Part shown: positions 1 through 64,000 of the stretch, one piece after another
How the letters are laid out: each line of letters begins with the position of its first letter
How positions within the stretch are numbered: position 1 is the first letter of the stretch
NCBI GenBank assembly: GCA_036172245.1
Contig: JAYWIR010000014.1
Coordinates: 2,728,001 to 2,792,000 of the forward strand
Direction: 5' to 3'
DNA from: Raillietiella orientalis
Taxonomy: Eukaryota
Length of the DNA: 64,000 bases
Translations under genes and position numbers: made by a program
Notes under the pieces: model-generated
The model's input: only the letters and a program-made list of their open reading frames with translations
The model's database searches: none
What the model was told of the DNA's origin: nothing

Positions 1-3000
1 TTTCCTACGCAAAGGGCCATCTCTGTGAGATAAAAGCGAACTGAATATTCTCACGCACCTGGATGGTGTCATGGGCTACAGCCCTCGAACATTTTCCTTT
101 TTTTTTTTTTTTTTTGGGGGGGGGGGGGGACTTTCCACCGAATCAGATTTTTTGTTTCTTCTTTAGAGTCAACAAAAATATCGGCTACGAAAGTCCCTCC
201 TCCCTTCCCTTCCCGATCGAAATCTGAGAAACCCACACGAGCGTGTAATGGGCGTCACAACGAACAGGGGGCCTGCCCATCTGCATTTCGTTTCCCAAAC
301 TCTCCTCCCGAAGAAACATCCAAAGGGAGCATCTGCAACCTTTGGTTGCAGGCAAGAACACGAGTGGTAAGAACACGAAGAGGAGAGAAACTCTCTTAAT
401 GAGACTCAGTAGAGTGTGTGCTCTCTGAGCAGCTCGCATCACGGACGAAGAGCGGTCCTCTGCATGGGGAAACAAATCCAATCTTCGTTTTCCTCTCACG
501 GTAGAGCGTGCAGCGTTTGGGACTCTTCGCGAAACGGAAGAGGCGTGCTTTTCTTTGGTCACATTTGCCCACTGGGGCTGGTTAGTGTATTCTCGGTACA
601 GCAGTAAGTACCTCTTCACACGTTTGTTAGAAGGCAGGCTCAGAGTCACTATTTTTGGTATACACGGTGCTCTCCTTCCCCCCCTCCCCTCCCCCCCCCA
701 AAAAAAAAACACACACACACACACACTCTCCGTGTGTCCCGGCGCACACCAGAGAAAACACAGAAAGCAAATCGAGACGTCAGACTTGAAAGATTTTTTC
801 GTCCGCAAAGTTAGGAGGGATGGCACTCTCCTTGATTGCCAAGCCAAAGTTCCAGCCTGAAAACTCCCAACTCTTAGAGCCCAGCCATCACCCTCGGAAG
901 GAAAAAGCTCCTCGAAACGTTACTCAAAACGGACACAGCATCACTCCTACACACCAAGCAACTCAAATGCACCGTAGAAGCTTCACAGTGCAGATGCTTT
1001 GCAGAGGCTTCATTATCTGGGTTTTATAAATTAATCCATTTATTTTTCTTACGTATTCTTTAAAAAAAAAAAAAAATGAACATCTTACCACCAAGTGGCA
1101 TCTAACAGCTTTAAAAAACAGCAAACCAGAAAGATTCTGAGCCACTGTTTTCTATTTGACACCATTTCCTTCTTTGCTTGCCATTTAAATTTCTCTTAAA
1201 GCTTTCAAGTAGAAGTCTTCCTTAAATTTCTATTTCAGTTCACATATTTCTGATGATATCACCACACCATTAGTTCATTAAACACTTTCAATGAATACTT
1301 TGACATCACAGTTTCCAGATTGCCTGCAAGAGCTATGCGTTTCGTATCACACAACGCCAAATGGTCCATACATATTTTAATGACAACTGATCAATTGATG
1401 ACGATTCTTTCCTGTCTCTCAAACAAACGAAAGCTTTGCTGAGGAAGCATTGCTACATCTGAATTCTGAAAACTCGACACATCCATCCGCTGACCGGAAA
1501 ACATCTAAACATCCAGTGCCATTCATTCTATAAGGACGGATTGTTCCTATGAGTTTTATTACCCTCTCCAGCTAGATTGCTGATAGCAGATTACGATTCT
1601 TAGACGTAATATAATACATCGAGATAATAAAATCATATTACTGTTTGTCGGGATCTGCAGTCATGTGAGTCACTTGGAGCAGTAATGATCCTCGGGACAA
1701 AAGAAATCATTGTAATTAAAAATTTTCTCTCTGCTCGTCGAATGTATTTTGAATGAAAGATTAAACAGAGGGACAGAGGAAGCATAAATCCTTCTTGCAT
1801 CGAGATAAGTGTCTCCGTCGTACCGTATATTTACTTTACTTTGTGTAAGTGCAAAATGATGAAATATAAAAGCGTATTAACGAGGCCTATCGCACGAGAC
1901 CCCCCCCATCCAAACATGGCGGCGAAGAATGGCCTTTCTAAAAATAGACACCATTGTCGCCGTCCCTGTTCGCCTTTATTTTTAGGCAAGCGGGAAAAAA
2001 ATTATTCCGCATACACTCCATGCAAAGATAAAATAATAATAATGATGATGATGATGCAAAAAAAAAAAAAAAAATGAAAACCAGGGATCCGGAAATTTTC
2101 TGGGGGAATACGAAAATCATCGCCTTGATAGCAGATCTGCAGATGCCGTCTGCTCGAAAAGTTACTTCTTTAGGGGTGTCATGAAGCGAACTCGACGACG
2201 CTCTTGAGCAAAACGTTTCAATGGACTTTCGGTGCTTTGCAGAGAGAGATCTGGAAATTTCATTTCACGCAAGGAAAAAGGAAAAAAACAGCAAGAAAGG
2301 GGGGGGAAAAAAAAAAAAAACTCAAACATTTTGTCTCTCGAATTACCTACCGCTGGGACGGAAAAACCTTACGATCAATGAATGTCGGTAAGCATTGGTT
2401 ACGATTTAATCAGAGATCTCGATAGCGATTTCGGGAAGCTTTCGTATGAGCTACAAAACCAATTTTTGGATTGAGGGTTTTTTTTTTTTTTTTGCCTCTT
2501 CTAGTTTTATTCATCTTTCAGCATATAGATCAAGATATTCACCGTCTGAATGTTTGTTTTCGCTGCTTTTCTCACTTGGCGGTAGAATGCACATTCTAAA
2601 AACACATGAGCGAAAACGAAGTTGCGGTGGGCCAAGAAAAAAAAAAAAAACGGAAAAAATTTCGAGACGGCCGGTCGAAAAAGTAACACCACCATTTGTA
2701 CAGGAGCTCCGAAGCAACGGAAGAATCCACGGCTTCGGTGTCTGTGGACTGTAACGGGAACGGTAAAATTTCCACTCGGCTCCTCTAAGCGTGGATCGGC
2801 GTCACCGAACACTGAGAGTGGCTCCTCGGCAGACCAGGTTGCTGTGGATTCACGAAACCCACCGCCACTCCACGATTCGCTGCTGCCTCACACAAAGGGG
2901 ACACTGTGCACAAAAGTATTTCCTCTCCTGCTCACTGCATATGCAATCCTCCTTTTCATAATTAAATTGCGCGCGGCTAATCACGCAAGATGACCTATTG

Positions 3001-3099
3001 TCGCGGTTCGGTTTATGGAATGACGGATTAGGGCTCGTCTGCCCATCCTGATATTTATTACATCGTAAACAGGAAACTATCTTTCTTATAATCTACACT

Positions 3100-6000
3100 A
3101 ACAGTTTCTTCCCTCCCGTTTTATTCTTCCTTCTCACATGAGTTGGATTTTTATTTTCCCCAATCCCTACTCCCAGCTTCCTTGCGGATTCTGGAAACTC
3201 TCCAGAACGTTCCTTCCGCGCGAAAAGCTCGAAAGCAGGTTCGTGATTGCTGCATGTTCTGCCTTTTGTCCTGCGAGTGATCTGGGGACATTTCCAAACG
3301 GCGTGGATGCTGGAAGGTGGAACGTCTGAGCCGGGGGAGGGGGCGGAGGAACTTCGACAACCGCAAGATAACGAGCGGGAGGAAAGGAAAGCTGCGACGC
3401 AGCCGTTCCAGATTCTGTGCGTTCATTGCGGAGGATTCAGCTAGACCCCCGTCCGGTCCTTCCTCCGCTGTCCCTCTTCCGAGAGGGTGAGCGCGGGAGC
3501 GGGGATCGGTCTGCTGTGTGCTCTCCAGAAAGAAAGCACAGCAGCTAGATGGTCGAGAAACCACCTGAGGGTTCTCGACAGACGCACACTCTGTGCGGCT
3601 ACGTTGCCAAGGCGACAGCGAACTGCCGGCAGAGCAGGGCGAAGGCGAGGAGGCGTCGAGGGTCGGGCAAGACGATCTCCCGATAAGAAGTACCTCCACC
3701 CACGTGGGGGGCGCTTTCCTCGGAAGGAGGAAGGAGAGGTCGCGTCTGTGAAGACGAGAGAGCTAGCCGAAAATGCCGGTCCTCATGCGGGGGGCACGGA
3801 CCACGCGGCTGCGTTGATCCTCGGATGTTTACACTTTGATCTTAGCCAAAAGGTCGAGAAGCGATCCTCAGATGCTGGGATGCGCCTCTCCGTCATCGGG
3901 AAGTTCCGGGGGCGTTCAAGCAGCCACCCTGACCCCTCAGATAGGAGTGGGAGGGTCAAAGAGAGAGAGAGGTGGAGAGATCTCGTCTCTCTGTTTCACA
4001 GGGTCACGGGGATTCCCATAGTCAACTGACGAGGAGACACTGAAGACAGGAACCCTGAGGGAGATAGGGAAGGAACCTCTCCGGACTCTCCGGACGATGG
4101 CGAGAGCCAGGAAGGGAGAGCGGCGTCGGGAAAGAAGGAGCCGAAAGGGGCCAACAGTAGGTCTCGCTAAAGTGGCGGCGAATCGATGTGATCCGGCTCG
4201 AGGGGCCAGAGCACGCTTTCCGGGAGCGAAAGGAACAGAATCCCGCAGAATCGCGAGTGAAAGGGGAGCACCAGGGAGAATTTAGTGTGCCCGATGCGGA
4301 AGGGGCTCGGACCCATTTCAGACCCCTCGAACGCGCCTTTCCTCCGCCCTCACTCTCTATCATCACCGAAGAGGGAGGGAGGAAGGGAGGGAGGAGGAGG
4401 AGGAGGAGGCGCGCGGCCGACAGACAAGCAGGAAGGGACGAAGAGAGGGGCAGGAGATGTCCTGAAGGCTTTTACTGCCTCGAAAGGCTGCAGGAGAAGC
4501 TGCAGCCGGGAGACCAAACGTCTGGGTGACCTTGCTCCGACCCCACTTGCTCTGCCAGGACCCACTGGCGGAAAAAAAAAAGGGAGGGGAAAGAAGGGGT
4601 ACCCTTCCCTTCTGTGCCGCCTGGATTCCTCTCGGAGCGCCCCAGCCTGCGCTCCGCTTCAGATCTCGAGAAGGGAGGTGAAAGGGACCAGCAGCGCCCT
4701 CAGCGGTCGCTGCGGAAAGCAGTTGAAGAGGGCCGTTCCAGGAAGCGGCGGGAGCTGAGCTTGCAGCAAGGGGAGAAGGGAAGGGAGGGTCTGAGGGACG
4801 ATGCCCCGAAAAACGGTGGAGGAAGCATGGGCGGAGAACTCGACTGAAAAATCCCGCTGACGAGGGAGGGTCCCTCGTGCGTCGGAACCCCCCTCCCCCA
4901 ACGCTTCCTCCTCAGTTGGGAGCGGATGATCTTCAGTCAGGAAGAGCGCAGCTGCGGGGATCTCTGGACTACCGTCGTTGTGCGCACGGGGAGGGGAGAA
5001 GCGCGAGGCCGCTCCTGGGAAGGAAACCAAGACAAGGGATTTTCTCTTCTCTTCCACCTTCCGGACATCCCACGCAAGGGACGGGAATCCCCCTGTTTGA
5101 CGGGAGTTCCGCGCATCCCCCCTCCAGGGACCTCCCGCAGCCCGAAGCCGTCTGGAGTGTGCGGAGACGGGACTCCCAGTCTCCGCAGATCCCCCGGCCA
5201 CCATGCGGACCCCCACCCTCTTCCAGACGCTCGTCGACACGTGTGGCGGGAGGGACGTGTCCAGAGTCCTCCGAGAGCGTGGGTGGAGGGCAGGTGGAGA
5301 GGGATAACCACAGAGGCGAGGTCAAAGGGTCGTTCCCTCCTCCTCGACCTGCTTTCCTGGATCCATTGACGCGGGAGGAGATGCCCATGAGGGACTTCCC
5401 TGCTTCTCCGAGAATCGGTCGGTAGCCTCACGCCATCCCAGAGAACACACAAAAAGGTGCGGTCCCAAATCCGCTGGCGGGGAACCACGACTGCCCCTGG
5501 TGAGCCACCCTCGACCTCGGTCTCTGGTCCAGCTGTACCTTCCGGCCCACCCGCCTCCGCACCCCGGGCTTCCCATCGTCCGTTTTTTCCGTCCGACGAG
5601 TCGCCCTCCGACCCTGTGCGGGGAAGACGACCGGGCGCTCCTGGCCCGCGCAAAGATGTAGGATGGAGGGCGGCCTGCCCATCCCGTCCCGCCACAGCCG
5701 CCGCGGCTCATCCTCACTTCGCGCCCGTTACTTCCGGTGCGAGGCACAGCCCGGAGCTCCCTTGGATGACGACGCCCGCGGCTGCGGAGCAGCCGCTATT
5801 ACCGGAGGCGCGCGCGCGTCTCGCGGATGGGGGCGGAGCAGGAGGGAGGGGGAAGCCGTCGAAGTGTGTGTCGCTCCCATGGGAACGGCGGCGCTCACGC
5901 GCGCCTCGGCCGCAGCGCGGAAGGCGAGAAAACGCCTCAGGGGTTTCCGCCCAAGGGGACCGATCCAAGCAGAGAAGGGGGAGGGGGGGAAGGCACCGAT

Positions 6001-9000
6001 CCTGAACGTCTTCCCACCGCAATCTGTCCCCTGCGGGCCGCGAAGCAGGAGGTCGCGCAACCTCGACAGGGATGCCCTCGAGTTTTTCCGCCATTTCCTA
6101 GGGAAACCACGGAAGATCCACACCGAGCATGCAGCTCCCCCACCTCCATCCAATTCCTCTGGCCGAGTCCCTCCGTCCCGGAAGTGAGGTCTCCAGATCC
6201 GCAGCTCTGAATGAGATCTCCCGTGCTGTCGGGGGAGTCACCCTCTGGAAGGAGTCGCCGGCTACGGGAAGATCAACGGGAGCGCGCTCGTGGCGCAACA
6301 CAGCCTCCTTCCTTTCATCTCGGTCCCCTCTTTCCCATTCCCTCTTCAGAGCATCCTCGATGCACCGGGGTCTTCTCTCTGAGCTTCCCCAAATGCTCCG
6401 GCAAAGTCTTTCCCCGGGACTCGGTTGCCTTTTTCTCCCGCTCCCTGTGTTCTCTCCCTGAGCGCGCAATCCGCAAAGGGAACCGCATCCAATGGCGCTG
6501 GTCCATACAGTGCTCCAGCGGCTCTCGAGCTGCTGATTCTTCGCTCTCGAGCGACGGATCGCACACGGCTATCCCCGTCCTCCCTTCCTCTCTCCCCCCT
6601 TCTACACGAGGCGTACTTCAAGGTGCGGTGGGTTCGCGAGGGTCGGACCGGCAAACATGCGTCGCACTTTTCGGGACGCTTTTCGCTGTCTCGGCAGCAA
6701 CCGCACCTCCGCTGAGCCGCCAGTGCACCAAGCGAGGAATATCTTCCCATAGGTCTTCTCAGGTCAGCTTCCCCCTTCCGTGCGGAGCAAGGCAAAAGCG
6801 ATAGGAGCGAAGCGCACACCGGAGGCAGCCGGAAAAAACAGGGGGGAAAAAGGAAAAGCAAAAAAAAAGGCAGAGTGAGCGCACATCATTAGTCCGCACG
6901 CCGACCACTTGTGGCGCACGCGGAGAGAATGCGAAGAAGCTCAACGCAAAACACCCGGGAGCGCTGGGACGCGCCAGGTAGCCCGTAGCTGGAGCCCCAC
7001 GGCGCAGACCTGCCTCTGCGTTCCGATTCTCAGCGAGTGCTGGCAGGAAAAAAATGGCAGTGGTCGTTAAACGGATCATCCCGTGACCCGGGCGCAGCGA
7101 AACCTCAGCGTTTCAGAAGGCAGCAATCACGCAGCCACTTTGCAGATGATGCCGGGCTGTCATTCCAAATAGGAAAATTTCGAGCTCTCTGGCCGGAAAG
7201 CCTAGGCATCCGAAATTCCGAAGCCTTCCAAGCAGCGGAAGAGTCCCATCAGCTGCTTTGGAGACAATCCGGATCCCGTTCGTGGTGTCTCTGCCATGCG
7301 TTTTCCGTGCGTAAACGGCGACCCCGATATCCCCCTCGCCTTTTCCCCTTGCACACGCTTTGTTTCGATCGACGGTTGCCCATTAAAAAGGCAGGCGCAT
7401 TCTTTGGGGACCTTTGCCAAACCCTCCCCGCAACATGAATTCGAGCCACCTCAACAGTTTTCTTTTTTTTAAAAAAAAACAAAGAAAAAGGAAGGGGAGA
7501 AAGGACAAGAGAAGAAAAAGGCGTAACAGAAAACTGCCATTTTTCTCGTCTGGGCTGCACTCTGGGTTCGCGAGGGTCGCTGCAGCCGCACCTTGACGGC
7601 TCTCGCCCAGCATCGTTGAATCTCCCCGCTGAGCCTCTGGGAAGAGCGTTGTTGGAGAAGAGGCGACGGAGGAAGATAGAGAGGGAGGGGGGGCTTCCGA
7701 TCGAGTAGAACGCACCAGGTAAGCAAAAAGCAGAAAGGTCACAGAAGTAGGATGTTGTGAGCCCTCGCGGATCGCAGCAGTAAAAATTCGGCTGCATTTT
7801 CGTCCTCTTTGGGCGAAATTGGGTTCTCTCCTCTCTCTCTCTCTCTCTCCCCCCTCCCTTTCTCACTCACTCGCTCTCCTTTTTTTTTCTCTCTTTTCTT
7901 TTTCCCTGTTTCTTCTCCCCATAAAGTGTCCACCACGTCTTGGGGCTCCTCGCTATTTAAATCGGCCAGACGAATCCCAGATTACTGGAAATGACCAGCG
8001 AGCTTACAGTCTTACCAGATGATGCGCGCTTTTTTTTTTTTCAAAAGTAAATGTGCGCGCTCGGTTTTCTGCGGGGCACGTCCGCAAGACTTTCTCGTTT
8101 GGTCGCAGCGTTTTACGAAAGGTGAAAACGAAATGTCTGTCTTTTGCGGTAGGGGGGGGATCTCTCTTTTCTCTGTCTCTCTCCAAACTGCTTGATTGTA
8201 AACTATTCTGATGGCTTCTGGCACACGCCAAGAGAATGCGCGCCGCAACGCAGACGCCTAGGCTGCGCGAGGTGGGATGGCAAGTAGCTCGTAGCTGGAA
8301 CCCAACGGCGTACACGCGTCGCTGAGTTCTGCTTAGGGGATTCGACCTTCCTAGGGGGAGTGGTTGACTTCGCTCCTCTCCTCCCTTTTGAAAATGCTGG
8401 AATCCACTGGTCTGCATGGTGTGCTTTTTATTTGCTCTTCCTGAAAGTCGGCCGGAAGAAAGGAGAAAAGGAGGGAGGGGCGAAGACAAGGTTACACCTT
8501 GAGTTCGTGAATCCAGCTTCGACCTCCTTTGCAGGCCTAGCTGCTGTGGATAACTCCCCCTTCTCGATTGCGCTCCTCAGATTTCCAACATTCTGCTGCA
8601 TCTCTCTCTCCTTGGAAACCGATCGTCAGTCGCTGACGTTGCACACCCAGAGACAGAGAAAATTCTCCTCAGCCCCACGCTTCTCTTTCTGGCCCCTTCC
8701 TACCTCACCCCGCTTGCGCAGCGCTCCTTCACCCCCCTCGACCTATGCAGCGGTCTCATCCCTCGCAATAGAGGAAAGTCTTGCGGGGCCTTGTCCTCAG
8801 GCTCAGGTTTTCCAAATGTGCCGCACGGCGAGGATGGCTCTTTCACCTCGTGACTGGCGCGCAGCGGGGTCGACGGACAGCGGTGACACAGGCTGGGTGA
8901 ATATCCGATGGCGTAGAGGAAATCCCGGAAGGATGAAACGGTGACTTCGGAGAGATGGCGTGCGCGGCGCGCACCGCATTCCCGTCGGGAAGCGTCGGCG

Positions 9001-11300
9001 AGCCACTTGGAAGCTAGAAGCCCGCAGAATCGCGGATCCTGCGCCGCGGAATCTCCCTTTGTGCTTGACAGAGATCCTCGCAGAGCCCTACGGCGAATGG
9101 GACTTCAGCAGTCCTGCCTCGTCTTCCTCAGAGTAGATCGGGGAGGGAATTCTATGCACTGAGCGCTCTTCTTCTTCTTCCATTCTCTCTCTGATGACTT
9201 GCAGTCAGCGGCGATTGGCACCTTCCGGTTCTCATCTTCCATACGTGCTCGCTCTCACTTATCCCAGCTTCTCTCTGTTCGCCTTTATTTTTGATTTCCT
9301 CCTTCCTTCTTCCTTTCAAATGAGTGACTGTAAGGGAGCTCGCCGAGGGCTTTCCTATTTGAGGAAGCCGATCGATAAATCTGCTCACTCTGCGCTTCTT
9401 AGGATGCTCAGCACTCCTCCCCGTCTTCAATAAAGGCTGAAAACTGGACCGAGGGTCATCAGAAATTTTCCCTCTATCTAGCTGAGTTGCGGTCCAAACT
9501 TGCTAAGTGATTGCAATCATCCACGTTCCTCGTTCTCACCCCCCTTTGCCGATGATCCAAGTTTCCCGATTTCCCCTATTGCAGGGAAACTCCTCGGAAA
9601 GTTTTTCGGTATGCCGAGCACAGCTTACCCCTTCCAGGCACACAACTCTTTGCGTGATGGCAACAGCTTCTCGCAATTCACGGGTATCTTCTACTGATTT
9701 GGAATCACGTCGAGATTACGCGATGATTCCATTGTGGACGCCTCCTCTGTTTTTCGATTAAACTCGGAAGGAATTGGTTCCTGGCTTACCAATAGCATCC
9801 ACATTCTTGGCAAGAATTCGAGATGCACCGGTCTAGGAAAACGTCTCTGAAATCAACTTCTGCGGTTAAACGATCGTCTGGCTGCTCTACCCAAGAGGTA
9901 TCTTCCTGGACAGGCTTTTCCGTTTACAGCAGAGATGAAAGGATGTTTGTGAGAAAGAATGATCCTTCTTCCCTGGAAGGGAAAGACGCCTTGCGCCTTT
10001 TCCGATTCTGCCCCAAAATCTTATTGGGAGACGTGTTCCTTATTGTCCGTTATTTCCATAACTGCAGGGCACAGTTCAGTCGCATGCCCACCGGCGCTTG
10101 CCGTCTCGCCAGCTAGTTAATTTGGTACCTCGTTCGTGCTACTCGGAAAACAAGGAAACCCGACTTCCCTACTCCTCGCTAAGGCGCTGCTAACAAAGCG
10201 ATTCTCCTTACCTTCTCCTTCACCACAGGAGTACTAGAAAGCACACGTTTCCGAGCTTGAGTCCTGCCATCGGGTGGTGCCAGACAATCAAACTTGTAGA
10301 GGACTTGCAGCGTTCTTTTACTTCACTTTTGTTCTCAAGAATGGTTGTAAAAGACCAAATTTTCTTGTGGGGACTTTTCGCGGTTCCATGACACCCCCAT
10401 CCAAAAGTCACACCGTTTTATCAAGGTGAGCGTTCCGAATAGCCTCGTCGGTGCGATGGCACTTTTGGATTTTCTTCCATCAACCTCTTCAGGATTCACA
10501 ACGGAGTCAGCTTGGTAAACTTCTGAGCCTAAACTTTGCTAGAGTGCTGGGAATAGTCAAATGCACATTGATTTACTGGAAGAGTTTCGTAGAATAGTGG
10601 GAACGTGTTCAGGCAAATGCACGTCTCTTCACTCACTTCTTGCAAAGCAGCATTCGACTGGCAACGGGCCTACTCTTCAGTCCATGCGAAGGATGCTTCT
10701 GCAGAGCATGAGAACACCGTCTAAAAGTTGCCGGTAGCACAGGAAAGGGGTGTTTAACGAGATCGAAACTTCGAATTCCAAGTCACTTCGCAGCAGAGTT
10801 CATACGGAAGTTTCGAAAAAAAAACCTGGAGTTTGACAACTCCCTCTTCCTTGAGTATTCGAAACGCTCTGAAACATGATCCTGCTGAGGCTGTTGAATT
10901 TTGCCTGCTAAGGGCCTCCAAACGGCAGGACAATGCGTAAGTGTGTGTGTGTGTGTGCTCTTCATAGCCATTTGGTCACTTCGCATCCACATTTGAAAGT
11001 AGAGAGTTGAGGAGAGCTTCGCCGAATCTAGAATTCTCGCGATCTCCATGGAAATCGTAATGGATCTTAGTGACAGCGAGAACGGCTGCCTGGCTTAACC
11101 TCGTTTGCTTCGTGAGTGCCTTGACATGGAAACCAGAATTTCGGCAAGTTTTCGAAGCTTGGGACTTTTCGCAGCGAGCGAGAGAAATCTCTCGGACCTG
11201 CCTGGGACTTCACAGACAGTCGGTGACCACAGCACCTCGAGCCATCCCACTCACGTAACCAAAGCACGCAAATCGAGTGACCGTGAGATCTTTGTTTGTG
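3100..11300. mobile_element. GC-rich block, probably heavily decayed non-LTR retrotransposon debris of mixed orientation
   Basis: Abrupt GC-rich island with many shadow ORFs but no coherent gene. Scattered RT-like peptides: minus ~6260-6000 PTAREISFRAADLETSLPG...GFPRKWRKNSR (resembles the pre-RT 'ITxxEI...SAPGPDG...PxxWR'); plus ~7130-7230 SHFADDAGL...WPESLGI (FADD-like); minus ~10500-9850 VNPEEV...KSA, GFRVART. Boundaries approximate. Confidence 0.3.
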
Positions 11301-12121
11301 GATAAGAGACCGGGTGTTATTCCCTGTTTTACTTGCTTCCTTTTCACAGGAACGGGAATTAATGACTTAAAACAGTAAGAGGAAGCATGGACATTTGAAT
11401 GCGTGAAAAGTCATCGATCATGAATTCTGTACGCGTGGATCATGGCGAAGCGCTCATCTTACCGAAATGTGAGAAAGAAATTGATTCCCGGATGAATGAA
11501 TTATTGGAAGAAAAAAAAAAAGCCACTCTCTTATTACCTCAATTTGCACAGGAATTACTCTGACTGTATCTGTATTTCGTGCCATGCATCACACCGTGCT
11601 AAACAAAACTACGTATAATAGCATGGTCACAGATTCCTGAAATACTGCACAAAAAAAAAAATATAAATATAAATATATAATGCTGAAATCCTCTTAATAT
11701 AAATCCTGAACCATATTGTCCTATCCCCGAGGATCTCAAAAGCAAAACAAAACACAATTAAAATCAGCCAATGTAGAAACACCCGGGAATAATGTGTTTA
11801 ACTTGCTTTAGTGCGTTCGCAATTAACATTATGAAAACTCAAAGTTGGCTTGAAGTTGGCTGCACTCATTCCAATAAATGGCAAAGAAAATGAGAATGGC
11901 TGCAATGATCCTGAAAACTGAGAACCAACCTAATTTATGTAAGATACCAATACGGATGGAAGTCGTTCGAGTTCCTTTTTTTTCATTGAAACGAAAACGA
12001 AGTTTGACGTCACTTGCGCAATAACAACGCGCGTCACGTATTCCAGAATAAAACAGGATTGCCATATCAGGATCAAAATCCTGATAATCATAATGAGTTT
12101 CCATTCCAGGTTTCGGAATCA

Positions 12122-12710
12122 TGAGAATCATTTTAACTCCTGCTTTTTCTTGAAGTTGTCTTATCATTTCGCCACCTTTTCCGATGACAAGACCAACTTT
12201 TGGTCCTGGGATCATCATTTCAATTGTTGTGAACCCGCCAACAGCACCTAAGGAACTATTTGACGGTATATGATCATTAGGTCCTCTCTGTTGAACAATT
12301 TGCATGATCATTTCCTTTGCACGATTTATTGCTTCACGACTTCCTTGGAGGGTACAATTTCTTTCTGGAAGACCATTGGAATCAGGTGCCATCTGAATTT
12401 TTGCACTAGATTCTGCTTGGAGTCTTGAAATTTGTTCTCCTCCTCTACCAATAATTAATCCAACCATTTTGTCTGGTACTTTCACTTCTTCGGTTATGAT
12501 TCCTCCCATTCCTGGATGTGGACCATTAGGAGGAAGATGTGAACTATTATTAGTAGTTGGGCCTCTCATAGCAGCTAGCTGAGCACCAAAAGGATCACTC
12601 ATTGATGCCATTTTTTTGGACTCTGGCTCTGAATTATCTTCCAATGGTCGCTTTGTTCCAACTCCTTCTCCAGAACCTGCCCCTCCACCTGGATTTATTT
12701 TGGCAGCAAT
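12122..12710 (-). pseudogene. FUBP1: Truncated far-upstream-element-binding protein (FUBP/KSRP/PSI family) fragment: N-terminal IAAKI/KRPLED segment, KH1 and the first half of KH2
   Basis: After an AG at 12711-12712 the frame reads IAAKINPGGGAGSGEGVGTKRPLEDNSEPESKK...ITEEVKVPDKMVGLIIGRGGEQISRLQAESSAKIQMAPD...IEMMIPGPKVGLVIGKGGEMIRQLQEKAGVKMIL, with GxxG KH loops typical of FUBP/PSI. Homology stops mid-KH2 at ~12122 with no GT donor, and the ORF runs on through unrelated sequence to a stop at 11829. No first exon (ALQRARQ) or KH3/KH4 is visible in the window. Confidence 0.75.
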
Positions 12711-15700
12711 CTACGAATGTTAGACTTAATTCAGTGAACTCGGATATGCTTTGAAGACTTGAATATTAAAAAAAAAATAAAAATAAAAATTCTTCGATTG
12801 TGAATAAAACATGAAAAGCATTGTTTATAAACCCAGCATTGTGAATGAAGGGCACAGTATCGTGGAAAAATATAAATTATAGCTTAAAAAATGAGACTCA
12901 ACATGAAAAAAGAAAATCATAGCATATTTAACAAGCAGATATTAGACAAGATATCAAGGATAAATGGATTGGTAATGAATGACAAATTGAAATCCCCCTT
13001 AAAGCATCAAACTGAATAGCCAAACCCACAGAACACACATTACAGAAAACAAGCTCTGCAAGTTCCATTTTTTTGAACCTAGAAGTAAAATGAACGCAAA
13101 ACTTCAAACCATCATAAACGCACAACTGATTTAAAGAACGTGGCCTTTCCTTTATATTTAGAAGAGAAAAAAAACTTAGAAAACGGCAGAAGGAGGTAAC
13201 AAGGTTCTCAATCCTGTGCAAAACAAGGAAATACTGAGAATACAAGGAAAAAATTTTTCAGGAAAACACTCAAAGCTGTTATGTGAAATGACAATGTGAA
13301 AACATTTTCGAATCGAATGAAATATCGGGATAGCATGGCACCAAAACTGTGTCATGTTGACTTCCAAGACCTGGCATACATGAAAAAGCCTGAGAGAACC
13401 AAGACACCAGACCAGGGTCATAACTGCACACATGAATAATCACTGTTTCTCTCTATTGGTGGATGTGGATTAGCAGCAGAAATGGAGCCGGTTTGGAGGT
13501 TTCCGGACAAATCTCAAAAGGAAAGAAAGATGGTTGCAATGCTGGATGATTGATTCCGCACATGGAAGAAAAACTTAAACAAGAGGATCCAGTTATTTGA
13601 AATCGCTTTCAGCAGATGTGTTTTACTAATTAAAGAAAAGAAATTCAGAACCGCGATGAAGTTTAAAGATTACAAACGCAAAGTATTCTGTTTGAACTCT
13701 CAACAGAAAGGTCAAGAATTGATGAAATCATTCTGTCAATATTTACAAAAACATCCTTTTCGGAATTTGATAGTTCAGGATATCAGGGAAACATCAATAA
13801 TACAAAAGAAGGAAATCAAATAAAGGAACAAATTTCTGAGGTTCTTCTGCATTGAAAGAAGGAAAAGTGAATAGAAGGAATGAGTGATTTATTGATAAGT
13901 CGAAATCAATAATGCATTCTCTTCACCAGACTGGAACTGTGCTGTAAAACAAATCGGATAATAGAATATCATAGATAGATAGATAATCGAGTACTAGACA
14001 GAGGGTTACATAGTAGAAAATGAGCGCTAATTGATAGATATCGGAAAATATGCAATCGTCAAAAGTGAATGTCGACAGCAAACAAGTACTTACTTGTGTT
14101 TTAGTAAACTTACTAAAGTTTTTGAACTAAATATTACAAAATTATAAATCTGATAGATTTGCACACGGAATGCATGTTCATGTGATCATGTTTGATTTCT
14201 TTGTGTCAATTAGTGAACCTTGCTAAGATCATGGCAGTCTACTGGGTGAAATGGATTCCGATAAGATTCGTTCGCACTGAATACAAAGGTGATTATTGAA
14301 GGCAATGCCAAATACATGCACACCATCAATCAGGATAATCTTCTTTAAATAGCAAGATTAGTTGCTATTTGCTATCATCTTGCTTTTTGAAGAAGTCGCA
14401 ACTAATGTTGCAATTTTCCAGTTTCAAGTAACCATGGAAACCAATCCAGTCCACTCTTGACAATAAGGAATCTACACATCGAGTACCAGGGTCTCGAATA
14501 TTATCAAGAGAAGGTCGGATATGACGAAATTCCAGTCAATGATTGTCTTAAAACGATGAAAAGATTGATATATTAATTTTAAAAAGGATCTGTGTACACC
14601 TTAGAAATGAGTAATGATTAGAGCAATCACTGGAAAATACGTTTTTTTTCCCACAAATGGAGTTTGGTTATTTTTTGTTTGATTTGAATAAATGAACATG
14701 TTAACATCAGCATCATTTAGCAAGAAACTTTCAATATGCAAAAATGAGGCTTTTTCATTTCTTTAAGAGGATCATTTTAGAACTGCAATGCTATCCCATG
14801 TGTATTTCCCAACATATTCAGCGATCTATCCTTGACTCATATGAATGAAACCTTCTTATAGAACAGAAAATCTCAGGCAATAAAAATTGCAAACTTGGAC
14901 AAGGGAATACATACGAACATAAAGATCCTGGAAAAAAAGAAAAAGAAAAATCAGGATTCCAAAAACGCAACTTGTAATGAATACTTAAGGTTTGAAGCAT
15001 ATGTTTTAAGGTCGCTTACTTAAGATAGCGTGATTTCAGCTAAAAGATGAAGCACTCCGTAACCGTAACTTCATAAATGTGGAAAGAAGGAACTCATTAT
15101 TTGGCAATGTGTATTTTGATTCCTATTAACTAATACAAAAAAAGGACTCTGGATGACAATACGAAAATGTTGAAATTGCTCAATAATGGAGCAATTTTTA
15201 AATCGGTTTTTATCAGAAAAAGAAAAATAATAATTACAGCTCTGACAAGGAAAGAAGTAACGCAAGGGCTTCCATGTTCTCAAAATGGGATGTGTGGCGA
15301 TGTGCTTCTCGAAATTCCATTGCCCCTTAGAATGCTGACTGAATTTAAGAAAAGCAACTTTCATTTCGAAACTAATAATAGAAACGCACCTATCATCTAT
15401 TTATAAATGAATCTCCAGGATATTAGTCACAGGCAGTGCTGAAGAGAGATTTCAATGTATATAGGTTTGAAAATAAAATATGAATCAGTGGACCATTAAG
15501 GTAGCCATGGGTGATGGCCAAACAAACCTAAAATTTCTGTGAATCGAAAATGTGATTTGCTTATTTGGAACCTTTCATACGGCTTAGTTAAAAAACAAAC
15601 ATCTGCATGAACGTCCATATCGATTTGTGTTTTGCAGCAGGGTTTGAATGTATTAGGTGAGATGGGCGGCTGTAATCCTGTTGTGATATTTAAAATGTGG

Positions 15701-17298
15701 AATCAATTTAATGGAGCTCTCCAGTGAGTCAACGCAGAACAGGAACTAACCTTTTATTTCACGGACACCATAGGCATCAACAAAAATCGATTTGGTTTTA
15801 TGGTTCCGAAGTTTCGTACAGTCAGCAATAACCAAAACTGAAGCAGCCACCATCGCAAACTCAAGAGATACGTCCCTAACATTGCTTTTCCTTTGATTTA
15901 AAAGGCATTCCAAGCCAAGTGTAATCTAGTCTATGTGTTCCTTGATAGGAATTTACAAATTAGTTGTGCTTTTTAGACACACAAAACGGCGATTCCATAA
16001 TCTATTTGAAAGACATCTAATTTTCGTGAATCATGATTCGATGTACTTTCTCTTATCAATTTAGGCCAAAGGACCTGTACTATGCGTCTATCTGAACCAG
16101 TGTAACAGTGTTGTCGATTTATGGAGGCAACCAAAAACCAATGAGGGTGGCACATGTAGAAAACACCTTCAAAAGTGAAACATGCAACGTTATCAGAAAA
16201 GAGCAAACACTTGGTTTCCAGAATTGCAGATCCTTTTTGCCACACTTGTAAATCAAGCACAAAATTTGAAACTAAACATATTTACAACGAAAGGTAGCAT
16301 TAGAACAATTGCATGGAGACAAAGACACGAATAATCTCAAAGAAAATGTAACAATACTGGTTCAGTTGAAGATTAGAATGGTTTCAATTTGACTGGCATA
16401 AGGACATGAAAATTTCAATTAAATACAAAACGATCGCGCGTATTCTTATCAAATACAAATACATTTATCTGGTAAGATTCCCAAGATATGAAGTCCTCTA
16501 TAGTTAACAACTTAAATCTGCAGTTCAACTAGCTCAAAGGGAAAAATTCTTTACATCCTTATCAGTACAGTATACAGTGCTACTATTGATTCTTGTTCCA
16601 ACTGCTTTTCGATGATTCTAAATTGACTTGAGCTGATTGTTATTTTCTATGTGCATGAGATGCAAATTTTTGAAAAGATCAAAACATCCCTGGGTTACAA
16701 ACCTGGGGTTACCCTGGTGCATGATGAATCTCATTGGTTTTTCACTTGAATTGCAAAATGTGTGCACCACTTACACATGAACAAAACTTGCAGAATTTGC
16801 TGGTTGGTTTGGTTTAAATTAATGCCAGTGTCACAAAATAAATGGTCATTCCTTCAGCCAATAACATTGTAGAAGTGTGGTTTGGAAGATGCTCTATCAT
16901 ACACACTGCAAATTCTCGAAATAATTGTCAATGTAATTAACGTCAGTATAATCAAAATGAAAGTATATTAACCAATTCACATAAAGGTACACAATAGAGC
17001 CCTCCTTGAATATCATGAAAAGGCCATACATTGGTGCAAAAGCCTAACTTCAATGCAGACATGCATCATATGAGGCAGTATATGTATATATGTTTTTGTT
17101 TTTCCTAAAATTGAAACAATCTCTCTTTCACTAAACTATTGGGTAAATTAATTTGGGTACATGAGAACCTTTTTGTTTTGTTTTTCAAAAGGCACTTCCA
17201 AAAACCCATTTCAGCATTATAATAAACATTACACTATTTAGGCAGCTTGTCCAACATTTGCATATGAGACAAGGACCACAAACAAACCAGCTTGTGGA

Positions 17299-19012
17299 TT
17301 ATTGGGCTCGCTCAAAAAGTAAGACTAATTCACAGTGAGGTGTATGAGGAAACATGTCAACAGGAATAGCTAACTGAGGAACAAAAGGAGGAACTGAAGA
17401 AGACTGTCCTTTGCGCCAAGAACATAACTGCAAAAAATTCTGAAAACACAATCCTGAAGGATTGCAAGAAATGTAAACAAGGCGATCAATGGATGCACAG
17501 TGCTTCAGACTATTAATTGTAGATGAATCTGAGGAGGAAAACAGAACATTAAACTTAACAGAAATAATCATACTTAGTCCTCCTCGGCCAGGATTGACCA
17601 TAGCCACCACATCCATATTTGATTCCACTTTATCCATAATGGCTGGCAAAACCTACAAAAATTACCACAATCAAAAAAGCCTGCAGGGCATGGAATCAAT
17701 TTACAAAGCACATTAAATGAAAAGCAAAATACAAAAATAGCATTCATATTAATGGAGTTTAACAGTTAATTGACTAGCAAGCATCCAGTACATGACTAAA
17801 ATCCACCTTTTCAGCTGATCCAGCATAAAAGTTTACATTAGTTAACCCATTTAGCTGACAATTGAATTTTGCATCTCGAACAGCATTTGGTACCATATCC
17901 AGACCAATTGTTTTTTGTACATAGGTTGACATAATAGCACTCAGAATTCCTGAAAACATATTCAAATATTTGTGCATACACCAAGTTCACCTGTGCCACA
18001 GCAGACATCTAGCACCATGGAATAATTATTGACCATGCTAATTTCTTGGATGGTTCGATACAAAACTTCAGCAGCAAAAGGATTTGTCTGAAAGAAGGAG
18101 TCAGGAGAAATACGGAATGTAAGATCCAAAAGATCTTCATACAGATATGGATCACCAATCAGTACTTCAAATGGTGCCACCTCATGAGTACAACGGCTAT
18201 GACAACTAAGAAAATTCAAAAAAGGAATTCTGCACAATTCGATGCCTCACAATACCATGCCTGGAAAACCAATGATGTCACATTACAGGAACTTCCTTCT
18301 CCATTTAGAAAAAACTCCTTGATTTTCATTTTTTCATCATTCAATTCTGTAGAACTTAATTTTTGAGGATGCATGATAACAATAACCATAATATCTCCCT
18401 TGTTATTGGATCTAACAGTAAGACCACGCCAATGACCTCCTCGTTGAAAATCTTCACAAGCTTCAAGAGGTGAGGACCAAAGGTATTTTTGAAAAGCCTT
18501 AATGATTCTTTATGAAGCAAGTAATGATTAAATGATTTAATACTTTGGCCACTGTCTTGTGAGATTCTCTTATGTTGATTAACTGATCAGGGGGCACACA
18601 CACAGCACCATCTGTGGCCACACTGCCAACAAACAAACCAACTACTTTGGGTACATTTCCTACACCCCTACGTATACTGAATTCATCTTTGTTGCGGTAG
18701 TATTCAGTCACAGGCTGCCAAGTATATTGTAAATATCAGCTTTACTCTTTAATAAGCCAATACTTACAGAAGGACGGACAGACTCCACAGGACAGGCGAG
18801 TCCACTTGCCTGTTTCCTGAAGTGGGACCCATTTTTCAAAAGTTTTGATCCCATAGTTTTCATTAGTGTTTTGATATGGACAAGCTTCACAGAAAGCTGT
18901 TTATTGTATGGAATTCCATAATAAGGAGTCACAACTTCTGCTAGTTTCTGATACTGATTGATTTCATTTATTGGTTCTTCTGACTGGAATTCAAATGCAG
19001 ATACAATGGTTC
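17299..19012 (-). CDS. TRMT2B: tRNA/rRNA (uracil-5-)-methyltransferase, TRMT2B-like; 5' end not resolved
   Basis: Phase-consistent GT-AG exons: 19012-18768, 18714-18544, 18497-18256, 18205-17991, 17949-17807, 17652-17574, 17528-17299. Motifs: VTPYYGIPYNKQL, YYRNKDEFSI, GGHWRGLTVR, FRISPDSFFQTN, LDVCCGTG (SAM binding), VNPGRGGL (NP as in TRMT2B rather than DPPR), LVYISCNP (catalytic Cys), VDMFPHTPHCE. Further small upstream exons are likely but not confidently placed. The paralogue (A vs B) assignment is inference. Confidence 0.9.
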
Positions 19013-20147
19013 CTATATAACTTTACAGTTTCTTTGAAACCAGGAAAACTAACTTATCTCCCAACGATTTATTTTAAAAGAATGTATACTTTCTCTACGA
19101 AATCAGTTCTCATTTTGGTTATTAGAAAACAAACTAAGTTTCTGGACATTGGCTATGTGCACCAACGTACGTAAATGATTTACTTCAATAAATGTGTTAC
19201 TTACCGATCCATGATCAAATGCAAAAGCTTGCTCTTGTATCCTACAATGTAAAATAATCGTTAAGGAAACAGTATCTCAAGTGTGAAGTCTGCATTCAAG
19301 CAAGAACTGTTAACAATTTACTAGAACTTGAACTCTAATCCCATCAATCATTATTATGAAAATATATACCTGTGTTGCTCATATGATGAACAGTTACGAA
19401 AGCCGTGCAAAAATCTGTGCAAACATAAATTAGTCCAAGAGCTTTGAAATTTGCAGCGTGATAATTTCATATTCCTGCGATCTTTTGTGCTACATTTGAG
19501 TTTTTATCAGTTTTCATAACACAATGAAGAAAAAATCTAAAATCCTACATTTTGAAATAATTTGCAAAATTAACATACTTTCGGGGTGAATACATATCCT
19601 ATGGTACTCTTTTACCGCATATTTTTCAATCTCAGAATTGGATTTGAATTATGCACATACTGTGCACTTTGCACGTGAATCACCCCGTGTTCACATGACT
19701 ACAAACTTAAGCATGAGACCTTTTGTTTTTTTCGAAAGAATCAGAAACTGGATTAGACTACATGATTATTCGGAAATGTCAAAGTACAGCTGGAAAAGCT
19801 AAAGTGAAAAAATGAAATCAAAACCTATCAAAACTTAAAGAGAAGCGATAAAATCAAGGTGCTCTGCTAACACTAAGATTTCGGTTGAACCTTATTGAAT
19901 AAGCATGAAACTACTATGGATTCTTGAGATGAGATTCGGTTTGCTCAAGTATTCCATTTCCACTTTGTCAATAAGTTTATAAACAGACAAGCTGAATTGA
20001 GAAAAGCAATGCTGACATAACGAGGAACAGATACAGCAGCAAACTTGATTCGACTTTTTTCTTCCGAAATTAAGACCGAACTTGATATTTTTCATGTGCA
20101 TGACATAAGGAGTAATCTTTCTCTTTTTTCGTCTGCCCGTTTTAGTC

Positions 20148-22035
20148 TTTGCTCGTATTCGCCGGAGCTCTCGATTCATTGTAAAAGATGAATATTTGGA
20201 ATAAGCAGTCACCATTACTGTTTCTCGGTAGCTGGGTTCAGATTCCGCTATGTCGATGGAAGCCTGGGAAGCATTTCCGTTTGCAAGCACCTTGCCGGAA
20301 AAGGTTCCCATTTAAGAATTGGGGAGCAGGGGTAAACGGAGCACACACACAAAAGGATCAATTGAACAAAGGAAAAAGTATATAAAAATTTGGAATAAAA
20401 ATGGGGGGTGAGCCATCGGTTTCGCCCTGTCGTCTTATCCTCCTTTCCAGGATGTCGGCAACTTCCTTTTTTAATTGTTGGATCCCTTTTTTTCCTTCTT
20501 AGTGTAATCCTGATGAAGATCACAATCGGCAAAGCATCTCTGGATTGTTCGTTTCTTTCGCTCTGGTTTCTTGCTGCTAGGGTTCCACAGAAGCAGCACA
20601 AAGCTGCCTCAGTCGCCTTGTGCTGCTTCTGTGTAGGATTTTCACCCGGGTGAGCCGGGGCTTTTATTATTAAATGTTTTACAAAGAAAAAATTCTATAA
20701 TAAAGTCTTTTTTCTTGTCACTCTAATTTTATTTTTTTTTTCAGTCGGAGCACACGTTCCAACTGTCTTGGGGCACTTGTCCTTACCGACCCGCTGGCCG
20801 GTAGGGTCCTCTTCACTGGCGCGGGGGTGGGAAAAACAGAAAAAAAACACAAAAAAGAAAAACGCCTGGGGGAAAGTGTTTTGGGAGGGGAGGGAAGGGC
20901 AGGGATCACGGTACGCCGTGAGGAGGCCTCTGCATCCGGGTTTGGATGCGAACAAGTGCCGGCAAATGTTCGTTAAGTCGGCGCCAACGGGAAGCCTTCT
21001 GCAAAGAGATGGTTGCCCAGTGGATGACATTCCGACTTCTTTGTCCTCTCCTGGTTGCGGTCCACTTGTCCAAAATTCCGCGTATGCAACAGAGCACTGC
21101 TACACACGTGGGAGCTGGCATGGTGTCCCGCAACAGGAGGCGTCTAAAAATGTCTTTTGGGTCGCCAACCGGAATGTTCAGGATCGACGAGAGTCGATCC
21201 CACATCTGGAGGAGGGCAACACACTCGATGATTAAGTGGGGGAGGTCTCCCTTTCCCCGCACTCGTGCAACTGGCATCCATTCTCCCTGAGGTCCAGTGA
21301 GAAAGGTGTGCTCTGCTTAAAAGTCCCCAATGGAGCAGAAGCAACGCCGTCTCCTGCCAATCCAAAGGGAGGGTGCCACTGTCCCAAGACGCCGGGGGCC
21401 ACTTCACCTCCTCCGGAGGCATACCGAGCAGCTCGCCCCAGCGCACAATTCTATTTTGCGGGACACTCGGGGTTGTAGCGCCCGCTAGTTCCCGGGACGT
21501 CCCCGCCTTCATCAGTTTTTTCCTGCCTCCGATGAGGCTGTGTAGGAACGTCGCCTCAGGCGACATTTTACCACGCGTAAAGAGGTGTCCGAGCACGCGC
21601 TTCACGTAGTCCTTGAAAGTTGGAGAGCCTCTGCAAAACATCCCCATACACTCCGCACTCGAATACCAGGTGTGGAAAGGTTTCCCGTTCGCCGCACCTG
21701 GCACGATCCGGAGCCACCCTTCCTCTGCTCCAGTAGTGGCGATGTGCGTTCCATGGGACAGCCCAATGCAACAGTTGCAAGCCGAGTCTTGCCACTTCAG
21801 GGAAAGCACGGAGCTCTTCATGAATACTGCTGAGATCGCCACTACGCCCATAGGGATTTCTTCCCAGTGAAGAAGACCTTTGATATGAACTGAGGAGGTG
21901 GATTCGTCAGCTGGTTGACGAGCCGTCCAACATCCCAACAGTTTTTTCTTTGCGATTTCTCAGATCACCTCCTAGCTTGCCGATTGGCCACTGGTCACGT
22001 GCGCCTGCTTCAGTGTAACCTGCTCATTATTACAA
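20148..22035 (-). mobile_element. Older L1/Tx1-like non-LTR copy 'A2' (3' part of ORF2 and 3' UTR), interrupted by copy A
   Basis: Minus-strand LQLLHWAVPWNAHRHYWSRG...RCGERETFPHLVFEC (CCHC zf-RVT-like) at 21620-21800. It continues across insert A into LCCFCGTLAA...KEVADILERR at 20440-20610, then a T-rich UTR and a degenerate terminal hairpin near 20150-20170. Confidence 0.7.
20639..21537 (-). mobile_element. 5'-truncated L1/Tx1-like retrotransposon copy 'A' with 10-bp TSD
   Basis: LPLDWQETALLLLHWGL...CGERETSPHLIIEC C-terminal zinc-finger region. The 3' end is AATAAAAGCCCCGGCTCACCCGGGTGAAAA. Perfect TSD CTGTGTAGGA at 20629-20638 and 21538-21547. Confidence 0.85.
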
Positions 22036-23701
22036 AATTTGCAATAAGCATTTATGTGATTAAGATTTCTGGAGTTAGTTTCTCTGGAATTTCTACTTGT
22101 TTGTATGATCACCAACGTCCTTTGTGCAAGTCTAGTTTATGTTTCGTTTCCTTGCATTATCTTCGTTTCGTGACGGATAGTGCTGAATTGAGTGTTGCCA
22201 AGATATATTATCGCTAGTACTCTTTGAATTCTACACAATTTTGCTTACGGCACCGTGTTCTGTGTACTATATTCTTCCTTTTTCTCTCTTCCAAATTAAT
22301 AATTGTGAGATCTTTTTTTCATTTTGCAATTTCCTATGCTCCATGATACAATGGTTATATTATGGAATTTGAAAGAAAAAAAAAAAATCCCAAACTCTAG
22401 CGGCTTGCTATCGTTTGAAATGTTTTATGAGTATGTTTTTCAGTAGGAGATGATGGGTACCGAAACTGAATCTTCTCTTTAGAAATCTTGGTAAATCTTG
22501 GAAACACATCTTTGTTTTATTTCTATATAGAGCTTAATTTCTTGGAAATTTGACAAAACATCAGCTTTTTTAAAATGTAAGTACTTGACACAAAAAATGA
22601 AAAAAAAAATGGAAATTAAGGGCTTTTCTAATGTGGAAAAAGGAGCATTTAAAAATTCCCATTAGAGTTTTCAGGAGATTACTTAAGTTTACTAAATTCA
22701 GAATGTCATCACTCAATTAATTTTTTTTTTCTTAAAGATATGTGTACGTTTATTAATTTTAGCGCACAAAACTTTTAGAGTACTAGCTCCAAGTCAATTT
22801 CTAGGGAAAGAATGGATTGTAATGGACTCAAAGCTTCTAATCAATTTTTTATTGCTGTTCTCCTCTATTTGTGCTTCTTTTGCATTCATGGTTGATTTGG
22901 TAATCTGACATCCTGTAAATAACATTTTTAATCCTTGGCATCGTTTTTGTGAATCACCATATCTTTGACATTGCAGATCCCGTCCCTGGATGTCATCATT
23001 TATTCAGCATAAACTTGGATTTCCTCTAGAATATCAATTATGACCGCATTATGATTTGGGGTAAGGAGCTTTGCGTGTAGTTCTGTTGGTCAGTTAGTCT
23101 ACATGTTTCTCCTGTTTTTAGTAGAATATTAATCATTTTCAAAATACCGATATTCCTGTTTTATTTTCAAAGTCGAGACCTACAATTGTACAGATAAAAG
23201 GGGGGACTCTTCCTCATCTTCCACTCTTCCTTCCACTTCGTTGAAGTTGTGTCACAAGATATTGGGCTACAATAGGGAAATCCTGTAGGCTGTCTCTCGG
23301 CGACGTCTTTTTCTCCGTCTAAGAGCTGCTCTTCTTCATGGGGATGCCGCAGGTTTTGGGGCATCATCCGGTAATCGTGTCCGGTGAATCTCTCATGCAG
23401 AGAATGCATGAAGCAACCATTGGCTGCCCTCAAGCATTCGCGACACTCGCTGTCGTACAGGTCGGCCTTTCCCGAACTTTTCCTGTGGCGGAACACTTGC
23501 ACAGATCCTGAAATCTTAACGGAATACCTTGGTTATTTGACAGGGTAGGCAGGTATTAATAACAAATAAATCAAGCAAGCAAACAGAAGAGTTATGAAAA
23601 CAAAACGAACATTTATTCTCAAATTTTAATTATGTAAAACAAAGCACATGAAAATAGTAAAGAAAACTGAATAGCGTTTAAAGTATATTACTTTTCGTAA
23701 T

Positions 23702-23753
23702 TTTTCACGGAACACTTATTGTCTTTCCGCGGAACACAGTTTGGGAAACGCTG
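23702..23753 (-). mobile_element. Orphan hAT (Charlie/Buster-type) transposon terminus
   Basis: Reverse complement reads CAGCGTTTCCCAAACTGTGTTCCGCGGAAAGACAATAAGTGTTCCGTGAAAA, matching the CAGYGNTTCCCAAACTGTG-type terminus with repeated TTCCGCGG/TTCCGTG subterminal motifs of Charlie-family elements. The partner end was not found. Confidence 0.55.
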
Positions 23754-24520
23754 ATATCAGTCATAGGTTAAAAAAAAAAAAATTATGAAATATCTGATCG
23801 CTCACGATGCACTATCGTGCTCTTCCTTCCTCCCCCCTCTCTCCCACCGAAAATTAACTTGCCGAAAATTTCATGATTTCATTCAGCCTTTATGCCCACA
23901 ATATTCTAAACATAATTTGTAATTGAATCTCCACAGAGTTATGTTTCACACAAGTTTAGAAACCCATCAAATGAATTTTCGGTATAGACGCGTTTCCAAA
24001 GTTCCAATTTAGCTACTCTAATTGAGTTCCTAGTAGAAAGATTTCTCTTTCGGTTGGAAAACCAATATGAGGAGAAAGCGCCCGCGTGAGACGAGCGAAG
24101 TAGAAACAGTCATTGACGTGGTCGAACGATTGGAGATTACTGTGGACGAGTTGGATGAAGTCCAGAATCCAACCCGGTCAGGGTAAGCTCTTCAGAAAGT
24201 GGTCAAGGTCCACCCAAGTCTCACTCAAAACATCATTGATGATCAGGAGAGGAAGGAGGTGGAGGGCTATCATTACAAAAGACTTGCTTCTGTCCCCGAG
24301 AAGGAAAGGAGAGATCATTGTTCCAAGAGACTTGATGCCAAGCGTACGTAGGGCCGCAAGGGAGGAGCCCAGCTCACGGAGGGGCCTTCCGTGTCACCAC
24401 AGCATGGATCAGGGTCGAGAACAGTATGTTAACGGATGAAACCGTATGTTAACGGAGGCATCAAACAACAGGGGTGACTGTCATCAACTTTTCACTGTCC
24501 AGAATACTCTCAGGGGATGG

Positions 24521-24959
24521 TTTTTCACCCGGTATCGCCGGAGCATGTATTATCGAAGTAATAAGCGTTCATTTTTTGTGACGGAACACATGGCCCCACC
24601 ACGTCCTAAAGGAAAGGGAGGGGGACACTTTCCGAACTCTCCAATTTTCCGGTACGCAGACCGGGGAGGTCCGTTTTGGCAGCAAAGGGGGAGGACCGAA
24701 AACAAAAATAAACAAACACAAAAAAAGGACGGGAAAGTTTCCTTCGGAGGGGGAGGAAGGTTGAGGAAGAGATCTTGGACAAACATCCTCTGCATCCTGA
24801 CCAGGATGCTGGCAAGTTCGTTCCTGATGTTGCCTAGGTGGGGCCATCTCGAGGAGCTCCTCAAAAAGATTCTAGACCAGCGGACTGCGTCCCTGCCATT
24901 CTGGCCCCTTCTTGCGGCGTTCCAGGCTGCCATGATCCCGCGAAGGCAGCAGAGGAATG
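24521..24959 (-). mobile_element. 5'-truncated L1/Tx1-like copy 'E'
   Basis: LCCLRGIMAAWNAARRGQNGRDAVRWSRIFLRSSSRWPHLG (ORF2 C-terminus), T-rich UTR, and 3' end AATACATGCTCCGGCGATACCGGGTGAAAAA. Flanked by imperfect target repeats CTCAGGGGATGG (24509-24520) and CTCAAAAGGATGG (24960-24972). Confidence 0.8.
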
Positions 24960-24972
24960 CTCAAAAGGATGG

Positions 24973-25609
24973 TTTATCACCCGGATTTGCCGAGATATTT
25001 ATTATAAAATTATAATACAAGTCGAGATTTTTTACAATAATGTGGCAGAACACTTGGTTCTACCAGGGGCGAAAAACTCGTCGCAACCGGTACACAGACC
25101 TCTGAGGTCCGCTGCCGCGGCGAAGGGGGAAAAGAAACCAAAAACAAACAAACACAAAACAAAAAAGGGAGGAGAAGATGTTGGAGAAAGGAGGGTGGAC
25201 AAGGGATCGTAATACGCCGGGTGACGTCCTTTTCATCCTGTCCAGAATGCCGACAAGTTCTGTAGATCTATTTCCCAGGAGGGGCCATCTGAAGGAAGTC
25301 TTCAAAAAGATCCGCACCCAGTAAATGACGTCCCTGATGTTCTGGCCTCTTCTCTCCGCATTCCAGGCTGCCACGATTCCGCGGATGCAGCAGAGAACTG
25401 CTAAGGACGCGGCTGGCGGCAGAGCGGCATGCATGAAGAGCCGCCGAAACAAGTCCCTTCGATCGCCTCCCGGAGTTACTAGGACCGTCAAGAAACGATC
25501 CCAAAGGAGTCAGAGGGTGGCACAGTCCAACAGAAGGTGCGAAAATGCCTAGTTTTCTCCGCACCTTCCACAACGGGCAACCACACTCCCCCGTGTCCAG
25601 TGATGATAA
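24973..25609 (-). mobile_element. 5'-truncated L1/Tx1-like copy 'F', tandem with E
   Basis: HHWTRG...CGREN..HLLLDC...AVLCCIRGIVAAWNAERRGQNIRDVIYWVRIFLKTSFRWP, with 3' end AATAAATATCTCGGCAAATCCGGGTGATAAA. Flanked by TCAAAAGGATGG (24961-24972) and TCAAAGGATGG (25610-25620). Confidence 0.8.
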
Positions 25610-26964
25610 TCAAAGGATGGTAAGGTCGCATTACCTGTTTGAAGATGCATTCTTCGGACGCACGGAACGTTCATCTGCTGCTGATAAACGCAGGCTGTCT
25701 CCACTGGAGCAAGGAAAGTAGCAAGGAATCTCTGAGGGCTCTTCCGAAAAGGAGAAGTGCGTCAAAAGACGCCCTAGTCGTCGGGGAGGAACTGCACATT
25801 CCTTACCGAGGCAACAAAAGACGCTGCGAAGTACAAGGAGCAACAGCATCGGCGAATGGTGGAAAGTCAGGTCCCAGGTGGCTGGGCTCCTGCGAAACGC
25901 ATAAGAACTGCATCCTCCACACTCAGCAAGCAGAAGATGTTTCAGAGATGTTCCGGATCTTCCCTTGAACCACTTCCGCTCCGCTTCAGGATAAAGGCGG
26001 AAAACCCCAGGAGATAGCAGAAGAGGTGGGCAGAGCTTACCTTCATATCTGAGTGGTAGGGCAGTCCGAGTACTCAAGGGTCCTGGAGCTATCCTTGCGA
26101 CTACTGCCAGACGCTGCCAGGGTTGAAAGCCGAGACACCCTAAAACATGCCATTCGCTGTCCCCGAGCATGCAGTAGGGCAGCGGCAGGATTCTATGGCA
26201 AGAGGGTGTAGGGAAGAGGACGTCCAGGATCTCATCCTGCACTCTGGAACCAGCGCCCTAGGAGGTCCCCTCAACAGACTGTAAAAGGCCCGGTTTCGCG
26301 GGAAAAAAGATCCGGATCCCCAGATAATCTCGACACGTGTGAAAACCGACGCAGAAGCTGTTGAGACTCGGAACGCTCAGTTTCCACCGCAACACGGCTG
26401 CTCCGATCTATCCTATGGAAGCAGGTGGAAACGGCCGCATTTCTGGACCGCGTCAGCACATCGGAAAAAGACTGGACGCACAGGAGAAAATGCGGCTAAG
26501 AGATGGGGGCTCACGGGCGAGGAAGCGAATACAGTCCTCCGGGGACGGCACGTAGACGTGGCAACGGGTCTGCGTCCTCATCGCGCAAGGTCAGCACCAT
26601 CAGCTGACCTGAATTCAACTACTCCGACAGCTACTGATCCGAGTCATTAAGCAATGGGTCCTTCCACCAAAGCAGGAAGACGTTTCTCCCTAAGAAAGAT
26701 GATGATCCGCTGGAACTTAGCCGGTGAAGGCCAATGGCAGTCCCGAACGCGGACGCCCGGTGGTCTGTACGTGTGTCAGAAACGCAGATGATACAAATGC
26801 GGAGTGGATTCAGATACTGATGACCCCGACGCTCAGGTCGGCAGCATTCGAAGGATAAAGAGGGAACAGTAAGGTAAAGATGAGGATCTAAAAGGATGAA
26901 TAGACAGAAATGAATCAGTGAATCGATTATGGAAAATTCACTGGATGGTGTCGCGCAGCTCAAA

Positions 26965-27457
26965 CAAGGGAAAGAGATTTCCAGGAGTTCAATGGGGATC
27001 TCCTTGCAGTGGAGAAGACCTTTGAGTTGGACTGAGAGGATTCGTCAGCTGGTTGACGAGCCGTCCAACATCCCAAGTTTTTTCTTCTCTGCGATTTCTC
27101 AGATCACCTCCTAGAACGGTTCCGGTTGAACACTGGTCACTTCCTCCCGATTCAGCGTGACCTGCTCATTATTACATAATTGTTCGTCCACGGCCGTCCC
27201 AGTGATGCTCCCGCTGGGACGGCCGTGGACTTCTGCCTGCTTGCACACGCGTCCACTCCCCCGCGGATCAGCTCGAAGCGGTCCCTTGAGTGGCTGTCTC
27301 CTCGTAGGATCCCCGCCACTCAGGGGGTGCTGCACGGTTAGTGGCCGCTGGAGCAAACGTGGAGAGAGTATCTAGCCACGCGGAACTCAGGAAGGCAAGC
27401 AGAGTAGCCGGGAAGCCAGAGACGGGCCAGGAACTCCTGGATGATGCAGTCGAAAGC
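26965..27457 (-). mobile_element. Downstream half of interrupted RT host 'G', plus an A2-like ORF2 segment
   Basis: Minus strand from 27457 reads AFDCIIQEFLARL/GFPATLLAFLSSAWLD...GILRGDSHS...FELI, collinear with B's AFD.VD...GFPALLVAYLSSSWRD...GIRQGDSLS...FELV. 26990-27180 is homologous to 21850-22035. Confidence 0.75.
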
Positions 27458-30400
27458 CCGCCTCGTTTCGCTCGGCAAAAGTGTGGTTCCTCCCTAAGGG
27501 AGGAGATCTGAGGAGCATGAGCAACTGGATCTCATCACAATAGTGAATGCGGACTCCAAGTTGCTGGCTAAGTTGTGGGCAGAGCGACTGGGACGGGTTG
27601 CTAACGCCTTCATCAGCCCGTCACAGACGTATGCTGTTCCCGGGTGAGGCATGGAGGCTAACCTGTTCCACTCTTCCACCTCGCTGGAGCTCCAACATGA
27701 AAGGGGCTTGGTGCGCAACCGGAATTCCGGCGCGTCCGTCGGCAACGGGTTGGATGGTCGGGTGGTGGAGGGAGCCCTTGCGGTCGCAGTCGACTTGCAA
27801 AAAGCATTCGATTTTCACCCGGATTTGGCCGGGGCGTTTATTTAAAAATAAACTTTTACAAAGACGTACAGTACACGCACGAAGGAACACAGAGCCTGCC
27901 GGGTCACCGGTTCGCAGACCGGTACGGTCCACCACGGCAGCAGGGGGGAAGGGGGAAAAACAAAAAACTAAACAAAAAGAAAAGAAAAGGTGGGAGGGTA
28001 CGGGAAGGGATCACTGAAGCTGGTGGGGCCGTTGCATCCTTCGCAGGATGCCGGCAAGCTCTTTCTTCATTCCTGGATCCAGGTGGGGCCATCGCGACGC
28101 CCTCCGCAAAAATTCGGCGGCATGCTGGATGGCACCCTTATCGTGGGGTCCTCCCGTAGCTTTACTCCAAGCGGCGAAGATCCCGCGTAGGCAGCACAGC
28201 GCTGCTAACGAGGACGCAGGCCGAAGAGCGTCGGCAACGAAGAGGGCTTTCAATGCGTCCCTGGGGTTGCCGCAGGGGATACCCATGGCCGCGGCAAAGC
28301 GGAACCAAAGGGGCCGAAGGCAAACACAATCCACAAGGAAGTGGGGGAGGGACTCCCGTTCCCCACACCTAACACAATTGGGGTCGACCGCTCCCCAGGT
28401 CCAGTGGTGTCGGCGGGCATTGCAGGGTAGTCCCCAATGCTGCAACAGTAGAGCCGACTCCTGCCATTCTAAGGGGAGGGTGGAAGTGTTCATGAGCACC
28501 GGGTGCCGCTTCAGATGTTCAATGGGAACATCGAGCAGCGCGCCCCAGCTCAGAAGTCCATTGGGAGGCGTACTCGGGGTCGCAGAGTCTGTTAACTGGC
28601 CCGTCAAAAAGCATTCCTCTGCGTCGACCAGAGACTCCTGCTGGAGCTTCTGGAACGCTTGGGCTTCCCGGCCTTATTAGTGGCCTATCTGAGCTCCAGC
28701 TGGCGCGACGCTCTCATCAACGTTTCTTTCAGCGGGCAGATCGTGCACGACATGCCGGTGCGGCGTGGGATACGGCAGGGAGACAGCCTGAGCCCCTTGC
28801 TCTTCAGTACCTACTTCGAGTTGGTACTGAGGGCGTACAGGGAAACTCTGGCGCACCGCACGCACGATTGTGCCGGTACGTCTACGGTGTCAGCATACGC
28901 AGACGACCTTCTGCTGCTGCTCCCCATGTCCACCTCAGCTTCAGCGGCCGTCGGGGATTTCTTCGATCTGCTTAGTCGCGGGACCGGACTGCAGGTCAAC
29001 AGGGCGAAGTCGTTGGTGGTGCCAGTTGGTGCGACGTAGGCAGGACGGCCTGACCAGATCCGTTTCGGGATTCCTACGGTCAGGTACCTGAAGTACCTGA
29101 GTGTTCCGTTGGGAGACTTCTGCCCAACAGAAGCCTGGTCAGGTCGTCTCCAGAAAGTGGAGTTGGCAATCGGCCCGTTCCTGGAAGGCAAGTTTCACTT
29201 GCCTGAGCGGGCCGCGGTTTGGAACGCCTTCGCGGTCCCCATCCTCCGCCCCCTACTTTTTGCCTGCCCCATCCCCGTGGAAATTAAGAAGAGGACCAAG
29301 GACCTCCTCCGCATCGCCCTCTGGGGTAAGGGGAGGCCTCGAGCCCCTTTGAAGGATTTGTGCGCTCCGCGTCGGGACGGCAGTCTTAGCCTCTCGACGC
29401 TGGAGCGCATCGAAATTCAGCTGCGATGGCGCACCATGGCCATCGCAGCGAAGCTGTAGAGCACCCCTTGGTGCATTTCGGCCCGCCTCCTCGCTAGCCG
29501 TGTGTCTCGGTGCGATGGACTCGCGTCTTTTCTTCTGTGCCGCGGTCGGAAGATCCGAAGATGCGGCCTACTGCTCGGGCGCATGGCAACCCTGGCGAAG
29601 GAGAACAGCTGGATGGTTTGCTGCCCCGCCAACTCCTCCGCCTGGTTGGAGGAGACTGCTGGCACCTGGACAGAGCTGAACCGGAGGAGTTACGAAATGT
29701 TGAACTGTCTGCGTACTGGCATATACTCCCGCCGCACTCTGCGGGAAATACTGCAACCCCCCCGGAGTTGCAGCTGGGCGGAGACGACTCCTCTTGCCAT
29801 GGCGATGCCCTTCCTGAGGAGGGCGCTTCACGGCGGCCGGACGCCGAGGTAGCAAGTCTCTTGCCGGATCGCAGGCAGGGAGAAGATGATCAACAGCTGG
29901 ACCATGGGAGAACTGGCGGGCACCACGACCGCGACCGTCCAGCCGAGAGGACTTCTGAGATGGGGCGAGCTGCTCGCCATCCCGATAGATGAGCTGAAGT
30001 GGCCCCCAGTAATGAAGGAATCCAGGATCCTGCCCCTTAAGTGGCAAGAGTCGGCGTTGCTACTGTTGCACTGGGGTTTACCCTGCAACGCACGGCGCTT
30101 CCACTGGACAAGGGGAGCTGTGGATCCTGAGTGTCCCAGGTGTGGGGAGCAGGAATCGCCCCCCCACCTCATCGTTGATTGTGCTGCCCTCCGACCCCTT
30201 TGGGAACGGTTGGGGACGACCCTCGGGCTCCCTATGGGCAGCGCGCGCAGAGACGTTTTCCGGTTCCTCTTCGTGCGGGACGCCTTGCAGCCAGTCCTCG
30301 CAGTACTATGCTGCGTTCGAGGCATCGTGGCGGTCTGGAGCGATGCCAACAACGAAGATCGAGACTCGAACGAGAGGGATGCCATCCAGCCTGCAGTATG

Positions 30401-30714
30401 CTTCATGAAGAGAGCTGCTGGATGGCCCCAACTGGGACCAATGCAGATGGACCTCGAGGGCTTCCTTCGACGGATGGGCCCTCCTCCCAGTGAACTGTGA
30501 TCCCTTCCTTGCCCTCCAAACTCTTTTTATTTCTTTATTTTTTTATTTTTTTTTTTGTTTTTTCCCCTTCATCTTTCACTGCCTAGGGGAGCCACGCCGG
30601 ACTGCGTCCCGGCGTCCCTGCAGGTCCGGTGTTGTGTGACCGTTAGTGGGGCCTCGCACCACGTAATCTGTTGACAAGAAGGAGTTTTAATAAACGTCCC
30701 GGCGTATCCGGGTG
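27458..30714 (+). mobile_element. L1/Tx1-like retrotransposon copy 'B': 5'-truncated ORF2 with RT and C-terminal CCHC, interrupted by D
   Basis: WFLPKGGD..NW..ITIVNADSKLLAK, SPSQTYAVPG, AVDLQKAFD, RRGIRQGDSLSPLLF, SAYADDL, TGLQVNRAKS, LKYL(S)V, HWGLPCNARRFHWTRGAVDPECPRCGEQESPPHLIVDC. A few stops and frameshifts. T-rich UTR and 3' end AATAAACGTCCCGGCGTATCCGGGTG. Confidence 0.92.
27812..28604 (-). mobile_element. 5'-truncated L1/Tx1-like copy 'D' inserted antisense into the DLQKAFD motif of B
   Basis: Open 198-aa C-terminal ORF2 (28011-28607) with CVRCGERESLPHFLVDC and 3' end AATAAACGCCCCGGCCAAATCCGGGTGAAAA. TSD CAAAAAGCATTC at 27798-27809 and 28605-28616. Confidence 0.92.
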
Positions 30715-31869
30715 GCATCGCCGCCGCATCAACCGATGCGGACTCCAGCTACGGAGGGTGGCTGCACTGATACGGAAAAACCAAGGATTGATCACCTGTC
30801 ACCCCTCGAACGGTCCTCGTGACTGGCTGCAGGAAACCGTTCGCACGTGGGCACAGAGCAGCATACAACGCGCCGAACAGGAACGACGGTTTCTGTTCGG
30901 GCGCTACAGAAGTTGCACACTCCGAGAGATCCTGGAGGATCCAATGAAGAGAGCGTGGTCAGGAAGAACCCCCCTCGCTGCTGCGCTGCCTTCCCTGAGG
31001 GAAGATCTGGACAGCGATGTTGCGGCGAAGTGGAAGGTTGACATAAAAATCTCCGAAAGGGAGAAGAAAATAGGAGACTGAAAGACGGGTCAGCTAACTG
31101 ACACTGCGACCCCGAGTACACCTTCCCATGGACTTCTGCGCTGGAGTGTGCTGCTCGATTCTCCGGATGAACATCTGAAGTGGCTTCACCGCCACCTTCC
31201 CCTTAAAATGGCAGGAGTTACTGTTGCTACACTGGGGACTCCCATGCAATTCCCGCCGGCACCATTGGACCTGGAGAACGGTGAACCCTAACTGTGTTAG
31301 GTGTGGGGAACGGGAGTTCTTTCCCCACCACCGTGTGGATTGTGTTACCCTCGGTCCTTTTGGCTACGCTTTGCCGCGGCCATCGGAATCCCCTGCGGCA
31401 ACCCTAGACCGCACTGGAAGTCCTCTTCGTGTCCGACGCCTTTCGGCCTGCGGCCTCGTTAGTAGCCCTGTGCTGCCTTCGTGAGATCGTCGCCTCTTGA
31501 AGCAAGGCAACGGAAGGACCTCGCGATAAGGGTGCCATCCAGCGCGGTGCCGAATTTTTGGAGAGGGAGTCGCGATGGCTCCACCTGGATCCAGGAATGC
31601 AGAGAGCTTGCCGGCATCCTGCGAAGGATGCAACGGCTCCAGCAGCAACAGTGATCCCTTCTTGCACCCTACCACGTTTTCTTTTCTTTTTGTTTAGTTT
31701 TTTGTTTATCCCCTCTTCCCCCTGCTGCCATGCTGGACCGTACCGGTCTGCGAACCGGTGACCCGGCAGGCTCTGTGTTTCTTTGTGCGTGGCTGGAGCG
31801 CTGGTCCAGCCACAGCGCGTGTTAAAGTTTGTTTTTTATGATAAAGCCCCGGCGAAAACCGGGTGAAAA
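30715..31869 (+). mobile_element. 5'-truncated L1/Tx1-like copy 'C' (same subfamily as D), head-to-tail after B, with its 3' end at the DLANAFD motif of G
   Basis: LLHWGLPCNSRRHHWTWRTVNPNCVRCGERE; 3' UTR nearly collinear with D; 3' end GATAAAGCCCCGGCGAAAACCGGGTGAAAA. The B+C block is flanked by TSD TCGAAAGC (27450-27457 and 31870-31877). Confidence 0.9.
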
Positions 31870-32105
31870 TCGAAAGCGTTTGCAAGGTCGACCACCGCCG
31901 TCAACGACATGCCTTTCTGGGCGATGCCTCCCTTGCTCGCACCAGACCGGTAGTTAAAAGTCCTTCGGCTGTCGGGCGCAACCCTCTTCTGCAGCAGAAT
32001 CCAGGAAGAGCAGGTCGTTCTCCGTGTTCCTCCCAAGGACAGTGCACGACTGATCTGGAGTGACCACCGAGTTTGTTACTCGCTCCAGACGCGCAGTCTT
32101 CCGAG
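31870..32105 (-). mobile_element. Upstream half of interrupted RT host 'G'
   Basis: Minus strand ARLERVTNSVVTPDQSCTVLGRNTENDLLFL...AVVDLANAFD, homologous to but clearly divergent from B's AERLGRVANAFISPSQTYAVPG.GMEANLF...AVDLQKAFD. Confidence 0.8.
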
Positions 32106-32109
32106 AAGT

Positions 32110-33480
32110 CTGGCGTCCGAATTCACGACCGCGCTCGGAAGCCAGCTATCGGGCTGAGCAGGCTGACGAACGGCCCTTGCCGATCGGAGCAAGGGGTCAC
32201 GTCGCCCATCCCCTGATCAACTTTGTAGTCTGTAGCACCAGGAAGAGCTCAGTTCGTCCGAGAAATCGGAATGCAGCTCCACAGGCAGGGTGCTGTCTTT
32301 CCTTTGAGATTTGCGATGACATCCAGGATTTCTGCCATCATTGAGGGACCATGGAGTTTTGCGCGCGGCGGGAGCGTTTTCCGGCTGCAACTGCTGTGCG
32401 GAGTCTCTCTCTTCATACACGGAAGAGGGGGGCGACCTAACACAGATGCGGCGCATGTCGGCCGGAGCTCATGACCTTGCTTGTCCAGCAGGCACTACTT
32501 GGGTGTGCCTCTTTATGGGAATCTGGAAGCATCGTTTTCCTTTCACTGGGGGCAGATTTTGCTACTGTCCACTCTTTTTCTTTTCCTCCCCCACCATTCC
32601 TGCACCCTCATCTCTTCTTTCTCCCCTACCTGCTCCCAAGGGGATTTCCGTATTGCCGGTTGGCAGTACTTGAGAATGCACCTTGGCCTGTTATTCCAAT
32701 CTCGTTTGCCTCTCCTTTTCATTTCGGTTCCTGTTTTCCCATTCATTCTCTTTCGGGTGTTTTGCTTGCGGGTAGTCACGGTGAGGTTGCACCCAGGCAT
32801 ACAGCGCGCATTTGATGGAGAAAATTGGTGCTTTCTCCCGGCTCTCCTTTTCCCATCACTTTCGCGCTCACCGCCAGGAGACGGAGGCACCTCATCCCTG
32901 CAGCATGCAGGGAAGTGGACTGCAGCCCCGAACTGTGGCGCGCATTGATACGCAAAGTCCTCGGCGCAGCTTTCACTCCTCATCGCGGGGTTCAGGTTCT
33001 CCTCCGAATGGCACTCGTTGTCACGTGGTCTTCCAGGACCGTCGCGATTCACATGCCCATCACCTTCAGCAGGACACTCTTGAGATGAACGCACTAATGA
33101 GAGTGATTCACCTCCGAGGAAAGACTCTTTCTCTTCCCCGTTACTAGTGGCGGACGCTGCCCAAGCAGCGAATCCTTTCAGGATAGATCCCGGAACTTCT
33201 CTGTCCCAGAGGCGTAAGGAAGACGAGATCTTTGACTTCTGTACTCCTTTGTGGCATGTTTCGCACCTACTCTCCCTACCTTGTTAAGGGGGATACTTCT
33301 GCAGCTGCTCTCTACCTGTACCTGCAGCTCCCATCAGAAGGATGCGCTGCTTGTGAGGCTGCGGCAGAAGCCTTACAAGGAGGATCGCTGTGTTTGGGGG
33401 ACTCATGGATTGCTGGGTGCCCTTCCGTTTCTCTTCCCAGAGGTGGCCTCTAGTTGACTTGGACGTGTTTCTTTCCTTGT
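32110..33480 (+). mobile_element. Decayed RT C-terminal half and zinc finger 'J', probably the continuation of host K
   Basis: EQGVTSP (~32180), PLRF(A)DDI with a 1-nt deletion (~32300-32325), RHYLGVPL (~32490), WRTLPKQR...LCPRG..EDE (~33145-33230). Frameshifted throughout. Confidence 0.55.
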
Positions 33481-33756
33481 GGCTTTCTTGATACTTTGGG
33501 CACCCTTAGGGAAGCCACATCGAACAAGGACGACCAAAGAGTAGAAAACAACACTCCCGCAGACGAAAAGGTTCCTTCTTACTAGGTGAGATCAAAGACC
33601 CTGAAGAGGATTATCTACTAATTCTTCAAGATAGGGAGTGCTTCAGGGGGGGAACACCATATGAATCCAGTAAGTGCTCCGCGGAGAAGGGACGTCCGTT
33701 CCTTTCACGCCTAAGAGGGATCTCCGAAGGGAACCCTCCGCCCTAGTTGTCTTCGA

Positions 33757-34820
33757 TTTCCACCTGGACACCCCGGGGCATCTCTTACAATGTAAAGGAA
33801 ACTAGCAGATTGTAACGGGACGCGCTTGGTGACCCTGCCATGCTCCGTCTGTCCGTGGACCGGCCGGGTCGCCGATGCGCGGACTGGAGGGGGGAACTCC
33901 CCTCGGCAGCGAAGAGAGAGGGAAGAAAACAAAAAATTAAAATAAAAAAAAGACAGTAAATAAAAATAAATAAAAATCTTTGGGAGGGTCGGGAAGGGAT
34001 CAACGTCCACTGGAGGGAGTCTGTATCCTTTTAATCTTGGATGCCGGCTAGGTCCGTCCGAATAGGTCCCAGATGGGGCCACCTGGCCGCCATCCGCAGA
34101 AAGTAAACTGTGAGCTGGAGGCGTCCCTCCCGTTTCTTCCTCTGTCGGCTTCGCTCCGAGCCACCGCTGCAATCCCGCGGATGCAGTAAGGCGCTGCTGG
34201 GGCTGCGTCTGGCCTCAGGGTGTCCCACACGAAGAGGAACCGTGAAACGTCTCTGGGGAAGGTGCCATCCCGGATCCGGAGGATCATCCCGAAACGTTGC
34301 TATGGAGGTCGGAGGGCAACACGGTCCACGAGCAGGTGCAAGAGTGATTCCCGTTCCGCCCCGCACCTGCGAAACAGCAGTGTCGGAGAATACGATTATC
34401 AGTTCTGTGAAGAGCACCATTTTGCCTTCAGGGCAAACAATGGCAGCAGCTGGCCGGTGTTTGGCTGCGACAGTCCGGGGTCTCCCTCCCCAGCGTCCAG
34501 CGGTGTCGGCGTGCGTTGCAAGGAAGACCCTGGTGCAATAGCAGCAGAAGTGCCTGGTAAGCATTCAATTCAGCCATGGCTGTCGCTGATGGTGCTGCAG
34601 CCACAGCACTCCATTTTCTCTCTCCCGGAATCATCTTCCGTGGGAACGGACGTCCCCACCTCCATTGCTTCGGGAGAGGAATTGGCCTGATCTCCCCCAA
34701 CATCCATTCCTCAAACATTGCTGCCATGTGGACACCGTCGATGCACCATTAAGAAAATACCAAGGGAAATCCCCAACTTCAGGTTAGACGGAGCACTGGG
34801 AAAAACGTCCGCGCCGTATG
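33757..34820 (-). mobile_element. 5'-truncated L1/Tx1-like copy 'H'
   Basis: YQALLLLLHQGLPCNARRHRWTLG, RCGAERESLLHLL, CCIRGIAAV-like, RWPHLG; T-rich UTR; degenerate 3' end GCCCCGGGGTGTCCAGGTGGAAA. Imperfect TSD GTTGTCTTCGA (33746-33756) / GTTGTCCCCGA (34821-34831). Confidence 0.8.
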
Positions 34821-34839
34821 GTTGTCCCCGAACCCCTTC

Positions 34840-36800
34840 CGCGCTCTCTCTGGAGGGACCCCTGGAAGGGACCGCTCCTTTGTTTCTTCTTCGAAGGGAA
34901 CCCGGAAAGGATCCGCTCCTTGAATTGCTTCTTCGGAGAGAACCCACAACCTCTCCTTCTTCCCTCCTCTGAAAAAAAACCTGAAGGGACGCTTCCGAAT
35001 TTTTTCTGGAGGCGCTCCCCGAAGGGAACAGCGCCTTTCCTGAGACTATGGAGAAGTATCGATCCACCAGCTCCATGGCACGAGGCGGGGGGTCCATTCA
35101 CGAAGGAGGGACGACTCCGTCCTCACAACCAGAGGGGCACCCAGAAAGGAACAGGCCCCCTGGATTCAGCTTCCTGGAAGGACCCCGGAGGATCGACTCC
35201 CAATCCCGACCACTCATCAGGGGCTTCTGGTTTTTGCCAGCTCCTACCAGCGCCTCACCCGATTATGGGCCAACCAGCGTCATCTTGGGGGAGAACGCGA
35301 ACCTGCGATGCACCCATTTCTCTCGTGTCCGTTCTTTGCGCGTATTCGAACTCGTGACGTCTGGAGCCACTCACGGGGAGACTGCAACCACACGGCCTCC
35401 GACGCGGACATACCTCTGAGTCTGCTCACAGAAGGGCTTATCCCTTGGAAACAAAGCTTGATATTGATCCAGGAAGATACGTACGATGTCTGCGCGTCAA
35501 ATATGGGAAATATCAGTTGAGCCTGATTCCTACTTCAACAGAATCATAAAAAACGACCTGACACTGAATCTCTCAGATATGCAGAACGCACTCGAACTGC
35601 TAGACGCTCGTGCAAGTCCTGGGAAAATAATACTTGCCAAGGAAATTCTGCAATGCGTGGAACCCCTTTTTCAGGAAGCCAACTGTCGAATCGGATGGAG
35701 AAGAAACATCTAAGATTCACACAGGACGATACGTCTTCAAAGCGATCTTATGCACATCATAACTGTCTCTGTATAGAGGTGGTGAAAAGTCACCAGAGGC
35801 AGCACGCTCAACGGCATTCAGGTTGGAGACATTCCTGACTTCGCCGACTATCTCCTCTTTCTGGTTTTCTTTGTTTTGGTCCGCTAAGTGCTCCTCAAGA
35901 GCCTGTCGCCTGCCTCGCGGCTCACGTGGCCCTTTTAAACACTGTTTTGTTTCCACGCCTCTCCGCCTGCGGCAAGGGGGCATAATTCTTCAGGATAGGG
36001 GGCACCCCGGGATGGGGTCCGCCCTATGACTCCAGGAAGGGCTCGGAGTCCGTTCCTCTCACGCTTGGGAAGGGATACCCCCCCGGATCGCACCTCCCAC
36101 CCTGGTTGTCTCCGAAGGAGAACCCCGAAGGGAATCTCCTTCCTCATTCTCTCCGGAGGGACACCTCCCCCCAATGGGGAGGGGCTGTCCTCTCCATTTC
36201 AACTTCTCCGAAGGGAATCCGGAAAGGATCCGCTAGTAGGAATTTCTTCTCCGGAGGGAACCCGCAAGGGAACCGCTCCTGTTCACTCCTCTGAAGAGAA
36301 CCCCGAAGAGACACTTCCGAAAGGGGCGCTGCAGCTTTCCGCAGGGGAATCTCTCTCTCTTGCTTCCTTGCACTCTCGAAGAGGCGACGACTCGGAGGGT
36401 AACCCCCGCTGATGGGGTCCGCTCCATCGAACAACTGGGAGAGGTGCCCGTGAGGTCTCCTGCTCCCTGTTGAAACCGGAAAGGTACCCTCACTGAGGGG
36501 GTCCGCTCTCCGTTGTACGACCGGAGGGGGAACTCCCCACTCCTTGGATTTCTGGAAGAACCCGAAGGTGAACTCCCATTGTTCCGGCCTTCATTAGGGG
36601 CCTGCGGCTTTATCCACCGCCGGTGCCACGCCCTAATGTCTCGGCCAACCGGCGCCATGGCAGGAGAAACTCGGAACCCAACGACGCAGTGGCTTCAGTT
36701 TCTGCCAGAGTATTCGATCCCAAGACGCATGGTGCCACACGCGGAAGCCTTAACCACAAGGCCTCGGACGCGGGTTTTCCTTTCTGTGTGGCAGGTGATG
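34840..36800 (+). repeat. Two diverged copies (~34840-35420 and ~36050-36800) of a probable retroelement 5'/ORF1 region containing degenerate ~40-bp tandem repeats
   Basis: Recurrent unit CTYCGAAGGGAACCCGGAAAGGATCCGCTCCT at 34850-35040 and 36105-36330 (also 33715-33740). Downstream segments 35340-35410 and 36705-36775 align (GTATTCGA...AACCACANGGCCTCNGACGCGG). ORF1 identity is inference. Confidence 0.55.
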
Positions 36801-39800
36801 AAGATCAAGAGACACATTTTTATTCATCGTCGAACTGATGGACTCGGAACTAAGACTTGTGATCAATCCGAGGTGCAAGATGCTAACCGTGAGAATCCCG
36901 GACTTTACTAACTTCATCTCCAGGGGATTCCAGATAGCATGATATCCGAAATTGGATGTTTACATTGGTTCACATTGCCTTATGAGCAAAGGTACAACAG
37001 TAAGACACTATCGATACCCTTAAAAGCGAGACAACGAAGTACACATGGTCATACCTCAGCTTGGAAGCAATGGAACCGAGTCTTATCATCCAATTTTCTT
37101 TTTGGAACAGCCTACTCCACTCCATGTCTGAGACGATGGTCGATTGAGCCAACGTGCAGAGAACATTAAAAATGCTGAGAGCAGGGAACTTTCATGTGGA
37201 ACAAAAATTCCTGTGCCGCGTACGATCGGTAGGTAGCACTGGGATGAGATATCAGGCATTCCATCAAACACAAGGACTTATGTCTACTAATCAAGCCTAT
37301 CAACCTGGGGGATGAGTAACCATGCGTGTTCCGCATAGCACTTTCCAAGTTTACCAACGGGATCGATGGCTTCACTACTGCTTTCAGCTGTAGAAAGGAT
37401 CATCGGAATAGAGTAGACCCAAGTTAGATGAGAAAGCAACTCAACAATGATGTAAAACCGAAGGTGATCCAGAAGATCAGGGAAATCTGAGAAAAGGAGC
37501 TCGTTCTTGTGAGACATTGGTTCATCCTTATCTCATAAGCAACATAAAAACAGCTACAAAGATCGACTGTGGCCATAGAAGACTGCGAGGAGTTCTCGCT
37601 GAGCAGCAATGTCTGATAACCGTGCCTGTTCGCCCACAAGATCTAGATTCAAAGCTGGACGACTCAGTCCTAAATATGACATTGTAGAGCTTACAATGAG
37701 TAGAGGTCATTTTCCGGAGTCTCGAAATCATACCCAACAACCTACAGGAGCGAGGAAAGCACTGAACCAGAGACCATGTGTGGGATGCTGGTCCCCAGAT
37801 ATCGGCGAGTGGATTCTCCGGAGTCTCCCTCTAGAGATCCGTCTGCCACCAGAAGATGAGGACGCCGTTCCATCACGGAGGAACTTTGAATGGCAGTAGG
37901 ATCCAGCATTGGGCAGGCGATCCAGCTCAGAGTATTACCCAGTTCTTCATGTGTAGAATCTACAGACACATAGTGGAGAATATCCTAAATGTACCTCAAA
38001 AGAGTACTAATTCCTTCCCAGAACTCAACATAGTGCACAAGTAAATGCCGTACTACGTGGAGAGCTAAACTACGCCGTTAGTGTTGATATTCTCTCGGCG
38101 CTCGTGTTGTAAAATTTGGTTGCAAAAGTTTCTTTGGTTGATAAAATGAACTGACCCACTGCTCGTCGGATTGGAGAAAGTCCCATTAATATGCTGATAA
38201 AATTTAATTGGCCTCTCAAAGGATTCTTACTTTCAAAAATATGTGAATTTAGAAAGCAAGCGAATCAATATGTAATTTGTTGAGAATTTTTTATTTTAGC
38301 GCCATTCGAAATCAATTTTTTTGAAAATGGCGTGAAAATTGAAACTCACTATTGAAACTCATTACTCACACACTCACTACTCAAACAATCTGATGGGTAG
38401 ATCATTTTTATATTTGTAGGTTCATTTATATGTTTCTTTTTTTTTTTTTAAAAAAAAAGCTTTTTCTAGGCATGAAATTGTTTCTTCCAAGAATGAACAA
38501 AAAACTGACTACTTAGATTGTTTTCAGTCATTTTTCCACGTTCTTATTCCATTCCCTTGAATGTTTAAGACTGCTGTGAACATTTAACTTGTTAATTTTG
38601 AATTCACTCGTCAGTCTGTTTGAAGAGCTTGGGCACCGTGAATCTCGTCAGACTAGGCTTTGTGTACACGGTAAGAAAAACAAGTGTTATGTTGTCAATT
38701 TCACAGATTTCCGGGTTTTCTGAATTATGAGCCAAAGCACCAGCATAGCGAATACCATTTTTGTACGTTCAAGGGCAGCATGAATTCTTACATAGAAGCA
38801 CATGCATGTATGTGCATGTGTGCTTATATGTATATGTGTGTTCATGTAGGTACGTTTTGCATGAGACATCACCCTGTGTACCAGGAATCTTGTTTTCGAT
38901 CCGTTTCTGCAAGTTCATGATCAGATTTTATGCTTTTATCTGAAAGCTACACAAACCTGCTAGGATGTTTGGAAGTCTTTCAATACATAAGCAAATCGAA
39001 GAATGCAAAAGGTTTGAATTTGAGTGCCAGCTAATGTGCATCTGATAGTTATGGAAAGAATTTTTATTATTAAATGGTGTTTTCTTTATAATTAATCTGC
39101 AGTATTCTATTTGCCATTATAAGTTTCACTTTATGATGTATTATTATTTTTCTTTATTGTTCTGAGGTTGATTGCCTACATTGTGTGAGGAATATAAAAG
39201 ATGAGAGTTTCAATAAAAGATTCTTTGTTTCCGGTGATCGAAATGAAAAATGCACCAAATTCTTGCTATTCGTGAAAAAGTAAAGCAAATCTTGTATTCT
39301 AAAGAATTGTGTGTACCTCGGAGCAGAAGAAAGGAAGTAGGTTAGGATACATATTTGATACTACTAGGTCGAGGGTTTTCATTGTCATAAGTGCATAACA
39401 GAACTCAGGGGAAAGATCACACTAGACATTTATTGTTATTAATCATTGAGACAGTCCGTGGAAATGTAGAAAACTGGCAATTTCTGTTCTTAAGATGGGT
39501 TCATTATTGGTTTAGGCATGGGTATCTTAATATGCAGTTGTTTGGTTGACTCATTTAATTCATTTGTATTTAATGAAGATGAGTTCCATAACTTTTGCCT
39601 GCTACTTTCATGAGCTCAATCTTTCATTTTTGCACTGGTTTGGAATTTTCATTCAGCATTTTAGCATCCTACAGGATCACCAGCCCAAAACATTAATAAT
39701 TGCTATATTAGTGATTGAGTTCATACAAATAATAACTGTTGATACAGTCTTTATCAGGTGTTTTGCTGAAATACCTACCACTGTTCCTTAAGACAATACT

Positions 39801-41211
39801 TGAAACTAGAAGCTGGTAGAGGCAGTTATGAACCTTGGTTCTTGATCAGTCTTCTTCAACATCAGGTTTCATTGTTATTTCCCTTTTGATGGTATTTTGT
39901 ATATGTTTCATCTAAGCCCAGTAGATCAGTTAACAGATCAGTTGATTCTTAAGTAAGTGACCAGTAGATTTGATCTTGCAGTAAATGACCAATAAATGAT
40001 CAGTAAATCTCATGGTTTTTAGGGAAACAGTAACTGGGTTGATGATTTCATGGATGTGGACTGCTACAAATGCTAAATCAGCCATAAGAACATGAAGTTC
40101 TTGATGATTCTACCTGTGCCTTTTCAGAAGACCATCAAGATACCTGTTGAGAAGCCATTATAGAGATGAGAAAGGTTTTTCAGTATTTTCATTTTGGCAA
40201 TAAAATTTTTGAAATAATTTTGTATAGTATTTCTATTCAAATCGATTCTTTATTTTTAATCTGTATTCCATGTAGAGAAAAAATAGAAAGAAAAGTTTTT
40301 TTTTTTTTAAGAGTACCTCATTTGAGTCAAAGTTTCAACTGAATTCATCGCATTTATTAAAGCAGAACCCTGCAGCTTGCATGCATCAGTAACATACTGA
40401 ATGTGTTTTGTCAACCAAGCATTGTTAGTGGGAGATGACTTTGGTAACCTAGGTTTTCTCTACCATATACATTTATTATTTATTGGAAATGTTTCATCTT
40501 ATATTGCCAACAGGTAGAGCAACTTGAACTTTGTCATCAATCTTGCATTCTCAAACTTGAAATGGCAGGCTGCCTCTTATTTTTGCTGTGCATGAAACCT
40601 GATTATACTTAAAGAGGAATGCCTTTTCTGTCCTCGACAGATACTGTAAAATAGCTGAACGAAAATAAGATTGTGAAATGGGGCATTTGGAACCTTATCT
40701 GCCCCCCCCCCCAAAATCAGCAGTCACTGCTTGCCCATTATCACGGTTTAGTGAGACTGGCTCCCCAGGTGTGTGGGCAGTCAGAGTGTTTCTCCGGAAA
40801 GTGTCCATTTAGATGCAAGGGTATACTTTCAAAGGGATGTGTAATTAAAGAAATCAAACAGTGTGATCACCGTTGGATAATGTTCTCTTACTCCATCCGT
40901 CATTATTACTGGAAAATGCTTAATTTATCGATTTCGTGCATTATAGTTTCCATTTTTTTTTTCTTCTCACGATGTAATACGAAACCCGAGCCGACCTCCA
41001 GATTGCCCCAGCATAGCGATTTCTGTCGCAGGATGCAGAACACGCCGACCCTCTGGCCCTCCGAGTGATGTGGTTCACCCATCAGATCTCTCAAACCCTT
41101 TGTTATTCTGACTGCATAACCTCGTTTTTTTTTGTCAAGTCTTGACATCCTAAGGCTGACCGGCTATTAGATTAGTTAAAATTACTGGGCGTCTCCTCCT
41201 CCGCCACGGTC

Positions 41212-41214
<3 letters not shown>

Positions 41215-41266
<52 letters not shown>
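41215..41266. repeat. (TA)26 microsatellite
   Basis: Perfect TA dinucleotide run. Confidence 0.98.
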
Positions 41267-41268
<2 letters not shown>

Positions 41269-41939
41269 CTTGCTTTCGGAACCGACATCATTATTTTCCG
41301 GGTGCAAGTAATAAAATTATGTTGGTCCCGACGGTTTCCTGATTCGGGACTGAAGGAACTTCGCTACAGCTCAAGACAACGCTGGAAGACCCGTCATGTG
41401 TGCGCAAATGTGTGCCCTGCTATCACAGTGTTTCTTGTGCAACTGGGAAAATGGCGAAGAGACGATCTGTTGAATGTCTGGTTATGTCTGGCGAAGTTTT
41501 CTGGCCACATCCACGCTTTGGAATGGATGATGGAAATTACAGGACCTCAGAAGGATGCGCGTAACTCGTGCTCCCAAATGTTGTGTTCTTCCTCTATCCG
41601 GATTGCTCAAGAGGCAGGAGCCTGTTGCCTTTGGTCTTTCCCGTGGTGTGCGTGCACCAAGCGTTTGAATGTGGCCTGCACTCTTCCAGCTGAGCTGGAA
41701 GGCACGATCTCCAACTTTTAAAATCATCCCGAAAATATAATTCGCCGATTTGCTGAGGAAGATCCATCAATCGGGTGCTGGGAATGAAGTGAGATACGAA
41801 AGTGAAAGACAAGAAGGCAAAACATGAAAGAAAATTCGACACGTGAAACAGTGGGAGAAAAAAAAAAAGGATTTCTTCGATAAAAATAACATGTCATGCA
41901 CCACTGGGAGATGGGGAAGCATAGTATTTGCGCCATCTT

Positions 41940-42720
41940 GTAGCTGTAAACTTTGGAAGTGAAAAAGGGAAGGATTATGGGCAATTGCACGGAGGTAGTC
42001 CATAAGAACTGGCCGACTTTTCCACAATCATGGATTCTGTTTTAAGTTGTTGGGGTCCTCTGAAGTCCTGCGTCGCGGTGAATATGAAATAATCCCAAAA
42101 TCCGCAATTCTCATTGGGGGGGGGGGGGGGAGGCCATGCAAGGAAGGGATAGAGAGCCGGACTGGTGGATGCTCTGGTTGTTTATGGAGATCGTTCTTTT
42201 CTTAATACTACATTGAGGGTTTTCGAAGGGCCACCCAGGGATGTGCATGTACCGAAGGTTGCATCCCCTTAACTAGAAATTCCCTGGTGCCTGTGCACTC
42301 TTTCTCGCAGAGCGCCAGAGAAGGTGTGGCAAAAGAATGGGAGCAGGAAGTGCAGTACTGCGGCGGACCGGTGTTTCCTATGCGCCCCACCTCTGAGGTG
42401 AACGCACTTACGACACGATGGGAGGTATTTGTGCCATTGTTCCAGGATTCTCAGGAGATGGGAGAACTTAATGGGGAGTGCTCGTGTCAGTGCTATTTCG
42501 AATCATAGAACTTTAAAAGGAACAGCGGCATGCAGAAAACGAATGTGAGCATATTCTTCCAGGAGAGCCATGCCCTGAGAGGAAAGAAGCAGCTGTTCAT
42601 CGCGATGAAGGACTGCGAAATAGAATCCATGATCGTGAAAAAGTCGGCCAGTTCTTATGGACTACCTCCGTGCAATGGCCCATAATCCTTCCCTTTTTCA
42701 TTTTCAAAGTGTACGGCTAC
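41940..42720. mobile_element. Mutator-like (MULE) transposase 3' remnants, two copies in opposite orientation
   Basis: Plus ~42500-42700 reads RIIEL*KEQRHAENECEHILPGEPCPERKEAAVHRDEGLRNRIHDRE/SRPVLMDYLRAMAHN. Minus 42090-41940 reads IHRDAGLQ...RPVLMDYLRAIAHN. 'KEQ...DYLRAIAHN' is a typical C-terminus of animal MULE transposases. Confidence 0.7.
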
Positions 42721-45700
42721 GCTTTTTAACAGTCGACTTTTATTTTTTTGCTTTTTTTAAATTAGCTTCTCAAGTGTTTTTTTTTTTTTTTCTAATGGAG
42801 TACCTAGAGATTCGTGAATACTTCCACGAATATTATGGACAACCGTGGAAAGCACATTGCCAGTGATCCGAGTTCGAAGACTCCAGTACGTTGTTTCCAA
42901 CTGCCACAGTGAAGCTCAGCGAACATCTTGGGACATCACTCAGGGTGCTAAGAAGGAGAAGGGAATAACCGAATTTCCCGGAAATGAGGAGGCGATGGGA
43001 AATTCACGAATGCTTGTGTTTTTCTAAATTAGCCTTGGACAGGACTGAAGTGTTTTTTATTCGATAGGCTACTACTCGGTGTGATTTCTCCCAAAAGGTG
43101 GGAAATAAGCTTCCGAGGTCTCTCTTGAGAGTCAGAGAAAGCTCAAAAGACATGAATGAACTTTTCAATCCATTAATTCAGTATATAACAAAGCCAAAAT
43201 TCTCTTTCTCTCCCTACAAACACACACACACACACATATAGGTTTGCACGTACAGAACGAGGTAAATGGATGGATAGATAGAATTGGTCGACAACTCTGA
43301 TAAATACTGCAAGTAGAGAGATGAGAACTTGGAACCAGCTCTTCAGTTACAGGCAGTTTGAGAAATGGTGCAAGGAACGTGACCATTACACGGGGTCAGA
43401 ATACGGCGAATTGGGATATGAAGTGGTACGTGCGTGCGAGCAAATTAAATGTCTGAGTGCCTCATGTACCTCCTCAACTAAGAGATCGAAGACGGTCTCG
43501 AACAGAGCAGTTTAAGGAGGGCGTCCACTCAGAGGAGATTTCGCGGGAAGACGGTGAGACGCCGGATCGAAACGCAGGAGCTTAGAAAGTTTCGCCACTC
43601 TTTCGTTTGGTAATTTCTAATCACATAATCATGCAGCAGAGGTGTAATTTATGTGCATCATGACGCATCTCCAAACAGTACACATCAACAGCCAAGACTG
43701 TCGACACGAATTACGAAGCATCTTGTTTGATTTTTGCATTCAAGGCAGTGGCACCTCTCAACTTTATAGTTTAGGAAGGGAGTAACACAGAAACAGGAGA
43801 CTTCAAGCGGGAAGCCGAAACCAATATGGACAGGACTTGAGAAATGCCGAATGTCACATGGCTGAAAACGAAATTTTGCTTTAGCGAACTTGAATCTGGC
43901 GGTTCCGTGAATTCCATGGTCTTCCGGAAAAGCTGAATTATCGGGAACCTGCTTGCGAGTTGGTGCCAAACCAGTGGGGTGAAAGGTGAGCTACTTGGAG
44001 GAAGGTGATGTGTCTAGAAATGTGCGCAGCGGCATAGCTGACTTTCACAGTTCAGAAAAAGGAGGAAGCATGGTGGGATGGTCGAGAAAGATCTCCACGA
44101 TAAAGGAATCCCAAGTTTCCACACTCCCACAAAATCTTAATGATTTGTGTTTTGGAAGAATTTGTTTTGATCGATTTTTCGAAATACATAGAATAATCGA
44201 TCAACAACTAAAGGCTACCATTGGAAAATCTGTCCTCTTACAAAAATCAAGACAAAAGAGATTCGTGGACTCTTCTGCCCCTTTCACACACTACGAGCTT
44301 CGGTGTTCCAATCAAGAGTCGGCTTCTGGGGATGAGGAAGATCTTCGAAAGACATCGTAGAGCGGCTGGCTACCTCACTAGAAGATGCATACTCTCGACA
44401 ACACGGGCTTGAAGACGTTTCCGAGAGCATGGTGGGTGGTGAGGTATTCAAGATGTAATTGCAACGAACATATGCGTTCCCTTCTCCACATTTCGACTTT
44501 GGGTTCGAACTATTTCCGCGCAACTGTTTCCGAACTGAACTTCTGAACTAGTCGAAATCGAAATAAGTGTTACAGCTGTTGCACTTATGCTGCTGAGGAG
44601 AGATCGAGTCTGGTTAAGTCTGATTTTCATTTTCCCTCAAAGGACTATGACAAGTGATTTTTTTTTTTTTTAAAAAAAAAAAAGCTTGAGAAAGAGTTTG
44701 GAAATCTAGGCAGACTGGTTCAACTGCAAATGATCAAGTATGACAAAGTAATTCTCATCCTTCAGCATGCCTCAGAGCCTCATTGTGCGCTCCATTTCAA
44801 AATAAGGTTCAGTCCATTCCCAAAACACTTTATCATTTGAATTGTCTGATTCCGAAGAAAGACTCTTTTTTTGTCCTGCATTCCAGCCCTAAATTCCTCC
44901 AAGTTTCAGTTCAAGCACTGCAATTCTTCGGCTCTAAAAATGATCATTCTTGGAAGTATAGAAACACGTCGCTAAGTTAGTTGACGAAGTGGTAGAGTCG
45001 AGACCTGAAACCGAAAATTTTGCCGAGATTTACGGTCGAGCTTATCATCCATTTCATTCGTATTTCCCAAGAGTCGTTGCTGCGGCGGTGACGAATATTT
45101 GTGGGCACTCGCGTCACTGCTCAGAAGTTGGATTCACTTTTCCAGTAGGTGCAAAACGAAATGGAATGTGTGCACACCATCTCTCGTATGCAAACGAGCT
45201 TTGGCTACGAAGGACCTATGACGAAAAAGCTCGAATCACAGTTGGGAGAGGGAAAAGAAATCCCATGCAATTCTTTGCTTTTGACTTGGTCTTTAAAAAC
45301 ATTCATCCTATCGCAAAACGATAATTCGGCATCTTCTCCTCCGAACTAAGAATGATTGTTTTACAGATGCTCTTGAGATCGTAATAATCACATGGCACAA
45401 AAAGTTCGATCTTCTGTGAAACAGAGGATTTCATGAAACAGAGCAACCTCACGCAGCAGAGACCTTCGAGCAGCCATGGCTCTGGGCTCATGGCACTCCG
45501 AGCCGTTTTTGGTGGAGCCTGTGAAACTGGTAATTGACCTTCTCACTAAGAGGCTCGCCAATAGAAACGCACCTCGCGCAAGTAAAAGTAAATAATAACA
45601 AGCGCAGCGAATAATTCTTCCACTCCTTTTTTCCCCTCTCTCAATGATCCTCCCTGATAAGTTACTGTTGTTATTGTGGACATTTTTTCCGTTTACCCAA

Positions 45701-46389
45701 CAACCATTTGAAATATCCCTCTGATTAGTAGCAACATCCCCGGTGGTGGCTGACAATAGGGCGATGGGACAAGACGAGAAGACTGAATCGCCTAGAGAAG
45801 TGGTCTGACCATTGCTCAGGATGTTAAGTTTGTACGAGACCTACAAGTTGAAAGCGCCACGTGGAAGAAGAGTGCTTGGAGCTCGTGTACTTGGTCGGTG
45901 ACCCCTTTTGGTTTTGAGTTTCTGGAATTCCGACGTATCTCCACTCAGTGCCCTCCCTGAAACGTCGAAAGAAGCGTAGAGTCGAGGAGAAATTCGTGTC
46001 ATGAGTATCATCAGCAGTCCAACTCTGCTTGGGGACTCCGAATAAGAGTAGGAGTAAATGAGAAGGCTGTACATTGAATCCGGTGTGGAAATCAGCTGCA
46101 GCTAAGAAAAGAATGGAGCACGGAGAGGTATTTCACCAGAAAACAAAAGGAGCTTAGGAGCATCACTGGCGGACATGGAAATGGGGGAGCAAGTGGGGGT
46201 AGTTCGAAACCAACTCTGGAAAACCTCGAGTTGAAAGTCACAACGTCGTGCATGCTAGCTGCCCAATCACTGACTTAACATCCGAACATCTTAAACCGCA
46301 TTCGGAAAGGGAATTTGTTAAAAAAAAAAAAAATGTCTCGCGGCAGTCGTTAAGATTTTTTAAGCTCGGAAAACGTTAGTTTCTTCGAC

Positions 46390-47450
46390 AAGCTGGGCAG
46401 AGTTCCATCCGGGAGAACAAACGAGATGGCAAATTCATTTGATCGATTCTGCATTGGGGATGAAAAAATCCCGTTCTCCTCCATTTGGCAACGGATGAAG
46501 CAAATGATAATACAAATCCATCTCAACTGTCGATTTTTATCGGAAGGATGAACAAAGAAACAGATATTCTGAGGACTCGCTTCGATTAATTTTCAATTGG
46601 TTGACGGGAAAGTAACTATTCAAAGTGCGATCGCCTTACTGGCCATACGAAAAACTTGTGGGTTTTGGCTACGGATGGGGTTTCGTCGAAGGCTGAGAAA
46701 AACAACCGCCTCGTAGCCTTACTGAAAACAAGTTCAAGTTTGGATCTTGAGAGCTCAGTATCCGGAACATGTTTGTGGCCGGTGCTTGGCCAGTGATCCA
46801 CCAATGTCTGTGTGGCAGCCGAATGAGTAAATTTCATCAAGGATCGGAGTCTTAACTGTCGTCAATTTAAGCGATTCCATGGGAATATGCAGAATGGAAC
46901 AGGATAATGTTCTTTAGGTGACCCAGTGATGATAAAATGTTAAAGAGCCTATCGACGTTACTTCAACTAGAGAACTTCTCGTTTATTTTGTACATCGATT
47001 GCTATACAAGATCCAACGCTACAATGTGTTTGCTGCTTGAATGTACACAAGAAGCCAAACACACAAAATGCAAACTGAGGGATAAAGTATCCGCGATAAA
47101 GTTTGGGTTTGCAAACGAAGAAATGATCCATTCCAAAGTTGTGGAAATGATGAACCCCGCCTGTGAAGCATGCAACCAGGATGAAGAGGGAGAATTTCTG
47201 AAGCTCACGATGAAAATGCTTCCCATACAGTTTGAAATTCAAGTCTTAAAAGAACTCCAAACACATATTCTGCAGTTTTCTGAACTATTTGAGCCCTTCC
47301 TAGCTAATTTTAAGCTTGATTGCTAATTTTTAAGCGATACTTGAAAGATCGATGTTGGTCATCAAGGAAAAAACCGAAAGATTTCAAAATACTAGCAAGG
47401 TTTCCGTTTACATCACATAATAACTATGAGTCAAGTCTTGCGGCACACCT
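46390..47450 (+). mobile_element. Decayed hAT (Charlie/Buster, GTF2IRD2/EPM2AIP1-like) transposase
   Basis: Ordered motifs across frameshifts: LATDEANDNTNPSQLSIFI (cf. LALDESTD...AQLAIFI), LATDGVSSKAEKNNRLVALLK (cf. TDGAPSM.GK.NGLVA.LK), YPEHVCGR (cf. HQE.LC.K), VNFIKDRSLNCRQFK (cf. VNFIRSR.LNHRQF), AKHTKCKL. Confidence 0.8.
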
Positions 47451-48084
47451 TCTAAAGTTTCACAATGTGCTTTTTCTTTTTTGAACTCAGATTATGATAC
47501 AGCAAGAGTGTAATGACTTCACAGATCGTGGATAGCATCAGTTCTGAGGGGCTGATTCTACCGCTGAATGCATTAAAGGATTACCTCATATTGGACTATG
47601 TGACTGAAATAAAATACAAAACCAAATTCGTGGTGGCAAATTGCAATTTCCTATATATATATGGGAGAAAAGTATTATATATATAATACTTTTTCTTGCA
47701 AGCAATGAGACGTATACTTGTAAACGAAATTGCATACAATTTCGGGCTCGGCAATGCATGCAATCACCACCATTTGTTTTGGGTGTTGCAAGATCGTATT
47801 TTTCGGAATGGTTTCCAATTTCTCCAAATCCAAAACATCAGCAGAACAGTAATGACTTAATGATAAGAAAAGAAAAAAGTTCGGACAGAACTCTATGAGT
47901 GTTGTGTTGATTTCCCATGTTAATTTTCAATTAATATGGATTCCTTTGCAGTTTAGCAGTTCCAGCGTCACGACGAAGCATTTCACATTATGAGAATTAA
48001 TCATCAATCAGCATGAAAGCAAAGGCTTAAGCACTATCCAAGGCAAAATACAAAGCAAGAAAGAATGAAAGAACAACACAAATT

Positions 48085-50094
48085 TTCAAAATGCAAAACT
48101 CTTTAATCAACAGACTCATAGTACAAAAATTTGAGAATTCCCATCATTACAAAACATTGACAGGCAACCCTTTTTAATTTCAGAAAAAAAATTTTAAATT
48201 ACAATTTTTCTGTTTTTTTTTTTGTAAAAATTTCATTTTATAAAATGAACTTTACCAGTGGAAATCACTATAATTCTGATATTAAAGTCTTAAAGCAACG
48301 CCTCATGCGATTTACTATCCACTAATTCAAGATAGTTTTTTTTTTTTTCATGTGACTTTTTGATTTAAAAAATTTCGATACATCAATGCATTTAAAAAAT
48401 TGATGTACAATTATGAAACACAGACGTATGGAAAAAGCTACAAGTTTTTATAAAAATTTATAATCTTCTACAATCTTATTCTATATGGCATGAATATATT
48501 AAATTGCAACCCTGACATAAATATAAAATATATAATAATGCAAAATAACAAAAATAATTTGATTATAGTTTGATTATTATAAATTAGTCTATAATATTGT
48601 AATATCTGAATCACTCAATAATACAATTATAAAAAACTCCGAAATTTTTTGAAAGCTAATTGAAAGCAACGCGAGAAATCACGTACCACACATGTGATTC
48701 TCACATATAAGGCTGTTAAAAGATGAACATACCAGATTTTTTTCAAGAATCCAATTGCATTAAATTCTTGCCACACTTATAAATTAACGCCTACTTGAGA
48801 AAAAGAACTAAGAGCTAAAGAAAAGAAAAAAAAAAGCATCCTTTAATAATATTGTATAGGATAGAATAAAACTAGACTATAAAATATTTAACATTTAAAA
48901 ACAACATAACTACGACTATCACAAACAACGTTCTGATTTAACAGAATTAACTCAACATTAAAATAGTAAACATTCATCTCAAGATACCCTAAGCTATTCT
49001 CTGTCTCGTAATGCAAATAAATTATATAATTCAAAAACAAAAACAATATGCAAACACCGCAAACCATGACTAAATGTTCGGTGGCAGCTTGAGTTAAAAG
49101 CACCGAATAGCAAATTAGTTCATACTGGCAAACCTCTATCACAATAAGTCAAAACCACGAAATTTTTAAAAAAATAATGATCAATCCATTTGCAACATTA
49201 CTGAACACTGTTTGTTCACTTCAAGAACATAGAGAAGCTGTCCAATCGTTTGTTAGTCTATGCTTTAAAATTTTTAAACGCAAGCTTAGAAAGTAAGGAA
49301 AGTTTTGTGAACGATTGAGATGAAATGTATGGAAACCCACAATTGGAAAACAGCAATAGAAATGACTAGCTCTCACTGTTGCGTTTCCCACTGGTTATAG
49401 TAGTAGTAGTGATCGTCTACCCTCATGATTTCTCCAGTCTTTGGTCAATTTATCACGGAGTCAACTTTCAAGCACTAGATTCCAAAGAGCAACAGAAAAT
49501 ACCAACCACTACTCAGATGGTTTGGAATTCAGTTTTGACCTACTCTGGTTACAAAAAAAAAAAAAAAATACCAACAAAACAAAAAAACAACAACAACAAC
49601 AAAAATATGCTTTGTTTCCTTGCAAAATGATGGAAGTAAACAAAAAGTGACTCATAAATTCTTATAAAAAAATACACACTGTATTGCAGTTCCTTGCTGC
49701 GCTCCTAGGTCAGGCTTTTCTCTGAACCAAAGATACCGTTCAAAGCACACCCTGCTCTTCACGCAAGAGTCTCACAATGCTACCAAATTTTTTCGTATAC
49801 CACAGGGATCGACTTTGGTTACACAGAAAAAACGATCTTGCGAAATATGTCAAAGGTATTCTCACGTAATCAAAGTAACACCAACCATATCAATACTAGT
49901 CTTCGAGGACTAATGTAGAAATTTCGCTAAAGGAAAAAAAACGGGAAAAAACACACACAAAAAGAAGGGGAAAAAAAACGAAAAAAAAAACAACAATTCA
50001 AACGAATGGTGACAAACTCAACAATTGCACTAAGTTAAGATATAAAAAATATCTATAAAAAATAACTCATTTCGTAACTATCGCGGAGCATGCA
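48085..50094 (-). promoter_or_regulatory. Putative ~2-kb U-rich 3' UTR of the CPEB gene with an ATTAAA polyadenylation signal
   Basis: Minus strand is strongly T-rich. ATTAAA at 48102-48107 is followed ~20 nt later by a GU-rich tract (TTTGTGTTGTTCTTT). The end point is inferred. Confidence 0.4.
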
Positions 50095-53000
50095 TCAACA
50101 CCATCTGTATGGTACAGCTCTTGGACGATCCGCTCCTTCTTTAACTAGAGGTTTATGGAATTCTCGTCCAGGTCGAGAATGGATAGTCGCCCAGCAATGC
50201 TCACAGTAATACTGTAAACACATTACATTGGCGCAGAAGAATGGAGCAAACTTTCCACCACAATGGGCTCCTTGGCATTCATCACACAACTGGTCATCCA
50301 GCACATAGGGTTTCACTTCAACCTTCAAAAGTGAAACGAAACTGCATACATTTGTGAACAGAGAATAAAAAGCATAATGCAAAACGGTAGATCTCATGTA
50401 ACAACAATTTACTTCCGAGTACAAGGAAATGAAACTACTGCTAATAAACTGCTTTATGTACTTTTACAAGCATCATCTCGTGGTAGTAATTAGATGAGAT
50501 TGCATGATAGCTTGACAAAGCAAGGCGAACCACATACAGCTGCCCCGATCGGAAGTACGAATGTATTCCGCAATGTATCTAATACTGCTTTTGCATCACT
50601 AATTTTTTTTTTTTAACTTGCAAGATATGGGAGCAACTAATTAAATACCACCATGAAGTATCTTGAAATTGTCTCATAAACTGAGAGCTACTTTGAGATA
50701 AATCGCAATCAAAATTCTGCGATTGGTTTTCATCTCATTTAATGAAGATGTCACCGAACCAACGATATAAACTCGCACATTTTCTATTGAGGGTGTGGCA
50801 TTTTTCTGGTTTATAGCCAAACACATTACTTGGTGCATCTAGTACGTACCCGCTTGTCAATGTCTGCATGCTGAAGTTGTACAAATCGAGCACTTATAGC
50901 AGTGATATAGCTTTGTTGATTACTGAATGCCACTCTGCCAGCACCTTTAGGATATCTCAATTCGGGATCCGTGTCAATACCTGCGTAACACACTCCTCCA
51001 TACAATCGATTCATAATCATGGCCAACTCCACTGTGGAAAACAAAGGAAAAAAAAATATGACATACGCAACTACTGAGCAAGGATCGTACAATCAACGTC
51101 CATAGGATGTAGTATAAAAAACTTTGCCAAAATATAAGTCATACAGTGCAACTGAACAAGTTTTCAACAAAGAAAATTATTCTTTACCACCAACACCACA
51201 TTTCAAAGGTGACAAAAGGTCAAATCAAAAGTACAATGTGCTTAAAAATACACAGAAAGCAGCAAATATCTATTTAAAAGTACCAAATATCATATTCATT
51301 CTTACATGCTTTCAATGGTCTTGGTACTCCGCCAACAAACACAGTTTTACGTGGATCTAATGGTAAAGAAGCATCTAAGACATAATCTGCGTCCGATAAT
51401 CTCCAGGGTCTTATTTGAACAGGTTTATCCCTAATTGTTGGCGATGATACACATAAATAAAGTTTATCGTCATCCTGGATACATGTATCGATTAATGCTT
51501 GGACAGATGTTTCTTCCTGATTGAAAAACACACAAAAAGGAAAAAAGTCAATACTCCTCGTTAACATGAACTTTTTGCCCCCAAATATATTTCAGTCGGT
51601 ATGAAAAAAAAAAAAAAACAGTGCGGCGGATCGTATTCAAACAGCTAATCTTTAGACTATGACGGAAAAATAAATCCCTTCATCAAAACAGTTTTTTTAA
51701 ATTGAGTTTTGAGCCTTACAAGTTGTGAGGTACTGCGTATTGAATTATTACTATCGTTGCCCAATCAAGTTTACTGCTGCAGAACTTGACAAGGAAATGT
51801 ACAGGGACAATAAATAATAAGCGTGACCACACCCACACACAAATGAAATTTTGTCACAGGACATTCACCCTTTCTTTCTTTTTTTTCAAAAAAATAAGAA
51901 AATACATTTTTTGCTTGGACTTCATTTCAATGAAGTCTGGCTAGATTCTCTGCTTAAATACGAACAACACGCTATATATTTTTTAATGTGAGATCTTCAA
52001 ATCATCTTATAATGTGCACATTACAAACAGCTGTTTGCAATAGAAAACTTGTTTCTGGCTAAAAACAAACACAAAAAAGGTTTAACTTGTGAGCTTCAGA
52101 GACGTTCAGACAGATGGTCTTGACGGCTCAAGTGTACAGAATTACCAAAAAATTACAGGAAATACACGGGACACTCAGTTGCTACACGTGTGCTTTGTTG
52201 AGGAAAATTTGCTTATCATAAAAAAACATAAAAATAAAACAAATAAGATTCCAAAACTAAATGTAATTTTAAATCGAAAAAAACTCTTGCTCATCTTTTG
52301 TAACACAAAAGTCGATATTCATTTTCATAACATATATTCTCAAAACTCTTAAGAAACCATTCTTAACCATTTGAGACAATGAATGCCCCATTTATCATTT
52401 CATTTCATCATACTATTATCATTCGTTAAGGAAGCAATGAGGCATTAAAAAAAAAAAAAAAGCTTTTTAAAACAGCCGGTTTTAAAGAGCTGACTTACGA
52501 ATTTCTCTCAACAGAACTTTAAAATGAATACGATTTGAATGAGGACGATTCGAATTCAGTAGTTACGATGATGCCTCACGGAGGTTGTTTTTCAACAGAT
52601 TAATGCTACTACTGCTAAGAGAATTTCGTTTCGTATGCAACGGTAAATAGTGCATAACTTCAGTTTCTAAAAGATGCATCAAAACTTTCGAAAATTTCTG
52701 GATTATCCTCATGATCGCACTGTAGGAGAATAAGGAATTTGCTTTCAAAATACTTTCAGGCACTAGAGAATGGCAAATAAAGTTAAAAATTGATTTTATC
52801 CCTGAAGGTTTTCGTACTGTAACTTTTTGTTGCCATTCCTATCAAGAGTCATTATATTTATGCCAAGCTACCCATCTTGTCAATATTAGATAATGTTTAG
52901 AAACATGCTTTTCTTAATTGAACAAAATATTTATTTCGAATAGGAGAAACTCGGTTCATTTATAACTTCCAAAGGCTCATGTGGAGTCTATTTCTTATGG

Positions 53001-56000
53001 TTCTATGATTCTTGCTGGAGTTATATTGAAATTGGGGGGATATGGAATGGTGCGATTGTTTGTGAAGTATAATTATGGAATTATAAGGTTATGATTAATG
53101 GGGGTGAGTATGGTGGGTGGTGTAGTAAGTGGGTTGATAGTATGAAATATTCTATGGCTTGAGTCATAAGGAATGTTGATTCACTTGATAATATCCGTGC
53201 CTCATTAAGAATTTGCGCTGTCATCGGAAGAAAACCAATAGGATAATGTACCGATGACAAAATCGGTGAAATTAATTCAAATTTAATTATAAACTCGTTC
53301 TTAAGAGTGCTTGAATCAATGGCGTACTCTCTGCTATCTGGGCACCCAAAACTGAATTTTTATCAATATGTTTGACGTGACATACAAAAATTATTGCCGA
53401 ATCTAATACATAATCGTCAAATTCCAACATTCAGTTTAGATGATGTCTTACGCTATTAAAAAGCAATATTTTGAAAGCTGTCGCTAATTTCTTTCTCTTC
53501 TGATTGTCTTTTTCCTTTAACATACGGAGTACTTCAAAAGTGAACCATGTCTTACGGAATGCTTTTTCTTAACTGTTTTAATTTTCTTTTGCTTCATTTT
53601 CGTTAATCACACGAAGTTACCGTTCTTTGTTGACAAAACAGATTGAAGAAAAACAGTTTATTCTATAAACTTCCTCGAGTAAGCAACAAACAATCCTCCT
53701 TCCGTGTAAACAGCTATAAAATAGCCGTAAAAGGTTCTTTTCGAGTAAACGCCAATAGTAACAAAGAGAACGATTACGGAGAAGTACATTTTCTTTCATA
53801 CGTCTCCTGAGAACAGGGTAGTTGCCAAAGTGATTTAGTGTTAACGTGAAATACAGTACATCCAAAGCCGGGGATTGCACTGTTGGGAGATTTATGATGC
53901 GCTCAATTCGAAAAAAATAATCGTAGCGTACGATGGGGATAATATAATTTAATACTGTTCTCGACGTACCTAGCAATCGGACAATCAAAAAATTTCTACT
54001 AAAGCAAGTTCTAAAATAATTTTAAAGGTCCTCCAAGGATCGAACAGTTTTTCTTCGCTGCTTGCAAGAATGTTTCGGAGTTTCGTAATCAGCCCTACAA
54101 AGCACGCTAATCAGATAAATGTACAAATAAAATCCAAAAATTTCCGGAAAAAATTCACAGAGCAATCATCCAGGAACCGAGAGATTCAAAATCAATCCTG
54201 TGTTAGCAAAATCTCCACATTTCCACGAAGCATTCCTAAAGTCCATTGCTCTTTACGCATGGTAGAGTAGCGAAAACGGAATTATTAAACTTATAGACAA
54301 ACAAATGTGTCATGTCATTGAGATGACACATGAATGGTGAAAAGAAGCGGCGGCGACTGATAGGAATGATAGAACACTTAGGATTTCAAAATATGGCAAC
54401 AACGAAGAATGCAAATCTCAAAACCATATCATACAAAAAACGATTTCGTTGGAACCTGTGAATTATTTGAAAAGAGAACAAAAAACACGTATCAGAGCAC
54501 AGAGATACTGAGTTACTAAACTCTTGTTAAGAATGATTTGTGATTGCTACTTATCATCACAAAATTTGTAGACAGGTGCTAAAATACCCTTTACAAAACA
54601 TGCACATGAATGTATTTGTTGTGATTAGCAACTTGTAAAAATTTAGAAAATGAAACCTGTACTCCTCACCTGAAATAGGAGAAAAGCATATCCCTTGGGA
54701 GGGAAATATGATTTTGATTCTGCTTTATGTGGCCAGTCAACTACTAGAGGCCCAAAACGGCAAAAGCTGTGAGTGATTTCTTCTAAAATCCAAGAGAAAA
54801 CAATGTTAATAACACAAAATGGAATGAAAAATTTATGTACAAAAAACGGTACAGAATAACAGTTTTCGCTAGCATCTTTTTAAATCATTTACTTTAATGC
54901 ATTAATCTGACCTTAAAATGTCCGCAAAATACAACAAAACTTCAAGAACTTCAGCAAGTGTCATGAATACATGTTTGATGCGTTAAAGCATTAACAAGGA
55001 TTACCCCGCACAGAGAGGAATTAGAAGTGCTAAACATTGTGATCACCTTCATCGATGTCAGGGGGTAATCCTCCGACAAACACCTTCCTAGAATAACGTT
55101 CTCCTAAATCGCCGACAATCTGAGATCTCGAGTTCTGTGAGGAAGGTGATAACGGGAGGAAAGTTCCTTGCGATTCCAAATGTTTCTCATCCACGTTAAA
55201 ATGACAGTCATCATAGGATGAAAAGGAAGCTTTCCCTGTTACTGGAAAAAAGCAGACCATCAACATTATGACTGAATATAAAATTCCAACATGACAACAA
55301 AACAACTTACATGGAAGTGATACCCAGAGAAATAATTTAAAACAAAATGCATCACCAGCTATGTGAACACTTTTTTTATGATGCATTGTAAACACACTTT
55401 TTATTGATTACAATCTCGACAAACGGCGAATCTTCATGTGCATGCCTTCACACACAGTAAAGTGTTACTGTCCAAGATTGCAATTTCACGTTTCCACGTA
55501 AATGTAAACCAAAGTTCAGGGTTTCGCAAAGCAGGGAAAAAACCCATTTAATCCAAAACATGACATGAGGTTCAACACATGATAACGTGCAAGGAACCCA
55601 ATTTCATTAGGAATGCCGTGTCTCTTCATTAATCATAAAATATAATGTTTTACGTGAAATACATGCAGAGTATGTAGTAACTTTTGTTACACAAAGAGTG
55701 TTGTTGTAAACAATGAGTACAAATGGGTACCATTCAAAAGGGCACAAATCTAGAAAATCCAGAGATATTTCTTTACGATTTATGATGGGTAGATGTATAA
55801 TGTACTTTGTACTGAGCTTTGTAAACTACTACACGATTACAAACGGCCAACCTTTTAATAAACAATTCGCTAGACTTCAAAATGGGTGAAAATAAATACA
55901 TTTTTGAAATAGACAATTTTTAATTGCCAACTGAAATCGGATGACACATATTGATAATCTTATTACAATAGCAAAAATTGCCTATGACAACAACAACAAA

Positions 56001-59000
56001 AAAAAACTTCTGGATACGGAAACGGGAATCGCGAAGCCCTGTTCGTAAGATGACAGCTCATTTTGAAAACAAAGAATCATAAATTCACAGTTACAAGTAA
56101 AAATTTCTATGGAAATTTATTTTCATGAGCACCAAAACAGAAAAAGCACAAAATACGGAAAAAATGAAAATGTTAAAAAAACAAAAAAAAAGGGTAGCTG
56201 TCGTTCTTCACGCAAACTCAAATGAAAGATAGCCATTTTTTAAAAAGGAAATGGTCAAAAACAAATTGCTACATAGTACACATTAAGGAACTATGTTAAA
56301 TACATATATGCTTTCGCATTTAATTTACCAAACTTAGTTACCCTAATAATGTTACTACATTCAAGTTTTTTTTTAAGGCAAACTCAAAAAGTGGAAAGAT
56401 GGAATTCCTGTTATTTTAGCAAGCTATAAAGAAGAACACTGCAATTGAGAACATTCAGCCTGAGCACAATCGAACACAAATATAAGCATTCACTCGCCTT
56501 GCACTTGGAGGACAGCGCGAAAAGGTTATTGCATAGAGCTCTACAAAATTCAACTCTATGGCAAGCACGGAACAAGTTAAAATCTAAGGACTCAGCAGCA
56601 CTCAAAGAATAACATCTGTTTCTGCTTATAAAAATTTTGTATTCAAAATTTCAACTAAATCCAATCATATTTCTGTGATCGGTACGAGGCTTCCATAATT
56701 TCTTCACATTTCAAACCTAAAATGACGCTCCGAATTCCCCACTCAGGTCTAGTTGTATAAAAAATCATAAATAGAAAAATAGTGAGCACGTAATTTAGCT
56801 TTCAGTTGTTAGCCCTTTCCTCTATTGAATCAAACTAAAATAAAATAAGAATAGAAATGACACAGAATTTAACAATAGCAACGCTGTTTAGGAACGATTA
56901 TGAACACCTTGGGCTGCTCTCACCTTCACCATGTGTTTTTAATCAAACACAATTGGGATTAGACGGCGACTGATGTGGTGCATGTTTCAAAAATGTGATT
57001 TTATGAAGAATCGAAAAGCTTTCATATTTTATACACGAGATTCTTTAACAACGTAATTTTTTTTCCAGTGAGCAAACATTTTTTCTTTCCGATAGAGCTC
57101 TGAGAATAAATATAGGTTATAATTACAAAAATTTATCTTTGCACAGAGAAAATGAAAAGTGCGACGAGACCCTCCTCACGTGTGCAAACCGTATTTATGG
57201 AAATTCATTTCACGCTGAGACATTTTTTTCCATTTGCAAATTGTTCGGTTGAACTTTGTTCTAGTTAAGAGGTTTTTTATTTACCTTTCATTCAATTAGT
57301 GTGTAAGCCTTGGAATTACTGGTTTTACGCTACTAAATTCGTCTAACATCTAAATGATAAATGAACATACCAGATCTTCTTTCGAAATATAAGAGATGCA
57401 AAATTAAAGAATAGCTAAATTTGTATCACGATGCAAAAGAATTTTTTTCTTCTTTGAAATCAGAACATCTGCTTCTCGTACTTGCATCGATCGTTTCATT
57501 ACTACCAAATGTATCGTGGATTTAAGACAAAGAACGTAATTTTAGCCTTAACGAAATACCGAGTTCGTATACCATAACAGAAATACCTCTTTTAGTAATA
57601 GTTTATAACAGTTTGTAAGTAAAAAAACTTACCATACTGTAATTGTTCAGCCAGACTTTGAAAAATCGAGTTGTAAGTGACAAAACCTGACAAAATAAAT
57701 AACATAAACAAAAATTAAGCAAGAAGAATATAAACTGCAATAAAATCCTCAATTCAAATGTTAAAAGAAAAATATATATAATCCACACATGTAGAGAATA
57801 TTTTCTGAACATACATTATACATTTGCAGGGTCAATTAAAACAATCGACTTAATCACTTTTAACAAATGTTTCTGTGTGTGTTACAGTATAAGGTGAAGT
57901 CTTGCGAATTTAGAGTTTCGAAAAAATTTAGAAAGTTTAGGAAAAAAATGACTAAAATTCTAATCTCAAATATTAGTAATAGACAGTTCTAAGGGAAAAA
58001 CAAAAAAGTTCCTTTCGCCTTTCCGTGAATCACATTTCAAACAAGCACACAAAACAAATTGCATGACATACAAAAAGTTGATACTGCATATCATTTACTA
58101 AACGATCTTTCACAATATGCTAAGAAATATTCATTGCTTTATTGCGCAGTAAAAAAAAAAAAGGAAAAAGAAAAAAAAAAGTACTAATTTCATAATTCGG
58201 ATGCAAAAAAAAAAATAGAATTAGAAAACTATTTAATACTTTTCCAAGGAGTAATTTTAGAATGACAAACTTTACAATCGCATGGGTTGTTTCGAGGAAA
58301 GTTTTCGTGATGAAAAAAAATTCGAATCCATTAAACATCAATTATTAAAAATTCTGTACTTAATCTTTTACAGGTGAAATATCTAACCCCGACAATACTT
58401 CAAAGCTCTTGGTGAACAGAAAATATTGCATGTGGTTACAAAAATCACTGTAACCATGAACGTATCACATCGTCAGAACTGTTACCAGCTGATTTTAATA
58501 AGTCACAAGGATACGAACACATTATAAAGTAAAATTATTGTACATTTGGCAAACACCGAGTTGCACACGAATTTTCACTCACTGCAGAATAACTTATAAC
58601 CACAAATCATGAAGGAAACACCTTCACTTTAATCAAATGCGAAACTTATGCACCTATAGAATAATCAAGTAGGAGATTCAATCATTATGAAGTCTGCAAA
58701 CATAGATTCGCTTTACAATGTACGACAATAGAGGAAAATTAATCAACAAGATATTTGCTTTCCAAAATAATAAAGGAAAATATTGTAACAGAAACATGTG
58801 TATGCAAACTTGAGCGTTTTACTATCAAGTACATCTGAGAAAATTGGGCTTGAAATAATATCTGCATAATGTTCCATCCTTTTGATGAGCATCAGAAAGG
58901 AGACTTCAACGCATTTTATTTAAAAATGTTCAATAAAAAGGGGCAAAAATACCACTTCTCATTTAAGGCTGCAGCCTCAGAAAAATGTCAACAGTTTAAC

Positions 59001-61425
59001 CAAAGACAACTGGGTATAACAAATTTTCGGATGTTCGCCTACACTCTGTCCTCATTACATTTCTGGCCATGTTAATCTCTCCATGTTTTGAACTTGCTGC
59101 TGCAAACATTTTCTCCGCCACTTACAGTTTCTTTCATTCAATTACGTAGCACAATAAACCTTTACTTTTGGCATTTGATGTATGAATAAAAGGGAAGTCG
59201 GAAAAAAAAAACGAAAACGGAATAATTATCAGGAGTACTGCTTAGCTTTTACAATATACATAATCCACGACATAACACGAACAATTTCTCCATAGCTTAT
59301 GAAGTACAGGAGCCCACTGATCTACATGTGTTTGCACACAGAGGGAGAAAAACTTTATGAGTACCTTTAATTTGCTCCTGAGAAACTGCATCCCCACTTC
59401 CTCTTATAAAATCACTTAAATATTGCTCAAGGCCTCTCATGTTATCTAAAGGACTACTAGCAGGAAGTGGATTATACATCAAGTCCTTAAAAAAAAAGGG
59501 GAAAATGACATACCTATGTACTTCAATTTTATCAACACAAAATACTGGTAAAAATAATTAACAGAAAGAGGTTTCATTCCTTTCATAGTATTCACAGTAA
59601 AACAATCCACACACCGATGCACGAAAGAGAAATAAACATAAAATGACACTGGGTAGTTTCATGCTTAACTTTGCTAAACATAAGCAAAGCTGTAAACAAA
59701 AAAAGTACTACATAAATGACACAAACCACAATGATATGTTAAGTGTAATGTACAGAAGCTAAAGTAAATATTAGTTATATACAGACTGAGACAACAACAA
59801 GAAAATACCTGATTTGAATAAGAATCTCTGCTGACACCATCATCCATTGAGCTAACTTCATAATTTGAACTCTGAGGATGAAACATTCCTTTACTGGGGA
59901 ACGTTGCATTTCTTCTATATTTAAATCCACATGGATTGACGATATTCATTGCTAACAAAACAACGAACTAGATCAAAAGTTTCAATTTATTTACATGCTC
60001 CTAACTACACAATTACAGTTATTTTTGAAAGGCATTAATAGCTACACTCGAAAATTACAACAGTACTGAGACACATTTTTACATCTTTAACCATAAAAGA
60101 ATTTTTAAAGCAGAATACTGATCTCTGACACCCTTGCATTACATTTACTAAACATACATAAGCATACATTACTCAAGCAAATAGCACTGTAGGCTTTCAT
60201 AGAATCTACTAAAACAAAAAAAGTCCATTTTAAATACATAATCAGTCAACTCACAGCCAAGATTAGAAAATGAAGGAGATACATTATATCCAGGTTTCCT
60301 ACTAGCATTGGTAATTTGTGAATGCACTGTATTCAAATTATGAACAGTTCTTCCACGATGAACATTTGCAATATTTGGATTCCAAGTTGTATGATTATTT
60401 GTTCCTATATTTCCACCGGGATTAGTAGTTGAGTTGCTTACATTAACAGGAGCAGTTATTCCTGAACACCAAGAAGCTTGTGATGAAGACCAGTTGGAAG
60501 AATTTTTATGAGAAAGAAAAAGATTCTGATTTTGGTTTTGTTGTTGCATAATGCGATTTAGATCATGGGAAAAATTATGTGTTGCAGTTATTGCACGTCT
60601 AGGTGGCCCCTGATTTGTGGATAAATTTGCCATTTGAGAATTTAAAGATGTGAACATTGGGTTCACACTGGAAGTTGTATGAATAGGTAAGTTTTGAAAT
60701 GGCAAACCACCATTGGCCAAGGGCATTCCGGGTATTAAAGGTTCTTCTACAGATCCATTGGGCCAAAGACTAGTATTTAATGTAGAGGTATTGGAAGCAT
60801 TAACACCAGTATTATTTAGACTTCCATAATTTAAGCTTTCAAAATTTTCAATATGATTCTGATCAGGAAAGTTAGTACCTAAATTACCTATGTTTATATT
60901 ATTTAGATTCTGTGGTAAACGAATTGGGGAAGCACTACTGGGGCTACTGCTTGACAACATTTGTGGAGAGGAAATTTCATTGATACCTAATAATGACTGC
61001 TGTATATGTGCAGTACTTTTTTCTGCCTTTTGATTTGATAATGAGTACTGTACAGATTGAAAGTTCACTTGATTATGCAAAGAGGCATGATTATTGGAAG
61101 TACTCAGTACCAAAGATGGTTCTGCTAATGAAGTTGAAGAGGTTGATATGCAGGAAGCAGTGCTTACATTTTTTATTATAGCTTCATCTAAAGTCTCTTT
61201 GGTTCTAAATGACTGGATTTCTTCATTTACTTCACAGTTTGGAGATATATGACGAGTTCCTACACTATTTTTCTCGAAGACAGCTTCAAGATGCATTTCA
61301 TTATCTTGACTAGTTGAAGTTTGGACTGGCACTAGGGTTGCATTAAAACCATCACAACTTTTCACATTGCTTTGAGATTCGGTTGGCGAATTCGATGTTT
61401 CTGCGTTTGTGAAGAAATCCCCCAT
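50095..61425 (-). CDS. orb2: Cytoplasmic polyadenylation element-binding protein, CPEB2-4/Orb2 class (~785 aa, 8 coding exons)
   Basis: Phase-consistent GT-AG exons: 61425-60255, 59951-59809, 59485-59365, 55235-55047, 54782-54670, 51516-51306, 51031-50850, 50322-50095 (2358 nt). RRM1 [49 protein letters not shown]2 [46 protein letters not shown] finger [51 protein letters not shown]. Confidence 0.95.
52954..53145 (+). pseudogene. ND4: NUMT: mitochondrial ND4 fragment inside a CPEB intron
   Basis: In the invertebrate mitochondrial code it reads [62 protein letters not shown], matching the ND4 signature HLWLPKAHVEAP..GSM.LAG..LKLGGYG. The Trp codon TGA has become TAA. Strong G+T skew, unlike the flanks. 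Confidence 0.9.
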
Positions 61426-63099
61426 AGATAGATTCCTACATACAATGCTAAACAGTTGCTGATCGTTTACATAATTAATTCACTTTATTGTGCTACTTTT
61501 ATGCACACAATAATTTCACCTATAAAATCACTTCCTGCAGCCTTAAAGCTGCAGTACATCTGGAACAAATAAAACACACGCGTTCAATAAAGGTTTTGCA
61601 AACACGGAGAAATCATGTCTTCAGAACAGCAAGCATAAGGATACAGCGTAAATGGATTACTGTGATAAAAAAAAAAAAAAACGTTTCCCGTTTACATTCG
61701 GTATTCACGGCGGCTGTACAAATTATACAAAAACATCCGGCATCAAAAAACTTTATACTACCAACCAGTGCTCACACATCATCGATATGTTTTTGTTACA
61801 TTTGGAAACCGAAAAGGATTAAAGCTGGGATCATGCAATGCTTTTACACATTGAATCAATGTTGCTACGGCAACTTCGTTGGCGGACGCTTGGCAAGAAA
61901 TTTAAAACAATAAGTGTTATTTTAGTACTTCTTACGTCGCCTGTTTTTCCAGTTTCAGACGTTTTTGCGAATTTTCAGAAATCTGAAAACTCGAATTGAA
62001 AAAAAAGGCAAAATGGAAAGAAAAAAAAAGAAAAAAAAGGGAGAAACATCTCCTTAACCAAACGAAATGCATTTCCAAGCAACACACGCATGTCACAATT
62101 ACAAGGTTGTGAAATAAGAAAATAATCTGTATGTGAATAATAATTGGTACTTCATGCTGGCATTCCCATCAACTTAATCACATTAAATTACTTGCTGAAC
62201 CTCACATACTGATTAAAAAAGGGGGGAAAAAAAAAAAAAAAAAAAGGTGACTAAAGATGTCAAACCACCGTATTCGGGTTATTTACGAGTTTTTGATACG
62301 AAACGTCACACAATCAGCAAAAATTTTCACACTTACTAGAGATAAAGCATTTGGGGGTATGAAGGCAAAAACGGGAACTTTAAGAGTTTTGTAAGAGTTT
62401 ACGACATGAGCAGAAGATACTCGGACAATATGCAGGTAATTAGTACTCATGCTCAGAAGAGCAACCATGCATAGCTTATAATTTGGCAGAGAGGAATCGT
62501 GCTGGAAAAGGCAGATTAAAAACGACGATTTCATTTTGATTCCTTCTAAAAAACGAACACCAAGTGTTCGGATAAATGATACACGGCCAGTACACACTCT
62601 AATCATGATCAAGCACACTGTTGTCTGCTTTCATCATCATTAAGGACCGAAAAATTTTCCCTTTTCGACTATTTGCAACGGCCTGCGGTTTTATTAAAGA
62701 TGCCCAAATTCCTTATTAACAGTTTCTACCCTTCCCAAAGTGCGCTAATTAGTAAAATAGAGGATATTATAATGGTACTGAAGTGTTCGTATAGCATATT
62801 TGTTCCAAGCTTGCTTTTGTGCTAGAAAGACTCAAAAAAAAAAAAAAACGCATTTCGTAGAATAATTAAATTCAAGGGGTGCATTGAGAAGTGTGTAATT
62901 ACAATCTATTCTATTTATTGAGCATATAAATAAAGGAAGGAATTTTTGCTAAAAGAATACATCAAGGTAAGAGACTGTAGCTTGCCAACCACCCGATCCC
63001 ATTTGAATTCAAGTGAAGCATAATTTTCAAGGGAAATTCGAAATTTTCATGGTGAAAGAGGAAAAATCGCAAAAGTTTCACTCCGCTTTGATTTCCGTA

Positions 63100-64000
63100 C
63101 TTGTTCATCATTCCGAAAGATCACTTTGTAGTACACATGGAACATTCTGTACGCTGGTACTCCCGCACACGTTTTCCTTCGGCCGAGCGCAGACAAAAAG
63201 CCCAAGCTCCAAATCATTTTACAATCTCGGGTATCGATTATTCTGGATGTTCTTGCAGATCCGACAAGAACAACAAGTGGGTGCTTTATCGAAAGAAAAA
63301 GAAAAGGAACTAAATATAGCACCAGCTTCTTTATCTATGCATCGTAGACAAGACGGGAACAGCTCATCATGGAACGAGAACCCATCTCACGATGCCAACT
63401 TCAGCACGGAATCCACTTAAAGGCGAACAGTTTGTTCCACGCTCTATTGCTCCGGTCAGGCGTGCTCCTTCTATCGAAATTCTATCTGCTTTCCCAGATC
63501 CAATGCGAACGAGACGAAAGCTGGATCTAGGAGTAGCAAAGCCAACTGAGAACAGCGAACCTTAGGGGATTCTTTGCCATGACTGAAAACTCTTCAACTC
63601 GAGCTTATTAAGCACAAATCATCGGGAACAGATTAATAGAATACGGAGCATCGGAAAATGCTTTTAAAGGTGCGGGGTCCAGGAGCAGGAAAGTAATTCC
63701 CATCCGTGTCTCTTCCGTCCCAATCTGATGCCAGCCGAGTCTGTTTATTAGCGAGATTTCAGGGGCTCCGGGCTCACAAAGATCCTTTCCTTTTGAAATT
63801 CCACACCACTTCTTTGGATGTTCTTTCTGGCAGAACAAAAAAAAGTCGGTTGATCAAGAGGGAGTCCCTTTATAACTTCATCACTTCCAAATAGTTGACT
63901 AACTTTTTGGCATGCGTTGTTAGGCGTGTCTCCCCACTGCGATCAGCTAGGAATCCGAGTTCGTCTGGCTGTCTTTGTGTTAAGCACAGTGCAGCTCCTC
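63100..64000 (-). mobile_element. Highly decayed Ty1/copia-like integrase remnant
   Basis: Ordered but frameshifted peptides on the minus strand: VIKGLPLDQPTFFC (cf. V.GLP....FC..C), IGTEETRMGITFLLLD (cf. GP....S.GG..YFLL.VD), PEQ*SVE (cf. PEQNGVAER), FGAWAF, AYRMFH...KV. Confidence 0.4.

Follow-up and report, generated by a model that had tools for sequence, protein, structure and literature searches.

R1/R2-type LINEs insert at a fixed base of the rDNA, R2 with a restriction-like endonuclease, and in Trypanosoma brucei ingi/RIME elements interrupt the RHS (retrotransposon hot spot) gene family at a single position. Zepp LINEs carry a poly(A) tail. For Tx1-clade LINEs, the accessible part of the source lists as targets the piggyBac element Tx1D (Tx1), Mariner-N4_AMi (Tx1-Mar), Harbinger (Tx1-9_AMi), LTR retrotransposons (Tx1-8_Crp and Tx1-4_AMi), U2 genes (Keno) and microsatellites (Kibi and Koshi) (PMC4494074). 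Zepp LINEs are described, in the portion of the source that was available, as targeting existing copies (PMC8226300).

Herein, a nested LINE pile-up is described from the sequence read at 27180..32438 of the window, that is, the whole 64-kb stretch of DNA analysed, with copy D inside copy B and the B+C block inside host G. In the reading favoured here, to which a probability of roughly 0.5 is assigned, the region holds an old accumulation of 5'-truncated copies from a single L1/Tx1-group LINE family, whose C/D subfamily has the site preference set out below.

Architecture and identity of the nested family

The nest is composed of the following features:

31870..32438, minus strand: host G, 5' part, an old degenerate LINE RT ending at motif A GTCGACCTTGCAAACGCTTTCGA (31892-31870)
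27180..27457, minus strand: host G, 3' part, resuming as (D)CIIQEFLARLWLPGY...GILRGDSHSRDRFEL and holding the left TCGAAAGC (27450-27457)
31870..31877, plus strand: right copy of the 8-bp target-site duplication TCGAAAGC flanking the B+C block, identical to 27450-27457
27458..27811, plus strand: B, part 1, a 5'-truncated LINE copy with RT from ...ASFRSAKVWFLPKGGDLRSMSNW to AVAVDLQKAF+GA
28605..30715, plus strand: B, part 2, with the remaining RT, a C-terminal CX2CX7HX4C domain, the 3' UTR and the tail ...CCGGGTGG
27812..28604, minus strand: insert D, a C/D-subfamily copy of 793 bp, 5'-truncated and antisense in B
30716..31869, plus strand: insert C, a C/D-subfamily copy of 1154 bp, 5'-truncated and antisense in G

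The 5' part of host G translates as ...TAVVDLANAFD and matches P0002 residues 29-234 in tblastn (32438-31869, 27% identity, E 2.3e-4), and its 3' part matches the RT of B (27417-27310, E 0.002). Part 1 of B, whose coding sequence contains frameshifts and one stop, is 71% and 58% identical to P0002 residues 113-136 and 139-234, and part 2 is 60% identical to residues 216-615 (tblastn). Outside B and G, a tblastn search of the window with relatives found no RT. In insert D, a C-terminal ORF of 220 aa (28011-28673 reading frame) is intact, and the copy ends in a terminal hairpin and tail at 27812-27836; those of C lie at 31846-31869, and the hairpin is present in the minimum-energy fold. C is joined head-to-tail to B (30715/30716), with no duplication between the two and no A run in the B tail; the likeliest origin of this join would be a single event in which the template switched from the C RNA to a B RNA at its 3' end.

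The LINE-type RT, the 5' truncation, the lack of LTRs and the variable length of the target-site duplications identify the family as a non-LTR (LINE) retrotransposon. The RT of B matches Pfam RVT_1 (E 9.8e-13; 48.7 bits, cut-off 29.6), as does P0002, which is 71% identical to it (E 4.7e-24). CCHC motifs are visible at the C-termini of D (CVRCGERESLPHFLVDC) and B (CPRCGEQESPPHLIVDC), where Pfam zf-RVT gives E-values of 0.0069 and 0.0025, respectively, both below the gathering score. No endonuclease domain was detected in the window by tblastn with eight relatives. Among the full-length relatives scanned, Exo_endo_phos and RVT_1 occur in 6/6 and a zf-RVT match in 5/6, and an apurinic-type endonuclease is predicted for the family from these relatives, although those with Exo_endo_phos are only ~28-36% identical to P0002. 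The 3' UTR shared by the copies finishes with AATAAA, a CCCGG/CCGGG hairpin and a short tail rich in A; the tails consist of the hairpin and 3-5 A, not of long poly(A). The family looks like a target-selective LINE of the L1/Tx1 group, as the first-pass annotation had proposed; membership of the Tx1 clade is only a lead. The Atlas cluster 'Transposon TX1 uncharacterized 149 kDa protein' was returned with a score of 0.88 at rank 22, and the family contains a QTYAVPGR-type motif, which we take to be Tx1-like. The named relatives (turtle, Closterium, pseudoscorpion) are uninformative on clade.

Two insertions at the same base of RT motif A

The tail common to C and D (...CCGGGTGAAAA) adjoins TCGAA, an antisense reading of the A-F-D codons in RT motif A. 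The C tail (...GCCCCGGCGAAAACCGGGTGAAAA) runs to 31869 in host G and is followed by TCGAAAGC GTTTGCAAGGTCGAC (31870-31892), the reverse complement of GTC GAC CTT GCA AAC GCT TTC GA of this host. A second copy of the 8-bp TCGAAAGC lies at 27450-27457, immediately ahead of the B 5' end (27458), and the minus strand of the host resumes as C TGC ATC ATC, giving the joined reading VVDLANAFD|CIIQEF. Host B reads GTC GAC TTG CAA AAA GCA TTC GA up to 27811, the D tail begins on the minus strand at 27812, and the target-site duplication of D, CAAAAAGCATTC, is found at 27798-27809 and 28605-28616. The right copy of this duplication is followed in B by CTC TGC GTC (AF-L-CV), with CT where GA is expected. 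Since P0002 and P0013, which are ~70% identical to B in the RT, read AFDCVD, the ancestral D site is placed at ...GCATTCGA^CTGCGTC, where the duplication was probably 14 nt long and its last two bases now read GA versus CT. The junctions and duplications show directly that one subfamily inserted twice, in antisense, at an identical nucleotide of RT motif A, and both host RTs are destroyed, each being split by its insert, just as first annotated. The accompanying statement that the host frame resumes as AF(D)C(I/V) is correct for G (AFD|CII) and has to be amended for B, which reads AF-L-CV and not GAC.

The 64 kb contain only two RT motif A sites, those of B and G, and both are occupied, by D and C respectively; a six-frame scan for D-x(2,3)-A-F-[DLEN] returned these two and a spurious third match in AT-rich DNA at 22552. 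The form AFDC, present in both hosts, accounts for 3/148 motif A occurrences among the stored P0002 relatives, against 99/148 for AFDR, and this shared rarity places G and B in one wider group. The likeness of the two target sites is confounded by the homology of hosts G and B.

Judged by alignment, C-in-G and D-in-B are independent events and not one duplicated nest, in agreement with the earlier claim of independent events in divergent hosts. It is very unlikely that a single ancestral nest was duplicated, or spread by gene conversion, to yield both. Orientation and junction base are indeed equal in the two nests, and similarity in the 23-nt flank is close to that of the inserts, which are 80.9% identical over 836 aligned columns including that flank (blastn) and 84.4% identical over 424 columns at their 3' ends. 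However, the local alignment of C with D scores 390, whereas for hosts B and G the score upstream of the motif is 22, close to shuffled sequence (18.8 +/- 2.2; 18-19 +/- 2 across comparisons), and that downstream is 51; since the hosts lack nucleotide similarity upstream of the motif while their inserts align strongly, the insertions are taken as independent. The single-nest origin is further contradicted by the unequal duplication lengths (8 vs 12-14 nt) and 5' truncation points (1154 vs 793 bp), and by a stretch of ~60 residues between NYR/NWR and motif A, present in B and missing from G. Mis-joining of repeats in a collapsed TE cluster is just as improbable: the region is dense in repeats, but a matching target-site duplication stands at every junction and the host frames resume past the inserts, neither of which would result from chimeric joins.

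Proposed target preference of the C/D subfamily

The wider family is represented in the window by seven copies, all 5'-truncated, at five integration sites with duplications of 8 to 14 nt; three of these five sites are found in members of the family (D in B, B+C in G and E1 in K'). The copies outside the nest are:

33757..34819, minus strand: copy M, of a related subfamily, its tail CCAGGTGGAAA joining TCGAAGACAACT (33756-33745)
20639..21537, minus strand: copy E1, its tail ...CCCGGGTGAAAA joining TCCTACACAG (20638-20629), repeated at 21547-21538
24507..25620, minus strand: tandem pair X (25609-24973) and Y (24959-24521)

Copy M, with the 5' copy of its duplication TCGGGGACAACC at 34831-34820, joins at TCGAA (ancestrally perhaps TCGGA), and its host is a dispersed or satellite-like repeat, not an RT. 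Within 35960-36340 lies an uninterrupted, M-free paralogue of the site whose minus strand reads TCGGAGACAACC, and a 41/42-bp tandem repeat lies nearby at 34852-34945. The identity of M to C and D is 54-59%, where C and D share 84% with each other; the stretch of M in this alignment ended 7 nt before its tail end. The target of M resembles those of C and D in TCGRA and in nothing beyond. E1 was inserted in sense orientation into K', another family member. X and Y are 66.8% identical and each flanked by CCATCCYYTGA(G) (25620-25610, 24972-24960 and 24520-24507), flanks that indicate repeated insertion at one site. By analogy, a tandem sandwiching one 11-14 nt duplication would be a signature of target-specific Tx1-type LINEs; such tandem copies are described for Tx1-mobilised elements, SINEU-3, in the accessible part of the source (PMC4494074). 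The junction sites of E1, X and Y differ from TCGAA and are unrelated to it.

TCGAA occurs 146 times over the two strands of the window and directly follows three of the seven tails, which for randomly placed tails has P about 5e-8; support for a nick preference at ...TTCGA^ is good. Both C/D-subfamily copies in the window (2/2) sit at motif A; these are only two events, spotted post hoc among the very many windows scanned. If all TCGAA sites were used uniformly, the odds that C and D would both take the two motif A sites are 1.9e-4 over the 146 sites of the window, 1.7e-3 over the 49 sites in its GC-rich parts and 5e-3 over the 28 sites in 24000-37500. Specificity of the C/D subfamily for the whole of RT motif A, resting on these two events, stands at about even odds. 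If recognition extends past TCGAA, it might take in, for example, GCNTTTGCAAG or GTCGAC.

The main competitor, possible although we lean against it, is a short nick-site preference of about five bases (...TTCGA^), exerted by the endonuclease or by priming at the RNA 3' end, where motif A of this LINE group happens to read GCN TTC GAC and insertions gather in TE-dense DNA; the double hit on motif A would then be a moderately unlikely coincidence, without recognition of the motif itself. In its favour, TCGAA joins 3/7 tails, including that of M outside any RT, whose target is unlike those of C and D past TCGRA; B holds seven TCGAA/TTCGA sites and G two, and with these hosts given, both insertions would fall at motif A by chance in about 1/14 of cases; and the coincidence was chosen after the fact. 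The uniform-use odds of 1.9e-4 to 5e-3 count against it, M belongs to another subfamily and says little on C/D, and the X/Y tandem argues for recognition of long targets by family members. Homing by annealing of RNA to the target appears improbable. Here, a master C/D copy residing in a motif A site would yield read-through RNA whose 3' bases anneal to nicked motif A, steering a less specific endonuclease as proposed for R1/R2-type elements. The C-D alignment does continue for 23 nt beyond the tail, and co-transcription with the target can, in the accessible text of the source, reinforce target-specific integration (PMC4494074). Nevertheless, those 23 nt belong to the hosts, where the RT can be read on either side of the insert and aligns with P0002 through the motif, and the duplications fall within them, with no transduced flank visible. 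The earlier proposal of RT motif 3/A as the target is supported in part by the same-base antisense hits in two hosts and weakened by M at TCGAA in a satellite-like repeat and by E1, X and Y elsewhere.

According to the favoured reading, the family would integrate by target-primed reverse transcription at selected sequences. In the C/D subfamily, the first nick would fall after ...GCNTTCGA^C on the sense strand of the host RT gene, within the Asp codon of motif A (A-F-D), so that the new copy would come to lie antisense, split the host RT and generate a duplication of 8-14 bp. The subfamily would have a heritable preference for motif A of kin LINEs (the two hosts have its rare 'AFDC' form) that extends beyond the five-base nick site. 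Motif A, as a multicopy target, may serve as a safe harbour, and the killing of host copies would be a by-product. A LINE lineage that homes, always antisense, to the DNA for motif A (…K-A-F-D-C…) of its kin, and is in that sense self-limiting and 'hyperparasitic', is a tentative proposition with slightly less than an even chance. The label of a hyperparasitic LINE-killing LINE is borne out as far as the disruption of host RTs goes, whereas its adaptive purpose is conjecture. We infer both the length of the recognised sequence and any benefit.

Should the preference prove real, site-specific LINEs would gain a new target class, a conserved coding motif in other LINEs, which is hard to lose by mutation unless the host element is killed. 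In that case, the codons under the strongest constraint in one transposon family would be the safe harbour of another, with competitors or own relatives being disabled. Such natural transposon-against-transposon interference would help to explain the build-up of GC-rich LINE nests, and the endonuclease would be a candidate sequence-specific nicking module. If TTCGA alone is recognised, the locus is nothing more unusual than a graveyard of nested repeats, and its LINE is mildly selective.

Comparison with known target-selective LINEs

The rDNA-specific LINEs of the R1/R2 type share with this locus the use of one fixed base of a conserved multicopy sequence, the inactivation of the target copy and, possibly, read-through RNA as an aid to precise priming; R2 differs in its restriction-like endonuclease and in that its target is a host gene, not a transposon. 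The ingi/RIME elements likewise are LINEs that repeatedly break a multicopy coding sequence at an equivalent point each time, in their case within a host gene family.

Parallels are also offered by Tx1-clade LINEs, which have an APE-type architecture (predicted from relatives for the present family), use transposons as multicopy targets that differ between subfamilies, often insert opposite to the target direction and form tandem copies that sandwich a duplication. In contrast, their targets are documented by dozens to hundreds of copies, against two events here, and the accessible part of the source does not name RT motif A of kin LINEs among them (PMC4494074). The first-pass remark that no such target was known to it holds for LINE coding motifs, RT motif A included, none of which was found as a LINE target in the literature searched; it does not hold for transposons at large, as the available portions of the sources have Tx1 families targeting DNA transposons and LTR retrotransposons (PMC4494074) and Zepp targeting existing copies (PMC8226300). 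LINEs that target transposons or their own copies are already known, and RT motif A as target would probably be the new part.

For Zepp/ZeppL, L1-clade elements of green algae, the accessible parts of the sources name no nucleotide-level site or RT motif and describe one centromere-linked cluster per chromosome in Zepp, which is likened here by the form of the cluster, not by relatedness (PMC8226300, PMC3446292). As here, their GC-rich LINE copies lie in local clusters, and the arrays, according to the same portions, consist mostly of 3' ends owing to 5' truncation (PMC8226300, PMC3446292). The present locus has this Zepp-like trait of nested clusters, made up mostly of 3' ends, that arise from insertion into existing copies.

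Junctions of C and D within reverse transcriptase motif A

Two 5'-truncated LINE copies of one subfamily, C and D, lie within motif A, the conserved reverse transcriptase (RT) motif with A-F-D codons, of two host elements. G, an old minus-strand LINE RT, is split by the plus-strand B+C block, and B is in turn split by the minus-strand D. Antisense insertion at the same base of the motif in both hosts had been proposed in the first-pass annotation, whose description of the junctions matches the sequence save for one detail of B.

Copies of the C/D subfamily
30716-31869, plus strand: C, 3' end ...GCCCCGGCGAAAACCGGGTGAAAA, followed by TCGAAAGCGTTTGCAAGGTCGAC at 31870-31892
27812-28604, minus strand: D, tail abutting ...GTC GAC TTG CAA AAA GCA TTC GA of B

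Read on the minus strand, the 3' flank of C (31870-31892) gives GTC GAC CTT GCA AAC GCT TTC GA, encoding V-D-L-A-N-A-F and ending with two Asp-codon bases; antisense motif A reads TCGAANGCNTT...GTCGAC. A second copy of TCGAAAGC is located at 27450-27457, directly 5' of the start of B, where the minus strand goes on with C TGC ATC ATC, so that the joined reading of G is ...TAVVDLANAFD/CIIQEFLARLW... (slash at the joint). The target-site duplication of D, CAAAAAGCATTC, occupies 27798-27809 and 28605-28616. The host frame resumes beyond the insert as first described, in G as AFD/CII; in B, however, the right-hand repeat is followed by CTC TGC GTC rather than GAC TGC GTC. Since P0002 and P0013, two database proteins about 70% identical to B in the RT, read AVDLRKAFDCVDQ, the pre-insertion B site was most likely ...GCATTCGA^CTGCGTC; the duplication would then span 14 nt, two of its bases, beside the first-nick joint, now being different.

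Antisense to the inserts, at 27812-27840 and 31840-31869, both host frames enter the insert tail as ...AFD-FHP(D/V)(L/F)AGA(F/L)(I/S)-stop. This common read-through peptide of B and G could serve to search protein sets for more events; among 174 stored relatives, none contained its AFDFH or FDFHP and none ended within 25 residues after motif A.

In tblastn searches with eight relatives, P0002 among them, RT sequence in the window was limited to B and G, with G aligning with P0002 residues 29-234 at 27% identity (tblastn, E 2.3e-4). The pattern D-x(2,3)-A-F-[DLEN], scanned in all six frames, returned three matches, namely B, G and an unrelated AT-rich stretch at 22552. At both motif A sites (2/2) a C/D copy interrupts the same base; conversely, both C/D copies (2/2) lie within motif A. 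Duplication of a single ancestral nest would require hosts as similar as their inserts. Over equal length the C and D inserts reach a local alignment score of 390, whereas B and G score 22 upstream of the motif, near the shuffles (18.8 +/- 2.2), and 51 downstream, a weak similarity of about two-thirds identity over ~150 nt, as expected of distant RT homologues. Moreover, the duplications are unequal (8 versus 12-14 nt), as are the 5' truncation points. Transduction of a 23-nt 3' flank from one site to the other is countered by the hosts themselves: the 23 nt aligning past the C and D tails are each host's own motif, read in frame on both sides of the insert, and in both of them the RT reading agrees with P0002 before the insert as well as past it. 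Both explanations were therefore rejected, and C-in-G and D-in-B stand as independent events, as the first-pass annotation had argued.

The LINE family, its copies and their surroundings

By architecture, the element looks like a LINE of the L1/Tx1 group. B matches RVT_1 (Pfam, E 9.8e-13), and a CX2CX7HX4C knuckle is present in B and D, with zf-RVT matches below the Pfam cut-off. A HMMER search of 1.84 billion representatives yielded 328 proteins at E <= 1e-30. The closest is P0002, a metagenomic RT fragment of 619 aa that is 71% identical to the RT of B; apart from P0002 itself and P0013 (132 aa, 70% identical to P0002), the best 150 of the 328 are all 24-38% identical. Relatives with names comprise only turtle, Closterium and pseudoscorpion proteins, and the names are uninformative. 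All six full-length relatives scanned carry Exo_endo_phos and RVT_1, and five of them a zf-RVT match; no endonuclease fragment was found within the window. In a protein atlas, a cluster carrying the name of Xenopus Tx1 (score 0.88, rank 22) provides a lead, and only a lead, to Tx1 affinity. In both hosts AFD is followed by C. Of 148 occurrences of the motif in stored P0002 relatives, 3 have C at this position and 99 have R, which places G, though very degenerate, with B. The C/D subfamily itself may well carry AFD-C.

Local tblastn searches with pieces of the window itself and with the database relatives recovered seven copies of one LINE family, namely B, C, D and the four listed below, all with recognisable 3' ends and all 5'-truncated.

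Further copies of the family
20639-21537, minus strand: E1, duplication TCCTACACAG, sense orientation within family member K'
24973-25609, minus strand: X, head-to-tail with Y
24521-24959, minus strand: Y, head-to-tail with X
33757-34819, minus strand: M, tail CCAGGTGGAAA joining TCGAAGACAACT, 5' duplication copy TCGGGGACAACC

The 10-bp duplication of E1 (20629-20638) overlaps one arm of an inverted repeat of K' (20586-20633; 19 nt, 95% complementary), which indicates insertion of E1 at a hairpin base. Three copies of CCATCCYYTGA(G) stand before, between and after the X/Y pair (24507-25620), arguing for two insertions at one site; the host sequence of this pair has no Pfam match and no second copy within the window. 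The host of M is a dispersed repeat adjoining a 41/42-bp tandem repeat (34852-34945), and a paralogue within 35960-36340 is uninterrupted, without M, its site reading TCGGAGACAACC. The dispersed repeat (33600-33756, 34820-35000 and 35960-36340) is rich in GGAACCC/TTCGRAG units, one copy holding M and one being the empty-site paralogue. Two family fragments, K (26992-27180) and K' (21850-22038), show 81.5% identity across 195 alignment columns. Their similarity begins at a common point (...GTAATAATGAGCAGG), which may be where a short derivative has a defined 5' end, as opposed to a random truncation. In G, just before K starts, 27186-27230 holds a perfect 17-nt inverted repeat (GTCCACGGCCGTCCCAG / CTGGGACGGCCGTGGAC, 11-nt loop).

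The last 440 nt of the copies follow a common order: stop codon region, T-rich stretch, CCGGTCTGCGAACCGG-type hairpin, AATAAA, CCCGG-N4-5-CCGGG inverted repeat, TG and three to five A. Pairwise 3'-end identity is 84.4% for C-D, 66.8% for X-Y, 64.0% for B-M and 50-60% for the remaining pairs, the M stretch used in alignment and folding ending 7 nt before its tail end. The terminal hairpin, with a nearly invariant stem across copies, belongs to the minimum-energy fold in four of seven 3' ends (145 nt each; z-scores -3.2 to +0.4).

Integration of C and D would proceed by target-primed reverse transcription. The first nick would fall on the host sense strand after GCNTTCGA, the nicked 3' end would prime on the A-rich RNA end just beyond the terminal hairpin, and a second nick would follow 8-14 nt off, the resulting copy being in most cases 5'-truncated. 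B and C have one common duplication with nothing between them, and the B tail lacks an A run. Template switching is an established property of LINE reverse transcriptases, and a switch from a C RNA, at its 5' end, to a B RNA, at its 3' end, would fit the common duplication, the seamless joint and the missing A run in one event; alternatively, the joint may have arisen by re-insertion with a small deletion.

Rfam gave no match at gathering score, and 14 further open reading frames in or around the cluster (X/Y and M hosts, the GC-rich block and others) matched no Pfam family. The GC-rich block (~3100-8900, up to 64% GC) contains long open frames on both strands, with no Pfam match in the eight frames tried and no LINE-family similarity. 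Two KH_1 domains (E 2.2e-30) mark a 293-aa open frame in AT-rich DNA at 11829-12710 (minus strand) as a gene or exon for an ordinary eukaryotic RNA-binding protein; a 436-aa frame at 60169-61479 (minus strand), also in AT-rich DNA, has no Pfam family.

Target preference and further events

A first-nick preference after ...TTCGA is well supported, as TCGAA directly follows three of the seven tails (C, D and M; P ~5e-8 under random positions). Counting both strands, the window contains 146 TCGAA sites, or 1.1 per kb. The tail of B adjoins C, not target DNA. The endonuclease might recognise any TTCGA. The target of M, a copy of another subfamily, has only TCGRA in common with those of C and D, and E1, X and Y inserted at other sequences. 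Given hosts B and G, the chance of both motif A positions is only ~1/14, because these hosts hold seven and two such sites, respectively. Under uniform TCGAA use, the probability that both C and D fall on the two motif A sites is 1.9e-4 for the whole window, 1.7e-3 with the 49 sites in GC-rich parts and 5e-3 with the 28 sites in 24000-37500. The coincidence itself was spotted post hoc, among a great many windows scanned. Long recognition in the family is supported by the X/Y pair, two insertions at a single site with the duplication sandwiched, a tandem pattern that excerpts of PMC4494074 describe for elements (SINEU-3) which target-specific Tx1 LINEs mobilise. Recognition by C/D of an extended motif beyond the short nick site is given a probability of about one half. 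The two independent events at one base are confirmed, and the short nick-site preference is solid. The homing to RT motif A proposed in the first-pass annotation rests on two events; it is plausible, and in keeping with how this family and Tx1-type LINEs behave.

Further events or relatives were also sought in sequence collections. An unspecific tail pattern gave at least 120 loci in the metagenome collection from which the one close relative, P0002, derives; judged by eye from the flanking 40 nt at either end, no listed match had the LINE 3' UTR upstream, and all 120 listed were therefore taken as chance bacterial matches. Protein-guided scans of the genome and viral collections found no relative, and junction-pattern scans of the same collections gave one and four matches, all five unrelated. 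The C-terminal domain of D had no match among 1679 candidates when compared with longer proteins, and P0002 residues 60-234 had two distant matches among 372 candidates when compared with shorter ones.

Comparison with known target-specific LINEs

If homing to RT motif A is real, it would add a new kind of target to those of LINEs. Besides the systems cited below, trypanosome ingi/RIME elements at the RHS hot spot are reportedly a further analogue. A full-text search of one literature collection returned no passage on a LINE targeting RT motif A or the coding sequence of another LINE, and the supplementary target figures of PMC4494074 could list more targets. In the passages retrieved, targets of site-specific LINEs include transposons, and the APE-type target-specific groups are the Tx1 and R1 clades (PMC4640811). 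Furthermore, Tx1 is described as targeting Tx1D, and crocodilian Tx1 families as preferring a Mariner, Harbinger elements, LTR retrotransposons or microsatellites; insertion opposite to the direction of the target is noted in the same excerpts (PMC4494074). In addition, Zepp is reported in the retrieved text to form nested, GC-rich clusters through insertion targeting existing copies (PMC8226300, PMC3446292).
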